The notes under the pieces are model-generated. The model had not been told where the DNA came from. It saw only the letters and a list, made by a program, of their open reading frames with translations, and made no database searches. This document shows positions 1-64,000 of a stretch of DNA of 64,000 nucleotides, piece by piece. Source of the DNA: Squalus acanthias. Taxonomy: Eukaryota. The position numbers were made by a program, and so were the translations under genes. The stretch is taken from positions 116,004,001 through 116,068,000 of the forward strand of contig CM059431.1 of assembly GCA_030390025.1 (NCBI GenBank), in the 5' to 3' direction. Positions within the stretch are counted from its first letter, which is position 1. The number at the start of each line of letters is the position of its first letter.

Positions 1-2
1 TA

Positions 3-119
3 GAACATGAGGAGGATGAGTCGAAGGAGAGAGAATCTGAGGTGGAGATGGCACCAGGAGCGGCACACATTGCTGCCCGGGAGGCCCGGGATGGCCTCAT
101 AATGGCCAGATTTACTTAA
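3..119 (+). pseudogene. Harbinger transposase C-terminal fragment
   Basis: Translates EHEEDESKERESEVEMAPGAAHIAAREARDGLIMARFT*: an acidic tail plus the ARDxLIxxRF end also seen at ~45030 (+) and ~49130 (-). Confidence 0.75.
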
Positions 120-386
120 CCTGCACCAGTGCACCCATATGGCGCCCAGATGCTGTACCAACTTCCCCCCGCCCAACAACACCACAAAGCAATCCTGTCA
201 CCCAAATCCCCATTGCTCGAGGTTAAGTAATGTCTCACCATTCACGCCAAGTGACAAAGCCACTTCCCAGGCAAAAATGGACAAGACCGGAAAGTAGTGC
301 AAAAAAATAAATTTGTGTGTGTCAGAAATATAACGGAAACTTAACATTAACATTTTGTCAAACATTCATGTGCATACCCTTGTGCA

Positions 387-2360
387 TCTACAATTGTGTT
401 ATTTTTCTTTTCCGAGTGCTTCTATGAGGTGCAAGCCCTGTGACTTCAGCAGAGGTGGAGGCAGGCTGCTCACTTCCCTGCTGCAACTGCTTTGACACTT
501 TTGGCGGGCGTCCTCTGAGTTTTGGAGCCTGTGAGGGCCCCGCCAAAGACTGCTCCTCCTACAACTGTGCAGGGGCAGACTCGGCCATTGGGATCCGAGG
601 CAGCATGTGGGGCTCTGACTGAGGGGAAGGTAACGGGGGAGAAGTGTGAGCGCTTTGAAGAGAGCCCCCAATTCCATGTCCCCTCTCACCATCATCCCTC
701 TCATGGGCCACCCGCAATTCCCTGCTAGCAAGGAGCTGGAGAGCACCCTGCTGCACATCAATGGGGCGATGAACAGCCAAGCCTACGTTGGTATCCCTCC
801 TCGAGATGAGGTCAATGAGTTTCTGCAATCTGTTGTTCACAGCAAGCATGTTCTCGTTGGACATTCTTATCATAAGGCTTCTGATTCATCTCTTTACTCT
901 CCCACAGGTCCATCAAGTGCCAGCCCCTACTGTTTAGCCAGAGGAGGAAAACGACTCCTCAGAGGAAGCTCCACTCTCTGCGGGTGCACCGTCACCAGAC
1001 CCATGCGCACCCAGCACCAGTACATTTGCTGCTTGGTGCAGGTGGCCATCCTTTCCATGGAACAGCACATCGTCGCCGTCACCTGCGAGACGGTGGTGCT
1101 CATGTTGGATATGGACTCCTCCATTCTCTGCACAATTGCACACATCGCAGCTGTAAAAGCTGCCAGAGCCTCATGCATTTGTTACTGCCCCTCCAAGATC
1201 ACCTTCTTTCTCAATGGCCCCCGAGGTTCAGCATCTGCATGCAGCTGGGAGCGTCCTGCACCTTCCGGCAAGGACTCTCTACTGCTGTCTCTGTCTCCAC
1301 CATCTGCTCCTGCTCACTTGTGATCTGTGAGACACCAGGTGACAACACTACTCTATGTCTCGCTGTACCCACCGAGGTGCGCGTATCTGCGCTGGTGCTG
1401 GGCGCACATGGGTCTGGTGACGGTGCACCCGCAGAAAGTGGAGTTTCCTCTGAGGAGTTGTTTTCCTCCTCTGGCTGAACAGTAGGGGCTGGCACTTGAT
1501 GGACCTGTGGGAAAGTAAAGAGATGAATCAGAAGTCTTATGATAAGAATGTGTAATGTTACCATTATGCACATGATGGCATTTCACTGGCTGCTGACATC
1601 AAGTCACCATGATGTTGTATGCCATGTGGCAGTATGAGATTTAATTCTTTCACCAGGTTGCTGGGAGGTCCCCCTCTCTCTGTCGCCCACCGCCAGCAGC
1701 TCTGCAACTCCAGTGATTTCTAGCACCTCTTCCTCTGCTGGAATCAAGTTGGTGAATATTGGAGGGCCACCTCTGGTTCAATGCCTCTCCCTGTTGTTCT
1801 GGGCTCTCTTCTCCTGCAAGGAGGGAAAGAAGAGAACTTTGAGTGAGAGTGATGGAATGAGTGTAAGGAATGGATAGGCTACATCTGTAGAGGGTAACTA
1901 TAAGGGAGTGGTGTGATGTTGCCAAATGGCCTCCTTCTGTGGTGTTACTTCCTATGATTGCATTAGGATGAGGGTGAGTGTCAGCGGTGTTTAGTCAGAT
2001 AGGGATGTGAGTAGGTGCATAGAGAGTGAGGGATGGGTGCACCTTGCAAGGTAGGTTGGTGTGAGGATTGAGGTGCAGGGGTATGCTTGGTAAGTCAGAA
2101 TGATGGGGTTGGGGTGACACGCACATCAGGATGTAAGTAAGTGTGGCATTACACTCACCTTTCCTGACCTCATGAGATCATTAAATCTTTTCCGGCACTG
2201 GATCCAGGACTATGTTATGATATCCCTGCTGCTGACCTCCTTCGCGATCTCCAGTCATGCCCTCTTGGTGTCTCTGGCTGGTCTTTTGCACCCATATGCA
2301 GGGAACAGGACCTCCCTGCGTGCTCTGACTCCTTGGACCAGCACTTCCAGGGAGGCATCT
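387..2360 (-). pseudogene. Harbinger Myb/SANT-like accessory gene, 3 exons, decayed
   Basis: Exon 1 ~2360-2159 (..EVLFP..KRA*LEIAKEV..WIQCRKRFNDLMRSGK|gtgagt). Exon 2 1813-1654 (160 nt, EKRAQNNRE..GGPP). Exon 3 from 1504, ending ..RGRPPK..RSTRKRKITQL*. Contains in-frame stops. Confidence 0.8.
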
Positions 2361-2383
2361 CAGTGATAGCCAGCAATTTCCAC

Positions 2384-4081
2384 GGGGGGAATTTTCCGGG
2401 GGGGTCAGCAGGTGCTATCGGTGGCAGGTCGGGTGGGAAAGTATTTTTTTTTGACAGCGGGTCGGGAACCCACTGTGAACCCCCCACCATGCGACTTTAC
2501 CAAATGTCGGGTCTGCCAGCGCTGAGCAGACCCAGCACGCAGCGGCGGGGCAGGCAATTGAAATAATTGGTGGTTTGTTTACAGCCACTTAACAATGCTT
2601 TTTCCCAGCTTTTTTGATTTCAACAGGTCGCCTACCGGTTTCCCGCTGTGCCTAGACCTTGTCAGTGAAGCTGAGGCGAGAGGTCACTTGCCATTGTTTC
2701 AGCTGATGAGTTGACAGCTTCAAATGTCAAGTCAAAGCTCCCAGTTGATTCAGATATCTTCCCTTAACCACTCGCTTCTCTAAACTGCATTTCCACTGCA
2801 GATTCATAATGCTGCAAGTCTTTACACAAGTCTCCATCCAGTCTGACCTCATTACCTCACTCACCATTGACAGATCGCTTCTGTCATCTCTACTTCACTT
2901 GCCATCTATTCCATCAGCATCAGTGCCCTTTAACCTCTCTCACCTTGGTCCTCAGAATCCCAACATGATCAGCCCAATACCTGCAGCACCAGGCACACCA
3001 GCAGCACCAACAACAACACCAACCTTCTCCTCAATCACCTGATGCTGCACAGGATACAAGGTATCAGCACCTGACTACATTGCTGCCAGGGATGGCCTCC
3101 CCATGGCCACATTTGCTTCACTTGATGCTGTACACCTTGGCTGCCACATGATGTGCCAGGTTGGTACCACCCCACACCAACACCATAAAGCATTCCTACA
3201 ATGCCCAAGCCATTCCTGTCACACGCATCACCATTATGGGGGGTACCGTTATGGCTCACCATTCACTGCAACTCACTAAGCCAGTTCCAAATGTGCATGC
3301 AAGTCTGTCCAAGAACACAAAGTGTTGAAAATAAAGGTTTCAATGTTTGACACAACATTAACAGAAACTTTACATGAACATTGCATAAAACACCCAAGTG
3401 CCTTGTGTCTTGTTAGTTGGTATGGTTGGACTAGGATGAGGGTGAGTGTGAGGGGTGGCTAGTGAGATGGGAAAGTGATAATGTAGATAGAGAGGGATGG
3501 ATGGAGGTGCAAGGTAAGTTGGTGTGAGTATGGATGTGCAGGAGTAGGGTAGGGAAGGCAAAGTGATGCGGATGTGATGAGTGGCACAGCAGGATGAGGT
3601 TGAGTGTGGCTTTGCAGTAACGTTTCATGATCATTGAAAGGTTAGTGGTACTGCAGCCTGGTCCTCCTGATGATAGCCCTACTTGTGTCCTCCTGTGCAA
3701 TGTGCAACCAGGCTGCATTGGTCTCCTGGGGAGGTCTCTTCTGCCCATTGGAAGGAGTCATAGGAAAGCCTGGGTGCAGCCCTGCACCTCTGTGCAGTGC
3801 TTGGCAGTGTTTGCAGCACCTCAATGCTGTAGAACACTGACAACACAAATGTCAAAATAAATTTGTGCATGGTCCCTTTAAGGAATCCGGCTGATGACGC
3901 ATCATCAAATGATGTCATCAGACCCACTTTCTTCAATTGGCCGGCAAATGCACTGGGCTTGCTTAACAAGCCCAATCAGGGGAAAATCATTCTACACAGC
4001 GGGATGGAGACAGCAGCGAGGCCGGGACACGCCACTGACATCGCCCGTCATGGACCCACCAAGGTTGGTAAAATCCAGTCC
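2384..4081. mobile_element. Non-autonomous Harbinger derivative nested in element A
   Basis: Imperfect TIRs GGGGGGAATTTTCC / GGTAAAATCCAGTCC, flanked by CAC on both sides. Q/H-rich transposase-like start near 2960 (+). Myb exon-1 remnant 3625-3790 (-): AAPR..KRPPQETNAAWLHIAQE. Confidence 0.65.
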
Positions 4082-4332
4082 CACCTCTCCTACAACAACC
4101 TTCAACTGGGATGTGTGCAAGGCTGCTTTAAGTATCTGTGCTGAAAACGGGTCATCGGTGACATCAGCAGATCCGCTCCATTTTATTGGGCCGGGAAACT
4201 CGCAGGACTGTTTCAATTGATGTAATTGAGTTAAGCGCGCAGTGCAGAACGCGCTGTTAAAAAGTTCGGGATGGCGACCTGTTACACGGCCCGCACGCAC
4301 CCACCCCGACACTCAGGTAAAGATTCCGGCCC

Positions 4333-4655
4333 AGGTATCATTCTGGTAAACCTACGCTGCACTCCCTCCAAGGCCAATATGTCCTTCCCAAGGTGTGGTG
4401 CCCAGAACTGCTCACAGTACTCCAGGTGTGGCCTAACCAGGGCTTTGTATAGCTGCAGCATAACTTCTGACCTCTTATATTCTAGTCCTCAAATATAAAG
4501 GCCAGCATTCCATTTGCCTTTTTGATTATTTTCTGTACCTGTCCATGGCATTTTAATGATCTATGTACATGGAGCCCCCAAGTCTCTTTGGACCTCCACT
4601 GTTTCTAGCTTTTCACCATTTAGAAAGTACTCTGTTTTATCCTTTTTAGTTCCAG
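4333..4655 (-). mobile_element. CR1 LINE fragment (ORF2 3' part)
   Basis: Reverse strand reads as LYKALVRPHLEYCEQFWAP..KDILALEGVQRRFTRMI, matching the other CR1 copies. Confidence 0.8.
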
Positions 4656-4823
4656 ATGAGAAATAGCTTAACAGGAAAAGAATATTCAACTGCATTGCCC
4701 CTTTATCTTAGATGGCACGAAGGGAGATAGCTGCTCCCAAAGAAACAAAAGTAAAATACATCAGTTAAAATATTTTCATGTGATATTTTCTAAAATACCT
4801 TCAGAATCATGGGGTGAATCAAC

Positions 4824-6255
4824 ATATAGAAACATAGAAACATAGAAGATAGGAGCAGGAGTAGGCCATTCGGCCCCTCAAGCCTGCTCCGCCATTCAAT
4901 GAGATCATGGCTGATCATCCAAATTCAGTACCCTGTCCCTGCCTTTTCCCCATATCCCTTGATCCCTTTAGTCTTAAGAAATATATCTAACTCCTTCTTG
5001 AATATATTTAATGAATTGGCCTCCACTGCCTTCTGTGGTAGAGAATGCCACAGGTTCACCACTCTCTGGGTGAAGAAATTCCTCCTCATTTCTGTCCTAA
5101 ATGGCTTACCCCTTATCCTTAGACCGTGACCCCTGGTTCTGGACTCCCCAACCATCGGGAACATCCTTCCTGCATCTAGTCTGTCTAGTCCTGTTAGAAT
5201 TTTATAAGTTTCAATGAGATCCCCTCTCATTCTTCTAAACTCCAGCGAGCATAAGCCCAATCGACCCAATCTCTCCTCATACGTCATTCCTGCCATCCCA
5301 GGTATCAGTCTGGTGAATCTTCGCTGCACTCCCTCCATGGCAAGAACATCCTTCCTCAGATAAGGCGACCAAAACTGCACACAATACTCAAGGTGTGGTC
5401 TCACCAAGGCCCTGTACAACTGCAGCAAGACATCCTTGTTCCTGTATTTGAACCCTCTCGCTACGAAGGCCAACATACCATTTGCCTTCTTAACCGCCTG
5501 CTGCACCTGCATGCTTACCTTCAGCGACTGGTGCACAAGGACACCCAGGTCTCGTTGCACTTCCCCTTCTCCCAATCTATTGCCATTCAGATAATAATCT
5601 GCCTTCCCGTTTTTGACACCAAAGTGGATAACCTCGCATTTATCCACATTATAATGCGTCTGCCATGATTCTGCCCAATCACCCAACCTGTCCAAATCAT
5701 ACTGGAGTTTTTCTGCATCCTCCTCACAGCACACACGCCCACCCAGCTTTGTGTCATCTGCAAACTTGGAGATATTACATCTATTTCCCTCGCCTAGATC
5801 ATTAATATATATTGTGAATAGCTGGGGTCCTAGCACCGATCCCTGCGGTACCCCACTAGTCACTGCCTGCCACTCGGAAAAAGACCCGTTTATTCCAACT
5901 CTTTGCCTTCTGTCTGCCAACCAGTTCTCTATCCAAGTCAATACCTTGCCCCCAATCCCATGTGCCTTAACTTTACACGCTAATCTCTTATGCGGGACCT
6001 TATCGAAAGCCTTCTGGAACTCCAAATACACCACATCCACTGGTTCTCCCTTATCTATTTTACCAGTTACATCTTCAAAAAATTCCAGTAGATTAGTCAA
6101 GCATGATTCACCTTTTGTAAATCCATGTTGACTTTGTCCGATCCTGTCACTGTTTTCAAAGTGCTCTGCTATTACATCTTTTATAATGGACTCTAGCATT
6201 TTCCCCACTACCAATGTCAGGCTTATCGGTCTATAATTCCCCGTTTTCTCCCTAC
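4824..6255 (-). mobile_element. 5'-truncated CR1 LINE
   Basis: Open RT frame (NYRPISLT, QHGF, GVPQGSVLGP, FADD) ending GEKAGTGY*, followed by a 3' UTR and (TTCTATGT)n tail at ~4825-4848. Confidence 0.95.
4925..6252 (-). CDS. CR1 ORF2 reverse transcriptase and C-terminal domain (uninterrupted, but lacks the endonuclease and start)
   Basis: ORF 4925..6499. Only the part from EKTGNYRP onward is CR1-derived. Confidence 0.85.
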
Positions 6256-6259
6256 TTCC

Positions 6260-8725
6260 AAAATTGAAGGCATCTGCTTTGTTGTCTCTGCCCCCTCTGA
6301 CTTCTCCCCATCCAAAGCTTCTGCTGCTCTCTGTTCCTGAGGTACTTCGCCCCTCACTCCACAGTCTCTCCTCCATCTCCCCATCATCAATAAATATATC
6401 TCTTCCATGAAGCCCACAACCTGTCCCATTGCCCCTTCCATTCCCTGCTCCCGACTGCCAAACTGCCCCTTCTATTGCCACGATCACTGCCACCATCAAC
6501 CCACTCCTTCCTCTGGCTTGGTCTTTTCATCTTTCAAAATCACTGGTGTCACACGCCCCTTCCTCAAAAAAAAAAAGCTTTTCCACCCCTCTATCTTCTT
6601 GCCCATCTACAACCTTCCCTTTCTTACCACAGTTAATGCGGGTCTTTGGCAAGATATTACTTTTGCCTGTGCCCCTGACCCTGGCCAATTTTCCACAGTT
6701 AGGACAATTTCATTAGGGCAGACACTAGGGCTATTTATAGTGCCACTGGATTGCCAGTCTCAGGTTAGGGCGGGGAGTGGAGGGAAATTGCTGGGACACC
6801 TTACTGCAGCATAGGTGGTGCCAGCTGAACAACTCAAAAATAGTTTTTGTTCTCTTGAATTTTAAACTTGCTGCTTTGACCAATGCACTGAATCGCTCTG
6901 CAATCGATTGCACTAGATGAAGCAATCATAGCAAAGCTGGACATCCTGAATGTTCCAGTGTTCCTTTTGCTCAATATTGCTAAGTCAAAATGATGAGGGA
7001 ATCCATTGTATGATGCATTCTTGTCATTTGTGTCTTACCATAATATGTCCCCTGTATTTGGACAGGCGTATCATCCACCCAACGTCACATCCGGCAGAGA
7101 ATTCTGGTAGTGGCATCAGGTGACAGGATGTCAGTCGAGTGCTTCGCTAACCTAATTTCTTCCCTCATCCTCCTGGATTATGCCCAAAATCAGGTTGAGT
7201 AGCAGAGGAAATTCTGGCTTCTCTTCTCTATGCTGCATCTCAGTGGCACTGCTCCCTCCTGGTTCCACTCGTATCTGTCACACTAGAGATTACAATCCTC
7301 AAGTGGTTTCTCTTTCCACATCCACACAGTCACCTCTCTGAATCCTAGAACTTCCTTGTTTTTCATCATTTACAGGCCATCCCATCATTTACAGACCCCA
7401 TGTTATCTGGAAGCATGGGCTCTGTTCTCTGATGATAGTTGGCTCTACCTAGTTAGCTTCTCCATTGACCCCATGCCTGTTGCGATTGTCTCCAACTGCC
7501 TATGAACATTAAAATCTGGATCAGCCAAAACTTTCCCAAATTAATGTTGGCAAAACTGAAGCCAGTATCTTCAGTCCCTGAAAACAACTACATGCCTTTA
7601 AATTCAGCCCAACTCCCCCTCCCCCATTGTCACTCAGGCTTATCTAAGAGGTATGGAACCTTGGATTATCGCTCGACCCCAGATTCAACTTCCTCTTCCA
7701 CATACGAACTGTCATCGAGATGGTTTTATTTCACCTTCACAACGTTGCTCACCTCCACCCCCACCTCTCCTCCCTCCACCACCAAACCCTCATCCATACT
7801 TCTATAACCTGGTGGCTGCACCTCTCTAATGCTCCTAAACCTGTGTCTTTCTCTATTTCCCTCCCATCTCCCTTCGTCTCCTCTCAAAACTCATATTATC
7901 CATGAGACCGATCCCCTGCTCCCTTAAACTCATTCTCACTAAAACTGTTGGCCGTCGAACTTCCCTGCTTGGCCCCATGCCAGCTTACATTGTAAGTGGT
8001 TCCCTTTCTTCAGGTACTGTACCCCTGCCCTAGCCTTCAACCTATGTCAACTTTCAGTTTCTCTCCAAGCTCCTCTTATTCATTAGACCTACCTTCTGCT
8101 TCCTTGGCCCCATTTCAACTAAGTGCTATCACCAACCTCCCTCCCTAGCCTCTACGCTAGCTGACATTGTAAGTGCTTCCCTCTCTTCAGGTACTGTCTC
8201 CCTTCCTTTCAAAAGTGCGGTTATCACCTGCTTCCTCAAAATAACGACCCTTGACCCCTTTGTTCTTGAGAACTACCGACCCATCTCCAAACTTCCTTTT
8301 TTCTCCAAAGTGAATGTGCTGTCACCTCCCAAATCTATGCCCATCTTTCCTGCAATTCTTTGTTTGAATCTCTTCAATCATGTCTCCACCTTTGTATATG
8401 ACCTCCTGTATGTCCCCAAATGCACTCTCCAGTCTTCCAGTTCCAGTTTGCGTCTCGTCCCTCACTCCCACAGCTCCACTGTCTCCAGCCTCTCCTTCAG
8501 CCAACTTGTCCCTGCTCTCTGAATCTCCCTCTTTTTGCATCTCAACATTGCAAGTTCCTCCCTGCCTTCAAAGGCCTCCTCAAAGCCCCCCCCCCCTTTC
8601 GACCTTGCTTTTGCCCCTGGTGGCCTACATCCTTCCCCCCCACTGCACAGTGTTCACTTACTTTGTAAAACACCCTGAGATGTTTCTTGGCTTGTAATCT
8701 GTGCTACAGAAAAGGAAGTTGTTTA
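6260..8725 (+). mobile_element. Decayed L2-clade LINE fragments (6260-6640, 7230-8725)
   Basis: Pyrimidine-rich sequence with NYRPISKLPFFSK-like coding remnant at ~8270 and a 3' end like those at ~20050 and ~63690. Confidence 0.55.
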
Positions 8726-9989
8726 TATAATTGACTGGGAAAGAACCCATCACTTTACCAAAATAAGGGGTGGGAACATAGAGTTCCTTTCCCTAGCCGA
8801 TTAGTTGTAGACTGTCTTTTCAAATCTGTTTCGTGTAGGAAATGGATTCCTAGTCAGTTCATTTACAAGTGTCTGAATGTGTTCAGATTTTCATCAGCTT
8901 GAAAGTGAGCCAAGAAGAAGCAAAGCTCTGCAGAACTAATACTGATCTGTGGCATGATTTTGAAGCTTCAGAGCTGAGGCTTGTTCACAGTGAGCTGTAG
9001 AATTTCTGTTGTGATCTGGTGACAGTGCATTGATGTACAAGCACACTAAACACTAGTAAAACATGGATTTGTGCTAGGGTTTCCCCATGTGGTAAATGCT
9101 TTCATTTGGCTGGGCAGTTGAGAAGATGACGTAAAGTGCTGAGAAACTGCCCTGCAGGGAAGAAGCAAATAACCCAGACACAAGCTAACAGGCAATACTC
9201 TCTTAAAACCTCTTAGCTATTAACTGAAGGATAACAGGGGCAAGTGTTTGAATGCAGGTCACCTTTGAACTGTGTAACTGTACATGACAGACATGCACAG
9301 AATTGAAGAGTGGGGAAACAAAATTGGGGTAAAATTTTAAAAAATAAATAATGAATGTAACTAACATTTACAGAAATAATTTTTTAGCAAGAATGCCTTC
9401 ATATAAGCCTGACATTTAATAGCGTGATCCAAAAACATGGTTCCCAATCTTGCATGCCTGATGCTTGAGGTGCCCAATTTTCCAATGGCGACTTGGAGGC
9501 AAATAATCAGACTGTGCGAACATTAACTGCAGCTCCATTGCATTAAAAAAAGTCCCATACTGAATTTCACATCCATGGTTGGGATTCCACCTACAGCACA
9601 AGCCTTGTCCATAACAACTAGGTGTAGGAGAAGCATGGAATGTGGCCTGCCCAAGTAAGCCTCTTAGAAGGAGGAGGATCTCAGGACCTGAGTTCTGAAT
9701 GTGTTGCAAAATTGAGATGAGGAAGTGGAGTTTGTGGGAGGGATGCCAACAAATACAGGCAAGGTGACTCCAGAGGTGTTTATCCGTTACTGCTCTAGGA
9801 TCTGCATTAATCAACCCTGCCACACATAGCTGGGGCATGTCAGAGGAGCCCCATCTTCATCACCGCTGCTTCACAAGACAGGCTTTCAGAGTTGTACCAT
9901 TTGCTTCACAATGGCCTGCACTCAGCATCTGTACCAGATATGGCTTCTCTTGTACAAGTGAATGTTACCACAGCATAAAAAGAATGTAA

Positions 9990-10100
9990 AGAAAGAACTT
10001 GCATTTGTATGAAGTGTAGTCACTGTTGTAGTGTAGGAAACGCGGCAGCCAGGTCCCACAAACGGCAATGTGATAATGAACAGATCATCTGTTTTCATAT
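9990..10100 (-). mobile_element. DeuSINE 3' fragment
   Basis: Matches 58160-58330 (gaacttgcattt..gtcactgttgtagtgtaggaaacgcggcagcc). Confidence 0.65.
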
Positions 10101-11117
10101 TCACTTTTCATTCAAGGCCACCCCAGGTTATATCTGCCACATTAGGCAGACTGCAGTGCGTACAGGTATCAAACAAGTGACCAACACTTTGGAGGTGAAT
10201 TTCTGTGGGCCTTCTCCCACTCGCCTGCTGTAGTTTCGGTGGAACAGCTGCAGAAGCCCTGGAAAAATGGTACAAGGGAACAGGGTGGCTGCACTTACTC
10301 TGTTGGTGACTTCCCTCCCTGCTACTGGCACCAATGCTTTTACTAGACGGTGGCCATCAACCCCAAATAGGGCCATTTTCTTTGGTGTACCTCCTGTAGC
10401 ACCACCTCCAAGTCCACAGCATCAAAGGAACCATTGTTGCCCACATGTCTTTGCTGTGCCTTTCTGAACAATTAGAACATTTTTCTGTCACCACTACAAC
10501 TTCTTAATCATAGAGTCATAGAGGTTTACAGCACAGAAAGAGGCCCTTCGGCCCATCGTGTCCGCGCCGGCCATCAAGCCCTGTCTATTCTAATCCCATT
10601 TTTCAGCACTTGGTCCGTAGCCTTGTATGCTATGGCATTTCAAGTGCTCATCTAAATGCTTCTTGAATGTTGTGAGGGTTCCTGCCTCTACCACCCTTTC
10701 AGGCAGTGAGTTCCAGATTCCAACCACCCTCTGGGTGAAAAAGTTTTTCCTCAAATCTCCTCTAAAACTCCTGCTCCTTACCTTGAAACTATGCCCCCTG
10801 GTTATTGACCCCTCTACTAAGGGGAAAAGTTCCTTTCTATCTACCCTATCTATGCCCCTCATAATTTTGTACACCTCAATCAGATCCCCCCTCAGCCTTC
10901 TCTGCTCTAAGGAAAACAACCCCAGCCTGTCCAGTCTCTCTTCATAGCTGAAGCGCTCCAGCCCAGGTAACATCCTGGTGAATCTCCTCTGCACCCTCTC
11001 AAATGCAATCACATCCCTCCTATAGTGTGGCGACCAGAACTGCACACAGTATTCCAGCTGTGGCCTAACTAGCATTTTGTACAGCTCCATCATAACCTCC
11101 CTGCTCTTATATTCTAT

Positions 11118-11342
11118 AGTGGTCATGATGTGGAGATGCCGGTGTTGGACTGGGGTGGACAAAATTGAGAGGTCGCACAACACCAGGTTATAGTCCAACA
11201 GTTTTATTTGAAATCACAAGCTTTCGGAGCTATCGATTTGCTCCTTCCTCCACCTGAGGAAGGAGCAAATCGATAGCTCCGAAAGCTTGTGATTTCAAAT
11301 AAAACTGTTGGACTATAACCTGGTGTTGTGCGACCTCTCAAT
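11118..11342 (-). mobile_element. Penelope-like fold-back short element, family B, inserted in CR1 ORF2
   Basis: Perfect 87-bp inverted arms (11164-11250 / 11256-11342) plus a unique tail. TSD (T)CTTATATTCTAT at 11105-11117 and 11342-11354. Confidence 0.85.
11251..11292 (+). ncRNA. Minimal type I hammerhead ribozyme motif (family B)
   Basis: cac-CTGAGGA-a-GGAGC(aaatcgata)GCTCC-GAA-AGCT-T-gtg: core boxes, 5-bp helix II, palindromic helix III, helix I cac/gtg. Confidence 0.75.
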
Positions 11343-14300
11343 CTTATATTCTATGCCTTGGCTAACGAAGGCAAGTATCCCATATGCCTTTTTAACCACC
11401 TTATCTACCTGTCCTGCTGCCTTCAGGGATCTATGTACATATACACCAAGGTCCCTCTGATCCTCTGTCCTTCCTAGGGTCCTACCATTCATTGTGTATT
11501 CCCTTGCCTTGTTAGTCCTCCCAAAATGCATCACCTCACACTTTTCAGGGTTAAATTCCATTTGCCACTGTTCTGCCCATCTAACTATCCCGTCTATATC
11601 GCCCTGTAGCCTGAGGCTTCCCTCCTCGCTATTTACCACTCCACCAATTCTCGTGTCATCTGCGAACTTACTGATCATACCTCCTACATTCATATCTAAA
11701 TCATTAATGTACACTACAAACAGCAAAGGACCCAGCACCGATCCCTGCGGTACACCACTGGACACAGTTTTCCAGTCACAAAAACAACCTTCAACCATCA
11801 ACCTCTGCCTCCTGCCACTAAGCCAATTTTGGATCCAATGTGCCAAATTGCTCTGGATCCCATGGATTCTTACCTTCTTGACCAGTCTCCCATGTGGGAC
11901 TTTGTCAAAAGCCTTACTGAAGTCCATGCAGACTACATCAACTGCACTACCCTCATCCACACACCCAGTCACCCCCTCAAAAAATTCAATCAATTTGGTC
12001 AGACATGATCTCCCCCTGACAAAGCCATGCTGACTATCCCTGATGAATCCCTGCCTCTCCAAGTGGAGACTAATTCTGTCCCTCAGAACTTTTTCCAATA
12101 ATTTCCCTACCACTGATGTTAGGCTCACTGGCCTGTAATTCCCTGGTTTATCCCTACTACACTTCTTGAACAATGGTACTACGTTAGCTGTTCTCCAGTC
12201 CTCTGGCACCTCCCCTGTGGCCAGAGAGGTTCTGAAAATTTGTGTCAGAGCCCCTGCAATCTCCTCCCTTGCCTCACACAGCAGCCTGCAATACATCCCG
12301 TCTGGGCCTGGGGATTTATCCTTTTTAAGCCCGCTAAAACCGCTAGTACCTCCTCCCTCTCAATACTAATTTGTTCAAGTATATCATAATCCCCCTGCCT
12401 GATTTCTATGCCTACATCACCCTTCTCCATAGTGAACACAAATGCAAAATATTCATTTAAAACCTCACCTACATCTTTCGGCTCTACACACAGATTGCCA
12501 CTTTGGTCCCTAATGGGCCCTACTCTTTCCCTGATTATCCTCTTGCCCTTAATATACTTGTAAAACACCTTGGGATTTTCCTTTATTTTGCCCGCCAGTG
12601 TTTTTTCATGCCCCCTCTTCGCTCTCCTAATTTCTTTTTTAAGTACCCCCTGCACTTTCTATACTCCTCTAGGGCTTCCACTGTTTTTAGTCCTTTGTAT
12701 CTGCCAAAATCCTTCCTTTTTTTCCTAATCCATTCTTGTATATCCCTTGACATCCAGGGCTTCCTCGGCTTGTCGGTCCCACCCTTGACCTTTACGGGAA
12801 CATGTTGGAGTTGTACTCTCTCCATTTCCTTTCTGAAAGACTCCCATTGCTCTGATGTGGATTTTCCTACAAGTAGCTGATCCCAGTCCATTTTGGCCAG
12901 ATCCTGCCTTATCATATTAAAATTGGCCTTCCCCCAATTTAGAACCTTTATTTCCAGTCCATCTTTGTCCTTTTGCATGACTACCTTAAATCTCACTGAA
13001 TTATGGTCACTGTCACCAAAATGCTCTCCTACTGACACTTCTACCACTTGCCCGGCTACATTCCCTCGAATTAGGTCCAGTACCGCCCCCTCTCTTGTAG
13101 GACTTTCTGCATGCTGGCTCAAAAAGCTCTCCTGGATGCACTTTAAGAATTCCGCACCCTCTAAACCTTTCACACTCTGACTATCCCAGTTAATATTGGG
13201 GAAGTTGAAATCCCCTACTATTATTACCCTATTATTTCTACACTTCTCTGAGATTTGCCTACATATCTGTTCCTCTGTCTCCCCCTGACTGTTTGGGGGC
13301 CTATAGTACACTCCCAGCAAAGTGCTTGCCCCCTTTTTGTTTTTAAGTTCTACCCATATGGCCTCATTAGAGGAACGTGCTAAGATATCATCCCTCCTTA
13401 CAGCAGTAATTGACTCCTTGATTAATATTGCGACACCCCCTCCTCTTTTACACCCCACTCTGTCTCGCCTGAAGATTCTATACCCCGGAATATTGAGCTG
13501 CCAGTCCTGCCCCTCCCTCAACCATGTCTCTGTGATAGCAACAATATCATACTCCCATGTGTTCATCAACACCTTCAATTCATCTGCCTTACTCGCAAGA
13601 CTCCTTGCATTAAAATAAATGCCATCCAGCCTTGCCATACTCCCTTGTGCTGTTACATATTTGCTCTGCCTTCCAGGCTGACTTGTTTTTTCCTCTATAT
13701 TTGGCTGTGCATCACTCCCTACTATAGCTCCACTCCGTATCCCATCCCCCTGCCAAGTTAGTTTTAACCCCCCCAACAGTACTACCCGCAAGGATGTTGG
13801 TCCCGTTCCAGTTCAGGTGTAACTCGTCCGACTTGTACAGGTCCCACCTTCCCCAGAAGCAGACCCAGTGATCCAGGAAACTAAAGCCCTCCCTCCTTCA
13901 ACAACTCTTTAGCCACGCATTCATCTGCTCTCTCCTCCTATTCCTATACTCGCTAGCACGTGGCACCGGGAGTAATCCAGAGATTACAACCTTTGAGGTC
14001 CTGCTTTTTTATCTGCTACCTAGCTCCCTAAATTTTTGTTGCAGGACCTCATCCCTCTTTCTACCCATGTCGTTGGTACCAATGTGAACCACGACCTCTG
14101 ACTGTTTGCCCTCCCCCTTCAGAATGCCCTGCAGCCGTTCAGTGACATCCTTGACCCTGGCACCAGGGAGGCAACATACCAACCTGAGGTCACATCTGCG
14201 GCCACAGAAACGTCTATCTGTTCCCCTTACGATAGAATCCCCTGTCACTATTGCTTTCCCACTCTTTTTCCTCCCCTCCTGTGCAGCTGAGCCACTCATA

Positions 14301-14643
14301 GTGCCACGGACTTGGCTCTTGCTGCATTCCCCTGAGAAACCATCTCCCCCATCAGCATCCAAAATGGAAAATCTGTTGGAGAGGGAGATGGACCCAGGGG
14401 ACTCCTGCACTACCTTCCTAGTTCTTTTACTCTGTGTGTCTTTTATGGTGATCTACAAACATTTATGTGCTACTGCCTCACTGGATTTTTCAATCCCCAG
14501 CCAAGCATGATACAGGCCAAGCTCTCTAGCTAAGGCTTTCCTGTGCCAGTAGCCTTATACAAAATACCTGAGCATATCTGACACACAACTGATTCAGCCA
14601 TCCATCACCAGATCTGGCTCAACCACATGAAGCATTATCATCT

Positions 14644-14826
14644 ATGGAGAAAGCAACAGAGTTAACGTTTCAGGTCGATGATCTTTCATCAGAACAGATG
14701 AAAGGTCATCGACCTGAAACATTAACTCTGTTTCTTGCTCCACAGATGCTGCCTGACCAGCTGCGTATTTCCAGCATTTTCAATTTTTATTTTAGATTTC
14801 TAGCATCCGCAGTACTTTGCTTTTGT
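14644..14826 (+). mobile_element. Penelope-derived fold-back element, family A
   Basis: Inverted arm 14644-14695 followed by a forward copy of the terminal repeat seen at 54970-55073. Confidence 0.8.
14660..14695 (-). ncRNA. Minimal hammerhead ribozyme motif (family A), one helix II mismatch
   Basis: Reverse strand reads gtt-CTGATGA-a-AGATC(atc)GACCT-GAA-ACGT-T-aac. Confidence 0.6.
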
Positions 14827-16170
14827 TCAAGTGTTACCTTGCCTCACACTCCCCTGTCAAAACCGCCAGTACTCCAGGATAATCCTGTGCTCCCTCCACC
14901 TTCACCTCCAATAACAAGTACGAGAATGTCCTCATCATGGACTTCTTTGTCACTAAAATTGAGAGCATCTGTTCAGCTACCTCTGATGTTTCCCTCCCTC
15001 CTTGCCCTTGCCCTCCAAGTCAAACCTCTCCCGAGATTTCACCTCCGTCTCCTGCGCACTGAAGCTAATTCCCACTAAACTGCTGACCATTGACTTCTCT
15101 GCCCGGCCCCATGCCAGCTTACTTTGTAAGTGGTTCCCTTTCTTCAGGTATTGTACCCCTGCCCTAGCCTACAACCTATGTCTCCTTCTAGTTTCTCTCC
15201 AAGCTCCTCTCATTCATTAGACTTACCTCCTGCTTCCTTGGCCCCATTTCAACTAAGTGCTATCACCAACTTCCCTTCCTGGCATCGACACTAGCTGACA
15301 TTGTAAATGTTTCCCTGTCCTTAGGTACTGTCTCCCTTCCTTTCAAAAGCATTGATATCATCTTCTTCCTCAAAAGCGACCCTTGTCTCTTTTGTTCTTG
15401 AAAACTATTGACCCATCTCCAAGCTCCCTTTTATCTCCAAAGTGAATGTACTGTCAACTCCCAAACCATGCCCATCTTTCCCACAACTCATTGTTTGAAC
15501 CTCTTTAATCATGTTTCCACCCATGCCACAGCAGCAAATATCACAAATGACATCCTCTATGTCTGTGGCTTTGGTGTAATATCCCTTCTCATCCTCCTTA
15601 ACCTCTCTTCAACCTTTGACATAGTCAACAACACCATCTCTCTCCAACGCCTCTCTTCAATTGTTTAACTGCCCTCGCAGGTTCCACGCTTATCTAATTG
15701 TAGCCAGAGCATCTCAAGCAATGGCTTCTTTACCCACTCCCACACCATGATAATAATAATGATATAATTGATGTTCATTTCATATCTTTGGCCCCCGCCT
15801 TCTCCTCATCTATATGTTGTCCTTTGGCGACATCATCCGCAGACATGTGGTCAACTTCCTCATATGCTAATAACATGGAAATCTCACTCTTCACAATCAC
15901 TCCACTGCCTCTGTGTTGTCTGACTGCTTGTCCGATATCCAATCTTGAAGGAGCTGCAATTTCTTCCAGTTAAACATTGGGAAAACCAAAGCCATCCTCA
16001 CAAATTCAGTGCCCTTACCATCAATTCCATCTCTCTCCCTGGTCATTGTCTCAGACTGAACCAGGCTGAGCTTCCCATCCAATATCCTCTTTGTCACAAA
16101 AACTACTTACGTCCATCTCTGTAACATCACTTGCCTCCACTCTTACCTCAGCCCATTTGCTGCTGAAACC

Positions 16171-19100
16171 ATAGAACATAGAAACATAGAAGATAGGAGC
16201 AGGAGTAGGCCATTCGGCCCCTCGAGCCTGCTCCGCCATTTAATGAGATCATGGCTGATCATCCAAATTTAGTACCCTGTCCCTGCTTTCTCCCCATATC
16301 CCTTGATCCCTTTAGCCTTAAGAAATATATCTAACTCCTTCTTGAATATATTTAATGAATTGGCCTCAACTGCCTTCTGTGCTAGAGAATTCCACAGGTT
16401 CACCACTCTCTGCGTGAAGAAATTCCTCCTCATCTCGGTCCTAAATGGCTTACCCCTTATCCTTAGACTGTGACCCCTGGTTCTGGACTCCCCCGCCATC
16501 TGGAACATCCTTCCTGCATCTAGTCTGTCTAGTCCTGTTAGAATGTTATAAGTTTCAATTAGATCCCCTCTCATTCTTCTAAACTGTTGCGAATACAAGC
16601 CCAATCGTCCCAATCTCGCTTCATACGTCATTCCTGCCATCCCAGGTATCAGTCTGGTGAATCTTCGCTGCACTCCCTCCATGGCAAGAACATCCTTCCT
16701 CAGATAAGGTGACCAAAACTGCACACAATACTCAAGGTGTGGTCTCACCAAGGCCCTGTACAACTGCAGCAAGACATCCTTGCTCCTGTACTCGAATCCT
16801 TTCGCTATGAAGGCCAACATACCATTTGTCTTCTTAACCGCCTGCTGCGCCTGCATGCTTCCCTTCAACGACTGGTGCACAAGGACTCCCAGGTCTCGTT
16901 GCACTTCCCCTTTTCCCAATCTATTGCGGTTCAGATAATAATCTGCCTTCCTGTTTTTGCCACCAAAGTGGATAACCTCGCATTTATCCACATTATACTG
17001 CATCTGCCATGCATCTGCCCAATCACCCAACTTGTCCAAATCATACTGGAGTTTCTCTGCATCCTCGTAACAACACACACGCTCACCCAGCTTTGTGTTG
17101 TCTGCAAACTTGGAGATATTACATCTAGTTCCCTCGTCTAGATCATTAATATATATTGTGAATAACTGGGGTCCTAGCACCGATCCCTGCGGTACCCCAC
17201 TAGTCACTGCCTGCCACTCGGAAAAGGACCCGTTTATTCCAACTCTTTGCTTCCTGTCTGCCAACCAGTTCTCTATCCAAGTCAGTACCTTACCCCCAAT
17301 CCCATGTGCTTTTACTTTGCACACTAATCTCTTATGCAGGACTTTATCGAAAGCCTTCTGAAAGTCCAAATACACCACATCCACTGGTTCTCCCTTATCT
17401 ATTCTACCAGTTACATCCTCAAAAAATTCCAGTCGATTAGTCAAGCATGATTTATCTTTTGTAAATCCATGTTGAGTTTGTCCGATCCTTTCACTGTTTT
17501 CCAAGTGCTCTGCTATTACATCTTTTATAATGGACTCTAGCATTTTCCCCACTACCGATGTCAGGCTTACCGGTCTATAATTCCCCATTTTCTATCTCCC
17601 ACCTTTTTTAAATACTGGGGTTACATTAGCTACCCTCCAATCCATGGGAACTGTTCCAGAGTCTATAGAATTTTGGAAGATGACCAGCAATGCATCTACT
17701 ATTTCTAGGGCCACTTCTTTAAGTACCCTAGGATATAGATTATCAGGCCCTGAGGATTTATCGGCCTTCAATCCTGTCAATTTCCCTAACACCATTTCCC
17801 TACAAATATTGATTTCATTCAGTTCTTCCCTCTCATTAGACCCTATGTTCCCCGACATCTCTGGAAGGTTATTTGTGTCCTCCTTTGTGAAGACAGAACC
17901 AAAGTATGTATTTAATTGGTCAGCCATTTCTTTGTTCCCCATTATAAATTCCCCTGATTCTGCCTGCAAGGGACCTACACTTGACTTCACAAATCTTTTT
18001 CTCTTCACATATCTTTAGAAGCTTTTACAGTCAGTTTTTATGTTCCCTGCAAGCTTACTCTCATACTCTATTTCCCCCCTCTTAATTAATCCCTTTGTCC
18101 TCCTTTGCTGAATCCTAAACTGCTCCCAATCCTCAGGTTTGCTGCTTTTTCTGGCCAATTTATAAGTCCTCTCCTTGGATCTTATGCTATCCCTAATTTC
18201 CCTTGTTAGCCATGGTTGAGTCACCTTTTTTGTTTTATTTTTATGCCAAACAGTGATGAACAAATTCTGTAGTTCATCCATGTGATCTTTAAATGTTTGC
18301 CATTGCCTATCCACCATCAACCCTTTAAGTAACGTTCCCCAATCCATCCTAGCCAATTCACGCCTCATACCATCATAGTTTCCTTTATTTAAATTCAGGA
18401 CCCTAGTCTCTGAGTCAACTACTTCACTCTCCATCTTAACGAAGAATTCTATCATATTATAATCGCTCCTCCCCAAGGGGCCTCGCACAACAAGATTGCT
18501 AATTAATCCTTTCTCATTACATAATACCCAATCTAAGATAACCTGATCTCTAGTTGGTTCCTCAACATATTGGTCCAGGAAACCATCCCGTATACACTCT
18601 AGGAATTCCTCCTCCACAGTATTGTTACTAATTTGGTTATCCCAATCTATATGTAGATTAAAGTCACCCACGATAACTGCTGTGCCCTTATTGCACACAT
18701 CTCTAATTTTCCATTTAATGCCATCCCCAACCTCAGCATTACTGTTTGGGGGTCTGTATACAACTCCCACTAACGTTTTCTGCCCCTTGGTATTTCTCAG
18801 CTCTACCCATACAGATTCCACATCATCAGAGCTAATATCCTTCCTTACTATTGTGTTAATCTCCTCTTTAACCAGCAATGCTACCCCACCTCCTTTTCCT
18901 TTGTAACAACAGAAAACGCTGGAAAAACTCAGCTGGCCTGCTGAGTTTTTCCAGCGTTTTCTGTTGTTATTTCGGATTTCCAGCATCTGCAGTATTTTGC
19001 TATCCTTTTCCTTTGTGCCTGTCTTTCCTGAATACTGAATACCCCTGGATGTTGAATTCCCAGCCTTGGTCACCTTGGAGCCATGTCTCCGTAATCCCAA

Positions 19101-19532
19101 TTATATCATATCCGTTTACATCTATTTGCACAGCTAATTCATCCACCTTATTAAGAATGCTCCTCGCATTAAGACACAAAGCCTTCAGGCTTGTTTTTTT
19201 AACACTCTTAGACCTTTTAGAATTATTATTTACTGTGTCCATGTTTGATTTACATCCTTGATTTCTCTGACTGCCACTTTTGCTTTTCTGCTTCCTGTCT
19301 TTTGCTTCTATCCTAGCTGCCCTTTCCTCTGTCTCCCTGCACAGGTTCCCAACCCCCTGCCATTTTAGTTTAAACCCTCCCCAACAGCACTAGCAAACAC
19401 TCCCCCTAGGACATCAGTCCCGGTCCTGCCCAGGTGCAAACCATCCAGTTTGTACTGGTCCCACCTCTCCCAGAACCGGTTCCAATGTCCTAGGAATTTG
19501 AATCCCTCCCCCTTGCACCATTCTTCTAGCCA
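16171..19532 (-). mobile_element. CR1 LINE (ORF1 C-terminus plus whole ORF2 with stops)
   Basis: ORF1 end (DGLHL..GEGLN*), APE 18015-19242, linker 17592-18008, RT 16269-17588. Same 3' end as 4824-6255 and 59545-60172. Confidence 0.95.
18905..19002 (+). mobile_element. Short family A Penelope-derived fold-back insertion in the CR1 endonuclease region
   Basis: Inverted arms of about 30 bp. 14-bp TSD TCCTTTTCCTTTGT at 18891-18904 and 19003-19016. Confidence 0.85.
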
Positions 19533-20589
19533 CACCCTCATCCTTGCCTTGGTCACCTCTAGACTAGATTAGACTCGACTATTCCAATGTTCTCTTGGCC
19601 GGTCTCACATCCTCCATGCTTCACAAACATCAGTTCATCCAAAACTCTGCTGTCTGTATCCTATTTCGCACCAAGTTTCGCTCACCCATCACTCTTGTCC
19701 TCACTCACCTACATTGGCTCCCAGTCCCCCAGTGCCTCCAACTTAAAATTCTATAAAAAAATTATAAAATTGTAGTTTTAAATCTCTTTATGGCCTCATC
19801 ATTCCCTATTTCTGTAACCTCCTCCAGCCCTACAACTCCAGCTGTGCATTCAGCCACCAAGTCCCCATGCTCTGCAGTTCCCTTCCTAAATCCTTCCGCT
19901 TCTCCACCTCCTTCTCTTCATTTAATACCCTCCTTAAAGCACACCTCTGATCAAACTTTTGCTCACCCCTCTTAATATCTCGTTCTTTGGCTCGGCATCC
20001 ATTTATTTTATGGCTCTGTGAAGCTCTTAGGTACATTTTTCTACATTAAAAGTCCTATATAAATGCAAGTTCTTATTGTAGAGAGAGGGACACCCACTTC
20101 AAAATTCAGCCCATGAGCTACAGATGCACCTGTAGCAAGAGATCAACACAACTCTACTTTTCTTACCTTTCTCACAAAATTGGGGTCAATGTTTCACATA
20201 TGTGTGCCTTATAGTTATAACATTGTTTCATCTACCAGTTCTCTTTCACAAATCGGTTAGGGCACACAAAAGATACTGACGTCGGTATCATTAAATCAGT
20301 TTGTGAGTTGTGGGAATGCATCAAATATGGGTCTTTAGAGGATCATACTGGGAACATATCACTAAGTGTTCAGTCTGAAGAAAATCTGAATGATATAACC
20401 CGTTAGTACTGAATAATTAAACCCTCACTAGGCTTTGAGTTGAAATTTTAATTGCCTTTAAACAGTATTCATTTCAGTTCTCATTTCCTTCCCAGTACTA
20501 AACCTTGTTATGCTGAATATATGAGTTTCCCTCCTTTCTCATTGCTCTGACTACTTAGCAAAGAATATTTTTTCTGAGTAAATAATTTA

Positions 20590-21145
20590 CACTGAGAGAG
20601 TGCATGATCAAAGGTGCTGTCTTTGTAGTCACACCTTAAACTGACACTTCTGTCTGTTCAGGTGTATGTAAAAGATTCCATGACATCAGTCAAAGAAGAG
20701 CAGGAGAGTTCTCCCAATGTCCTGGCCAACAATTATCCATCAACCAACATCAACAGATAGATTATTGTGTTATAAAAGCAGAAAATGCTGGAAATACTCA
20801 GCAGGTCAGGCAGCATCTGTGGAGAGAGAAACAGAGTTAACGTTTCAGGTCAATCGACCTGAAACGTTAACTCTGTTTCTCTCTCCACAGATGCTGCCTG
20901 ACCTGCTGAGTATTTCCAGCATTTTCTGTTTTTATTTCAGATTTCCAGCATCCACAGTATTTTGCTTTTGTATTAGATTATTGTGTTATTTTTCTCATTG
21001 CTGTTTGTGGGACCTTGCTGCACATAAATTGGCTGTCATGTTTGCCTACATAACACCGATGACTACACTTCAAAATTAATTGATTGGCTGTATGTCACTT
21101 TGGGACATCCTGAGGTCATGAAATACTATATAAATGCAAATTCTT
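20590..21145 (+). mobile_element. DeuSINE (SacSINE1-like), interrupted at 20774-20973
   Basis: Deu-domain-like gtaaaagattccatg..gaagagcaggagagttctcc..gtcctggccaac and the same tail as 25198-25645. Confidence 0.75.
20774..20973 (+). mobile_element. Family A Penelope-derived fold-back element
   Basis: Near-perfect inverted arms of about 78 bp centred at ~20853. 16-bp TSD TAGATTATTGTGTTAT at 20758-20773 and 20974-20989. Confidence 0.88.
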
Positions 21146-22369
21146 TTGTTCTTCCTTTTCTTTCCTTCCTTCCTTCCTTAAGTTTCCTCTGTACCACACA
21201 GGGTTGTTCAATTGAGAGTGCAAGCAGGTGAGCTCTTACCAGGTCTTCTCTTATGCTGCTCGTGATCTGGCTCTTCAGTATTGTATTATACTGCTGCAGT
21301 TAACTCCCATCTCTGTTTTTCCAAAGGCACTCAACACATCAGTGCAATGTTACCCTGTTACTAGGCTTTTTGGCCTAGAAATTGGGAATGATACCTGCGC
21401 CTCATTTACATCAGACCAGCGGGCTGCAGACACCTGCTGGGCGTCCCCAGGCAGCTCCCTGGCAAAGATGATTTGAACCTGAGGCCGCTGCGCACTAGAG
21501 CCCTCTCGCAGATCTTGAAAGAGAAGTGGTAAGTGATTGGGAGTGAGGGTGATGAGTAGGAGAGAGGAGGAAGTGATTGGGAGTGAGGAGTGGTCAGGAG
21601 CGGGTATAAGCGATCAGGGGAGGGACGGGGGCAATAGGGAGAGGGCCGGTGGCAGTTGATCAGGATTGGGGGGTGGGGGTAACTGGTGGCTGGTAGCAGC
21701 AGCCCGTGGTTTTAAAACTGTAAAACTGATTTAAAACAGACAGAAAATGTTCAATTCGGAGACACAATTCCACTACTATTAATGTAGGTTGTGGAAGATA
21801 AGCTAACATCTGAACCTCATTTATTGTCAACTAACGCATTCACAATTGCACCTGGAGTGACTCCAGAAAGCTCACCCCAAGTTCTACAGCAGTTCTCAGG
21901 TCTTTGAAATCCAATTCCACAGGCAAAGGGGAATAGCAACAGTACAGTGACTTGGGTTAGTTTATATTATTTTGCCAGTAGGCATGCAGAGGGGCCAAAG
22001 ATTTACATCAGGTATTCATCCAGGAAGGTCCACATCCTGCATTTGATAAATAAGCTCAGACAAATTAAAATAAAGGCTCTGTGGTAGTTTATCAGCTATC
22101 CACTTAATATGTTCATTCACTGAATCCATTAAGAGATTGCTGTTAGTCAGTTCATCCATAAACATTTGAAGGATAGTTATGGTAAAAGGAGTAAGCTATA
22201 ATAAATCTGTATTGCAAATACATTTTCTGAACTACACTTTCAGTGGACTACCTGTTCCTGAGCAGGAAACGCATTCTAGTTGCATGACACGGGAAACAAA
22301 TTAAGAGGATGATATAGAATATCAATTTGTTATTTTGATGATATTCGCGCTCTTTGAGGGATGTTAGTG

Positions 22370-22560
22370 CCTGTGTCAAGTACTCCCAGGTTAGGTAAAG
22401 CAAGCTAGATATAAAGTAAATCTCCCAATACTCTGCTTCAATAACATGCTTCAGCCTCAAATTCAGAAGAGTACACCAGTATGATTTTTTGTATTTCCCA
22501 TGCCGCCCATCCTTTTGGCTTCTTTAAGCAAGATTGCCAGGTTAGTGCCAATTTGTGCAT
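22370..22560 (-). mobile_element. SINE fragment, same family as 55071-55385 (LF-SINE-like)
   Basis: Shares agtaaa.ctccc and caccagtatga..catgcc..ccatcc with 55090-55200. Reverse strand has cacaaattggcactaa. Confidence 0.45.
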
Positions 22561-22748
22561 ATTGTAAAAATTGCTTTACCTTCAATCAAACATTTTACTG
22601 TTATTAAATTGGCGTCAAAAATTATTTAAAAAGTAGGCACAAAATTCACTCACTGACAGTGCATAATGGAAATTCATGTGCAAGCTGTTGACCATTTTCC
22701 GCCAGAAAGGGGTTGTGCGACCCTGAATTTCTGATACGCACTTGTGAT

Positions 22749-23405
22749 GACAGGTAGATAAGGTGGTTAAAAAGGCATATGGGATACTTGCCTTCATTAG
22801 CCGAGGCATAGAATATAAGAGCAGGGAGGTTATGATGGAGCTGTACAAAACGCTAGTTAGGCCACAGCTGGAATACTCTGTGCAGTTCTGGTCACCACAC
22901 TATAGGAGGGATGTGATTGCATTGGAGAGGGTGCAGAGGAGATTCACCAGGATGTTACCTGGGCTGGAGCGCTTCAGCTATGAAGAGAGACTGGACAGGT
23001 TGGGGTTGTTTTCCTTAGAGCAGAGAAGGCTGAGGGGGGATCTGATTGAGGTGTACAAAATTATGAGGGGCATAGATAGGGTAGATAGAAAGGAACTTTT
23101 CCCCTTAGTAGAGGGGTCAATAACTAGGGGGCATAGTTTCAAGGTAAGGGGCAGGAGGTTTAGAGGGGATTTGAGGAAAAACTTTTTCACCCAGAGGCTG
23201 GTTGGAAACTGGAACTCACTGCCTGAAAGGATGGTAGAGGCAGGAACCCTCACAACATTCAAGAAGCATTTAGATAAGCACTTGAAATGCCATAGCATAC
23301 AAGGCTACGGACCAAGTGCTGGAAAATGGGATTAGAATAGACAGGGCTTGATGGCCGGCGCGGACACGATGGGCCGAAGGGCCTCTTTCTGTGCTGTATA
23401 ACTCA
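22749..23405 (+). mobile_element. 5'-truncated CR1 LINE (same subfamily as 10508-14430)
   Basis: ORF 22763..23335 ending GYGPSAGKWD*. 3' UTR almost identical to the reverse complement of 10510-10600. Tail resumes at 24047. Confidence 0.93.
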
Positions 23406-23407
23406 TT

Positions 23408-24046
23408 GGGCTGGATTTTGAATGACCCATGGAGTCGGGTTTGGAGGCGTGTGGGGGGTTAAGTTTGCGGGGTCGGTGTTTCCGACCCCATCCCGACTCC
23501 ATCCCGCCTCCACGCAATTTTGACAAAATCAGTCGCGGGGTTCCCGACTCTCTCCCGCCTCCAAGAGGCGGGAGAGGCCATTAAAGCCCTTAACAAGCCC
23601 TAAATTGGGTCTGTAATACTATTTTGAAACGTTGTAGCTAGTTTAACCCTTTTCTGACGTGAAGCACGCCTGGTGTGAAACACTCCAGTGAAACCTGGCG
23701 GGAGCACAAGTGGATAGCTGACTATCAGCTGCAAGTCCACTATTACAACGGAGATGTGATGAAGGTAGTAGTAGTATTAGGTGTGAAAGTCGCCTCTGAT
23801 ACTGCTACATTCAATGTCATGGAATTTGGTGTAAGAGGACTTGGATGCAAAAAATTCTCTCTCTCTCATCAGAGGCGGGTTTCAGACTGAAACCACTAAT
23901 TAGTTCATGGGTTCCCACATGCTGCAACTCAATTGCCCAATTAAGTGAAAATTGCATCATGCATCCACATTAATCTGGAGTCGGGGGGGGATACACGAAA
24001 TGCGGATTACACGACCCCAACCCGACCCCAAGACAAAATCCAGCCC
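23408..24046. mobile_element. Harbinger-type MITE inserted in a CR1 tail
   Basis: Perfect 13-bp TIR GGGCTGGATTTTG / CAAAATCCAGCCC. No coding capacity. Confidence 0.85.
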
Positions 24047-24169
24047 TATGACTCTATGAGCAAAGCTCCCTGCTGCAAGTGCAAAATTGGAATATTGTAC
24101 TGATAGTGTTGTATGGCTGGGCTCGTTTCATTCATTCAACTCATTGTAAGTTCAAGCTCAATGTCAGAA

Positions 24170-25125
24170 TGCCACAGCCAAAGCAAACAGGTTCCTGAGC
24201 TGTATTACCTGACCTATTCATTACAAAGACTAGGACCACAATAATATGATTATATAAAATTTTTGTATCATCTCATTTGGAGTACTGTGTCCAGTTTTGG
24301 TTTCCCCACAGACATTGTGATTTTAACTCTACTCACTCAGCAGAAACCTGGTGGGTGGGCAGTTAAAATCATCCTGACTCTTGCCTGTCCGAAAGCCGCC
24401 ATGATCACAACATATGCAATTTTAACCTGCTCTCCTGAGCGGGCAGCAAGGACATTCACCCAGAACCAACAGGGTCCTTCTTTACATATGCATGTTGCGG
24501 CCCGACTGTAATGTTAACTCAGGCCTGCGCGGGGAATCCACCTGGAGTTAAAATTGGGGCCAGAAGAAGGTGCAGAGAAGAGAAACATGGATGAATAAAG
24601 ATAGACTTGATACATTGGGTTTGTACTTGCTGGAGAGATGAAGGCTTAGGAGGAAGATCTAATCCAGGAACTTAAAATTATTAAGGCATTGACATCATGC
24701 AAATAGGCAGCGTATCTGAGGGGATGGAGTCAGGTAGAAGTAAAGGCCACAAACCAAGGAAGCAGAAGTTAAGGCTGGATACCTGGTAGTTTTACTTTTC
24801 TCAGTGGGTGAGTGACTGGTGGAACAGATTTTGGAGGAAGTGCTGGAGACTGATTCCATCCAGTTCTTCAGGAAGACTTTGGATGGATTCCTGGAAAACA
24901 AGGTGATCACAGCATACAGAAAATGAATAACTCAATCTGGAAAATAATTTGTGGGCCTGGGACTTCCTAGAGCTTACCTGCCCACTCATGATAGGTCATA
25001 AAGAGCTCCTGAACTTGCGACTGGTTTTTGCCTCGCCCAGGAGATGGCATGGTTGGCACACAGGGATCAAATCAGCCAACGGATGGACGTAAGCTCATAT
25101 GGGCCTGATGGCCTTTTCTCATCCT
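24170..25125 (+). mobile_element. Old degraded CR1 3' fragment with a small TIR element at ~24312-24561
   Basis: Remnants ttggagtactgtgtccagttttgg, ggtgcagagaagag and ttcaggaagactttggatggattc. Insert ends gattttaactc / gagttaaaattggggcc. Confidence 0.55.
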
Positions 25126-25197
25126 GGATATATAAACATCAACAACCTGCAGTCATTATGGGAAGGAAAGACTTCTTAAATTATAAAATGCAGTGTC

Positions 25198-25645
25198 TCA
25201 GCCATGACTCAGTTGCTAGCACTCTCGCCTCTGAGTCAGAAGTTGAGGGATCAAGTCCCACTCCAGAGACCCGAGCACAAAATCTAGGCTGACACGTCAG
25301 TACTGAGGGAATGTTGCACTGTCGGAGATGTCGTCTTTCAGAAGAGACGTTAAGCCAAGGCCCCTCTCGGATGAATGTTAAAGATCCCGTGGCACTATTT
25401 TGAAGAAGAGCAGGGAGTTCTCCCTGGTGTCCTGACCAATATTTATCACTCAACGAACATCACTAAAACAGATTATCTGGTCATTGTCACATTGCTGTTT
25501 GTGGGACCTTCTTGTGTGCAAATTGGCTGCTGCTTTTCTTACACCACAACAGTGACTACACTTCAAAAGTACTTTAGTTGGTTGTAAAGCACTTTGGGAC
25601 GTCCTGAGGTCATGAAAGACGCTATATAAATGCAAACCTTTCTTC
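25198..25645 (+). mobile_element. Full-length tRNA-headed DeuSINE (SacSINE1-like)
   Basis: A/B-box-like head (tgactcagttgctag..ggatcaagtccc), central aaagatcccgtggcactattttgaagaagagcagggagttctccctggtgtcctg domain, L2-like tail ctatataaatgcaa. Confidence 0.85.
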
Positions 25646-27337
25646 TTCTGATCTAGTTTCTCTCGACTTCTCACTTCCTTTGTCCTTGTGACAGTGGTGC
25701 AGAGAAAGATGGCTGTTTTTGTGAGGTGACTTATCTGTTTGTGGAGGATGCAGTGTGAAGTGAAAACTGTGAGTGCTATTTCACATCGATTTATGATTAT
25801 GATTATATTCACTGGTGAGAAATAATAGCATTGGGGACTTTGGGGGAAGGAAAACCTCATGGATGCGTAATATATTTGTTGAATTGTTTCCACTGAAAAA
25901 CAAAGAAAAATAATAATTCTTATTTTTGCCCTTTTATGGTGATGTACAGTTTCATGACAGCTGCTCACTACCAGGAATATTCATAAAAATGCAAAGATAT
26001 CTCCCTACAGATTAATGCACTTCATGGGCTATTTCACTCAAAAATGCAAGCAAATCGCTTTGCTTCCGACTGCATTTCATGGATTTTTGATGGACTGCAG
26101 ACTTTAATTTTGAATATAAATATCCATGAGCTGAAAAGGTGCCATTTAAAGTTTTGTAGATGTATCAATGACCGTGAACTACTGGCTGAATTATTATGGA
26201 TGTTCATGTACAGTCACCCATGGAAATTCATTAAGTTTCCTCCAACATTCATGAATTATCTTTAATGAATTCAGCTAGGCATCACAGCGCCCACAGCCAC
26301 AAAGGTTATGTTTCATGCTGGTGTGATACTATTGCAGAGGGTATACTCTACCAACCTCACTCTGGGGCACAAGCAGAGTCGATGCCACCTTCCCTGCAGT
26401 ATAAGAGATCTTTAAAAAACCACACACACACTCACACACACAAATGCAGGAACATTGAATTAATCAATGGAAAATACTGAAAGTAAAAGAGAACAGGCAG
26501 ATTAATATTTCAGGTGTAATGCTTCATCATAATACTCTAATATAAATTCCAGAGTGTGAATGGGACACTGAACATGTCATGACCCTTCTGCATGAAAGCA
26601 ACAAGTTCTAATATTTATTAATACTGCAGTCAAATAATATTGTGCCAGTAATGGTAAAGAAAGCTTTATAAAAAATAGGGGAAAAAAAGCTTTGCTGTAT
26701 TTCCTGGGTTCTATATCCGGATCATTTGTTATGATAAACATAACTGTCGATATTCCTAAAGATGTAATGTTAGTGAACTTACGCTTTATCATTCTTGTAT
26801 AAATGTATAAATCTATTGTGGATAAAATAGTCGCAGAAAAAGGAAGTTCTGTTTTCTGCTTTAGGGACCAATTACAGCTCAAAAATAAGCGAGGAAAGGA
26901 AGAAACCTTATCACTAATTCCTATTGCAGTTCTGTTTCACAGCATCAGCATGACTGAGGTTACTTAATCCGATTAGCCATTTGAACTGATTATTGATCAT
27001 TCATGAATATCCATGAAAACATGCAGAAATAATAATTTACGCTTGATACTTGTTCACTTGCAAAACTATGAATGTTAAATGATGTTTTGTCAATCATTCA
27101 ATCTTAATGAGAACTGAAATGTGCCATTCATTAAATTGCACTTTTCCCTTTTGACTCGGACAGTTGATGAATATTCACAAATTTACCTGGTAACTAATGA
27201 CATTGTGAAGATTCTTATCATTGTAATGTTCCTGACATGAAATCTCGGCATAAAAAAGTGGTTTTAATATTTTTTTTGGTCATGTATTGAACAGATAAGT
27301 CTATATAAAGCTTTTTAGAAGACAGATACAGTATACG

Positions 27338-27676
27338 GGTATGGTAGCATAATCGTTATGTTACTGGACTAGTAAGTTGGGGAATTTAAATTCAGTTAAT
27401 TAAATAAATCAGGAATAAAAAGCTAGTATCAGTAGTGGAGACCATGAAACTACCGATTGACATAAAAACCCATTTGGTTCACTAATGTCCTTTAGAGAAG
27501 GAAATCTGCCGTCCTTACCTGGTCTGGCCTATATGTGACTCCAGACCCACAGCAATGTGGTTGACTCTTAACTTCCCTCTGAAATGGTCGAGCAAGCCAT
27601 TCAGTTGCATCAAAGGGCAATTAGGGATAGGCAAAAAATTGTCAGCATTGCCTACATCCTCTGAATAAATAAAAAC
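27338..27676 (+). mobile_element. Probable tRNA-derived SINE (second family)
   Basis: Degenerate A-box head ggtatggtagcataatcgtt and A-rich end gaataaataaaaa. Family recognised only loosely. Confidence 0.5.
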
Positions 27677-27754
27677 ATATTTTTTCTGTGTTGCTTTATA
27701 AATTATTTGAGGATTTTTTATTGCTCTAAGATGATCCAAATCATGTTACACTTC

Positions 27755-28040
27755 CTCCTTTATAAGAGAGATGTTAAACCAAGTATGTGGCTATCTGTTC
27801 AGGTGCAAAGAAAAGTTCTGTTCATGACACTGTTTGAAGAAAGCCCCGGTGTCCTGCCCAACATTTCTCCCATAACTCCTATCATTACAATCTAAACAAA
27901 TTAACTGGTTATTCATCTAATTTTCTGTTTCTGAGACTTTGCTAAATGGTGGCCGCATTTTCTGCAAAACAACAGTAACTACACTTCAAAAGTAATTAAT
28001 TGGATGCCTGAGGACATGATATAAAGGCACGTTTTTCTTT
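27755..28040 (+). mobile_element. Degraded DeuSINE
   Basis: catgacactgtttgaaga..ggtgtcctgcccaac..aacagtaactacacttcaaaagta, similar to 25380-25570. Confidence 0.55.
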
Positions 28041-29490
28041 CTTAGTAATTACTTTTTGATGACCAGCTTCTTCGGGTTAATGTTAGTCAATGAATACAAA
28101 AGAAAACTAAGTCACAGTCCTGTGACGTTCAATGAGGCATCAATTCTTATTTTATAGCAGCAGTGTGTACTATGGTACTTCTGCTACTCAGCATTGGAAA
28201 CCATTCAATGAGAATATTAAATCATATTTTCTTTATTACTGTTAACGCCAATATATTCCGGCTGCTGCATGAAATTTTCAGTTGTATCAGATCAAAAGGA
28301 GTTGCACCTCCAGCCAAGATACAGACAATATAGCCTCAGTTCTGTGAGGCTCCATGTCACCAGCAGAATCCTCAGTGGGAGCAAGCGAGGTTGTGAAATA
28401 AGGCACGCACACCAGCCCACCCAATTTGCAGTGCAACACATATCGCAGCAATGCAAATATGGCAAAAGATAGCTTTGCTGCTGGCCAGCACAATCTTATT
28501 GTAGTATGCTGATTTTATTAATTTCGAGTACCTTTACACAGCGTAATGCAACGCCCTTTGCATTGATGCCGCAGTTGTAGGGCAACATATTCTGAGACCC
28601 CATGCCACTGGGATGTCATTTTGCCTCTGGGTGCTGGATCATGAAATGGCCTTGCTACAGCTGAAGTCCTATCCAAGAAGGCAGTGGTTGCCAATACCTG
28701 TCTGCTGGCTGGCCTTCCTTCAATCTTTTTAAGGGGTTGGACAGACGTGCAGTCACCCGAATAGAAAGCTGTCTCATCCGTCATTTCTTCTGCCATATCT
28801 CAGGTGCTGGGCACGCTTCAGGATGAACAGTAAGTTGTATGAAAACAGACCGTAAAATATTACTGAGAAGTGTGTAGTCCCCTGTCATAGCTCTGTCTGT
28901 CAAATCCAGCAGTGACAGACTTCTGTAGGTTGGAGACCACACTCTCCACAGTCACAGCCTGTGAGAAACTGTGGGGATGAAATGTAAATGTGGTGGTTGC
29001 ACAAAATAGCCAATAGCGAATTGGCAGCCCGTTTCAAACCGTGCCCGATTAGCTTTTCCATTAACTTCATGGAAACTAAAATCGAGCGGGATGTAAAATG
29101 AGCTGCCGTATCGTTATGACCTGTTCTACACAACTTCTGAAGTCGAATTTCACCCCCCTGTGTCCCTCCGCTTCTGGGCTCCCCTGCAGATGCCCGTCAA
29201 GTTGCCTTGTGCTCCTTGGCGCACTGCACTTGTGAAGATCATTTATGTGTTGTTCCTGAGCTGTCAGAGATACACTATTGTTCATTCTCTGACAACCTTG
29301 CAGGGTATTTAGTGCAACATCAATAGATGACATGAAAATATTTTGCTCATCAAATATCTCCTTTCTGAAGATAGGCCCAGTAGGGTAGAAATCCCTTGAC
29401 CAATCCCCACTGTTCCTCAACTCTGTCACCAACTTGCTCCTCCTCACTTATGATGAGTGCTTCACCCGGTGCTTCCTCATCAAACTCTCT

Positions 29491-31981
29491 GGGGGAAAAT
29501 GTGTCCTCTTAGCACCTCCTGTTATCACCAGCAGATGGGGCTAACAGGGTGCTAGAGCATTATTGGTGGGGCGAGGCGAATCCAACGCCACACACCAAAT
29601 CCTGCCCTCCCGTAGCGCCACTGGTAACAGTTATCGCCGGGAACCTCAACGCCAGGTGGATCATGATGTCAGTGAGTGTGCAACACTCACTGACTGCCCG
29701 ATCTGTGAAATTGATTGTCACCACCTACCTTAGCGCCTGGAGTAAACAGCGACAGGGAGAGCTGGTGTGAAACAGTCGGAAGCTGGCTCCAGGGACGTTA
29801 TTTAAAAGGATCATCAGTAATGACGTGCAGCTGTCAAGTTAGTGGAGTTTCAGTGGTTTCTTGTCAGTTTCACATAGTTCATTCTTATATGAAGTTCACA
29901 TTTATTCTTTAAAAAAATCAAACTGCTACACTTGGTTACATTAATGTGGGCTGTGCTGGCAGTTGACCTTGCTCACCACGGAGAACTTCGACCCTAGCGC
30001 TGAGTTCAGCGAAGGGTCCGAAGCATGCCAGGTAAACTCAGCATGCAGCAGACTCACAGAGGCGCTGTCAGCACCTCTTAAAGGGACACACACATCTTTC
30101 AGGTAAGTTTGCATTTAAGCTTTTGGACTTTTTGCTTTTACTGAAGTAGTGGCTTGCTGCAATAGATGTTAAAAGTTTTTTAAGTGTGTAAGGAGTGCTG
30201 CTGGATGCTTGCAAGTCTACATATGGTAAAGGAAGGCCTCTGAGAAGACAGGAAATGCCACAAATACTCAGCAGGTCAGGCAACATCCGTGAAGAGAGAA
30301 ACAGAATTTAACCTCAGGAAAAGATGTTGCCTGACCTGCTGAGTATGTCTAGCATTTTATGCTGTCATTTCAGATTGATACCATCCGCACGCAGAGGGAA
30401 GAGGAAGACATAGAAGAGGAGGAAACAGAAGAGGAACAAGCCGAAGAGGATGAAGCAGAAGAGGAGGAAGCAGAAGGAAGGATACAGCCCAGACAGCCCC
30501 TTTCTGGCTGGGATATCCAGGATGGAATCATCCGCCTGCGGTCCCAGTGACCACAACCCCAATTCCCCTTTCAACATTAGCCCCACACCTAACCTTCCCT
30601 CTGTTCCTGACCATCACAATGTCCTCTTGGCCATGATGCTGAAATAAAAGCCACTGCAAAGCAAACTTTCCAATGTAACTTTATACATCCATCCAATATG
30701 ACATCAAGAAATCAACTCATCACTCTTATGCATTCTCTTAGTGACTGTCTTGTGTGTGCCTTTGCCTATCCTACTGATGTCATGCAGTGCCTCCCCAGTG
30801 ACTGCAGCATGGCTGGTGGAAGGCTGCTGACTTTCAGTGAGGGACACTACAAATGGCCTTGCTGGTTGACCTTGAGGAGCTGGTGGCTGGGATGTGTGAA
30901 ATTGAGTGATGGTGTTTCTTCTTCTTCTTCACTCTCCTCTCCCTCTTCTTGGCAAACCATTGGCTGGGCAGGCTCCATTTCTTGGGTGTGTCAAATGAGG
31001 AAGGCACAAAGTGGAGTTGTGGCGAGGGGAGGGCGGGAAAGCAAGAGGTGCATGCCAGAAGGAGGATAACATATGAGGATACCAGCATCTTGTATCCTTT
31101 CTGCCCCACTGCTGGCCAAGGGCTCAGCCATGCTCCTGCCAAGAATGGCCTGCACCATCTCCTCCAAAGGGGTGAGGTGAAGCAAGGAATGGGTGACATG
31201 CCTCATGATTGTTGGTAGGTGAGTTATTGCGGAGGGAGTCATGCATTGAGCAGTGTGTGAGGCTAGTGATTCAGTTAGTAGGAGACGGCTTTTGAAGATG
31301 CAGTCACTGACCTTGACCAGTGGTCTGAGGTCATGAAGCTTCTTTGGACACTGGAGCCAGATGTTGGGGGCGATACTGCTGTAGTGACGGCCTCAATGAT
31401 CTGGTCCCACATCGTTCTTTCTGGAGGACCTCTTGGCCCCTGTGGGTAGAGGACCTCTCTTTCAGTGTTGACCCCCTGCACAAAGCTGGAGTGCTGCGTG
31501 CGGGACCCTAGGTGCCAATTCCTTGTTTTGCTGAGCCATTTGTGTTAGTGCTGAAGTACTTTTCCCTTTTTTTGCGGTTCAGAAGGGAATTCAGCTTTAA
31601 GTGCTAAAGACTCCCATTTGGGACTTCTTTTTAATGAGGCAGTAGGGCTGAAAACTGCATTTCCTCACTTCATTTTACTTCTGAACACATTGCCCCTTTA
31701 ATTCATAGCCCTTTTAATTGCCCACAATTCCTTGTGAACTCCACATCCTCGCTCCCAGAGCCTGTTAGAAGCTGGAACACCACTTCAGGACGGGATCTTC
31801 GACTGCCACGCCTGCACTAACGCCACCAATAAAGCGTTACACAGTAAGTTAGCGTGCGGTTAACAATCTTTAGCCCCAGCATAAATTTTTCTAGGGTATA
31901 GCTGTGTCCATTTTCAGCGGCCGTTAACCCGAGTTGCTGGTGATACCGGCAACTCTTGTGGTGGCCATGAATTTCTAGGCC
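29491..31981. mobile_element. Decayed non-autonomous Harbinger derivative (ends approximate)
   Basis: Acidic transposase-like C-terminus 30385-30550 (+, EEED..QDGIIRLRSQ*) converging on a Myb exon-1 remnant 31300-31490 (-, REVLYPQG..WDQI). TIR-like ends at ~31876 and ~31981. Degenerate family A fold-back at ~30245-30372. Confidence 0.55.
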
Positions 31982-34892
31982 ATTGTGGTTTTTTTTTTTC
32001 ATTTTCTTTTAACACTCATTAGTCATAAAAATATTAGAATTGGGGAAAAAAGGCTGTTTGCCTGGGTTGGGCTGGGCGGAGTGGTTGGAGGCGAGAGGCC
32101 ATGGGATGAAATCTCCAGGAATACGTCGAAACAGAGTTGGCAACCCTGGCGCCGGGTGGCGTGTGTGATGCAGCTTGCTGAGAAGTGCCCAGTTCCTGGC
32201 TACCACCAGGTGCCTTGGACCAACTTCTCAAAGGAGGACAACTGTCTGACATTGGGAGGCTTTCTGCGAAAGAATGTCCGATCTCAGTCATTGTGAGCTG
32301 CCTTCCCTTGGAGCACACACAAGACATACACTTGTTTAAAACTGGAAAAGCACACAGACAGACAGCCCTGTGTACGTGTGCTCCAATGCAGCTTGCATAT
32401 CGGTTCCAGTCACAGTACTGATTCGCTGGACAGATTTTAACATTTATCACTTTGAAAGCTACTTTTGTGCCTTAATAGAAGTGTTCCTTACAGCTTCCCC
32501 ACAGTGGAAGAGTGGTGAAAAAGGTTATCTCTACATCTTGACTTCTAATTCCATGAGGGTTAGTTAGTCAGTTAGTTCGGCCTATGCGAACTGCAGCCCA
32601 AAAGTACAATAATGTATGCAACGATGGATACACTTTCTTTGGCTGTCCTCTTAATATCACAAAACAACTTCAGCATTTTTTACCAGGCCCAAAACTCCAT
32701 TCACACTTGCAGCTATCTCCATTTAAACAGCTTGAGTGTGGCCTTTTGCTTCAACAAAGACTATCTTCTTTTGCTGCAGAATCCTCAAGGCCACCTCAGT
32801 AAAAGGGAGAGTTTTCCTATATTCCTGTTTTTTTAGACATTTTTACTGGCACGCACCACCTCTGCACATTTTGCCTGCAGCTCCTCACTTTCCTTCCCCA
32901 GAAAGCTGAACAATCAGTGTTGGCATTTTCAGCACCCCAGGTGTTATCCTGACTGAGATGAGCTTGATGACCAAAGATAGATTCTGGGACTGGTTTGTAC
33001 AGCTCAATACCATATTCATTTCAAGGGATGGGCAGAGCATTTGCTGAATTGCACATCATACCAATGGCCGCCATCAAAATCATTGTTTATAAACTAATAT
33101 AATTCAGTTTAACTAACTTTGAATTTAAGTTGGTTCATTAAAAATGCCCGCACACACAAGGTGTAATTATTTTAGTCATTGAAAGCATGTATCACAGCCC
33201 TTCATCAAAATTAATGTGCTTTTCAGATTTTGATAATTGCATATTAAGGACATTTGCATTTAAATTAAGTAAGACATGTAATGTAATTAAAATGCTAAAT
33301 AATGTTTGATAGAACTTCTTTTCTTAAAGAGCTAGAACACGGGTGTTTCCACTCCTTTACTACAATGTAGTCACTTCACAAATATCCCTAGATTGGGTGA
33401 AGTTCCTCTCATAGGCCTTCAAAGCAAGCTGCGAATGTGGCTGACTTATAACACCTTATCATTTCACAGGAGTGCCTATAGGATTGGGCTGGGTTGGACA
33501 GAAAGCCATGGCAGGGCACCTGCTATCAACAGAGGAGTGAAGGAAGTGGGCACAGGGCTTTTAAAAAATATATGCATAGTTGTGGTGGAGAGTGTACCTG
33601 CAGTGTGTGAATGCTCATGAAAACATCCAAGTCAAGCTCAATCCATGGACACTTTCCACCTGTCCTCCTCAGGTCAATGTGGCTCAAACCATACATTTCA
33701 TACCTACTGATTTTGAATTTGTTACTGTTTGATGACTATGACATTCCGCCAGTCAGAAAATGTTATACAGAACTATGATGCCCAAAGTGTCACACAGGTA
33801 GTGTGAAATGATAAACAGTACCATTTTTATTACCTAATTAGCATATTTGCCTTGCTTTTGCTCCTGGTGATTCAGAGGTTATGCTGATTATTAGGAGGTG
33901 GGTTGTTGGAGAAAGTCCTGGCTTAACAACATTACAGATGGAAGAGACTCTGAATATATACTTATATGTAATTTTTATGATCAGTAAGGATTAAGGAGCT
34001 GTCTGAAATGAACACTCAAGTGGAATTCATACTGTCTCAGCATTTTGTGCAACTTGTTCAGACCTTTTGATTTTTAATATTATGGTGCAAGTTTTTGATT
34101 TTTTTAAATTAAATAATAATTTTCATTAATTTTAGTTGTCTCATTTATGTATTTTGGGAATTACAAAATAGCAAATGGTGTAATACTTGATCATAGCTAT
34201 AGTATTACCACCGTTGAGACTATTGCATTTCACTTCTTGATAGAACTGCAAGACATTAAAGGAAATCACAAGAGAACATTTTTTTTTGTCAGCCAGATGT
34301 CTGATCTGCACAGAAAATCTATAACCATGCTTAAGAGTTCCCAATCCAAAGTACATAGAGACCCACATAAGTAGAGATTCTGTTTGCCTGATATAAAATG
34401 CTCAGACTATTGCCAGAGGGACAAGCTGCACATACCTAAGCATGAAGAGCTTAGATTCAGACTGGCAACAGCCAAGGTTAGCAGATCTTCCCTCCTCCCC
34501 CCAAGTGCTTGCCGAGGTACTGCTGGAGTTTAGCCCACTCTAAAATCCCTGGCAACTTACCAAAGCATCTGTAGTAAGCCTCCCAGTGCATGTTCAGTGA
34601 GCACCATCTTATGTTTCAGAGCATCAGCTTGTAAGGCTATCTGGAGATAAACAAGGAGAATCCAGCCCCCAATGACAGATCTGCAACATCAATCAGGCTG
34701 ACTGCAATCCTTTTGAAGGTGATATTATGAAGCTCATTTTATCTACATGCTTTATATAGAATGTGACTCCATAGTGGAGATATATTTTCCATAAATACGC
34801 AGCAACCCAGCAGAACTCAGATGTTAAACTTTTTGCTGCTATATTTTTCAGTTTTACCATCACTTTCGTTTTCCACAGCTGGGAGAAGAGTA

Positions 34893-35095
34893 ATGTGAGA
34901 AGTCACACAACACCAGGTTATAGTCCAACAGTTTTATTTGAAATCACAAGCTTTCGGAGCGGCTGCTCCTTCGTCAGGTGAAGGAGCAGCGCTCCGAAAG
35001 CTTGTGATTTCAAATAAAACTGTTGGACTATAACCTGGTGTTGTGCGACTTCTCACATTTGTCCACCCCAGTCCAGCACCGGCATCTCCACATCA
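34893..35095 (+). mobile_element. Penelope-like fold-back short element, family B
   Basis: Inverted arms of about 80 bp plus the same tail as 11118-11163. 12-bp TSD GGGAGAAGAGTA at 34881-34892 and 35096-35107. Confidence 0.87.
34944..34981 (-). ncRNA. Minimal type I hammerhead ribozyme motif (family B)
   Basis: Reverse strand reads tcac-CTGACGA-a-GGAGC(agcc)GCTCC-GAA-AGCT-T-gtga. Confidence 0.78.
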
Positions 35096-35124
35096 GGGAG
35101 AAGAGTAGTTCACTATCATGGATT

Positions 35125-35200
35125 AAACACAGAAAATGCTGGAAATACTTAGCAGATCAGGCAGCATCTGTGGAGAGAGAAACAGAGTTAACATTTCAGA
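35125..35200 (-). mobile_element. Family A Penelope terminal-repeat fragment
   Basis: Matches 20775-20850. Confidence 0.7.
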
Positions 35201-37506
35201 TCGTGATGGAATAACAATGTCGTACAGGTATAGTAATTACACAGTTGCAAATTAGACTCACCAGTGCATTATTCTTAAGGTTATGGAATGTAGCAGGACA
35301 TTTCACAGCTCAAACACCTTGAAGTGGGACAACCCTTGCCTGGAAAGAAATGCGGTTTTTGGGCCTACAGACACTTACCAATATCCAGAATTAAATTCCA
35401 GTGTGTTACTAGGCTTCTAAAAGAAAGTCTAAAGAGTCAAGAATGCGCGGCACTGGCTATTTGCCTTTCAAGGTCACCTCATTCATTCTTTATGTAGTCG
35501 ACGCAGAGTCTAACCTCTCCAGCTGGATTTGGAACTATGATCACAGGAAACATGCACATGCTGAGGCCGGCTCAATAATATCTTCTGGTTGCATCGTGTT
35601 AATTTGTTTCTCTTTTTTTGCTGATGGCCTACATTAAGGGACAAAAGCAATGGAGCAGGCTGCCTGTCTCAATGTAATATCAATCAGTCCTGGTTCAATT
35701 TATATCCTGTACCCGCCCTATCAATTACAGGTTTACAGCAAAATGCACAGAGATTAATATACTTCAAGCAGGCTTAGCTTGATACAAAAATTAAATATTA
35801 TTTTTTAATGCAGCCTCAACTCTGGCTGTGTGCAGCGGTACTGCTGCCATTGCCACAATTGTGGTTAAAATGTAAATCCATACAACTAAGATTAAAAACA
35901 GACAAACTATCAATGGGGCTTAATTCCCCTTTCCCCTTTAGGTACATTGAAGGTCACCTCATTCGACCTTCAGCATCCCCAAGCTGGCTTGGGACATTTC
36001 AACATTTTGGACACCCCTACTTTAAATGTTACGATGTCTGATTAACCAATTATCACTTTTACAGATGCTCAGTTGTAATGGCATCATATTTTTATTCAGT
36101 ACTGACCCTTTATTTACAAAGCCAGGTTTTATAAATCGTGTCCCTTTTCAGAGTGATAGTGTGTTGTTTATGTATTCAGTCAGAAGAATAATGAATTAAC
36201 AAAAAAAGCGCAAGAGAAGGTGGGATGCTGTTATTAAAAGACGAAGTACTGGGGTGGAAACTGAAATTAATTTCTGAGAATATTGAACACAGCTTTTGTG
36301 TAAATGTGAATGGAACACATCAGAATAAAGAACTGAATGAGATTTCTATTTTCTCAGCAGTTTGTCCCATGGAACCATTGACATTTACACAACATGCATG
36401 TTGAGAAATGTAATTTCCGCTGACTTTTTGTATCTGTTAACCTTTAATTGTTCAGAAACCATGGGCCTGAAATTACAGTGGGATACAAGTTTTTATTTCA
36501 AATGTCTAATGTGCTAGTCTAAAATTCCGCTCTCTGCTATTTCAGTGGAGGCTTTTTCTTTTATTACTCCAAGTACTACTAAATTCCCGTCTGTCAGCTC
36601 AGCAGTGACGACGGGGTTGAATGAATTCACTCCACTGTTGTCGGTTTTGACCTAGCCTAGCCGCTTCAGTCATCTCTATCCCTTTCGGTGACAAGTCACT
36701 CTTGACATTGTCTATCCAGCGCTTCCTTGGTCTTCCTAGGCCTGAATGGCCTGCTCCTGCTCCTATTTCTTATGTTCTTATGTTCCTTGGTTTCTTGTTC
36801 CATGTACCTCTGTGTGCAGGGCCATGAAAGGTATCCCAGCTCTTTCCATTCTTGAAACTAGGGTTGCCAACTCTGGTTGGACATATTCCTGGTAATCACG
36901 TGGATTTCTGTGCTCCAACCGCCCCATCCCAGACTCCTGCCATCGGTTGCCCAACTAGCCCATCCTCGGGGCGCCCCGCATTCCCACGGCAATCAGAAAA
37001 TGAGCAGACTCTTTGGGGTGGATTTTAACATGGTGGAGCGCATGGGTTTGGGTGCGGGTGGGAGGGTTGAAACCGGGAAAAATGTCAGCGCATCGGGAAG
37101 CCGGCTCCAACCCGCCGACTTCTGCATTTAACTCGAGGCGTTAGGCTGCTTGCGCTCAACCTCCTCGGGAGAGGCGGGTTGCCAATTACCATATGTTAAT
37201 CACTCAATTAGATTGATATTAACACACATTTTTGATTTTAGCATCCGGTACACGGGTTTCCCGGGCTTCCTGAAACTCGCCAGTGAAAGCAAGCTGAGAA
37301 CACAACGGCAATTGATGGGGATGAAGCCCTGTCAGGGAAATATGCCAATAAATACTCAGTACTCACAGCTGCTTTCTTACCTGCTAGTGGGAAAGAGTTT
37401 GTTCACAGTACTTTTGCCGAGAGGTTACTTTCTACACTTTGGAGGTTACTTTCTACTTTTTCGAGTTTACATTCTGCACTTTGGAGGTTTGTTCTATCTC
37501 ATCAGG

Positions 37507-38398
37507 ATGGGTGCTGCTTATGCTGCCTTAGATTGGACCTCAAATAGGGCCAAGATGACCAGCAACAGCACCATCAACAGCACCTACAGCAGCCTGCTGC
37601 TCATGGACCTGTAGCTCCACAGGAGAGAGGGCAGCAGCAGAGAGGGGAATAGCAGAGAGAAGGGCAACAGAGAGGAGAGCAGCAGAGAGGTAAGCATCAG
37701 AGAGGGCAGCAGCAGAGAGGTGCAGCTCGCAGAAGGCAATACCCACAAAATAGGGTATACAGGCAGAGGCTGAGTTTCCTTCATATGTCTGAACAGCAGT
37801 GTCTCGGGAGGCTCAGGATATCACATCAGATGATGGCAGACATCTGCAGCCACCTAGAAGAAGACCCACTACCTGCTGGACCTGGTGGCCACGCATCACC
37901 AGTGTCTCAAAGTCACCACTGCCCTCAACTTTTTTGCCTCCGGGTCCTTCCAGGCCTCTGCCGCAGACATATCCAGGATCTCCCAATCAGTTGCCCACAG
38001 ATGCATAAGACAGGTGACTGATGGCTTGTTTGCCAGGGCCGGCAATTATGTCAACTTTGCCAGCAATGATGCCAGTCAGAATGAGCGGGCGCTCAGCTTT
38101 GCTGCTCACATTCCCACAGGTGTAGGGTGCCATCGACTGCACACACGTGGCAATCCGGGCACCCACAGAACAACCAGGAGTATTCTTCAACCACAAGGGC
38201 TTCCATTCCATCAATGTGCAGCTGGTGTGCAACCACAAAAAGATGATGATGCAGGTGTGCACAAGATTCCTGGGAAGCTGCCATGATTCTTTTGTCCTGT
38301 GGCAGTCCAAGCTCTCTGATCTGTTCGGACCTGGAAGCAGACTTAAGGAGTGGCTGCCAGGTGACAAGGGATACCCACTTCAAACTTGGCTCATGACA
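37507..38398 (+). pseudogene. Harbinger (HARBI1-like) DDE transposase, frameshifted and 3'-truncated
   Basis: [66 protein letters not shown]. Confidence 0.92.
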
Positions 38399-38401
38399 TA
38401 A

Positions 38402-40175
38402 GAAGTAAGATAAGAACATAAGAAATAGGAGCAGGAGTAGGCCATTCGGCCCTTCGATCCTGCTCTGCCATTCAATGAGATCATAGCTGATCTTCTGCCT
38501 CAACTCCATTCACCAGCCCTATCGCCATATCCCTTGATGCCCTTACTAGTCAGAAATCTATTGACTTCTGTTTTGAATATACCCAATGACTGAGCCTCCA
38601 CAGCCCTCTGGGGTAGAGAATTCCAAAGATTCACCACCCTCTGTGTGAAGAAATGTTTTCTCTTCTCAGTCCTGAATGACCTACCCTTTATCTTGAGGCT
38701 GTTGCCCTAGTTCTAGACTCCCCAGCTAAGGGAAACAATCTCCCAACATCCATCCTATCAAGCCCTGTAATAATTTTGTATGCTTCAATGAGATCCCCTC
38801 TCATTCTTCTGAATTCAAGAGAATACAGGCTTAGTTTACTCAATCTCTTCTCATACGACAGTCCCGCCATCCCAGGAATCAATCTCGTGAATCTTCGTTG
38901 CACTCCCTCTATGGCAAGTATATCCTTCCTTAGGTAAGGAGACCAAAATTGTACACAGTACTCCAGGTGTGGTCTCACCAAGGCCCTATATAATTGGAGT
39001 AAGACTTCTTTACTCCTGTACTCAAATCCTCTTGTAATGAAGGCCAGCATACCATTTGCCTTCCTAATGGCTTGCTGCACCTCCACATTCACTTTCAGTG
39101 ACTCATGTACAAGAACACCCAGGACCCTTTGAGCATCTGCATTCCCCAATCTTTCACCATTTAGGAAATACTCTGCCTTTCTGTTTTTCCTACCAAAGTG
39201 GATAACTTCACATTTATCCACATTATATTCCATCTGCCATGTTCTCGCCCACTCATTGAGCCTGTTGAGATCCCCTTGAAGCCTCTTCACATCCTCTTCG
39301 CAACTGACACTGCCACCTAGCTTTGTATCATCAGCAAATTTGGAAATGTTACATTTAGTCCCCTCATCCAAATCATTGATATAGATTGTGAATAGCTGGG
39401 GCCCAAACACCAATCCTTGCGGTACCCCACTAGTCACAGCCTGCCATCCTGAAAAAGATCCGTTTATCCCTACTCTTTGTTTTCTGTCTGTTAACTAATT
39501 CTCAATCCATGCTAGTATATTACCCCCAATTCCATGTGCCCTAATTTTGTTCACCAACCTCTTGTGTGGGACTTATCGAAGGCCTTCTGAAAATCCAGAT
39601 ACACCACATCTATTGGTTCCCCTTTGTCTACTCCACTAGTTACATCCTCAAAGAACTCCAATAGGTTTGTCAAACAGGATTTCCCTTTCATAAATCCATG
39701 TTGACTCTGCCCAATCTTACTATTAGTTTCTAAGTGCCTAGTTATTGCATCCTTTGTAATAGATTCCAGCATTTTCCCAAATACTGATGTGAGGCTAACA
39801 GGTCTGCAGTTCCCCGTTTTCTCTCTCCCTCCTTTCTTAAATAGCGGGGTTACATTTGCTATCCTCCAATCTGCAGGAACCGTTCCAGAATCTATAGAAT
39901 TCTGGAAGATGACAACTAATGCGTCCACTATTCCAATGGTCACCTCTTTCAAAACCCTAGGATGTAGGTCATCTGGTCCTTGGGATTTATCGACTTTTAG
40001 TCCCATTAATTTTGCTAGCACTGTTTTTTTACTAATAATTTCTTTAAGTTCCTTATTCTCGTCACACCCATGGTTTTCTTGCATTTCTGGGAGGTTTTTT
40101 GTGTCTTCCTCCGTGAAGACAGAAACAAAAGTATTTATTTAATTTCTCTGCCATTTTCTCATTCTCCATTATAAA
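38402..40175 (-). mobile_element. 5'-truncated CR1 LINE
   Basis: RT ORFs 38688..39437 and 39551..40084. (TTCTTATG)n tail at ~38405-38425. Confidence 0.93.
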
Positions 40176-40328
40176 TCACAATATCTGTAGCTCATACTCC
40201 AGCTCAACAACGCTGAGCCGAAGTTCCTCAGAAATCCAACCACTGAAGCCCAACAGCGCTACAATGAATAAAATATCGATTGAATAAAAGCTTTAACTAA
40301 TTAGTGAATAAATAAAACAAGGTTAGAG

Positions 40329-41276
40329 ATGGTAGGGCAGGTGGTGTGTCGTAACTGCAGCATGTGGGAGTTTGTGGAGAGCATCGTCATCCCGAGCAAC
40401 CACATCTGCAGTAAGTGTCTGCAACTCGAGGAACTTCGGCTCAGCGTTGTTGAGCTGGAGTATGAGCAGCAGATATTGCGATGCATCAGGGAGGGGGAGA
40501 GTTACCTGGACACTTTGTTCCAGGAGGCAGTCACACCCTTTAGGTTAAGTAGTACTTTAGAGTTCATCAGGTGATCAGGGACAGGAGGGTGTGACTGCGA
40601 GTCAGGCAGGTATTGGGACCCAGGATGTTGTGATGGAGGAGCCTCACCCCTTGACCTTGTCCAACAGGTACGAGGTACTTGCTACCAGTATGGATGAGGA
40701 AAAGGACTGCAAGGAGGATGGGTAAACTGAACACGGCACTGTGGTACAGATGGCCATCCAAGTGGGGGAAGAAGGAAGGAATGTGGAAGTGGTTGGGGAC
40801 AGTATAGTCAGGGGGATAGATACTGCTCTCTGCAGCTGCGAAAGAGAGTCCCAAAGGCTGTGTTGCCTGCCCGGTGCCAGAGTTAAGGATATCTCGTCGC
40901 GGCTGGAGAAGAACTTGGAGTGGAGGGGGAGGATCCAGTTGTCGTGGTCCATGTAGGAACCAACGACATAGGTAGAACTAAGAATGAGGTTCTGCTGAGG
41001 GAGTTTGAGGAGCTAGGGTCTAAATTAATAAGTAGAACCTCAAGGGTAATAATCTTTGGATTACTACCTGAGCCACGCACAAATTGGCAGATCAGAGAGT
41101 TAAATGCATGGCTCAAAGAGTGGTGTGGGAAGAAGGGGTTTCAATTCATGGGGCACTGGCACCAGTACTAGGGAAAGAGGGAGCTGTTCCGTCGGCATGG
41201 GCTCCACTTAAACTGGGCTGGAACCAGCGTCCTGGCGAATCAAATAACAAGGGCTGTAGATAGCGCTTTAAACTAA
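40329..41276 (+). pseudogene. CR1 ORF1: CxxC..CxxC zinc finger, leucine zipper and SGNH esterase
   Basis: MVGQVVCRNCSMWE..ICSKCLQLEELRLSVVELE; GDSIVRG; CLPGARVKD; HVGTND. Has frameshifts and stops. Confidence 0.85.
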
Positions 41277-42383
41277 AAAAAGTGGGGGAGGGGTCAGATG
41301 AGGGGAAATTTAGAAATCTAAAGAGAAAGGTCAAGGCAATAGAGCAGTGTAGCGATTTGGCTAAAAAATAAGTAAAGTGTGACAGGAAGGGACAGAGAGT
41401 TTAACGGTAGCAGTGCAGCAGAGAATAAGGTCAAAGCAGGGAACAATGGTAAAAAAATCAAATTAAATGCTCTTTATCTGAATGCACAAAGCATTCGTAA
41501 CAAGATAGATGAACTAATGGCACAAATAGAGATAAATGGGTTTGATCTAATAGCCATTACAGAGATGTGGTTGCAAGGTGACCAAGGTTGCAAACTAAAT
41601 GTTCCAGGGTACTTGATGTTTCGAAAAGACAGGCAGAATGGAAAAGGAGGGGGAGTAACCCTGATAATAAAGGATGACATAAGGAGAGTAGAGAGAAAGG
41701 ATCTTGGCTTTGAAGATGAGGAAGTAGAATCAGTATGGGTGGAGATAAGGAATAACAAGAAGCAGAAAACACTGGTGGGAGTAATATGTAGCCACCCTAA
41801 CAGTAGCTATACCATTGGACAGAATATTAAGCAAGAAATAGTAAGAGCTTGTAACAAAGGTAATGCAATAATTGTGGGGGACTTTAATCTTCATATAGAC
41901 TGGACAAATCAAATTGGCAAAGGTAGTCTGGAGGACGAGTTCATGGAATGCATTCGGGACAGATTCCTAGAATAATACATCATGGAACCAACCAGAGAAC
42001 AGGCTATTTTAGACCTTGTATTCTGTAATTAGACAGGGTTAATTAGCAATCTCATAGTAAAGGATTCTCTGGGGTAGAGTGATCATAATACGATAGAATT
42101 TCACGTTAAGTTTGAGAGTGACTTGCCTAAGTCCGAAACTAGAGTCTTAAACTTAAATAAAGCAACAAAATAGGTATGAGGGGCGAGTTGGCTAAGGTAG
42201 ATTGGAAAAATAGATTAAAAGTTATGGCGGTAGATAAGCAGTGGCTAGCATTTAAAGAAATATTTCATAATTCTCAACAAAAATACATTCCATTGAGAAA
42301 CAAAAACTCCACGGGAAAAGTGATCCATCCGCGGCTAACTAAACAAGTTAAGGATAGCATTAGATTGAAAGAAGAAACTTATA

Positions 42384-43125
42384 GGGCCGAAAATTGATCC
42401 CGGGACGCGAGAGTACGCACTGCGTACTCTCGCGTATTCCCACTCCAATTGCCGGTTTTCTGCATGCCCTGCGCATGCGCTGAAAACCGGCAATTGCTCT
42501 TCTGAAAAGGGGGCGGGTCCTCGGTGCATCGCGTGCGCGCTACAGGCTGCGCGCACGCTGTGCACTTCATGCTTTGGACGCGCAGGTAAGTACGGAAGAT
42601 TTTGGAAATGTAAAAAGGAGGAGTAAGACCCACTTTTAAGAAGGTAAGTAGTGAATTAAGTATTTTTTTGAATTTTTTTAACAGGTATATCTTTTTTAGA
42701 GACTTTAAAGACAGGTAAGTTTATTTTTATAACTTTTTAAAAGATTTTAAATTTTTTCAAAAATTTAATTTTTTATTTAAAATGGTTAATTTAATTAACT
42801 ATACTTATTTTATTAATGTGATGGTTTTTTTTTAAATTTAATTGAGGTTTAGCTGTTATTTTGGGGGGGTGTAAGATTCATAGATTTCACAGCAGGTCTG
42901 TGAAACTTATGAATGGAAGATGGTGTGCTGCCATTGGCTCTAACTGAGTCACGTGATCCCACAGCTCGCACGAATTCACTACGCCGGTGGGATACGCAAG
43001 CACTGCACAGCAGCTGTCCAGAACATCAAGTTCGTGCGAGCTGGATCTGAAAAAGCACAAGCGAGGTGAGACATCGCGGGGAAGGCTTACCCCCGCGGGA
43101 ACAGAGCGAGATCAATTTCTGGGCC
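42384..43125. mobile_element. CpG-rich MITE (Harbinger-type ends)
   Basis: TIR GGGCCGAAAATTGATC / GATCAATTTCTGGGCC. TSD ATA (42381-42383, 43126-43128). CR1 reads through once the insert is removed. Confidence 0.88.
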
Positions 43126-44226
43126 ATAATGTTGTGAAGAATAATAGTAAGCCTGAGGATTGGGTGAGTTTCAGAAACAAGCAAAGGATGATCAAAAAAT
43201 AGATAAAAAGGGAAAAAATAGAATGAGAGAAAACTAGCAAGAAATATTAAAACAGATCGTAAGAGCTTCTACAAGCATGTAAAAAGGAAGAGAGTAGCAA
43301 AAGTAAATGTTGGTCCCTTAGAGGCTGAGACAGAAGAAATTACTATGGGGAATAAGGAAATGGCAGAAACGTTAAACAAATATTTTGTATCTGTCTTCAC
43401 AATAGAAGACAAAAAAAGCATACCAAAAATGGTGGGAAACCAAGGGTCTAATGAGGGTGAGGAACTTAACGTAATTAATATAAGTAGAGAAAAAGTACTA
43501 GAGAAACTAATGGGACTAAAAGCCAACAAATCACCTGGACCTGATGGCCTACATCCTAGGGTTCTAAAAGAGGTGGCTGCAGAGATAGTGGATGCATTGG
43601 TTTTGATCTTCCAAAATTCCCTAAATTCTAGAACGGTCCCAGCAGATTGGAAGGTAGCAAAAGTAACACCGCTGTTCAAGAAAGGAGGGAGAGAGAAAAC
43701 AGGGAACTACAGGCCAGATAGCCTGTCATCAGTCATCGGGAAAATGCTGGCATCCATTCTTAAGGAAGTGGTGTCAAGGCACTTAGAAAATAATAACATG
43801 ATTAGGCAGAGTCAACATGGTTTTATGAAAGGGAAATCATGTTTGACAAATTTATTAGAGTTTTTTGAGGATGTAACTAGCCGGGTAGATAAAGGGGAAC
43901 CAGTGGATGGAGTATATTTGGATTTCCAAAGGCATTCGATAAGGTGCTACATACAAGGTTATTACACAAGAAAAGGGCTCATGGGGTTGGGGGGTAATAC
44001 AATGGATAGAGGATTGGTAAATGGACAGAAAACAGAGAGTAGGGATAAACGGGTCTTTTCCAGGTTGGCAAACTGTACATTGTGGGGTGCCGCAAGGATC
44101 AGTGCTAGGGCCTCAGCTATTTACAATCTATATTAATGACCGAGATGAAGAGACCGAGTGTAATGTATCCAAGTTTGCTGATGATAAAAAGCTAGGTGGG
44201 ACAGTAATCTGTGAGGAGAACACAAT

Positions 44227-45955
44227 GGGCTTGATTTTAACAGCCCTGAGGAGGCGGGTCTGGGCTCGATTTTAACAGCCCTGAGGAGGCGGGTCTGGAG
44301 GCGGATCAGCTGCTAAAATCGGAAAAAATGGCTTCAGAGAAACAACCCGCCTCCATCCCGCCCCCACGCGATTTTCGGGAGTGTCTGTTCAGCTGCTCCC
44401 AAACTGACCCAACTCCAACCGGTAGTTAAGGCAGTTAAGAGCCTGTTAATTGCCTCGATAATCCATTTTGACAGAGGTTTCCCATTTTCGTGGCTCTGGC
44501 TCCTGTTTCCCGGCGTGTCAGAAACAATCCTGCTGCAAGGAGACGAGTTGGTGGAGAACATGATCTGTAGTCATTATTGGTGCAGAACTTTAAAAGCGCT
44601 CCTGTGACATGGCTGGCATTCAAATGAAACAACTTTGTTGTTGGAGGTTTGGGATAAGATTTTGCAAATCTACTGACCTTGTGACCGTTCAAGGTGACAC
44701 ACATCTGCTGCTTGAACTGATTGGAATAATTTCAGGCCACTTTGAGTGTGCGCTTGCAAGCTTCTTGCCTCAACTGAAATCCATAACAACAGGATGGGAA
44801 CCATTTACATCCTCTCATCCTGGTCGTCAGATTCGGAGGAAGAGCAGCGCGGCTTAGTGCTGCCGGATGAACAAGTGGCTCAGCACACAGCCTCCTTGGA
44901 GGAAGATGAAGATGAAGATGAAGATGAAGAGGACGAGGAAGAGGACGAGGAAGAGGACGGGGAGTAACGCCTTGCGGGGCCAGATGTGGCCAATCCAGCA
45001 GCAGGCGACCCCATTGCTGGGCATCAGGCAAGGGATCCACTCATCCATGCCAGATTCGTGTAAGCTTACGCTTCAACCACAGGTGGCTGGCACATGGAGA
45101 TGAATATAAGTCCGACATTCTCAAAACCCCAGGCATCATCTGTCCAATAAACGGTGATATGCACTCAGTGTCACCACCAACATTCTACATGGAAATCACC
45201 CTGAGCCCTCACTCTTGAACTTCCATTTCCCAGAACACAGAGGCCACACTTTAGGTGATCTCAGCAGATCATTAAACCTTTTTCCACACTGAACCCATGT
45301 GCATCTGCAAAAGACCTCGAGCTCACCTCCTCAGCAATTTGCAGCCAAGCTGCCTTGGTTTACTGAGGAGGCCTCCTCCTTCCGTTTCCAGGGAAGAGGA
45401 GCTACTGATGTCCTCTAACTCCCTCAAAAAGAGCATGGAGAGAGCCCTCATTGAACCTGGGTGCAGCCTTAGTTATTGGGGCTGCCGTTCCTGCAGCAGC
45501 CAGCACCTTGAAGAGAAAAATGCATTAATATTACGAAGCCAATGATTGGAACAAATCTGGCATCTTTTTCATTTCATAGTCAAATAATAAATTGATTTAT
45601 AAAAAAATCGTACATATCTTTCTGGAATAATATGACCAGCAATTTCATTCATTAAATTTTGTTCAGAGCAGACGCTGTCAACTCCCCTTTCTATATAATA
45701 CAGCACCAATCCATCCCATTGACATTTTTCCCAAAGGGGACATGGCCCCTTTAAATTTTCATCCAACCAACGCATCATCAGACGCGAGAAACTGACAGCC
45801 TCCAAGCAATTGCCTGGAGGGACCCTCACGTCGGCCGTAACGAGGCCAATCAAGGTAAAATACCAAGTCCTGGGAGGCGGCAGCTGGGAGTGGGTCGGAA
45901 AGCCTCTGAGCAGCGGAACCGCACTCAACCCGTCTCCATTAGTAAAATCGTGGCC
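44227..45955. mobile_element. Non-autonomous Harbinger derivative inside the CR1 RT
   Basis: Ends GGGCTTGATTTTAAC / GTAAAATCGTGGCC. Fused transposase N- and C-termini 44793-45063 (+). Myb exon-1 remnant 45290-45470 (-): AAPRFNEGSL..TKAAWLQIAEEV. Confidence 0.82.
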
Positions 45956-46942
45956 AAATAGTCTGCAAAGGGATATAGATAGACTAAGTGAGTGGGCAGT
46001 AAGGTGGCAGATGGAGTATAATGTAAGGAAATGTGAGGTTATTCACTTTGGTCGGAAGAATAGAAAAGCAGAATATTTCTGCAATGGTGAGAAACTTTCA
46101 AATGTTGGTGTTCAGAGAGATTTGGGTGTCCTCGTGCAAGAAACACAGAAAGCTAGCATACAAGTACAGCAAGCAATAAGGAAGGCAAATGACATGTTGG
46201 CCTTTGTTGCAAGGGGGTTGGAGTATAAGAGTAAGGAAGTCTTGCTACGATTGTACAGGGCCTTGGTGAGACCACACCTGGAGTACTGTGCACAGTTTTG
46301 GTCTCCTTATCTAAGGAAGGATATACTTGCCTTGGAGGCGGTGTAACGAAGGTTCACTAGATTGATTCCTGGGATGAGAGGGCTGTCCTATGATGAGAGA
46401 TTGTGTAGAATGGGCCTATATTCTCTGGAGTTTAGAAGAATGAGAGGTGTTCTCATTGAAACATACAAGATTCTGAAGGGGATTGACAGGGTAGATGCTG
46501 AGAGATTGTTTCCCCTGGCTGGAGTATCTAGAACTAGGGGGCATAGTCTCAGGATAAGGGGTAGACCATTTAAGACTGAGATGAGGAGGAATTTCTTCAC
46601 TCAGAGGGTTGTGAATCTTTGGAATTCTCTGCCCCAGAGTATATTCAAGGCTGAGAGAGTTAGGGCTCGATTTTGCCAGTGTGGGTGGGCTGGGGCGTGT
46701 CAGGAGGGATTCGTGTCAGGACACCGACTCCTAAGTGAAGTGTTGAAAAATTGCGATTTTCCCCTAATTGGGCAATTGATTTCCTGCGTGTGGGAATCAC
46801 TGGCCCAATGAGTCTTTTCATACAGAAAGTCGCCTCCGATGACATTATCAATGCTGTTGGATTTAAGGCCTGCAAGCAGCCTTGATTCTTCTGGAGACTG
46901 GAAACGCTTTGGACATTGTATGAAGGACTTCATTTACCGACC

Positions 46943-48780
46943 ATGTACACCAGCAAGCAAAAGTGTGCACCTCGCTTTGATGAGCCCTACCTAAAAGCTC
47001 TGGTGCAGGGAGCAAGATCTAATAAGGAGGTGCTCTTCCCTTCCTCAGGGAGAAAAAAGCCACCACAACAGACTAAAGCTGTGTGGCTGCAAGTGGCCCA
47101 GGAGGTCAATGCCATCTCTCTGTGCTGCAGAACCTGGCTGCAGTGCAGGAAGAGGTTTCATGACCTTCTCCGCACAGGAAAAGTGAGTATGACTTTCCCA
47201 TCACCCTCAATCTGAGCCCCATCGCCTCTCCTCACCAACACTCAGCTTTGCCAACCTCTTCTTCCACATCCCACTTGACACTGACATCCTGCACCCTTAC
47301 CCATTCCCTCTCTCTCTATGGTCACATTCACTTAACTATTCGACCATGCAGCCCTCACACTCCCTATCACTGTGACGCAATAACAACAACTTACAACACA
47401 CAGGGAGGGTCCTTTGTCTCCTTCTAAGCATCTATGCTATGGATTCTCTACACTCACTCCTTCATTCTCACTCAAACTCCACTTGTGTCCCTCATTGCAG
47501 GAAAAGAGAGCCCACAATAAGAGGGAAAGAGCCATGACAGGAGGAGGGCCACCCTCAGTAGCCCAGCTCACCACCTCGAAGGAGGCGGCCCTGGAAATTG
47601 CCGGGATCGAGGAGGATTCCCAAGTGGGAGATGGACAGGCGGGCACATCACAGCAAGCTGGTGACAGACTAGTTTGGCATCTCTCTCATTGACATTGCAT
47701 GAGTCACTGATAATGATTCGGATGCTCTAACAGATTGACTTATGAACATCTGCACAATTCAATGTGCATGCAACCTTTACCTCACATCTCTAACTCTTTC
47801 CTTTACTCCCCACAGGACCATCGAGAGCCCCTGTCCCCACTGTCCAGGAGGAAGAGCCTGAGCTTCCAGACTCCTCAGAGGAAGCTGCAACCTCTGAGGG
47901 TGCTCCGTCAGCAGAATTAAGCGCACCCTGCACCAGCGCAGACACTCACACCTCGGTGGGACCTTCAGGACATAGAGTAGAGTTGTCACCTGGTGTATCA
48001 CAGCTCACAAGTGAGCATCAGCAGATGGTGGAGATAGGGACAGCAGTGGAGAGTCCTCGTCGCAGTGGAGAGGATGCTCCCAGCTCGGCTCCGCTACATA
48101 TCGACCCTGTGCCTCCGGGTCCATCCAGAAGGAGAGCGGTGCTGGAACTCCAGGAACAGGTGCAGGAGTCTCTGGCAGGTTTTGTCTCCAGGGTCGCTGC
48201 GAGTGTGGAGCGAATGGAGGAGTCCATCGCGAACATGAGAAGAGCCTTTATGGAGGCGTTGGCGCATGAACGTATCACCACAGAAAGGATGGCAACCTCC
48301 TTGGAAAGGATGGCTACGGTAGAGGAGAGGATGGCTATGTCCATGGAGGAGCTGAGTCGCCAGGGTATGGAAAACATGGTCATTGTTCAGAATAGACTGA
48401 CATCTCTTGAGGAGCGATGGTCAGCTATTGAGCAAACAAACCAGACCTTCATGCAAGTCCTCTGGAGTAGGACTTCCAGTGCAGAAATGGGTCCTCATGG
48501 CCCCCCTGCAGTGCAGCAAGGTGCTGTCCAGCCACTTGCTAGCTCTGAAGTGGGGCTAACCCATGAGAGGGATGTTGGTGGCATGCAACGAGCAAGTGGG
48601 GGCTCCTCTCCAAGCGCTCACACGACCATGCCACTGCAGAGCCCTCGGTCAGAGCCCCACCAGAGTCCTCACCCAACTGAGATCGACGTCTCAACCCCGC
48701 AGGAGCAGCCTGTTGCCGAGCCCTCACAGGTTCGCAAACCCAGAGGACGGCCGCCAAAGGTGTCGAGACAGGAGCAGTAA
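46943..48780 (+). CDS. Harbinger Myb/SANT-like DNA-binding protein, join(46943..47182,47501..47660,47816..48780), 454 aa
   Basis: Canonical GT-AG introns give one open frame. N-terminal APRF..L..LV..LF..W..VA..VN..RTW.QCRKRF.DL Myb/SANT signature, ERM-repeat coiled-coil region, KPRGRPPK AT-hook. Confidence 0.82.
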
Positions 48781-49128
48781 GAAAGTGAGCAAGGGGCTTC
48801 CACATCTGCTGAAGCCACAGGGGAAGCACCACGTAGGAGCACGCGTAAGAGCAAGATAATGCACAAGTAGTCACAAGGGTAGTCACTTGGGTGTAATGTT
48901 GTGTTTAATTTTGAAATGCCATCAGTTGCTTATTGTCATAAAAAATTCTGATGGCAAACTGTTGCAGTTGTGGCGTGTGTTATTTCGCTAATGGGACTTC
49001 CACATTGAGGGCTTAGAGCGACTTGCAATTGTCAGTATGGTGGTCAGAGTGATAGAAATCCACAGGTTATTGACCATTGTCGATGCTCTGATAAGAAGGT
49101 GCGAGGCAAAAGTGTTTGATTGTGCAGG

Positions 49129-49533
49129 CTAAGCAAATCTGGCCAAGATGAGTGCGTCCCTTGCATCCCGGGCAGCAATGTGGTCGCGCGCTGGCGCCTT
49201 CTGGCGTGTGCAGCTTCAGGTGGGTGAGCAGCAGCTTGGCGCTCCTGTTGTTGCTGCTGCTGTTGGTGCTGCTGTTGTTCAGGGTTCTACTGCTGTTGTT
49301 CAGGGTTCTGCTGCTGTTGTTCAGGGTTCTGCTGCTGTTGTTCAGGGTTCTGCTGCTGTTGTTCAGGGTTCTACTGCTGTTGTTCAGGGTTCTGCTGCTG
49401 TTGTTCAGGGTTCTGCTGCTGTTGTTCAGGGTTCTACTGCTGTTGTTCAGGGTTCTACTGCTGTTGTTCATGGTTCTGCTGCTGCCGCGGCTGGTCTGAT
49501 TTCCAGGAGGAAAGGGAATAAACGGTTCCCATG
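49129..49533 (-). pseudogene. Internally deleted Harbinger transposase (N-terminus fused to C-terminus)
   Basis: MGTVYSLSSWKSDQPRQQQ.. then a Q-rich repeat, then ..DHIAARDARDALILARFA*. No DDE core. Confidence 0.7.
49268..49483. repeat. 21-bp minisatellite, about 10 copies
   Basis: Unit GTTCAGGGTTCT(A/G)CTGCTGTT. Confidence 0.95.
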
Positions 49534-50138
49534 CTTCTGGTATATGCCTCAGTTGAGGAAGTGCTCAGTCAAGGTGGCGAGAGGGGTTTCCCAGGAGGTC
49601 ACAGTGGAGATGGGTGTCAGGCTCCAAACTTCCACAACAATGGGTATGCCTGCTAAGAGTTCCCCCAGACCTGAGACAACAAAGCTCTGCCACCTGCAAA
49701 TGATGATTGCTGAAAACTCCTTTTTAATGGTGGAGCTGCAGCTGTTCGTAAGCAATCCACTTGTGAGGCCGCCAGGATTCACTGGCGTGTTTCAGAGGAG
49801 ACGTGAAGCACGTGGAAAAAGTGGTAAAATCAGAAAGGCCTCTCAAAGTGGGATTATAGAGACACTTAACTGGTTGTTAAGGGCCTTAAGGGCCTATCCC
49901 ACCTCTTGGAGGCGGGATGGAAATGGGGTCAGAAAACACGCATTTGGGAAAATTGTTCGGAGGCGGGATGGAGGCGGGTTCGGGCCCGCCCACCATTTTT
50001 TGCGATTTTACCACCTCACACGCCTCCAATCCCACCTCCTCGGGCCTGGCAAAATCGAGCCCATAAATTTTTGGACTCCAGGGGAATCAAGGGATATGGA
50101 GATCGGGCGGGAAAGTGGAGTTGAGGCTGAAGATCAGC

Positions 50139-52200
50139 AAAAAATAACAAAAAGATTGATTAAGAAAGGGAAGATAGATTATGAAAGTAAATTAGCAAAA
50201 AATATAAAAACAGATAGTAAGAGTTTTTATAGTTATATAAAAAGAAAAAGGGTGGCTAAAGTAAATGTTGGTCCCTTAGAGGATGAGACCGGGAAATTAA
50301 TGGTGGGAAATATGGAGATGGCAAAAACACTGAATGAATATTTTGTATCAGTCTTTACAGTAGAGGACACTAAGAATATCCCAACACTGGACAAACAGGG
50401 GGCTATAGGGGGAGAGGAGCTAAACACGATCAAAATCACTAAGGAAGTGGTACTCGGTAAAATAATGGGACTCAAGGCGGATAAATCACCTGGACCTGAT
50501 GGCTTACATCCTAGAGTCTTGAAGGAAGTGGCGGTAGGGATTGTAGATGCATTGGTAATAATTTTTCAAAACTCCCTGGATTCCGCTAAGGTCCCGGCAG
50601 ACTAGAAAACTGCTAATGTAACACCCTTATTTAAAAAGGGCAGTAGACAGAAGGCTGGTAACTATAGACCGGTTAGCCTAACATCTGTGGTAGGTAAAAT
50701 TTTGGAGTCCATTATTAAGGAAACAGTAACAGGACATTTGGATAATCATAATTTAATAGGACAAAGTCAGCATGGTTTTACGAAGGGGAAGTCATGTTTG
50801 ACAAATTTGCTGGAGTTCTTTGAGGAAGTAACATATAGAGTGGATAAAGGGGAACCAGTGGACGTAGTGTATTTAGACTTCCAAAAGGCATTTGACAAGG
50901 TGCCACACAAAAGATTATTGCTTAAGGTAAAAATCACGGGATTGGGGGTAATATTCTGGCATGGATAGAGGATTGGCTATCTAACAGAAAGCAAAGAGTT
51001 GGGATAAATGGTTCATTCTCAGACTGGCAATCAGTAACTAGTGGTGTTCCACAGGGGTCAGTGCTGGGTCCCCAACTCTTCACAATCTATATTAATGATT
51101 TGGAGGAAGGGACCAAGTGTAACATATCAAAATTTGCAGATGATACAAAGATGGGAGGGAAAGTAGTGAGTGAGGAGGACATAAAAAACCTGCAAGGGGA
51201 CATGACAGGCTAAGTAAGTGGGCAGAGATTTGGCAGATGGAATACAACACTGGAAAGTGTGAGGTGATGCACTTTGGCAGGAAAAATCCTAGAGCAATTT
51301 ATTATCTTAATGGCAAGAAACTGGAGAGTACTGAAGTGCAAAGGGATCTGGGGGTCCTGGTGCACGAAACTCAAAAGGTTAGTATGCAGGTGCAGCAAGT
51401 GATTAAGAAGGCAAATGGAATGTTGGCTTTCATTGCTAGGGGGATAGAATATAAAAATAGGGAGGTATTGCTTCAGTTGTACAAGGTATTGGTGAGACCG
51501 CACCTGGAATACTGCATACAGTTTTGGTGTCCTTACTTAAGGAAAGACATCCTTGCTCTCGAGGCAGTGCAAAATAGGTTCACTCGGTTAATCCCGGGGA
51601 TGAGGGGGTGGTTATATGAGGAGAGGTTGGGTAGATTGGGACTCTACTCATTGGAGTTCAGAAGAATGAGAGGCGATCTTATTGAAACATATAAGATTGT
51701 GAAGGGGTTGGATCGGGTGGATGCGGGGAGGATGTTCCCGATGACGGGTGAGACTAGAACTAGGGGACATAGTCTTAGAATAAGGGGCTGCTCTTTCAAA
51801 ACTGAGATGAGGAGGAACTACTTCACTCAGAGGGTGGTAGGTCCATGGAATATGCTGCCACAAAAAGCTGTAGAAGCTACAACATTAATTAAATTTAAAA
51901 CAGAAATAGACAGTTTCCTAGAAGTAAAGGGCATTAAGGGTTGCGGGGAGCGGGCAGGAATTTGGACATGAGTCTAGGTTCGGATCGGTCATGGCCCTGT
52001 GGGTAGTGGAGCGGGCCCAGGGACCGTGTAGCCTGATTCTGCTCCTATTTCGTGTGTGCAATTCTGTTAGATGCAGGAGATGGTTCTGTGATAGATAGTA
52101 GATTGGCGGTTAGGATCAGATCAGCCATGATCTTATTGAATGGCGGAGCAGGCTCGAGGGGCCGATTGGCCTACTCCTGCTCCTATTTCTTATGTTCTTA
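50139..52200 (+). mobile_element. 5'-truncated CR1 LINE inserted in the 3' UTR of the preceding CR1
   Basis: ORF2 pieces 50139-50605, 50687-50968, 51237-51971 (ends GERAGIWT*). Has its own 3' UTR and tail, followed by the host CR1 tail. Confidence 0.9.
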
Positions 52201-52289
52201 TGAATGGTGGAGCAGGCCCGAGGGACCGTATGGTCTACTGCTGCTTCTATTTCTTATGTTCTTACATGTTTTTATGTATCTGTCAACTT

Positions 52290-53660
52290 ATTTAAGGTTG
52301 CAGACATTTTGACATCCAGAGTCTGCATGGTGGTGTTCAAGGCGTGCATGGACTCATTTGATTAGAGCGTATGATGGTCCATGGCACTGGCCACTCTATC
52401 CATGGAAGAAGGCATCATCTCAGTGGCCTGCAACATTGCCTCCCTAATGCTTGAGGTGGACTCCTCCAATCTCTCTGCAATCGTGGTGATTCCACTTTGA
52501 AGGCCTGTCAGTGCATTGCACAATGTCTGCTCAATGATTCTCCTCTTCATCGATGGCCCTCGGGGTACAGCATCTGTGTCCAGCTGAGAAGAGCTTGGAG
52601 AGGGCTGCACCCTCCAAAACGACTCTCCACTGCTGTCCCCGACTCCACTATCTGCTCTTGCTCACTTGTGAATTGTGAGTCACCAGGTGAAAACCCAACT
52701 ATCTGTCTTACTGGTCCCACCGAAATGTGAGTATCTGATATGGTGCATGGTCTGAGTGAGTCCTGTGACGGTGCACCCTCAGAAGGACTCAGCTCCTCTG
52801 AAGACTTGTCGCCCGCCACCTCCACCAACTCCTGCTGCACAAGTGAAGGTCCTGTGGGAGATAAAATACATGAATTAGTAGTGGCAAGGTAACAATGATG
52901 AAGATGATCATATTTCACTCGCTGTTGAACCCAAGTCAACATGACTGAGTGCCGTATGACATGCGGATGGCTTTTAATTTTGTCACCAGGGAGCTTGGAG
53001 CTCCCTGTCTCACCATCTCCGACAGCCAGTGATGCCATAACTCCACTGATCTCCAGTGTCTCCTCCTCTGTAGTTGTTAGCTGCGTGATCTGTGGAGGGT
53101 CTCCTCCAGTTCTCTCCCTGTCCCTTGTGTTCTGTGCTCTCTTCTCCTGCAAGGAGAAAAAGAAGAGACATACGAGTGAGTGTCATGGCATGTGTTCATC
53201 CGATGGATGGAGTGCATTTGGTGAGGGTGACTATGAGGGATAAGGGTGAGTGGGCATGGTTGCTGGATAGCTGGGGAATGTGAGGAAATGGATACAAAGA
53301 GAATGATGGGTGCACCTGTAAGGTAAGTGGCTGTGAGGAGCGATGTAGGCTTGAGAAGGCAGATTGAGCCAATGGCGTGATGTGGACATCAGGATGTAGG
53401 TGAATGTGGCACTGTACTCACCTTGCCTGCCCTGCTTAGGTCATTAATCTGCCTTCTGCATTGAATCCAAGAGCATGGCACCACACTCCTGCTGCTGACC
53501 TTCACGGCAACCACCAACCATGCCTTCTTTGTCTCAGTAGCAGGCTTCTTCCTCCTATTGCTAGGGAAGAGTATCTCCCTCGGCTCCTCACAGCCCCCTG
53601 CAGCACATCCAGGGAGGTGTCCGTGAAGCAGGGCGCAGCCTTTGCCCATCTCAACTCCAT
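52290..53660 (-). pseudogene. Harbinger Myb/SANT-like gene, 3 exons, frameshifted and 3'-truncated
   Basis: Exon 1 53660-53422 (MELRWAKAAPCF..WIQCRRQINDLSRAGK|gtgagt). Exon 2 53146-52987 (160 nt). Exon 3 from 52851. Confidence 0.85.
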
Positions 53661-53889
53661 TGCAACACTTCCAGTTCTCTGACAGCCAACTCCAGCTCCT
53701 TCAACTTGCATGTTTGGATCGTCCCTTTAAATACTATAGTTGAGATCGCGTCATGCGAATCGACATCACACCCGCTGCTGCTGATTGGACGGGAAGCCCG
53801 GAAGGAAAATGATAATGAGGCGGCTGAGTTAAAAAGCCACTGACAGACGCGCTTAACATATTTCCGGGTTCCTACATGCTACCGGACAT

Positions 53890-54005
53890 ACCCCCCCCGC
53901 CCCCCACACCCCCCCGCCCCCCCCCCCACGCCCCCACACCCCCCCGCCCCCACCACCCCCACGCCCCCCACACCTCCCCAGCCCCCCACACCCCCCACGC
54001 CCCTC
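53890..54005. repeat. C-rich low-complexity tract (G-rich on the minus strand)
   Basis: Repeated C5-C10 runs separated by a/g/aca. Confidence 0.85.
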
Positions 54006-54578
54006 GCTCCCAATGCATCTGCATATTAACATCCAGCCCTTTGATACCGATTGGACGATTCTTGACTGTCATTCAAACAGCCTTTTTCCCATCTCAGATA
54101 TTTTTTATAACTAATAAATAAAAGTGTTCAAAGAAAATGAAAACAAACCCACAATTTTGAATGCCCTTATGATTTTCTTCAGGGTTGCTCATAGCAGCGT
54201 TGTGGAGATTAATCTTCAATTCTCGGGACTCCAGGGCAATCCTGGAGGGGTGGCAACCTTACTTGAAACATATCCAAACCATCGCAGTTGTCTTTCTTGG
54301 ATCTTCTGTGTAAGCAATGTTTCTTGTCCAAGCCATGTTCTTATTATATCATTCTTAATTCTTTGCATCCGGATATGGCCAATATTCCTCTCAACCAACT
54401 CATCTCTGCTGTTAGTATCTATTCCTTGTCAACTTTTCTCATCTTCCAACACTCAGACTGTATAATAATATGGTGATATTTTTCATTATTAATGTTTTTT
54501 AAATTTTAAGTGCTTATCAAGGCAAAGGATGTTAATGCCGAGAACTGGAACCCAGTGTCGGCATCAAGCTCTCCCAGG

Positions 54579-55073
54579 TCACCTCCGTTCAGTCCGTAAG
54601 GGTGACCCCGAGCTTCCGGTCGCCTGTCACTTTAATTCTCCGCTCCACTCCCACTCTGACCTCTCTGTCCTCGGCCTCTTACACTGTTCCAATGAAGCTC
54701 AACGTAAGCTCGAGGAACAGCATCTCATCTTTCGATTAGGCACTTTACAGCCTTCTGGGCTCAACATTGAGTTCAACAATTTCAGGCAATAACCTCGGCC
54801 CCTATTTTTTCACATGGCAGTTGTTGATGATTCTGCCATCCACATTTGCAACATTTAACCACTCCTGCCTTCCACCCGATCACAGACCGTTCCTTTTGTT
54901 CTTTCTACCCCTCCCCCTCTCCCTGCCTCTGCACCTGCTTAAAACCTGTTGAATCTCTAACTTTTTCCAGTTCTGACGAAGGGTCACAGACCTGAAACGT
55001 TAACTCTGTCTCTCTCTGCACGGATGCTGCCTGGCCTGCTGAGTGTTTCCAGCATTTTCTGTTGTTATTTCAG
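54579..55073 (+). mobile_element. Penelope-like retroelement 3' fragment (GIY-YIG C-terminus plus terminal repeat, family A)
   Basis: HLRSV..LPVACHFNS..HSHSDL..RKLEEQHLIFRLGTLQPSGLNIEF..* (to 54792), then a pyrimidine-rich spacer and the family A repeat. Confidence 0.88.
54969..55005 (+). ncRNA. Minimal type I hammerhead ribozyme motif in the Penelope terminal repeat
   Basis: agtt-CTGACGA-a-GGGTC(aca)GACCT-GAA-ACGT-T-aact. Predicted cut after 55001 (GUU). Confidence 0.78.
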
Positions 55074-55385
55074 GCACAGCACTGCCAGGTACAGAGTAAA
55101 GCTCCCTTAACTCTAACCCCAACAACATCCCTCAGCTCCTGAGGAGCAGCTCTCCACTGCACCAGTATGACTTTTGTTTCATTTTCCATGCCAGCCATCC
55201 TGCAATCTCTCTAAGTGAGTTTAATAGACTAATGCCCTGCAGGAACTAGATAAGACTACTCAGACTCATTTCAAAGAGGTGCCTTGCAGTTAGCAAACAG
55301 AGGAATTCAACCCATCAATCTGGCCTGGATTTGAACTTAGGTCGCTGAGGTAAAAGGCCAGTAAAGCCTACTGTACCACCCAGGT
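55071..55385 (-). mobile_element. tRNA-headed SINE resembling LF-SINE
   Basis: Reverse strand has B-box-like agttcaaatcc, ccttttacctc and tgaaatgagt..agttcct blocks. The tail appears to continue at ~54550-54578 beyond the Penelope insert. Confidence 0.5.
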
Positions 55386-55758
55386 TTCCGGTGATGGAGT
55401 CAATCCATTTATTAATGCTTCTGCTCAAATAGCAGTGCAAAATTTCAGGCCAATGTTCATGCACTAGTGTTCAATGCCATAATTTCAGGGACAGAATGTA
55501 GCAACCTCAGTGATTTACTTGTGAAATTCACTGGCGAGTGTAGGAGAGTGTATAATACAATAGGATAAAGAACTTAACAACACAGAAGTCAGTATTAATA
55601 TCTTTGTATTATGAGAATGTATTCTGTGTGACAGAGGCTAACATTAGGTCCTTAGGATTCCTCAGCAGAATGCTAGGTAATCAGGAGGTGTCAGGTTAAT
55701 GCACTTTAAGAAGCATCACAGGGCTTGTGTAAGAATTATAGCTAATTTGGAGACAACA

Positions 55759-55932
55759 GGGTTAATTTTAAGTTTTGGCGATAGTGTAAAACGGGTGTTA
55801 TTTGATCGGATGTCTGTTATACATCTCTCCCCATTTTCCTTTCCATGACTTCAATAAAGAGGAAAATCGGGAGAGGTGTATAATAGGTGGCTGATCCGTT
55901 TTACGCTATTGCTAAAAGTTAAAATTACCCCC
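55759..55932. mobile_element. Palindromic MITE
   Basis: GGGTTAATTTTAA..ATAGTGTAAAACGG / CCGTTTTACGCTAT..TTAAAATTACCCC. Whole element is an imperfect hairpin. Confidence 0.7.
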
Positions 55933-57740
55933 AACATGTTTAGGTTTCAGTTGTTGTTATTCTGGTAAGGTGTAATGTTTATAACCTTGCAAAATTGTGT
56001 TATCGCCTACATAAAGATTACCCACAATCCAGTGAGAATGGGGTGTAGCTATTGTGACGTTGCCATCTACTGGTGTAGTAGCATATGATACATAAAGATC
56101 ACATGACAACAATCTCCAAATTGATAGGTTCATAGTAAGTCATCTGACATTGTTCATCTCGGTGCATAAATCGGCTCACTTTCAGTAATTCTTTGATATT
56201 TCATGCTGAGAACTTGCCTTGATTGGTCAGTAGTTTGCAGACCTCAATGGATATCCTACTTGCAAGTATGGATGTATAACTACTGTACTCTCTATCGATA
56301 TTAATAAAAATAACTAGTTGATTGACCTCTGGCATCCAAACCTATATAATTTGTATTAATCTACTTGATTGATCTAACACCGCGTATGGAACTGAGCCAT
56401 AAAATGTTAAATTGGCTTCAGTAAACCGGAAGTAAAGACCTTCAGCTGATTCTTGAAGCATTGCGAAAGAGATTTTTGCACCATGTTAGGTGACACTGGT
56501 GATGAAGTTGATGTATGTGTATGAGGGTGGGTGGGGGATGGTTTGAGCCAGGCATATGGAGTACTCCATTTGTTTTGCCAAATTTTGGTTTGAACATGCC
56601 CGGTGGCACTTACAGAATCCAGCAGAAGTGGAATCATCCAATGTGTAACATGCTGGGAGTGAGTGAAGAGGCATTGTTTTAATGTTATTTAATTTGCCTT
56701 TTATACTGCTCTTGCAATAAACCAGCGTAAGAACATTTACAGTCAGCCAAGGAAGTAGACTTTCATCTCAGTACACTGTATTAGATTTGAGATGAAAGGA
56801 CAATGTTCTAACACATTGCACCATGCAGTCTTTGGTGTGTTCTTAAATGAAAAGAACATTGCTGGAAAGAAAAATAACTCTTCTCATATTTCCACAAAAA
56901 AACCTTTAAACTAACATAATGAGTCCCCCTCCCCCACCCCCACCCCCAGATTTACACACACACACACACTGTGAGTAACAATTCCCTTCTGGCATTCAAG
57001 CTGTGTGCATAGGCAGTGTAGAAGCTTGCCAGAAACCATATTAAGCAGTAATTTTAATATTAAATTGAAATTACTGATTAATGATGCAGTGCAAAGTCAG
57101 GATGAAATGATACATTTATGCTGAGGTCCAAAAATATGCTGCCAATGTCATCTCCATCAAACATCAGACCCTCTGCTTTTCAAATTAATCATCTTTCCAG
57201 TAACACGGTGAAATGCAATTGATGCAATGTCTTCAATTTATTAAATCAGCTGCAGAGATGGTTGTGATCCCGGTTAAGCCAAAATATCTAATTACTGCCG
57301 TGAGATTCGATGATCTAAGAACAGAAAGCAAGAAACTTCATTAAAGGGTTGGGTCTGTGAGTGCGGCAACTATATAGACGTTGAGACACTGGGGAGATTA
57401 AAATGTTATTACTATTGTACCACTTATAACTGTATGTTGGTGTTATTGTCTGCTGTGTTAAACTAATTCAGATGCACACAAAACATGGGCTGTATTTTGA
57501 TCACGTTATTAGCCGTGGCAATAGATTTTTGGATTTGTACTGCATACAAATCTGGAAGTGGGGCCGGTGGGGGGTGGGGGGGTGGGGCAGAGAAGAAAAG
57601 TCTGTTTTATTTTCAATTTTCTCCATTATCCCTGAAAGTAAGGACTCCTTGCTGGGGTATGGCTGCTCCCTTGTACCTCACCCCAAATAAGTATTCCCCT
57701 TGTTTAAGCTTTGACAGTAAGCATCAGTAGGTCAGTGAAT

Positions 57741-57885
57741 TCTAGGGGAATCAAGGGATATGGGGATCAGGCGGGAAAGTGGAGTTGAGGTCGAAGATCA
57801 GCCATGATCTTATTGAATGGCGGAGCAGGCTCGAGGGGCCATATGGCCTACTCCTGCTTCTAATTCTTATGCTCTTTTGTTCTTA
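57741..57885 (+). mobile_element. CR1 3'-end stub
   Basis: Matches 50075-50138 plus 52120-52200. Confidence 0.85.
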
Positions 57886-58146
57886 TTTGACTGTGTGAGT
57901 TCTTTTTTTACAGCTAAGCTTGAGCCTGTCCTCATTGGATATGCATATATGCCCATTTCCAGCAAGACTCATTGAATTGCAATCTGGAACAGGAGACTTG
58001 GCTGATTTTCGCCCACCCTAACACAGCAGGCTGAGGCCAATTAGAGCATCCCTACCGATTCCTCCGGCTGAGGTTAACTAACTCGGCACAGACCTTCCTT
58101 GCCTCTGTGGCTCAGATGTTTAGTGAGTAAATGAGCAGCCAGGAAG

Positions 58147-58579
58147 AAAAAAAAAGAATGAACTTGCATTTATATAGCGCCTTTCATGACCTCAGGACAT
58201 CCCAAAGCGCTTTACAGTCAGTGAAGTACTTTTTGAAGTATAGTCACTGTTGTAGTGTAGGAAACGCAGCAGCCAATTTGCACACAGCAAGCTCCCACAA
58301 ACAGTAATGTGATAATGACCAGATCATTTGTTTTTTAGTGACGTTGGTTGAGCGATAAATATTGGCCAGGACACCGGGGAGAACTTCCTTGCTCTTCTTC
58401 GAAATAGTGCCATGGGATCCTTTACGTCCACCTGAGAGGGCAGACAGGGTCTCGGTTAAACATCTCACCCGAAAGACGGCTCCCTCAGTACTGCTGAGAT
58501 TTTGTGCTGTGGTCTCCGGAGTGGAACCCACAACCTTCTGACTCAGAGGCGAGAGTGCTATCACTGAGCCACGGCTGAC
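58147..58579 (-). mobile_element. Full-length DeuSINE (SacSINE1-like)
   Basis: Reverse complement of the 25198-25645 family. Confidence 0.85.
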
Positions 58580-58926
58580 ATCCAATGAACAGTACTGATG
58601 GACCACTAAGATGTCGCTAATGTAAGTTAAAGATTTTCCTCGGATACACCTGGCCAGTGCTGCTAGAGATGCACCAGTTGAAATATAGTGCAAGTCATAA
58701 AATATCCCAGGATTGGAAATTACAGTTACAGACCTTTGACCCCCCAATGGGGGTGGGGTTCCCAACTATTTTCATCCCATTTAGGTTTCTTTTGGTGTTC
58801 CATAACAAGGCAGAGGATGATCATTTAAACATCTTTCCTCAGCCAGCACCCTGTTGTAATTCCAACATGCCTCAAAAATAGAACTAAACTATGTTAGGAA
58901 TAATAATTGAACAATGTTAATCTGCA

Positions 58927-59070
58927 ATTTCGTCACGAAAGGTCATCGACCTGAAACGTTAACTCTGTTTCTCTTTCCACAGATGCTGCCTGACCTGCTG
59001 AGTATTTCCAGCATTTTCTGTTTTCATTTCAGATTTCCAGCATCCGCAGTATTTTGCTTTGGTATTAGTA
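58927..59070 (+). mobile_element. Family A Penelope-derived element with an 8-nt inverted arm
   Basis: tttcgtca|cgaaaggtcatcgacctgaaacgtt.. TSD TTAATCTGCA at 58917-58926 and 59071-59080. Confidence 0.8.
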
Positions 59071-59544
59071 TTAATCTGCACATTTCCCCAATAACACAGT
59101 GAATGAATATATCACATGATGCACTACTGACTGAAATATACCAGGAAGTTTACAGGCTTGATCCCTGGTTTGTGCAAAATGATCTGTCTTTTTAGCAGAT
59201 TTAGGAGTGCAGTAGTGATATTACAATTAATTTCCTTCATCGTCTTTGGACCTTGCCACAAGATTGGCTCGCTTTGCCACTGACTCCATCTTGTCCCCAG
59301 CTACTCTCTCGTCTAAACCAGACCCCTTCTGTGTCTTCTCACCACCTTCTAACAATTTGCACATTCTTTTGTCCTTTCTATACGTCTGTATTGTCTCATT
59401 GATGACCTTTTATATCACCTAACCTTTTTCCATTAAGCAATTTGTAGGTCATTTAACATATTAAATCTCTGTGAGGATTCTATTTTTCCACCCTTACCTT
59501 TTAGCTCCAAATTTAACCTGGGCAGGTTTGTGGGGTGGGTGGGT

Positions 59545-60172
59545 GCGAGGTTTCGAGTACAGGAGCAAGGATGTCTTGCTGCAGTTGTACAGGGCCTTGG
59601 TGAGACCACGCCTTGAGTATTGTGTGCAGTTTTGGTCGCCTTATCTGAGGAAGGATGTTCTTGCCATGGAGAGAGTGCAGCGAAGATTCACCAGACTGAT
59701 ACCTGGAATGGCAAGAATGACGTATGAGGAGAGATTGGGTCGATTAGGCTTATATTCGCTAGAGTTTAGAAGAATGAGAGGGGATCTCATTGAACCTTAT
59801 AAAATTCTACCAGGACTAGACAGACTAGATGCAGGAAGGATGTTCCTGATGGCAGGGGAGTCCAGAACCAGTGGTCACAGCCTAAGGATAAGGGGTAAGC
59901 CATTTAGGACTGAGAAGAGCAGGAATTTCTTCACCCAGAGAGTGGTGAACCTGTGGCATTCTCTACCACACAAGGCAGTTGAGGCCAATTCATTAAATAT
60001 ATTCAAGAAGGAGTTAGATATATTTCTTAAGGCTAAAGGGATCAAGGGACATGGGGAGAAAGCAGGGACAGGGTACTGAATTTGGATGATCAGCCATGAT
60101 CTCATTAAATGGCGGAACAGGCTCGAGGAGCCGAATGGCCTACTCCTGCTCCTATCTTCTATGTTTCTATGT
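59545..60172 (+). mobile_element. 5'-truncated CR1 LINE
   Basis: RGFEYRSKDVLLQLY..GEKAGTGY* (to 60079) plus tail ttctatgtttctatg. Confidence 0.92.
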
Positions 60173-61726
60173 TGAGGCAGCTGGGTGTGGTATGGTGTGG
60201 GACCTGAGTCATTTTGATGGCTGGGCCTCATTTAAATTTTCTACATTGTCTTCTGCCTGAAGTCGGCGGGACTGATCTAAAAGCTGGCAGGAGGGAGCAG
60301 AAAATCGGGCAGGGGGCCAATACTGCTGGGGCCCAAGGGGAATTGTCCCTGGCATAAGGTTAGTGCTAGGGAAGGGGGTCACCAAAGAGCTACTGTTGGT
60401 GGGAGGGAGAGGGAAGGCCAGGCATGGGAGGCCCAAGGATTCCTTGTGGGGTCCAGTGGAGCCCTCCTGGCCCATAAGGAATCCTCACAAACGATTAAAA
60501 AAAATAAAACTTACACTCTGCTGCCTCCCGCCAGGTTTTGCTAGTGTGTTTGGCGCCCTATGGGCCTCCAGGGATTTCAAGTTAAAATTGCGGCCCTGCG
60601 GTGATGATATCATTGGGCTGCGACTCTCCTATTTTAATTAGGCTCCCATCTGCCTGTCACGGGCGGCCTCTGCGCTGCCAGAATTCTGTCAGTTAAAATG
60701 GCGGGGGGGGGGGGGGGCGGTGTGGAGGGGGAGGGCAAGCTGCAGGAACACATTAGCTTCCGCCCAGCCATCATTTTAACCCCCAGCCCACACTGTTCCT
60801 GCTGGGCGTGCTGCGTTACAAGCGGGACTTTTCTCTTTACAGATGCTGACTGATTTGTTGCGTAACTTCAGCATTTTCTGCTTTTTTTAAATTTCAGATT
60901 TCCAGCTTTAACGGTTTTGTCCCTTTTACTTTTCATCGAAGAGTACAACAGCAGCGGCCTTTCAGCACCTATTGGCCTGTCTATGGCCATTAAGGCTCTT
61001 TTGGTGTTACTGCAGTGTAATTATGAATAGCTACAGTCCAACCCTCTGAATGCATTTTCAACTTTTTTTCTATTACTTTACGGTCAACAGTAAATTAAGA
61101 TTATGCAAAGAACATAAAGTGTAATAATTAAAATTAAACAATTTAAGCACCAGGAACGATCCACTTGGCCTCATTAATCAGAATGTTTCATTTCGGAAAG
61201 AAGCTCAGGAAGACATGTCAGAAAATGACATTGAATTCCCTCGACTAGAATTATTCCAAAAATTCAAAAAGAGGAATGGTGACAATGTGGAAATAGTATC
61301 AAAAGACACTAGAAAGCCGGGAAAAAGATGCCACCTGCAAGATCCTCCAGAGGTTTTTCTTACAACAGTATGAAGTCACCCTTGGTTTCACCATAAATAC
61401 TTGAAGTGACAGATAGTCTCCTCCCACATTTTAGCGTATTAGGAGGCAGGGAGTATGATGTGGGCTGGAGACCAAACATGCTTCAAATGCTGTTCATAGT
61501 GGTTACCACAAGTTGCACTGCAGCATTACATCGCTGTTTGCAGCTTTAATTGTATTTATCCCTGTTTATCCCTTTACGGTGAATTAATGTCATGCATATT
61601 ATTTGAGCAAACACTTGTTCGATTCCAAAAACTGCAAAGAGGAGTCAATGCATCAAGAGGTTAAAAAGGGCAAACATCAGTTCTTTGTAAGTATAATTGT
61701 TCTTTCAGTGTGGAAGGTGAATAATA

Positions 61727-62131
61727 CAGGAAACTCTTTATTAACCGGCACCGACGGACCGGCGTGGTGCCGGTTTATCGAAAGTACCGGATAACGGAGA
61801 GTTATATCTACCGAGGCTATTTTTAACAAAGAAAAATAAATAAATCAAGAAATGTGCAGTATACTTCCGACAGCGCCAGGAGGCCGAGTAGTGGCACTTT
61901 TGAAAACTACCCCTACTGACTAAATCGGCGTTCGCGGACTCGGACTCGGACTCGGGATCGGCAACATTGCCGGTTATTTGAGAGGAGTTTTCGGAGTACT
62001 CGGCGTTCGCGGAGACTCGACTGCGACTCGGCAACATTGCCGGTTATTTGAGAGGAGTTTTCGGAGGATGATTTTTGCCGGTTAAGCGAGAATTCCGGAT
62101 ATTTGGGTGCTGGATAAACAAAAGTTTCCTG
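61727..62131. mobile_element. Tc1/mariner-pogo (Tigger-like) MITE
   Basis: TA-flanked ~26-bp TIRs CAGGAAACTCTTTATTAACCGGCACC / GGTGCTGGATAAACAAAAGTTTCCTG. CpG-rich, with an internal ~70-bp tandem duplication. Confidence 0.82.
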
Positions 62132-62499
62132 TACAATGGATGCACTGTACTGTATTTACTGAAGACATGCTTCAGTACTGCTCTGTGCAGAATAATTGCA
62201 GTCATAATACAATAATGAGTATTTCAGGTCAATGCACACAACTGTACATAACATATATACCAACACATATTGGGCATCAATGTTTCATAGTTTCCATGTT
62301 TTAACTTGTTCTGTGTCAATGTTCTATTTAATATGTCATGCCATTGTATTGATTTAGCCTTCCAACAAACAAAACATTTAGGAATTGCTCTAAAATTCGA
62401 CATTGCACATTTTCCTTGAAAATCTAGTAACTTCTTTCAATAAGTTGCTGTTTTAAAAATGTAAATGAAGACATAATTTAGGGATAAAATATTGGGGCT

Positions 62500-63720
62500 G
62501 ATTTCCCTGACGTCTTCTGTGACCTTGGTGAACTATCCCTTTGCATCCTTCTTGAACTCTCTGCAATCTCTGACATGGTCGACGACACCGTCCTCCTCCA
62601 ACACCTCTGTTCCATTATCGAGCTCAGTGGGACTACCCTTGCTTGGTTCCACTCTTACCTTTCCAAACATAGCTAGAGAATCTCCAGCAATAGCGTCTCA
62701 TGCCCCCCCACACCATTACCTCTGGAGTCCCCCAAGGATCTATCCTTGCTCCTCTCCTGTTGCTCATCTACATGTTGCCGCTTGGCGACATCATCCAAAT
62801 ACATGGTGTTAGGTTCCAAATGTACATTGACTACACCCAGCTCTACCTGTCCACCAACTCTGTCGAACTTTCTGCTGCGTCTGTATTGTCAGACTGTTTG
62901 TCCAACATTCAGGCCTGGATGAGCGGCAATTTCCTCCAGCTAAACATTGGGAAGATCTAAGCCATTTGGCATCCACCACAAACTCTGGACCCTTGCCCAT
63001 GATTCCATTCCCTTCCCTGGTCATTGTCTCATGTTGAATCAGACTGTTCACAACCTCGATGTCTTATTTGACTCTGAACTGAGTTGCTGATGCCACATCT
63101 GCTCCATCACAAAGACCTACTTCCACCTCCATAACATCGCCTGTCTCTGCTTCTGCCTCAGCTCATCTGCTGTTGAAACCCTCAACCATGTCTTTGCCAC
63201 CTCAAGGCTCAACTATTCCAATGCTGACCTGGCCGGCCTCCCATCCTCCACCATCCATAAGCTTCAGCTCATCCAAAGCTCTGCTGTCTGTATGCTATCC
63301 TGCACCAAGTCCCACTCACCCACCACCCCCTATACTCCAGGTCTCCCAGTGCCTCAAATTTTAACCTCTCATCTTTGTGCTCAATTCCCTTATGGCCTTG
63401 TCCCTCTCTATTGCTATAAGCTTCTCCAGTCCTACATCCCCCTGAGAGCTCTGCATTTTTCCAACACTGACCTCTTGTGCATCCCGAAATCCCATCATTG
63501 GCAGCTATGCTTTGAACCGGCTAGGCCCTAAGCTCTGGAATTCCCTCTCTACATTTCTCCTCCTCTTTCTTTTACCTCACCTCCTTTAAGACCCTCTTTA
63601 AAACCTACCTCTTTGACCAAACCTTTTTTGGATCATTGTCAATTTTCATCTGATGATGCTTCAGTTCGAATGTTTGTCTATGTAAAATGCACTATATAAA
63701 TGCAAGGTGTTGCTGTTGTT
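62500..63720 (+). mobile_element. L2-clade LINE 3' fragment
   Basis: ORF 62700..62960 SGVPQGSILAPLL..YMLPLGDII..HG..TQLY..WMSGNFLQLN. Tail ctatataaatgcaaggtgttgctgttgtt. Confidence 0.85.
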
Positions 63721-64000
63721 CATTGAGCCCCCGGTACAGCTCCATCCTCTGACAGGGTCATACCATGGGAAACAGAGTGCAGCTGTAAGAGTCGCAGATC
63801 TGCAGTTGTAGATTTGGCTTCTGGCCTCATTGCTTTCTTGGTTCTATTGGAGAATGGTAGCCAGAAGGCCCCAAATCCTAAAGTGGTTACTGGAAAAAAA
63901 AAGTGAACTAACCTTTTGGATTCTTATTACCTTGCTGCCTCATCACCCTAGCCTCTCTGAGGGGTGTCCAGGTGCAAGGCTCACCATCAGCTTCTTGGGG

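Follow-up and report, generated by a model that had tools for sequence, protein, structure and literature searches.

Hammerhead-bearing fold-back insertions in Squalus acanthias are probably non-coding pLTR ends of an endonuclease-positive Penelope-like element

The stretch of Squalus acanthias DNA analysed here (64,000 nucleotides, "the window" below) contains two copies of a hammerhead-bearing fold-back repeat, family B, which very probably is the pLTR end of an endonuclease-positive (EN+) Penelope-like element (PLE) of cartilaginous fish in the form of short non-coding insertions. These copies are non-coding products of the PLE machinery, and family B most likely adds one more family to the known kind of PLE ends and is unlikely to represent a novel class of mobile elements driven by ribozymes. 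Each insert is made up of a pLTR piece, a second piece inverted head-to-head, a tail on one side and a target site duplication (TSD) of 12-13 bp. The earlier note had drawn a link to PLEs, and it is borne out by the hammerhead architecture, the inverted truncated pLTR, the one-sided tail and the TSD, all of which match PLE ends; judged by sequence, that architecture and a sister family (family A, below) are what place family B among the PLEs. The features of copy 1 and its host are as follows:

11105..11117, no strand: left TSD, 13 bp, single in a CR1 paralogue
11118..11163, minus strand: tail, on one arm only, 46 bp
11164..11250, minus strand (sense): tail-bearing pLTR arm, which starts at G5 of the core
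11251..11255, no strand: unpaired centre of the fold-back
11251..11342, plus strand: tail-less pLTR arm, in which the ribozyme core is complete (11256-11342 paired)
11342..11354, no strand: right TSD, 13 bp
10521..13812, minus strand: ORF2 (APE endonuclease and RT) of the host CR1-type LINE, with the insert near its 3' end

Copy 1 was correctly placed in CR1 ORF2 by the earlier note. It can be read as a 224 bp insert with a 13-bp TSD or as a 225 bp insert with a 12-bp TSD, because T11342 is common to the TSD and the repeat arm. The perfect inverted repeat (87 bp, 11164-11250 and 11256-11342, with a 5-nt loop) and the unique tail, which is on one arm only, also stand as described. A CR1 paralogue that carries the target once represents the empty site (581 of 597 bases identical in the left flank). 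The tail-bearing arm lacks C3-U4 and the 5' strand of helix I, and the tail terminates with an ATG at 11126-11124 and two further codons; this ATG is possibly the start of the parent ORF. Copy 2 has the following parts:

34881..34892, no strand: left TSD, 12 bp
34893..34983, minus strand: tail-less arm, in which the hammerhead is complete (C3 at 34977; helix I of 4 bp)
34980..35059, plus strand: tail-bearing arm, which starts inside the core
35060..35095, plus strand: tail, 36 bp
35096..35107, no strand: right TSD, 12 bp

It is, as had been proposed, an independent copy (34893-35095) with its own 12-bp TSD, the same helix II stem and a different loop; it is 87% identical to copy 1 and lies in the opposite orientation. 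Its arms have 4 nt in common at the junction (GAAG, 34980-34983). The fold-back centres of the two copies are at most 3 nt apart within the core and the arms are near-full in both, but the junctions are not alike, and the private changes of copy 1 (the 9-nt helix II loop and bases close to the end of the arm) affect both of its arms, whereas neither arm of copy 2 has them.

The hammerhead of copy 1 is arranged as follows:

11251..11291, plus strand: minimal type I hammerhead, predicted to be sequestered in the element hairpin
11251-11253/11289-11291, plus strand: helix I, 3 bp
11254-11260, plus strand: core C3-A9, with an extra A at 11261
11262-11266/11276-11280, plus strand: helix II, 5 bp, 9-nt loop
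11281-11284, plus strand: GAAA, then the palindromic GC (helix III), then U16.1-U17

The motif had been given as 11251-11292; it is a complete minimal type I hammerhead, but its true end is 11291 and helix I has only 3 bp. Cleavage is predicted after 11288. A strict motif scan finds two occurrences in the window, which are the two family B copies, and none in 100 shuffled windows. A search of Rfam gives no hammerhead at E<=1, as expected because the motif is minimal, and only weak miRNA and SECIS matches on the hairpins, all under the gathering score. The exact 26-nt pattern has no match in viral contigs or in metagenome contigs. In both copies the complete hammerhead belongs to the tail-less arm and lies downstream of its own complement, and the tail-bearing arm is cut within the CUGANGA box. 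When the whole elements are folded in silico, the hammerhead helices have a pairing probability of 0.0000 in both, and opening the hammerhead costs 59.3 and 41.7 kcal/mol; by this model the hammerhead is locked in the hairpin and cannot fold in the inserted element.

These features bear directly on the idea that the inserts are palindromic elements at the DNA level (MITE-like) or inverted duplications made by repair, and that the hammerhead arose by chance. The inserts do have a long perfect inverted repeat and a short non-coding body. However, the repeats are internal arms and not terminal ends, the tail is one-sided, the TSDs, of 12-13 bp, are not the same from site to site, the strict motif is absent from the shuffled windows, and the helix II stem is retained while its loop changes, so this idea is largely refuted and we give it almost no credence.

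PLE minimal hammerheads have a consensus with an extra base between positions 9 and 10.1, a G10.1-C11.1 pair and a palindromic helix III; pairs of them lie on opposite strands 100-700 bp apart, and single motifs have been ascribed to truncated PLEs (PMC4209133, as far as its accessible text goes). Family B resembles them in its core, in the extra base 5' of helix II, in G10.1-C11.1, in its short palindromic helix III and in its short helix I. It differs in having a helix II of 5 bp and a helix I of 3-4 bp, and its activity is predicted only. Sharks do not figure in the accessible portion of that account.

Could the hammerhead instead mark a non-LTR retrozyme, whose tandem units self-cleave to monomers, circularise and re-insert? 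Metazoan retrozymes are likewise non-coding, carry a type I hammerhead, have their origin in PLE pLTRs and measure 150-450 bp (PMC7229834; bioRxiv 2026.07.22.740005, both in excerpt), and the excerpted preprint reports them in one sampled chondrichthyan. Moreover, the palindromic helix III is of the dimer type, and among the variants listed H17 changes only from U to C, which keeps a cleavable triplet. Retrozymes are defined by tandem direct units, according to the excerpt of PMC7229834; the family B units are single and head-to-head, each insert has one complete core in an inverted arrangement, neither insert has tandem hammerhead units, and the one intact core is predicted to be buried. Family B copies also run through the cut site, and their ends are not at the cut among the rows listed. 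A co-folded pair of minimal motifs gives helix II exchange and not a clean dimer helix III. As a gauge of purifying selection on the core, among places that vary by at least 2% in contig runs X1 or X6, 1 of 28 is within the motif (H17, U to C) and 8 of 53 are downstream (Fisher p = 0.15). We consider a retrozyme very improbable.

SINEs with tRNA, 5S or 7SL heads are similarly short, dispersed, TSD-flanked, non-coding products of retroposition. Unlike them, family B has no Pol III head or boxes, poly(A) or simple-repeat tail, and it probably lacks a single fixed unit: no A or B box match was found on either strand of either copy (with generic box patterns), ARAGORN found no tRNA in family B, and Rfam found no SINE head. 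The SINE/retrozyme-like family suggested in the earlier note is not supported, given the variable junctions (below), the locked ribozyme and the absence of Pol III boxes, poly(A) and tandem units.

The window also contains sister family A, one copy of which joins a coding end to a pLTR:

54580..55074, plus strand: family A copy (not family B), GIY-YIG endonuclease end joined to pLTR

The GIY-YIG C-terminus is at 54580-54792, and the pLTR hammerhead, with C3 at 54973, has the same architecture as that of family B. The relatives of this endonuclease end are RT plus GIY-YIG proteins, and family A copies have many different start points. As the earlier note had stated, the window yielded no coding partner for family B: among the 233 frames of at least 75 aa, 92 of the 117 that reach 95 aa were compared with Pfam and none is a PLE RT or GIY-YIG match. 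A translated search with the family B arm and tail gave one candidate parent ORF and nothing significant. Another search, among 1.84 billion representatives, gave one match, P0010, which was rejected as an artefact of summed weak repeats, its best domain scoring 4.4 bits. As negatives, these scans and searches are weak. The family A endonuclease relatives give no link to family B: the full-length proteins P0012 and P0013 do not start with the MTT of the family B tail end, and a further relative, P0011, lacks its N-terminus.

Family B is a large dispersed family in public contigs. Its 3' ends fall into two classes about 38 nt apart, with loose ends clustered at 35055-35060 and 35092-35095 (runs X1 and X6), and gather at the tail end, where the consensus is TGACTA. 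Thirteen of the 15 joint rows listed exit the long arm at 34982-34983, and between 35019 and 35061 the forward arm has 11 distinct restart points (13 listed fold-back-type rows, one of them opposite-strand). The random-length truncation that the earlier note had set against a discrete size class is therefore seen in part: the short arm is variable, and there is fairly little variation in the 3' ends or in where the long arm stops on its 5' side. None of the contig pieces listed covers the stretch from end to end (a further 18,518 pieces and 259 loose-end rows lie outside the list); summed contig depth is not taken as a copy number, and the 5' slope in depth is not taken as proof of truncation because contig fragmentation yields such slopes. 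The preferred stopping place of the long arm and the near-full arms of both window copies indicate a real size mode.

Such a size mode might also come from a discrete non-autonomous fold-back retroposon, SINE-like but without a Pol III head, in which one or a few master hairpins would be copied into RNA in full and PLE proteins would re-insert them in trans. The two window copies, of 203-225 bp, nearly coincide in their ends and centre, run X1 has depth across the junction region, non-autonomous PLE derivatives exist (PMC8557442), and pLTR sequences are enough for mobilisation in trans according to the part of PMC3846280 available. On the other hand, the two window junctions differ, the private changes of copy 1 are confined to its own two arms, at least 11 other restart points occur in the contigs, the first RT start region is buried by the 87-bp duplex, and there is no A or B box, tRNA head or poly(A). 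We regard such a retroposon as unlikely, although a master hairpin may have been the source of some junction types through re-copying.

Family B as a PLE end agrees closely with EN+ PLE insertions, which carry an inverted truncated pLTR copy, a one-sided tail of 30-40 bp and a TSD; published accounts explain the inversion by self-priming with an antisense strand as template, and they attribute the tail to resolution by the endonuclease or to two RT starts (PMC8557442; PMC3846280, in excerpt). Like Penelope/Poseidon and Neptune units, family B has a head-to-head inverted pLTR, a one-sided tail of about 36-46 bp that ends at a possible ORF start, a TSD and a hammerhead in the pLTR. In contrast to those units, the insert consists of two pLTR arms only, with no ORF between them, and its arm polarity favours two separate cDNAs over the self-priming model. 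There are six fold-back PLE ends in the window (2 of family B and 4 of family A), and the tail is on one arm only in all six. In four of the six the tail-less arm extends beyond the tail arm on the 5' side and holds sequence that the tail arm lacks. Self-copying of one cDNA could not produce this, and simple self-priming of one sense-templated cDNA was for that reason rejected as the sole route. In the other two (A 18.9k and A 20.8k) the tail arm is longer by a few bases, and simple self-priming also fits.

The following route would account for such inserts. The hammerhead would be inherited from the parent pLTR and copied uncut, and would be inactive within the inserted hairpin; copies continue for about 37-45 nt past the predicted cut on its upstream side, and the template was therefore uncut. 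This template RNA may have been an autonomous mRNA or have come from a non-autonomous source. The PLE RT-GIY-YIG protein would nick both target strands about 12-13 nt apart, and reverse transcription would begin at two internal sites of the RNA separated by about 38 nt, giving one first-strand cDNA per nick, tail-less from the first site and tail-bearing from the second. The two cDNAs would then meet at the centre and be joined there, with microhomology minimal or absent, and every fold-back would be formed anew and be mostly a dead end. If family B is a PLE end, one cDNA per nick is the most economical route to the observed polarity, a view we hold by a small margin.

PAc, a Poseidon element of the green anole, provides a close parallel, in that its tail is the stretch between two RT start sites, both strands are nicked and extended, and the RNA template is uncut (PMC11167929). 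In family B, too, the tail would lie between two RT start sites located downstream of the hammerhead, the template would be uncut RNA, and both target strands would be nicked and extended. The two differ in that the PAc ORF begins at helix II and its RT starts are 111-118 nt and more into the ORF, whereas family B has a stop after the cut site, its first in-frame ATG at the tail end, and its first 3' end about 72-77 nt from helix II.

A more speculative reading, to which we give somewhat less than an even chance, is that shark PLE fold-backs record transposition itself: the capped transcript start, two cDNAs made by a dimeric protein, the joining of their ends, and A-to-I editing of the resulting dsRNA hairpins. 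Transcription of the parent would begin at an initiator A that lies about 7 nt before the hammerhead core, and a dimeric PLE protein would prime two first-strand cDNAs near the RNA 5' end, one per nick and one per internal start site. These strong-stop-like cDNAs would extend no further than the capped 5' end, where one more C might at times be added opposite the cap, before head-to-head joining. The size mode, one-sided tail and arm polarity would then be explained without an antisense template. Bridging letters are known for 8 of the listed long-arm joints; all 8 open with the templated T, and in 5 of them templating ends at that T. A C follows in 4 of those 5 (as a bridging letter in 3, as the first letter of the other arm in 1). 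A>G or T>C at three arm positions is 8- to 64-fold higher in two runs only guessed to be RNA, X21 and X22, than in the DNA run.

Penelope undergoes heavy editing in lizard (PMC5625713). Were this reading true, the elements would be a large built-in source of perfect, A-to-I edited dsRNA hairpins; under the two-cDNA model the hairpins would probably be a principal target of ADAR in sharks and a concrete reason for the lizard editing (PMC5625713), and thousands of young shark junctions would test, from genomes alone, how inverted ends and tails form and whether the hammerhead ever acts on the template. Our literature search gave no account of a palindromic non-autonomous Penelope in sharks, although Repbase, Dfam or 2026 preprint supplements may already have family B; it gave no paper on a PLE mechanism by twin priming, judged by title or abstract, and nothing on Neptune with shark and GIY-YIG or on shark with Penelope, hairpin and ADAR. 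Family B is also useful for repeat annotation, since hairpins of this sort can readily be mistaken for MITEs, SINEs or miRNA precursors, the last because of the weak Rfam miRNA matches that they give.

The insert at 11118-11342 (copy 1 of family B, the non-coding, hammerhead-bearing fold-backs) contains an 87-bp perfect inverted repeat whose halves, 11164-11250 and 11256-11342, are separated by a 5-nt loop, and the fold energy of the whole insert, -174.8 kcal/mol, was equalled in none of 200 shuffles. It is flanked by a 13-bp duplication (11105-11117 and 11342-11354). Because this 13-bp target occurs once in a closely similar CR1 paralogue (581 of 597 bases identical to the left flank), copy 1 is an insertion into CR1 ORF2, in which RT and APE domains were detected. 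The perfect repeat, the target site duplication (TSD) and the paralogous empty site bear out the earlier note's fold-back insert in CR1 ORF2; the insert is real and was correctly seen, and its Penelope-like element (PLE) end pattern is already known. Upstream of the host ORF2, at 14012-14452 (- strand), lies a weak GDSL lipase/esterase match (E 0.007), of the sort that a CR1 ORF1 with an esterase would give. CR1-type LINEs of several subfamilies, at least eight copies in all and some of them 95-97% alike, make up a large share of the window:

CR1-type LINE copies in the window
4831-6526, CR1-type LINE copy
10521-13812, CR1-type LINE copy
16175-19100, CR1-type LINE copy
22751-23404, CR1-type LINE copy
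38513-41975, CR1-type LINE copy
43207-46811, CR1-type LINE copy
49133-51971, CR1-type LINE copy
59465-60173, CR1-type LINE copy

The hammerhead of copy 1, on the + strand, has a full core, an extra A followed by a 5-bp helix II, a two-base palindromic helix III and a 3-bp helix I; cleavage is predicted after 11288. A strict motif scan found two hammerheads in the window, both in family B, versus none in 100 shuffled windows; the complete hammerhead that had been reported in one arm is confirmed. So is the independent second copy: copy 2 (34893-35095) has its own 12-bp TSD and is 87% identical to copy 1, sharing its helix II stem but not the loop. BLAST within the window gave no third copy. Can the hammerhead fold in the element that carries it? 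In both copies, whichever strand is transcribed, the sequence complementary to the complete ribozyme comes before the ribozyme itself, and in computed folding of both whole elements the pairing probabilities of helices I and II were 0.0000. Forcing the hammerhead fold costs 59.3 and 41.7 kcal/mol in the whole elements versus 2.4 and 0.8 in the arm alone. Among public contigs (below), places varying at 2% or more were 1 of 28 in the hammerhead motif (core position H17, U to C) versus 8 of 53 downstream, a difference short of significance (p = 0.15) as a sign of selection on the core.

Family B works like the end of an endonuclease-positive PLE, four testable features of which were found in it; of the SINE/retrozyme-like family suggested earlier, the PLE-type features stand and the SINE/retrozyme class is not supported. 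Against a SINE, the family B copies fail the Pol III head test. A non-LTR retrozyme, as defined in the accessible parts of PMC7229834 and bioRxiv 2026.07.22.740005, does not fit the two window copies either: tandem direct units are lacking, the ends are not at the cut and the ribozyme is not foldable in them. The available portions of PMC5753468 and PMC2377424 held nothing decisive on family B membership. No RT/GIY-YIG partner for family B was found among 92 of the window's 117 frames of at least 95 aa or through its translated end, in agreement with the earlier note for the window.

A second hammerhead-bearing end, family A, serves as a control; the window has eight copies of it, with many different start points. 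In the copy at 54580-55074 (+), the final 70 codons of an endonuclease run into a pLTR (the PLE terminal repeat) that carries a hammerhead. The seven protein matches to this endonuclease end include five named ones from skates and a stingray, which point to a cartilaginous fish as the source of this genome. Of five relatives scanned, three ran on into a GIY-YIG match, though a weak one (E 0.0013-0.13) that fell short of the cut-off, and a second search led to proteins with both RT and GIY-YIG, 576 and 889 aa long (35% identity over 62 aa). By these matches, family A is the end of a coding PLE with the same end build as family B. Its other ends are variously truncated:

Further family A ends in the window
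14636-14808, family A end
18904-19001, family A end
20774-20975, family A end
30240-30392, family A end
35124-35207, family A end
58935-59065, family A end
60829-60906, family A end

Four of these seven are fold-backs, and in 4/4 the tail (the one-sided stretch next to the TSD) is on one arm only. At three ends (18.9k, 20.8k and 58.9k) there are TSD-like repeats, 12-17 bp long and with a single mismatch.

Read towards the tail, both family B copies run from a tail-less inverted arm with the complete core, through a forward arm that starts inside CUGANGA, to a tail (46 bp in copy 1, 36 bp in copy 2) and the TSD. The head-to-head junction of the arms lies some 35-40 nt upstream of the predicted cut, so the copied RNA was uncut. 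Private changes of copy 1 are found in both its arms; in copy 2 the two arms are alike except for one substitution and a one-base difference in length, and they overlap by 4 nt at the centre. According to the available text of the sources, PLE insertions are often 5'-truncated, adjoin an inverted truncated copy and finish on one side in a tail of 30-40 bp (PMC8557442, PMC3846280, PMC8969392), pLTR minimal hammerheads of this architecture show little activity, dimers included, and single hammerhead motifs are for the most part attributed to truncated PLEs (PMC4209133). The accessible part of PMC11167929 describes a purified anole PLE protein, a predicted dimer, that nicks and extends both target strands, uses uncut RNA and starts inside it at two sites bounding the tail. 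Family B inserts would be very short products of such a two-strand reaction. In 4/6 fold-backs of the window the tail-less arm has 5' sequence absent from the tail arm, and the tail arm 3' sequence absent from the tail-less arm; since each has sequence missing in its partner, neither was copied from the other. Two first-strand cDNAs, one from each nick, which would be joined centre to centre, fit the fold-backs best. Self-priming on an antisense template, giving a full hairpin that the endonuclease then trims, as outlined in the available text of PMC3846280 and PMC8557442, is still a viable route, and 2/6 fold-backs fit either.

Contigs of four of 23 listed public runs were aligned to copy 2's tail arm (34955-35123). 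Matches numbered 9,980 of the 51.4 million records covered in run X1 (about 55% of the run), 7,507 of them at least 95% alike, and 3,872 of 28.5 million in X6, which has another organism label; neither count is a copy number. Family B is large, dispersed, mostly young and common to two organism labels, with diagnostic differences. Loose contig ends concentrate at 35055-35060 and 35092-35095; past these points the sequence is heterogeneous, and the tail consensus runs on as TGACTA, which completes an ATG. Upstream of the core the consensus is TCTTCACTTCAC, and median loose-end lengths in that region are 14-21 letters. Among the matches listed, 13/15 joints depart from the long arm (tail-less, with the complete core) at 34982-34983, and the forward arm resumes at 11 different points (35019-35061). 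Joints are visible only where the reference has both sides and so form a biased sample, yet they reveal that many family B junctions are private.

The first bridging letter was T, the templated next base, in 8/8 long-arm joints with known bridging letters among the matches listed. The template base there is an A, 7 nt upstream of core position C3, in a TCACTT context that, judged against the vertebrate initiator consensus, resembles an initiator. A TCACT initiator-like motif is described for a rotifer pLTR in the available text of PMC3846280. Three of the eight listed joints go on templated and five stop, with C next in four of the five stops (small numbers). An extra C is the trace expected from copying a cap, as known from LINE work. 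The A near 34983 is a possible capped transcription start.

In the two RNA-guessed runs (X21 and X22) T>C reached 9.4 and 7.8% at 35015 (0.13% in X1) and 5.4 and 5.4% at 35031 (0.66%), and A>G 10.0 and 9.0% at 35033 (0.21%), and none of five C>T rows rose above 1.2-fold. On the other side, one A>C row rose 3.4-fold, and at 35019 A>G was lower in the RNA-guessed runs. The A>G/T>C excess at 35015, 35031, 35033 and 35050 falls within the hairpin arm, and none of the contexts has a 5' G. Contigs below 90% alike make up 16% in RNA-guessed runs versus 2.3% in DNA. The excess may be ADAR editing, but the animals differ and the copies that are expressed may not represent the family fairly. Editing of frog palindromic repeats and lizard Penelope is already published (PMC5625713, accessible part). 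The combined reading, two cDNAs, strong-stop-like, with edited hairpins, is offered tentatively, at somewhat below an even chance.

Elsewhere in the window, a Myb/SANT-like domain (PF13873, E 7e-10) and a 328-aa frame at 46886-47212 and 47794-48777 (+), with diverged inverted matches at 634-1564 and 52550-53182, are presumably remains of a Harbinger-type transposon. The 21-bp tandem array at 49203-49517, which precedes a CR1 ORF2, is open in several frames; the repeat itself probably accounts for its Pfam ice-binding match. Imperfect local hairpins that match neither family occur at 55759-55931, 42405-42496 and 57040-57082, a degenerate purine-rich 15-bp array at 37609-37743 and a C-rich low-complexity array at 53871-54024.

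What the first reader, a model, noticed from the sequence alone, without database searches (positions are those of the whole stretch)
54579..55073. Family A: hammerhead motif physically linked to a Penelope GIY-YIG endonuclease end
Seen: the GIY-YIG C-terminus is followed about 180 bp later by agtt-CTGACGA-helix II-GAAACGTT-aact. The same repeat recurs without coding sequence at 14644, 18905, 20774, ~30245, 35125, 58927 and ~60830. This ties the abundant hairpin repeats to a Penelope master element. Families A and B share no obvious flanking sequence, yet both have an extra A after CUGANGA, a 5-bp helix II, a 4-nt palindrome (ACGT vs AGCT) as helix III and an NUU site. Inference: a conserved, dimer-dependent ribozyme architecture.
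Basis: partly seen in the sequence, partly recalled or inferred. Interest (0 to 1): 0.72.

Follow-up and report, generated by a model that had tools for sequence, protein, structure and literature searches.

The report
Penelope retroelement tail with minimal hammerhead
This is the broken-off tail end of a Penelope-like jumping gene in a shark-type genome, carrying the small hammerhead motif (predicted to cut RNA, not tested here) that is already known from such elements, so it is real but largely ordinary.

Summary
54580-55073(+) is a 5'-truncated copy of an endonuclease-positive Penelope-like element (PLE), probably Neptune clade. It has the last 70 codons of the GIY-YIG endonuclease, the stop at 54790-92, and 180 bp later a minimal type I hammerhead (54969-55005; predicted cut 55001/55002). 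A strict descriptor finds 2 such motifs in the window and none in 300 shuffles.

One correction: the seven other family A loci are real, but only 1 of their 11 arms keeps CUGANGA. Their hairpins are inverted, truncated PLE copies with one-sided ~35-bp tails. Exact 10-16 bp target-site duplications flank 5 of 10 loci.

The features shared by families A and B (extra base after CUGANGA, palindromic helix III, dimer logic) and the link to PLE ends are published (Cervera and de la Pena 2014, PMC4209133). Copy ends do not fall at the predicted cut, as in the anole PLE, where cleavage is protein-assisted and not needed for reverse transcription in vitro (PMC11167929).

Small extra: a branch point/acceptor-like site ends inside helix I (54970), as in Drosophila Penelope. 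Verdict: new member of a known kind, low interest.

The parts
54580..54792 (+). C-terminal 70 codons and stop of a PLE GIY-YIG endonuclease (5'-truncated; GIY/YIG motifs absent, later H, E, N positions kept)
   Evidence: Depth rises about 3-4 orders of magnitude in the bin 54574-54602, and loose ends at 54580 continue in frame into upstream endonuclease sequence in 4 of 4 runs.
54793..54968 (+). 3' untranslated / pseudo-LTR spacer, pyrimidine-rich
   Evidence: Covered in every bin, with overlapping contigs chaining from the ORF to the hammerhead (run X6 records 26, 29, 30, 31).
54957..54970 (+). Branch point (CTAAC), pyrimidine tract and CAG: 3' splice-site-like motif ending inside helix I (inferred, not shown to be used)
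   Evidence: 18 such sites in 128 kb of both strands, one ending at 54970. Post hoc chance about 0.002. Parallel to D. virilis Penelope.
54969..55005 (+). Minimal type I hammerhead motif: helix I 54969-72/55002-05, core 54973-79, extra A 54980, helix II 54981-85/54989-93, GAAA 54994-97, palindrome 54997-55000, predicted cut 55001/55002
55006..55073 (+). 3' part of the pseudo-LTR up to this copy's end; the ~35-bp optional tail is absent here
   Evidence: (loose ends at 55063, 55070, 55073)
54567..54579 (+). Possible decayed 13-bp target-site duplication, left copy (right copy 55078-55090, 2 mismatches)
   Evidence: background 0.5%; one of 10 loci tested
14639..14826 (.). Family A inverted pair; the minus arm keeps CUGAUGA but has a helix II mismatch; the plus arm has the tail
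18904..19002 (.). Family A inverted pair, no hammerhead core, one-sided tail, 14-bp TSD
20772..20973 (.). Family A inverted pair centred on the helix II hairpin, no core, one-sided tail, 16-bp TSD
30248..30385 (.). Family A decayed inverted pair, no core
35125..35206 (-). Family A single truncated copy starting in helix II, no core
58935..59070 (+). Family A single copy truncated inside the core, with tail and 10-bp TSD
60832..60905 (+). Family A old fragment downstream of the hammerhead
11126..11345 (.). Family B inverted pair, core on + arm (11254), one-sided tail, 12-bp TSD
34892..35095 (.). Family B inverted pair, intact minimal hammerhead on - arm (34977), one-sided tail, 10-bp TSD

Best explanation
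54580-55073 is a 5'-truncated, non-autonomous copy of a Penelope-like retrotransposon (likely Neptune clade) that keeps the end of the endonuclease gene and a minimal hammerhead motif, and it was likely inserted by the master element's endonuclease and reverse transcriptase from RNA not cut at this hammerhead. Mechanism, step by step. (1, inferred) A full-length tandem master is transcribed through its pseudo-LTRs. (2, inferred from the anole PLE) Its protein nicks DNA and starts reverse transcription at one of two internal sites downstream of the hammerhead. That gives the two classes of 3' end seen here: tail-less at about 55062-55073, tailed about 35 bp further (ends shown). (3, shown as structure) Synthesis usually stops early and often restarts on the new strand, leaving 80-220 bp single or inverted copies with target-site duplications, most lacking the core. 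This copy ran 494 bp and so kept the endonuclease end. (4, inferred) In the master, two hammerheads would pair through the ACGU palindrome, probably with help from the element's protein, and cut after GUU to process tandem RNA. This lone copy is predicted not to cut on its own.
For: Protein: close homologs carry the Pfam GIY-YIG domain directly upstream of the matched stretch. It was seen in 15 of 25 longer hits at E<=0.01, mostly below the curated cut-off. RT plus GIY-YIG occur in one protein (P0042, P0136). The CX2-5CxxC linker of Neptune/Nematis is in 18 of 30 homologs long enough to test. Boundaries: 4 of 4 runs (three organisms) show high cover confined to 54574-55073, in-frame upstream continuation at 54580, mixed flanks at 55063/55070 and a shared tail after 55073. 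PLE insertion signature: all 6 inverted pairs have the tail on one arm only. 5 of 10 loci have exact 10-16 bp duplications against 0.25% background. This is the structure described in PMC8557442. Ribozyme: the motif fits the published metazoan min-HHR consensus and never occurs in 300 shuffles. No cut-site ends: 0 of 11 other arms begin at 55002, and 11 of 11 end at least 25 nt past the cut, in line with PMC11167929. Monomer: helix I pairing probability 0.02-0.04; the core instead pairs with the palindrome at 0.6-0.99.
Against: No full-length family A element was seen. RT, linker and GIY-YIG motifs are known only from homologs and from loose contig ends. 12 of 30 testable homologs lack the linker motif by my pattern, so the clade call is not firm. 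No single displayed contig spans the whole element. The explicit double-hammerhead fold is far less stable than the cofold minimum (-8.5 versus -22.9 kcal/mol), so the energy model does not support spontaneous dimer folding. Pair 10.1-11.1 is G-U here and A-U in other A copies, not the usual G-C, though both variants occur in published rows. Cleavage was not tested.
Confidence: 0.88

Rival explanations
1. The short copies are an independent non-autonomous family (SINE-like or non-LTR retrozyme) that spreads through self-cleaved, circular RNA, and this copy is a chimera or its PLE ancestor.
For: Vertebrate non-LTR retrozymes derive from PLE pLTRs and were found in one chondrichthyan (bioRxiv 10.64898/2026.07.22.740005). 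Short copies outnumber coding ones 7 to 1 in the window.
Against: Retrozymes are defined as head-to-tail tandems with a hammerhead in each unit. Here the copies are single or head-to-head, with ragged 5' ends, and 10 of 11 lack the core. None starts at the cut site.
Confidence: 0.07
2. Splicing gates the ribozyme: an intron ends inside helix I, so unspliced and spliced RNAs carry different hammerheads, and the 5' ends of many short copies mark the 5' region of the transcript rather than random stalls.
For: A branch point, pyrimidine tract and CAG end at 54970, inside helix I. The D. virilis Penelope intron ends at the 5' side of helix I. 6 of 11 other A arms start within 54970-54989 and none upstream of 54970. 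The 4 B arms also start at helix I or in the core (read).
Against: Found post hoc in one copy. U-rich 5' flanks are part of the min-HHR consensus anyway. No GT..AG joint ending at 54970 is among the 15 joints shown (211 hidden). One donor-like site (54704) is altered in most depth of run X12. This reading adds to the main one and does not replace it.
Confidence: 0.2
3. The motif is a chance or vestigial hammerhead look-alike that no longer has any role in the family.
For: Rfam finds no hammerhead here. The local fold is no more stable than shuffles (z -0.44). The predicted monomer hides the core. Hammerhead mutants of the anole PLE still insert in vitro.
Against: 0 descriptor hits in 300 shuffles against 2-4 in the window. 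Two families with unrelated flanks keep the same core while all four helix I pairs differ and stay paired. Among the 40 best-supported variable sites shown, only loop II (54987-88) falls inside the motif; 82 rows were hidden.
Confidence: 0.05

Closest known systems
Minimal hammerheads (min-HHR) in the pLTRs of metazoan PLEs (Cervera and de la Pena 2014, PMC4209133)
   Same: Type I; CUGANGA plus one extra base; short helix I; helix II of 5 bp; palindromic 15.2-16.2; NUH; U-rich 5' flank; mostly single genome-wide copies from truncated PLEs; reported in fish Xena, Poseidon and Neptune, coelacanth, Xenopus and turtle.
   Different: No cartilaginous fish is named in the parts I read or in the searched supplement files. 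Family A has G-U or A-U at 10.1-11.1 instead of G-C (both have precedents in the same alignment) and a 3-nt loop II.
Neptune-clade EN+ Penelope-like elements (as described in Craig et al. 2021, PMC8557442)
   Same: C-terminal GIY-YIG endonuclease with CCHH; CX2-5CxxC linker in homologs; hammerhead near the 3' end; strong 5' truncation; adjacent inverted copy; 30-40 bp one-sided tail.
   Different: This copy holds no RT or linker, so its clade is inferred from relatives and Nematis is not excluded by a tree.
PAc, Poseidon element of Anolis carolinensis (Frangieh et al. 2024, PMC11167929)
   Same: Copies end about 60-105 nt downstream of the hammerhead cut in two classes separated by a tail. An open frame also starts within the motif here.
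   Different: Different clade. The candidate start codon here would lie inside the core (ATG in some copies, ACG in this one) and could not be tied to a full-length protein.
Drosophila virilis Penelope hammerhead (PMC4209133)
   Same: A spliceosomal acceptor (predicted here) at the 5' side of helix I.
   Different: The Drosophila intron is established and its motif has a short helix III; here splicing is untested.
Non-LTR retrozymes of vertebrates (bioRxiv 10.64898/2026.07.22.740005)
   Same: PLE-derived, non-coding, type I hammerhead.
   Different: Those are head-to-tail tandems with a ribozyme per unit; none is seen in this window.

Membership tests
EN+ Penelope-like element | C-terminal GIY-YIG endonuclease of PLE type | tested here: met
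   The fragment aligns to the C-terminal half; homologs carry PF01541 just upstream. The GIY and YIG motifs are truncated away in this copy.
EN+ Penelope-like element | Telomerase-like RT upstream in the same ORF | tested here: inconclusive
   Absent from this copy and from the window. Present in homologs P0042, P0108, P0136 (47-51% identical over the endonuclease end).
EN+ Penelope-like element | 5' truncation, adjacent inverted copy, 30-40 bp tail at one end, variable TSD | tested here: met
   6 of 6 inverted pairs have a one-sided tail; 5 of 10 loci have exact 10-16 bp TSDs.
EN+ Penelope-like element | Partial tandem forming two pseudo-LTRs around a full ORF | not testable with these tools
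   No genome held; no related loci in metagenome or viral contigs.
Neptune clade | CX2-5CxxC zinc-finger linker between RT and EN | tested here: inconclusive
   Outside this copy. Present in close cartilaginous-fish homologs P0003 and P0004 and in 18 of 30 testable homologs. No RT tree was built.
Metazoan minimal hammerhead (min-HHR) | CUGANGA, GAAA, NUH core with helices I and II | tested here: met
   0 in 300 shuffles
Metazoan minimal hammerhead (min-HHR) | Extra base between positions 9 and 10.1; palindromic 15.2-16.2 | tested here: met
Metazoan minimal hammerhead (min-HHR) | G10.1-C11.1 pair (consensus above 80%, not invariant) | tested here: not met
   G-U in this copy, A-U in other A copies, G-C in family B. 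G-U and A-U also occur in published rows (Latimeria, Xenopus, D. willistoni), so this does not exclude membership.
Metazoan minimal hammerhead (min-HHR) | Self-cleavage as a dimer or with protein help | not testable with these tools
   Only contigs were available and they cannot show RNA ends. The folding model favours an inactive pairing.
Non-LTR retrozyme | Head-to-tail tandem units, each with a type I hammerhead | tested here: not met
   Window copies are single or inverted and mostly core-less.

The most novel reading that the evidence does not exclude
In this cartilaginous-fish PLE an intron ends inside helix I of the hammerhead, as in Drosophila Penelope. Splicing then removes two of the four helix I pairs and switches the ribozyme off (or re-forms it) in the mRNA: an old, splicing-gated ribozyme shared across PLE clades. 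The swarm of ~100-bp fold-back copies would be short reverse transcripts of the transcript's 5' end, some snapping back on helix II itself (20772-20935 is a palindrome centred on helix II).
Probability: 0.15. Interest if true: 0.5.

Novelty: new member of a known kind. Interest (0 to 1): 0.16.

Why it matters
As it stands it adds a cartilaginous-fish example to a known pairing of Penelope-like elements and minimal hammerheads, and explains a very common shark-type repeat as PLE tails. The role of PLE hammerheads in vivo is still open. The very many copies in such genomes could test it by mapping insertion ends against the cut site and the predicted splice acceptor.

Tried and rejected
Rfam finds no hammerhead in the window, only sub-threshold miRNA hits on the fold-backs. 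Pfam does not hit the 99-aa frame. The loose CUGANGA..GAAA pattern is not above chance. No whole genome is held, so no copy count or full-length element was obtained. Metagenome contigs gave nothing by protein or by a 22-nt repeat motif; viral contigs gave nothing either. No RNA holder was listed; run X16 is only guessed to be RNA, and all runs were contigs, so RNA ends and expression were not tested. The dimer-cleavage paper cited as ref. 134 in PMC6765202 (Lunse, Weinberg and Breaker) is not held; I saw only the review's passage. The frame that starts in the hammerhead found one partial hit, an annotated host isoform, and no PLE protein, so the ORF start is unresolved. Energy calculations gave no support for spontaneous double-hammerhead folding. 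Earlier findings near this place or by sequence: none. Rejected: hairpins as miRNA precursors or as the ribozyme fold (they are inverted duplications); cleavage as the source of copy ends (0 of 11 arms start at the cut).

Full report
Observation. The frame ending HLRSV...NNFRQ runs from 54580 to the stop at 54790-92. The hammerhead core CUGACGA begins at 54973, 180 bp after the stop. The loose core pattern alone is at chance level (12 versus 7.5 +/- 2.9). A full minimal-hammerhead descriptor gives 2 strict and 4 relaxed hits in the window and none in 300 of 300 shuffles. Rfam does not detect it.

The protein piece. Pfam does not recognise the fragment, because the GIY and YIG motifs are cut off. 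Relatives settle it. Nine longer proteins matched, the five best annotated from skates and rays, at 65-76% identity, which points to a cartilaginous-fish host (inference). In three of five scanned, a GIY-YIG match lies directly before the aligned stretch, one above the curated cut-off. The exhaustive search gave 594 relatives. Of 25 longer ones chosen from the 150 listed, 15 have a GIY-YIG match and 3 an RT match; P0042 and P0136 hold both. The CX2-5CxxC linker that marks Neptune and Nematis (PMC8557442, section 3 and passages) is in 18 of 30 homologs long enough to test. This is the only such coding piece in the window.

Boundaries in other genomes. Contigs of four public runs from three organisms were laid on 54400-55250 at 80% likeness. 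Cover is orders of magnitude higher between 54574 and about 55073 than outside. Loose ends at 54580 agree in all four runs and continue the frame as in homolog P0001, so this copy is 5'-truncated there. Loose ends at 55063 and 55070 are mixed (different insertion flanks), while those at 55073 share one continuation, the tail. Overlapping contigs of run X6 chain from the ORF to the hammerhead, so the link is a family property. No single displayed piece spans the whole element. This copy differs from over 80% of the X1 depth at 15 of the 40 sites shown (82 hidden), so it is not young. Depth here is not a copy number.

The other copies. All seven family A loci exist and give 11 arms. Only 14692(-) keeps CUGANGA, with a helix II mismatch and a 3-bp helix I. 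The arms start at positions equal to 54970, 54975, 54976, 54984, 54989, 54989, 54999, 55013, 55023, 55031 and 55033; none starts at 55002. Four A loci and both B loci are head-to-head pairs, and in all six only one arm carries the ~35-bp tail. Five of ten loci have exact 10-16 bp target-site duplications against 0.25% background. The focal copy has a 13-bp candidate with two mismatches. This is the published PLE insertion structure (PMC8557442, passages). The hairpins are therefore inverted duplications. In such copies the opposite arm is predicted to pair over part of the motif. A and B share nothing significant beyond the core, while their helix I pairs all differ and stay paired.

How it likely works. 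Shown: anatomy, homology, ends, tails, duplications. Inferred from the anole Poseidon study (PMC11167929, parts 1-2 of 4 read): reverse transcription starts at two internal sites downstream of the hammerhead, which explains the tail. There, uncut RNA was the main template, and the hammerhead cut only when protein was present. The ends seen here fit that. Inferred from PMC4209133 (parts 1-2 of 4 and supplement file 2 part 2 read; supplement file 1 could not be searched) and a review passage (PMC6765202): two motifs in a tandem transcript pair through the palindrome and cleave slowly. Folding gives no support for activity of the lone copy. Helix I has probability 0.02-0.04 and the core pairs with the palindrome at 0.6-0.99. 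The double-hammerhead fold is -8.5 kcal/mol against -22.9 for the cofold minimum. Such models omit tertiary contacts and protein help.

What is known. The extra base after CUGANGA, the palindrome, the dimer logic and the location in PLE terminal repeats are the main results of PMC4209133. Its supplementary alignment has rows laid out like family A (Nasonia) and family B (painted turtle). Pair 10.1-11.1 departs from the usual G-C in family A, but G-U and A-U also appear there. On sharks: a search for shark, Penelope and hammerhead ribozyme found one paper, where shark only explains the name. A search for shark genome, Penelope and transposable elements listed three papers, not read. A 2026 preprint reports PLE-derived retrozymes in one chondrichthyan (part 1 of 5 and passages). 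I did not find this family described in these searches, but repeat databases and most subscription papers were not searchable. Three earlier AI notes on other shark-type genomes reached the same reading; they are not independent support.

A small extra. CTAAC, a pyrimidine run and CAG end at 54970, inside helix I. Only 18 such sites occur in the window on both strands (post hoc chance about 0.002). In D. virilis Penelope the intron ends at the same place in the motif. Donor-like sites lie at 54596 and 54704. No such joint is among the 15 shown (211 hidden), so splicing is untested. The 20772-20935 palindrome is centred on helix II, which suggests snap-back on that hairpin. Self-priming was already proposed for PLE palindromes (PMC3846280, passages).

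Verdict. Observation confirmed, interpretation supported with the qualification that most copies are not ribozymes. It is a new member of a known kind. Interest 0.16.

Noticed in passing
window 54957-54970 (+): Branch point, pyrimidine tract and CAG end inside helix I of the hammerhead, as for the D. virilis Penelope intron; donor-like sites at 54596 and 54704.
   Followed up: partly
window 20772-20935: The fold-back is centred on the helix II hairpin (5' arm, loop with one extra base, 3' arm), as if the new strand snapped back on helix II.
   Followed up: partly
window 14639-14748, 11126-11345, 34892-35059: In three inverted pairs from two families, the longer arm starts 3-4 nt before CUGA and the shorter arm starts inside the core, hinting at a preferred 5' end at helix I.
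   Followed up: partly
window 54976-55073 and 58935-59102 (+): An open frame starts in the hammerhead core (ATG in 14697+, ACG here), 26 nt before the cut; it may be the start of the PLE ORF, but no full-length protein confirmed it.
   Followed up: partly
window 54540-54579 and 55074-55124: The flanks appear to be another repeat into which this copy inserted (raised cover at 55067-55124). One contig of a second organism crosses the 5' junction with 29 letters inside the element, a weak hint of a shared, older insertion.
   Followed up: no
window 50126-51971 (+) and 59465-60079 (+): Broken LINE ORF2 pieces (RVT_1 at 50606-51210); CR1-like by recalled resemblance only.
   Followed up: partly
window 52362-53700 (-): Interrupted reading frames that recall Harbinger-type Myb/SANT proteins (recalled; no Pfam hit).
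   Followed up: no
window 11254-11284: Both arms of this family B pair carry the same lengthened helix II loop, so the change predates the inversion.
   Followed up: no
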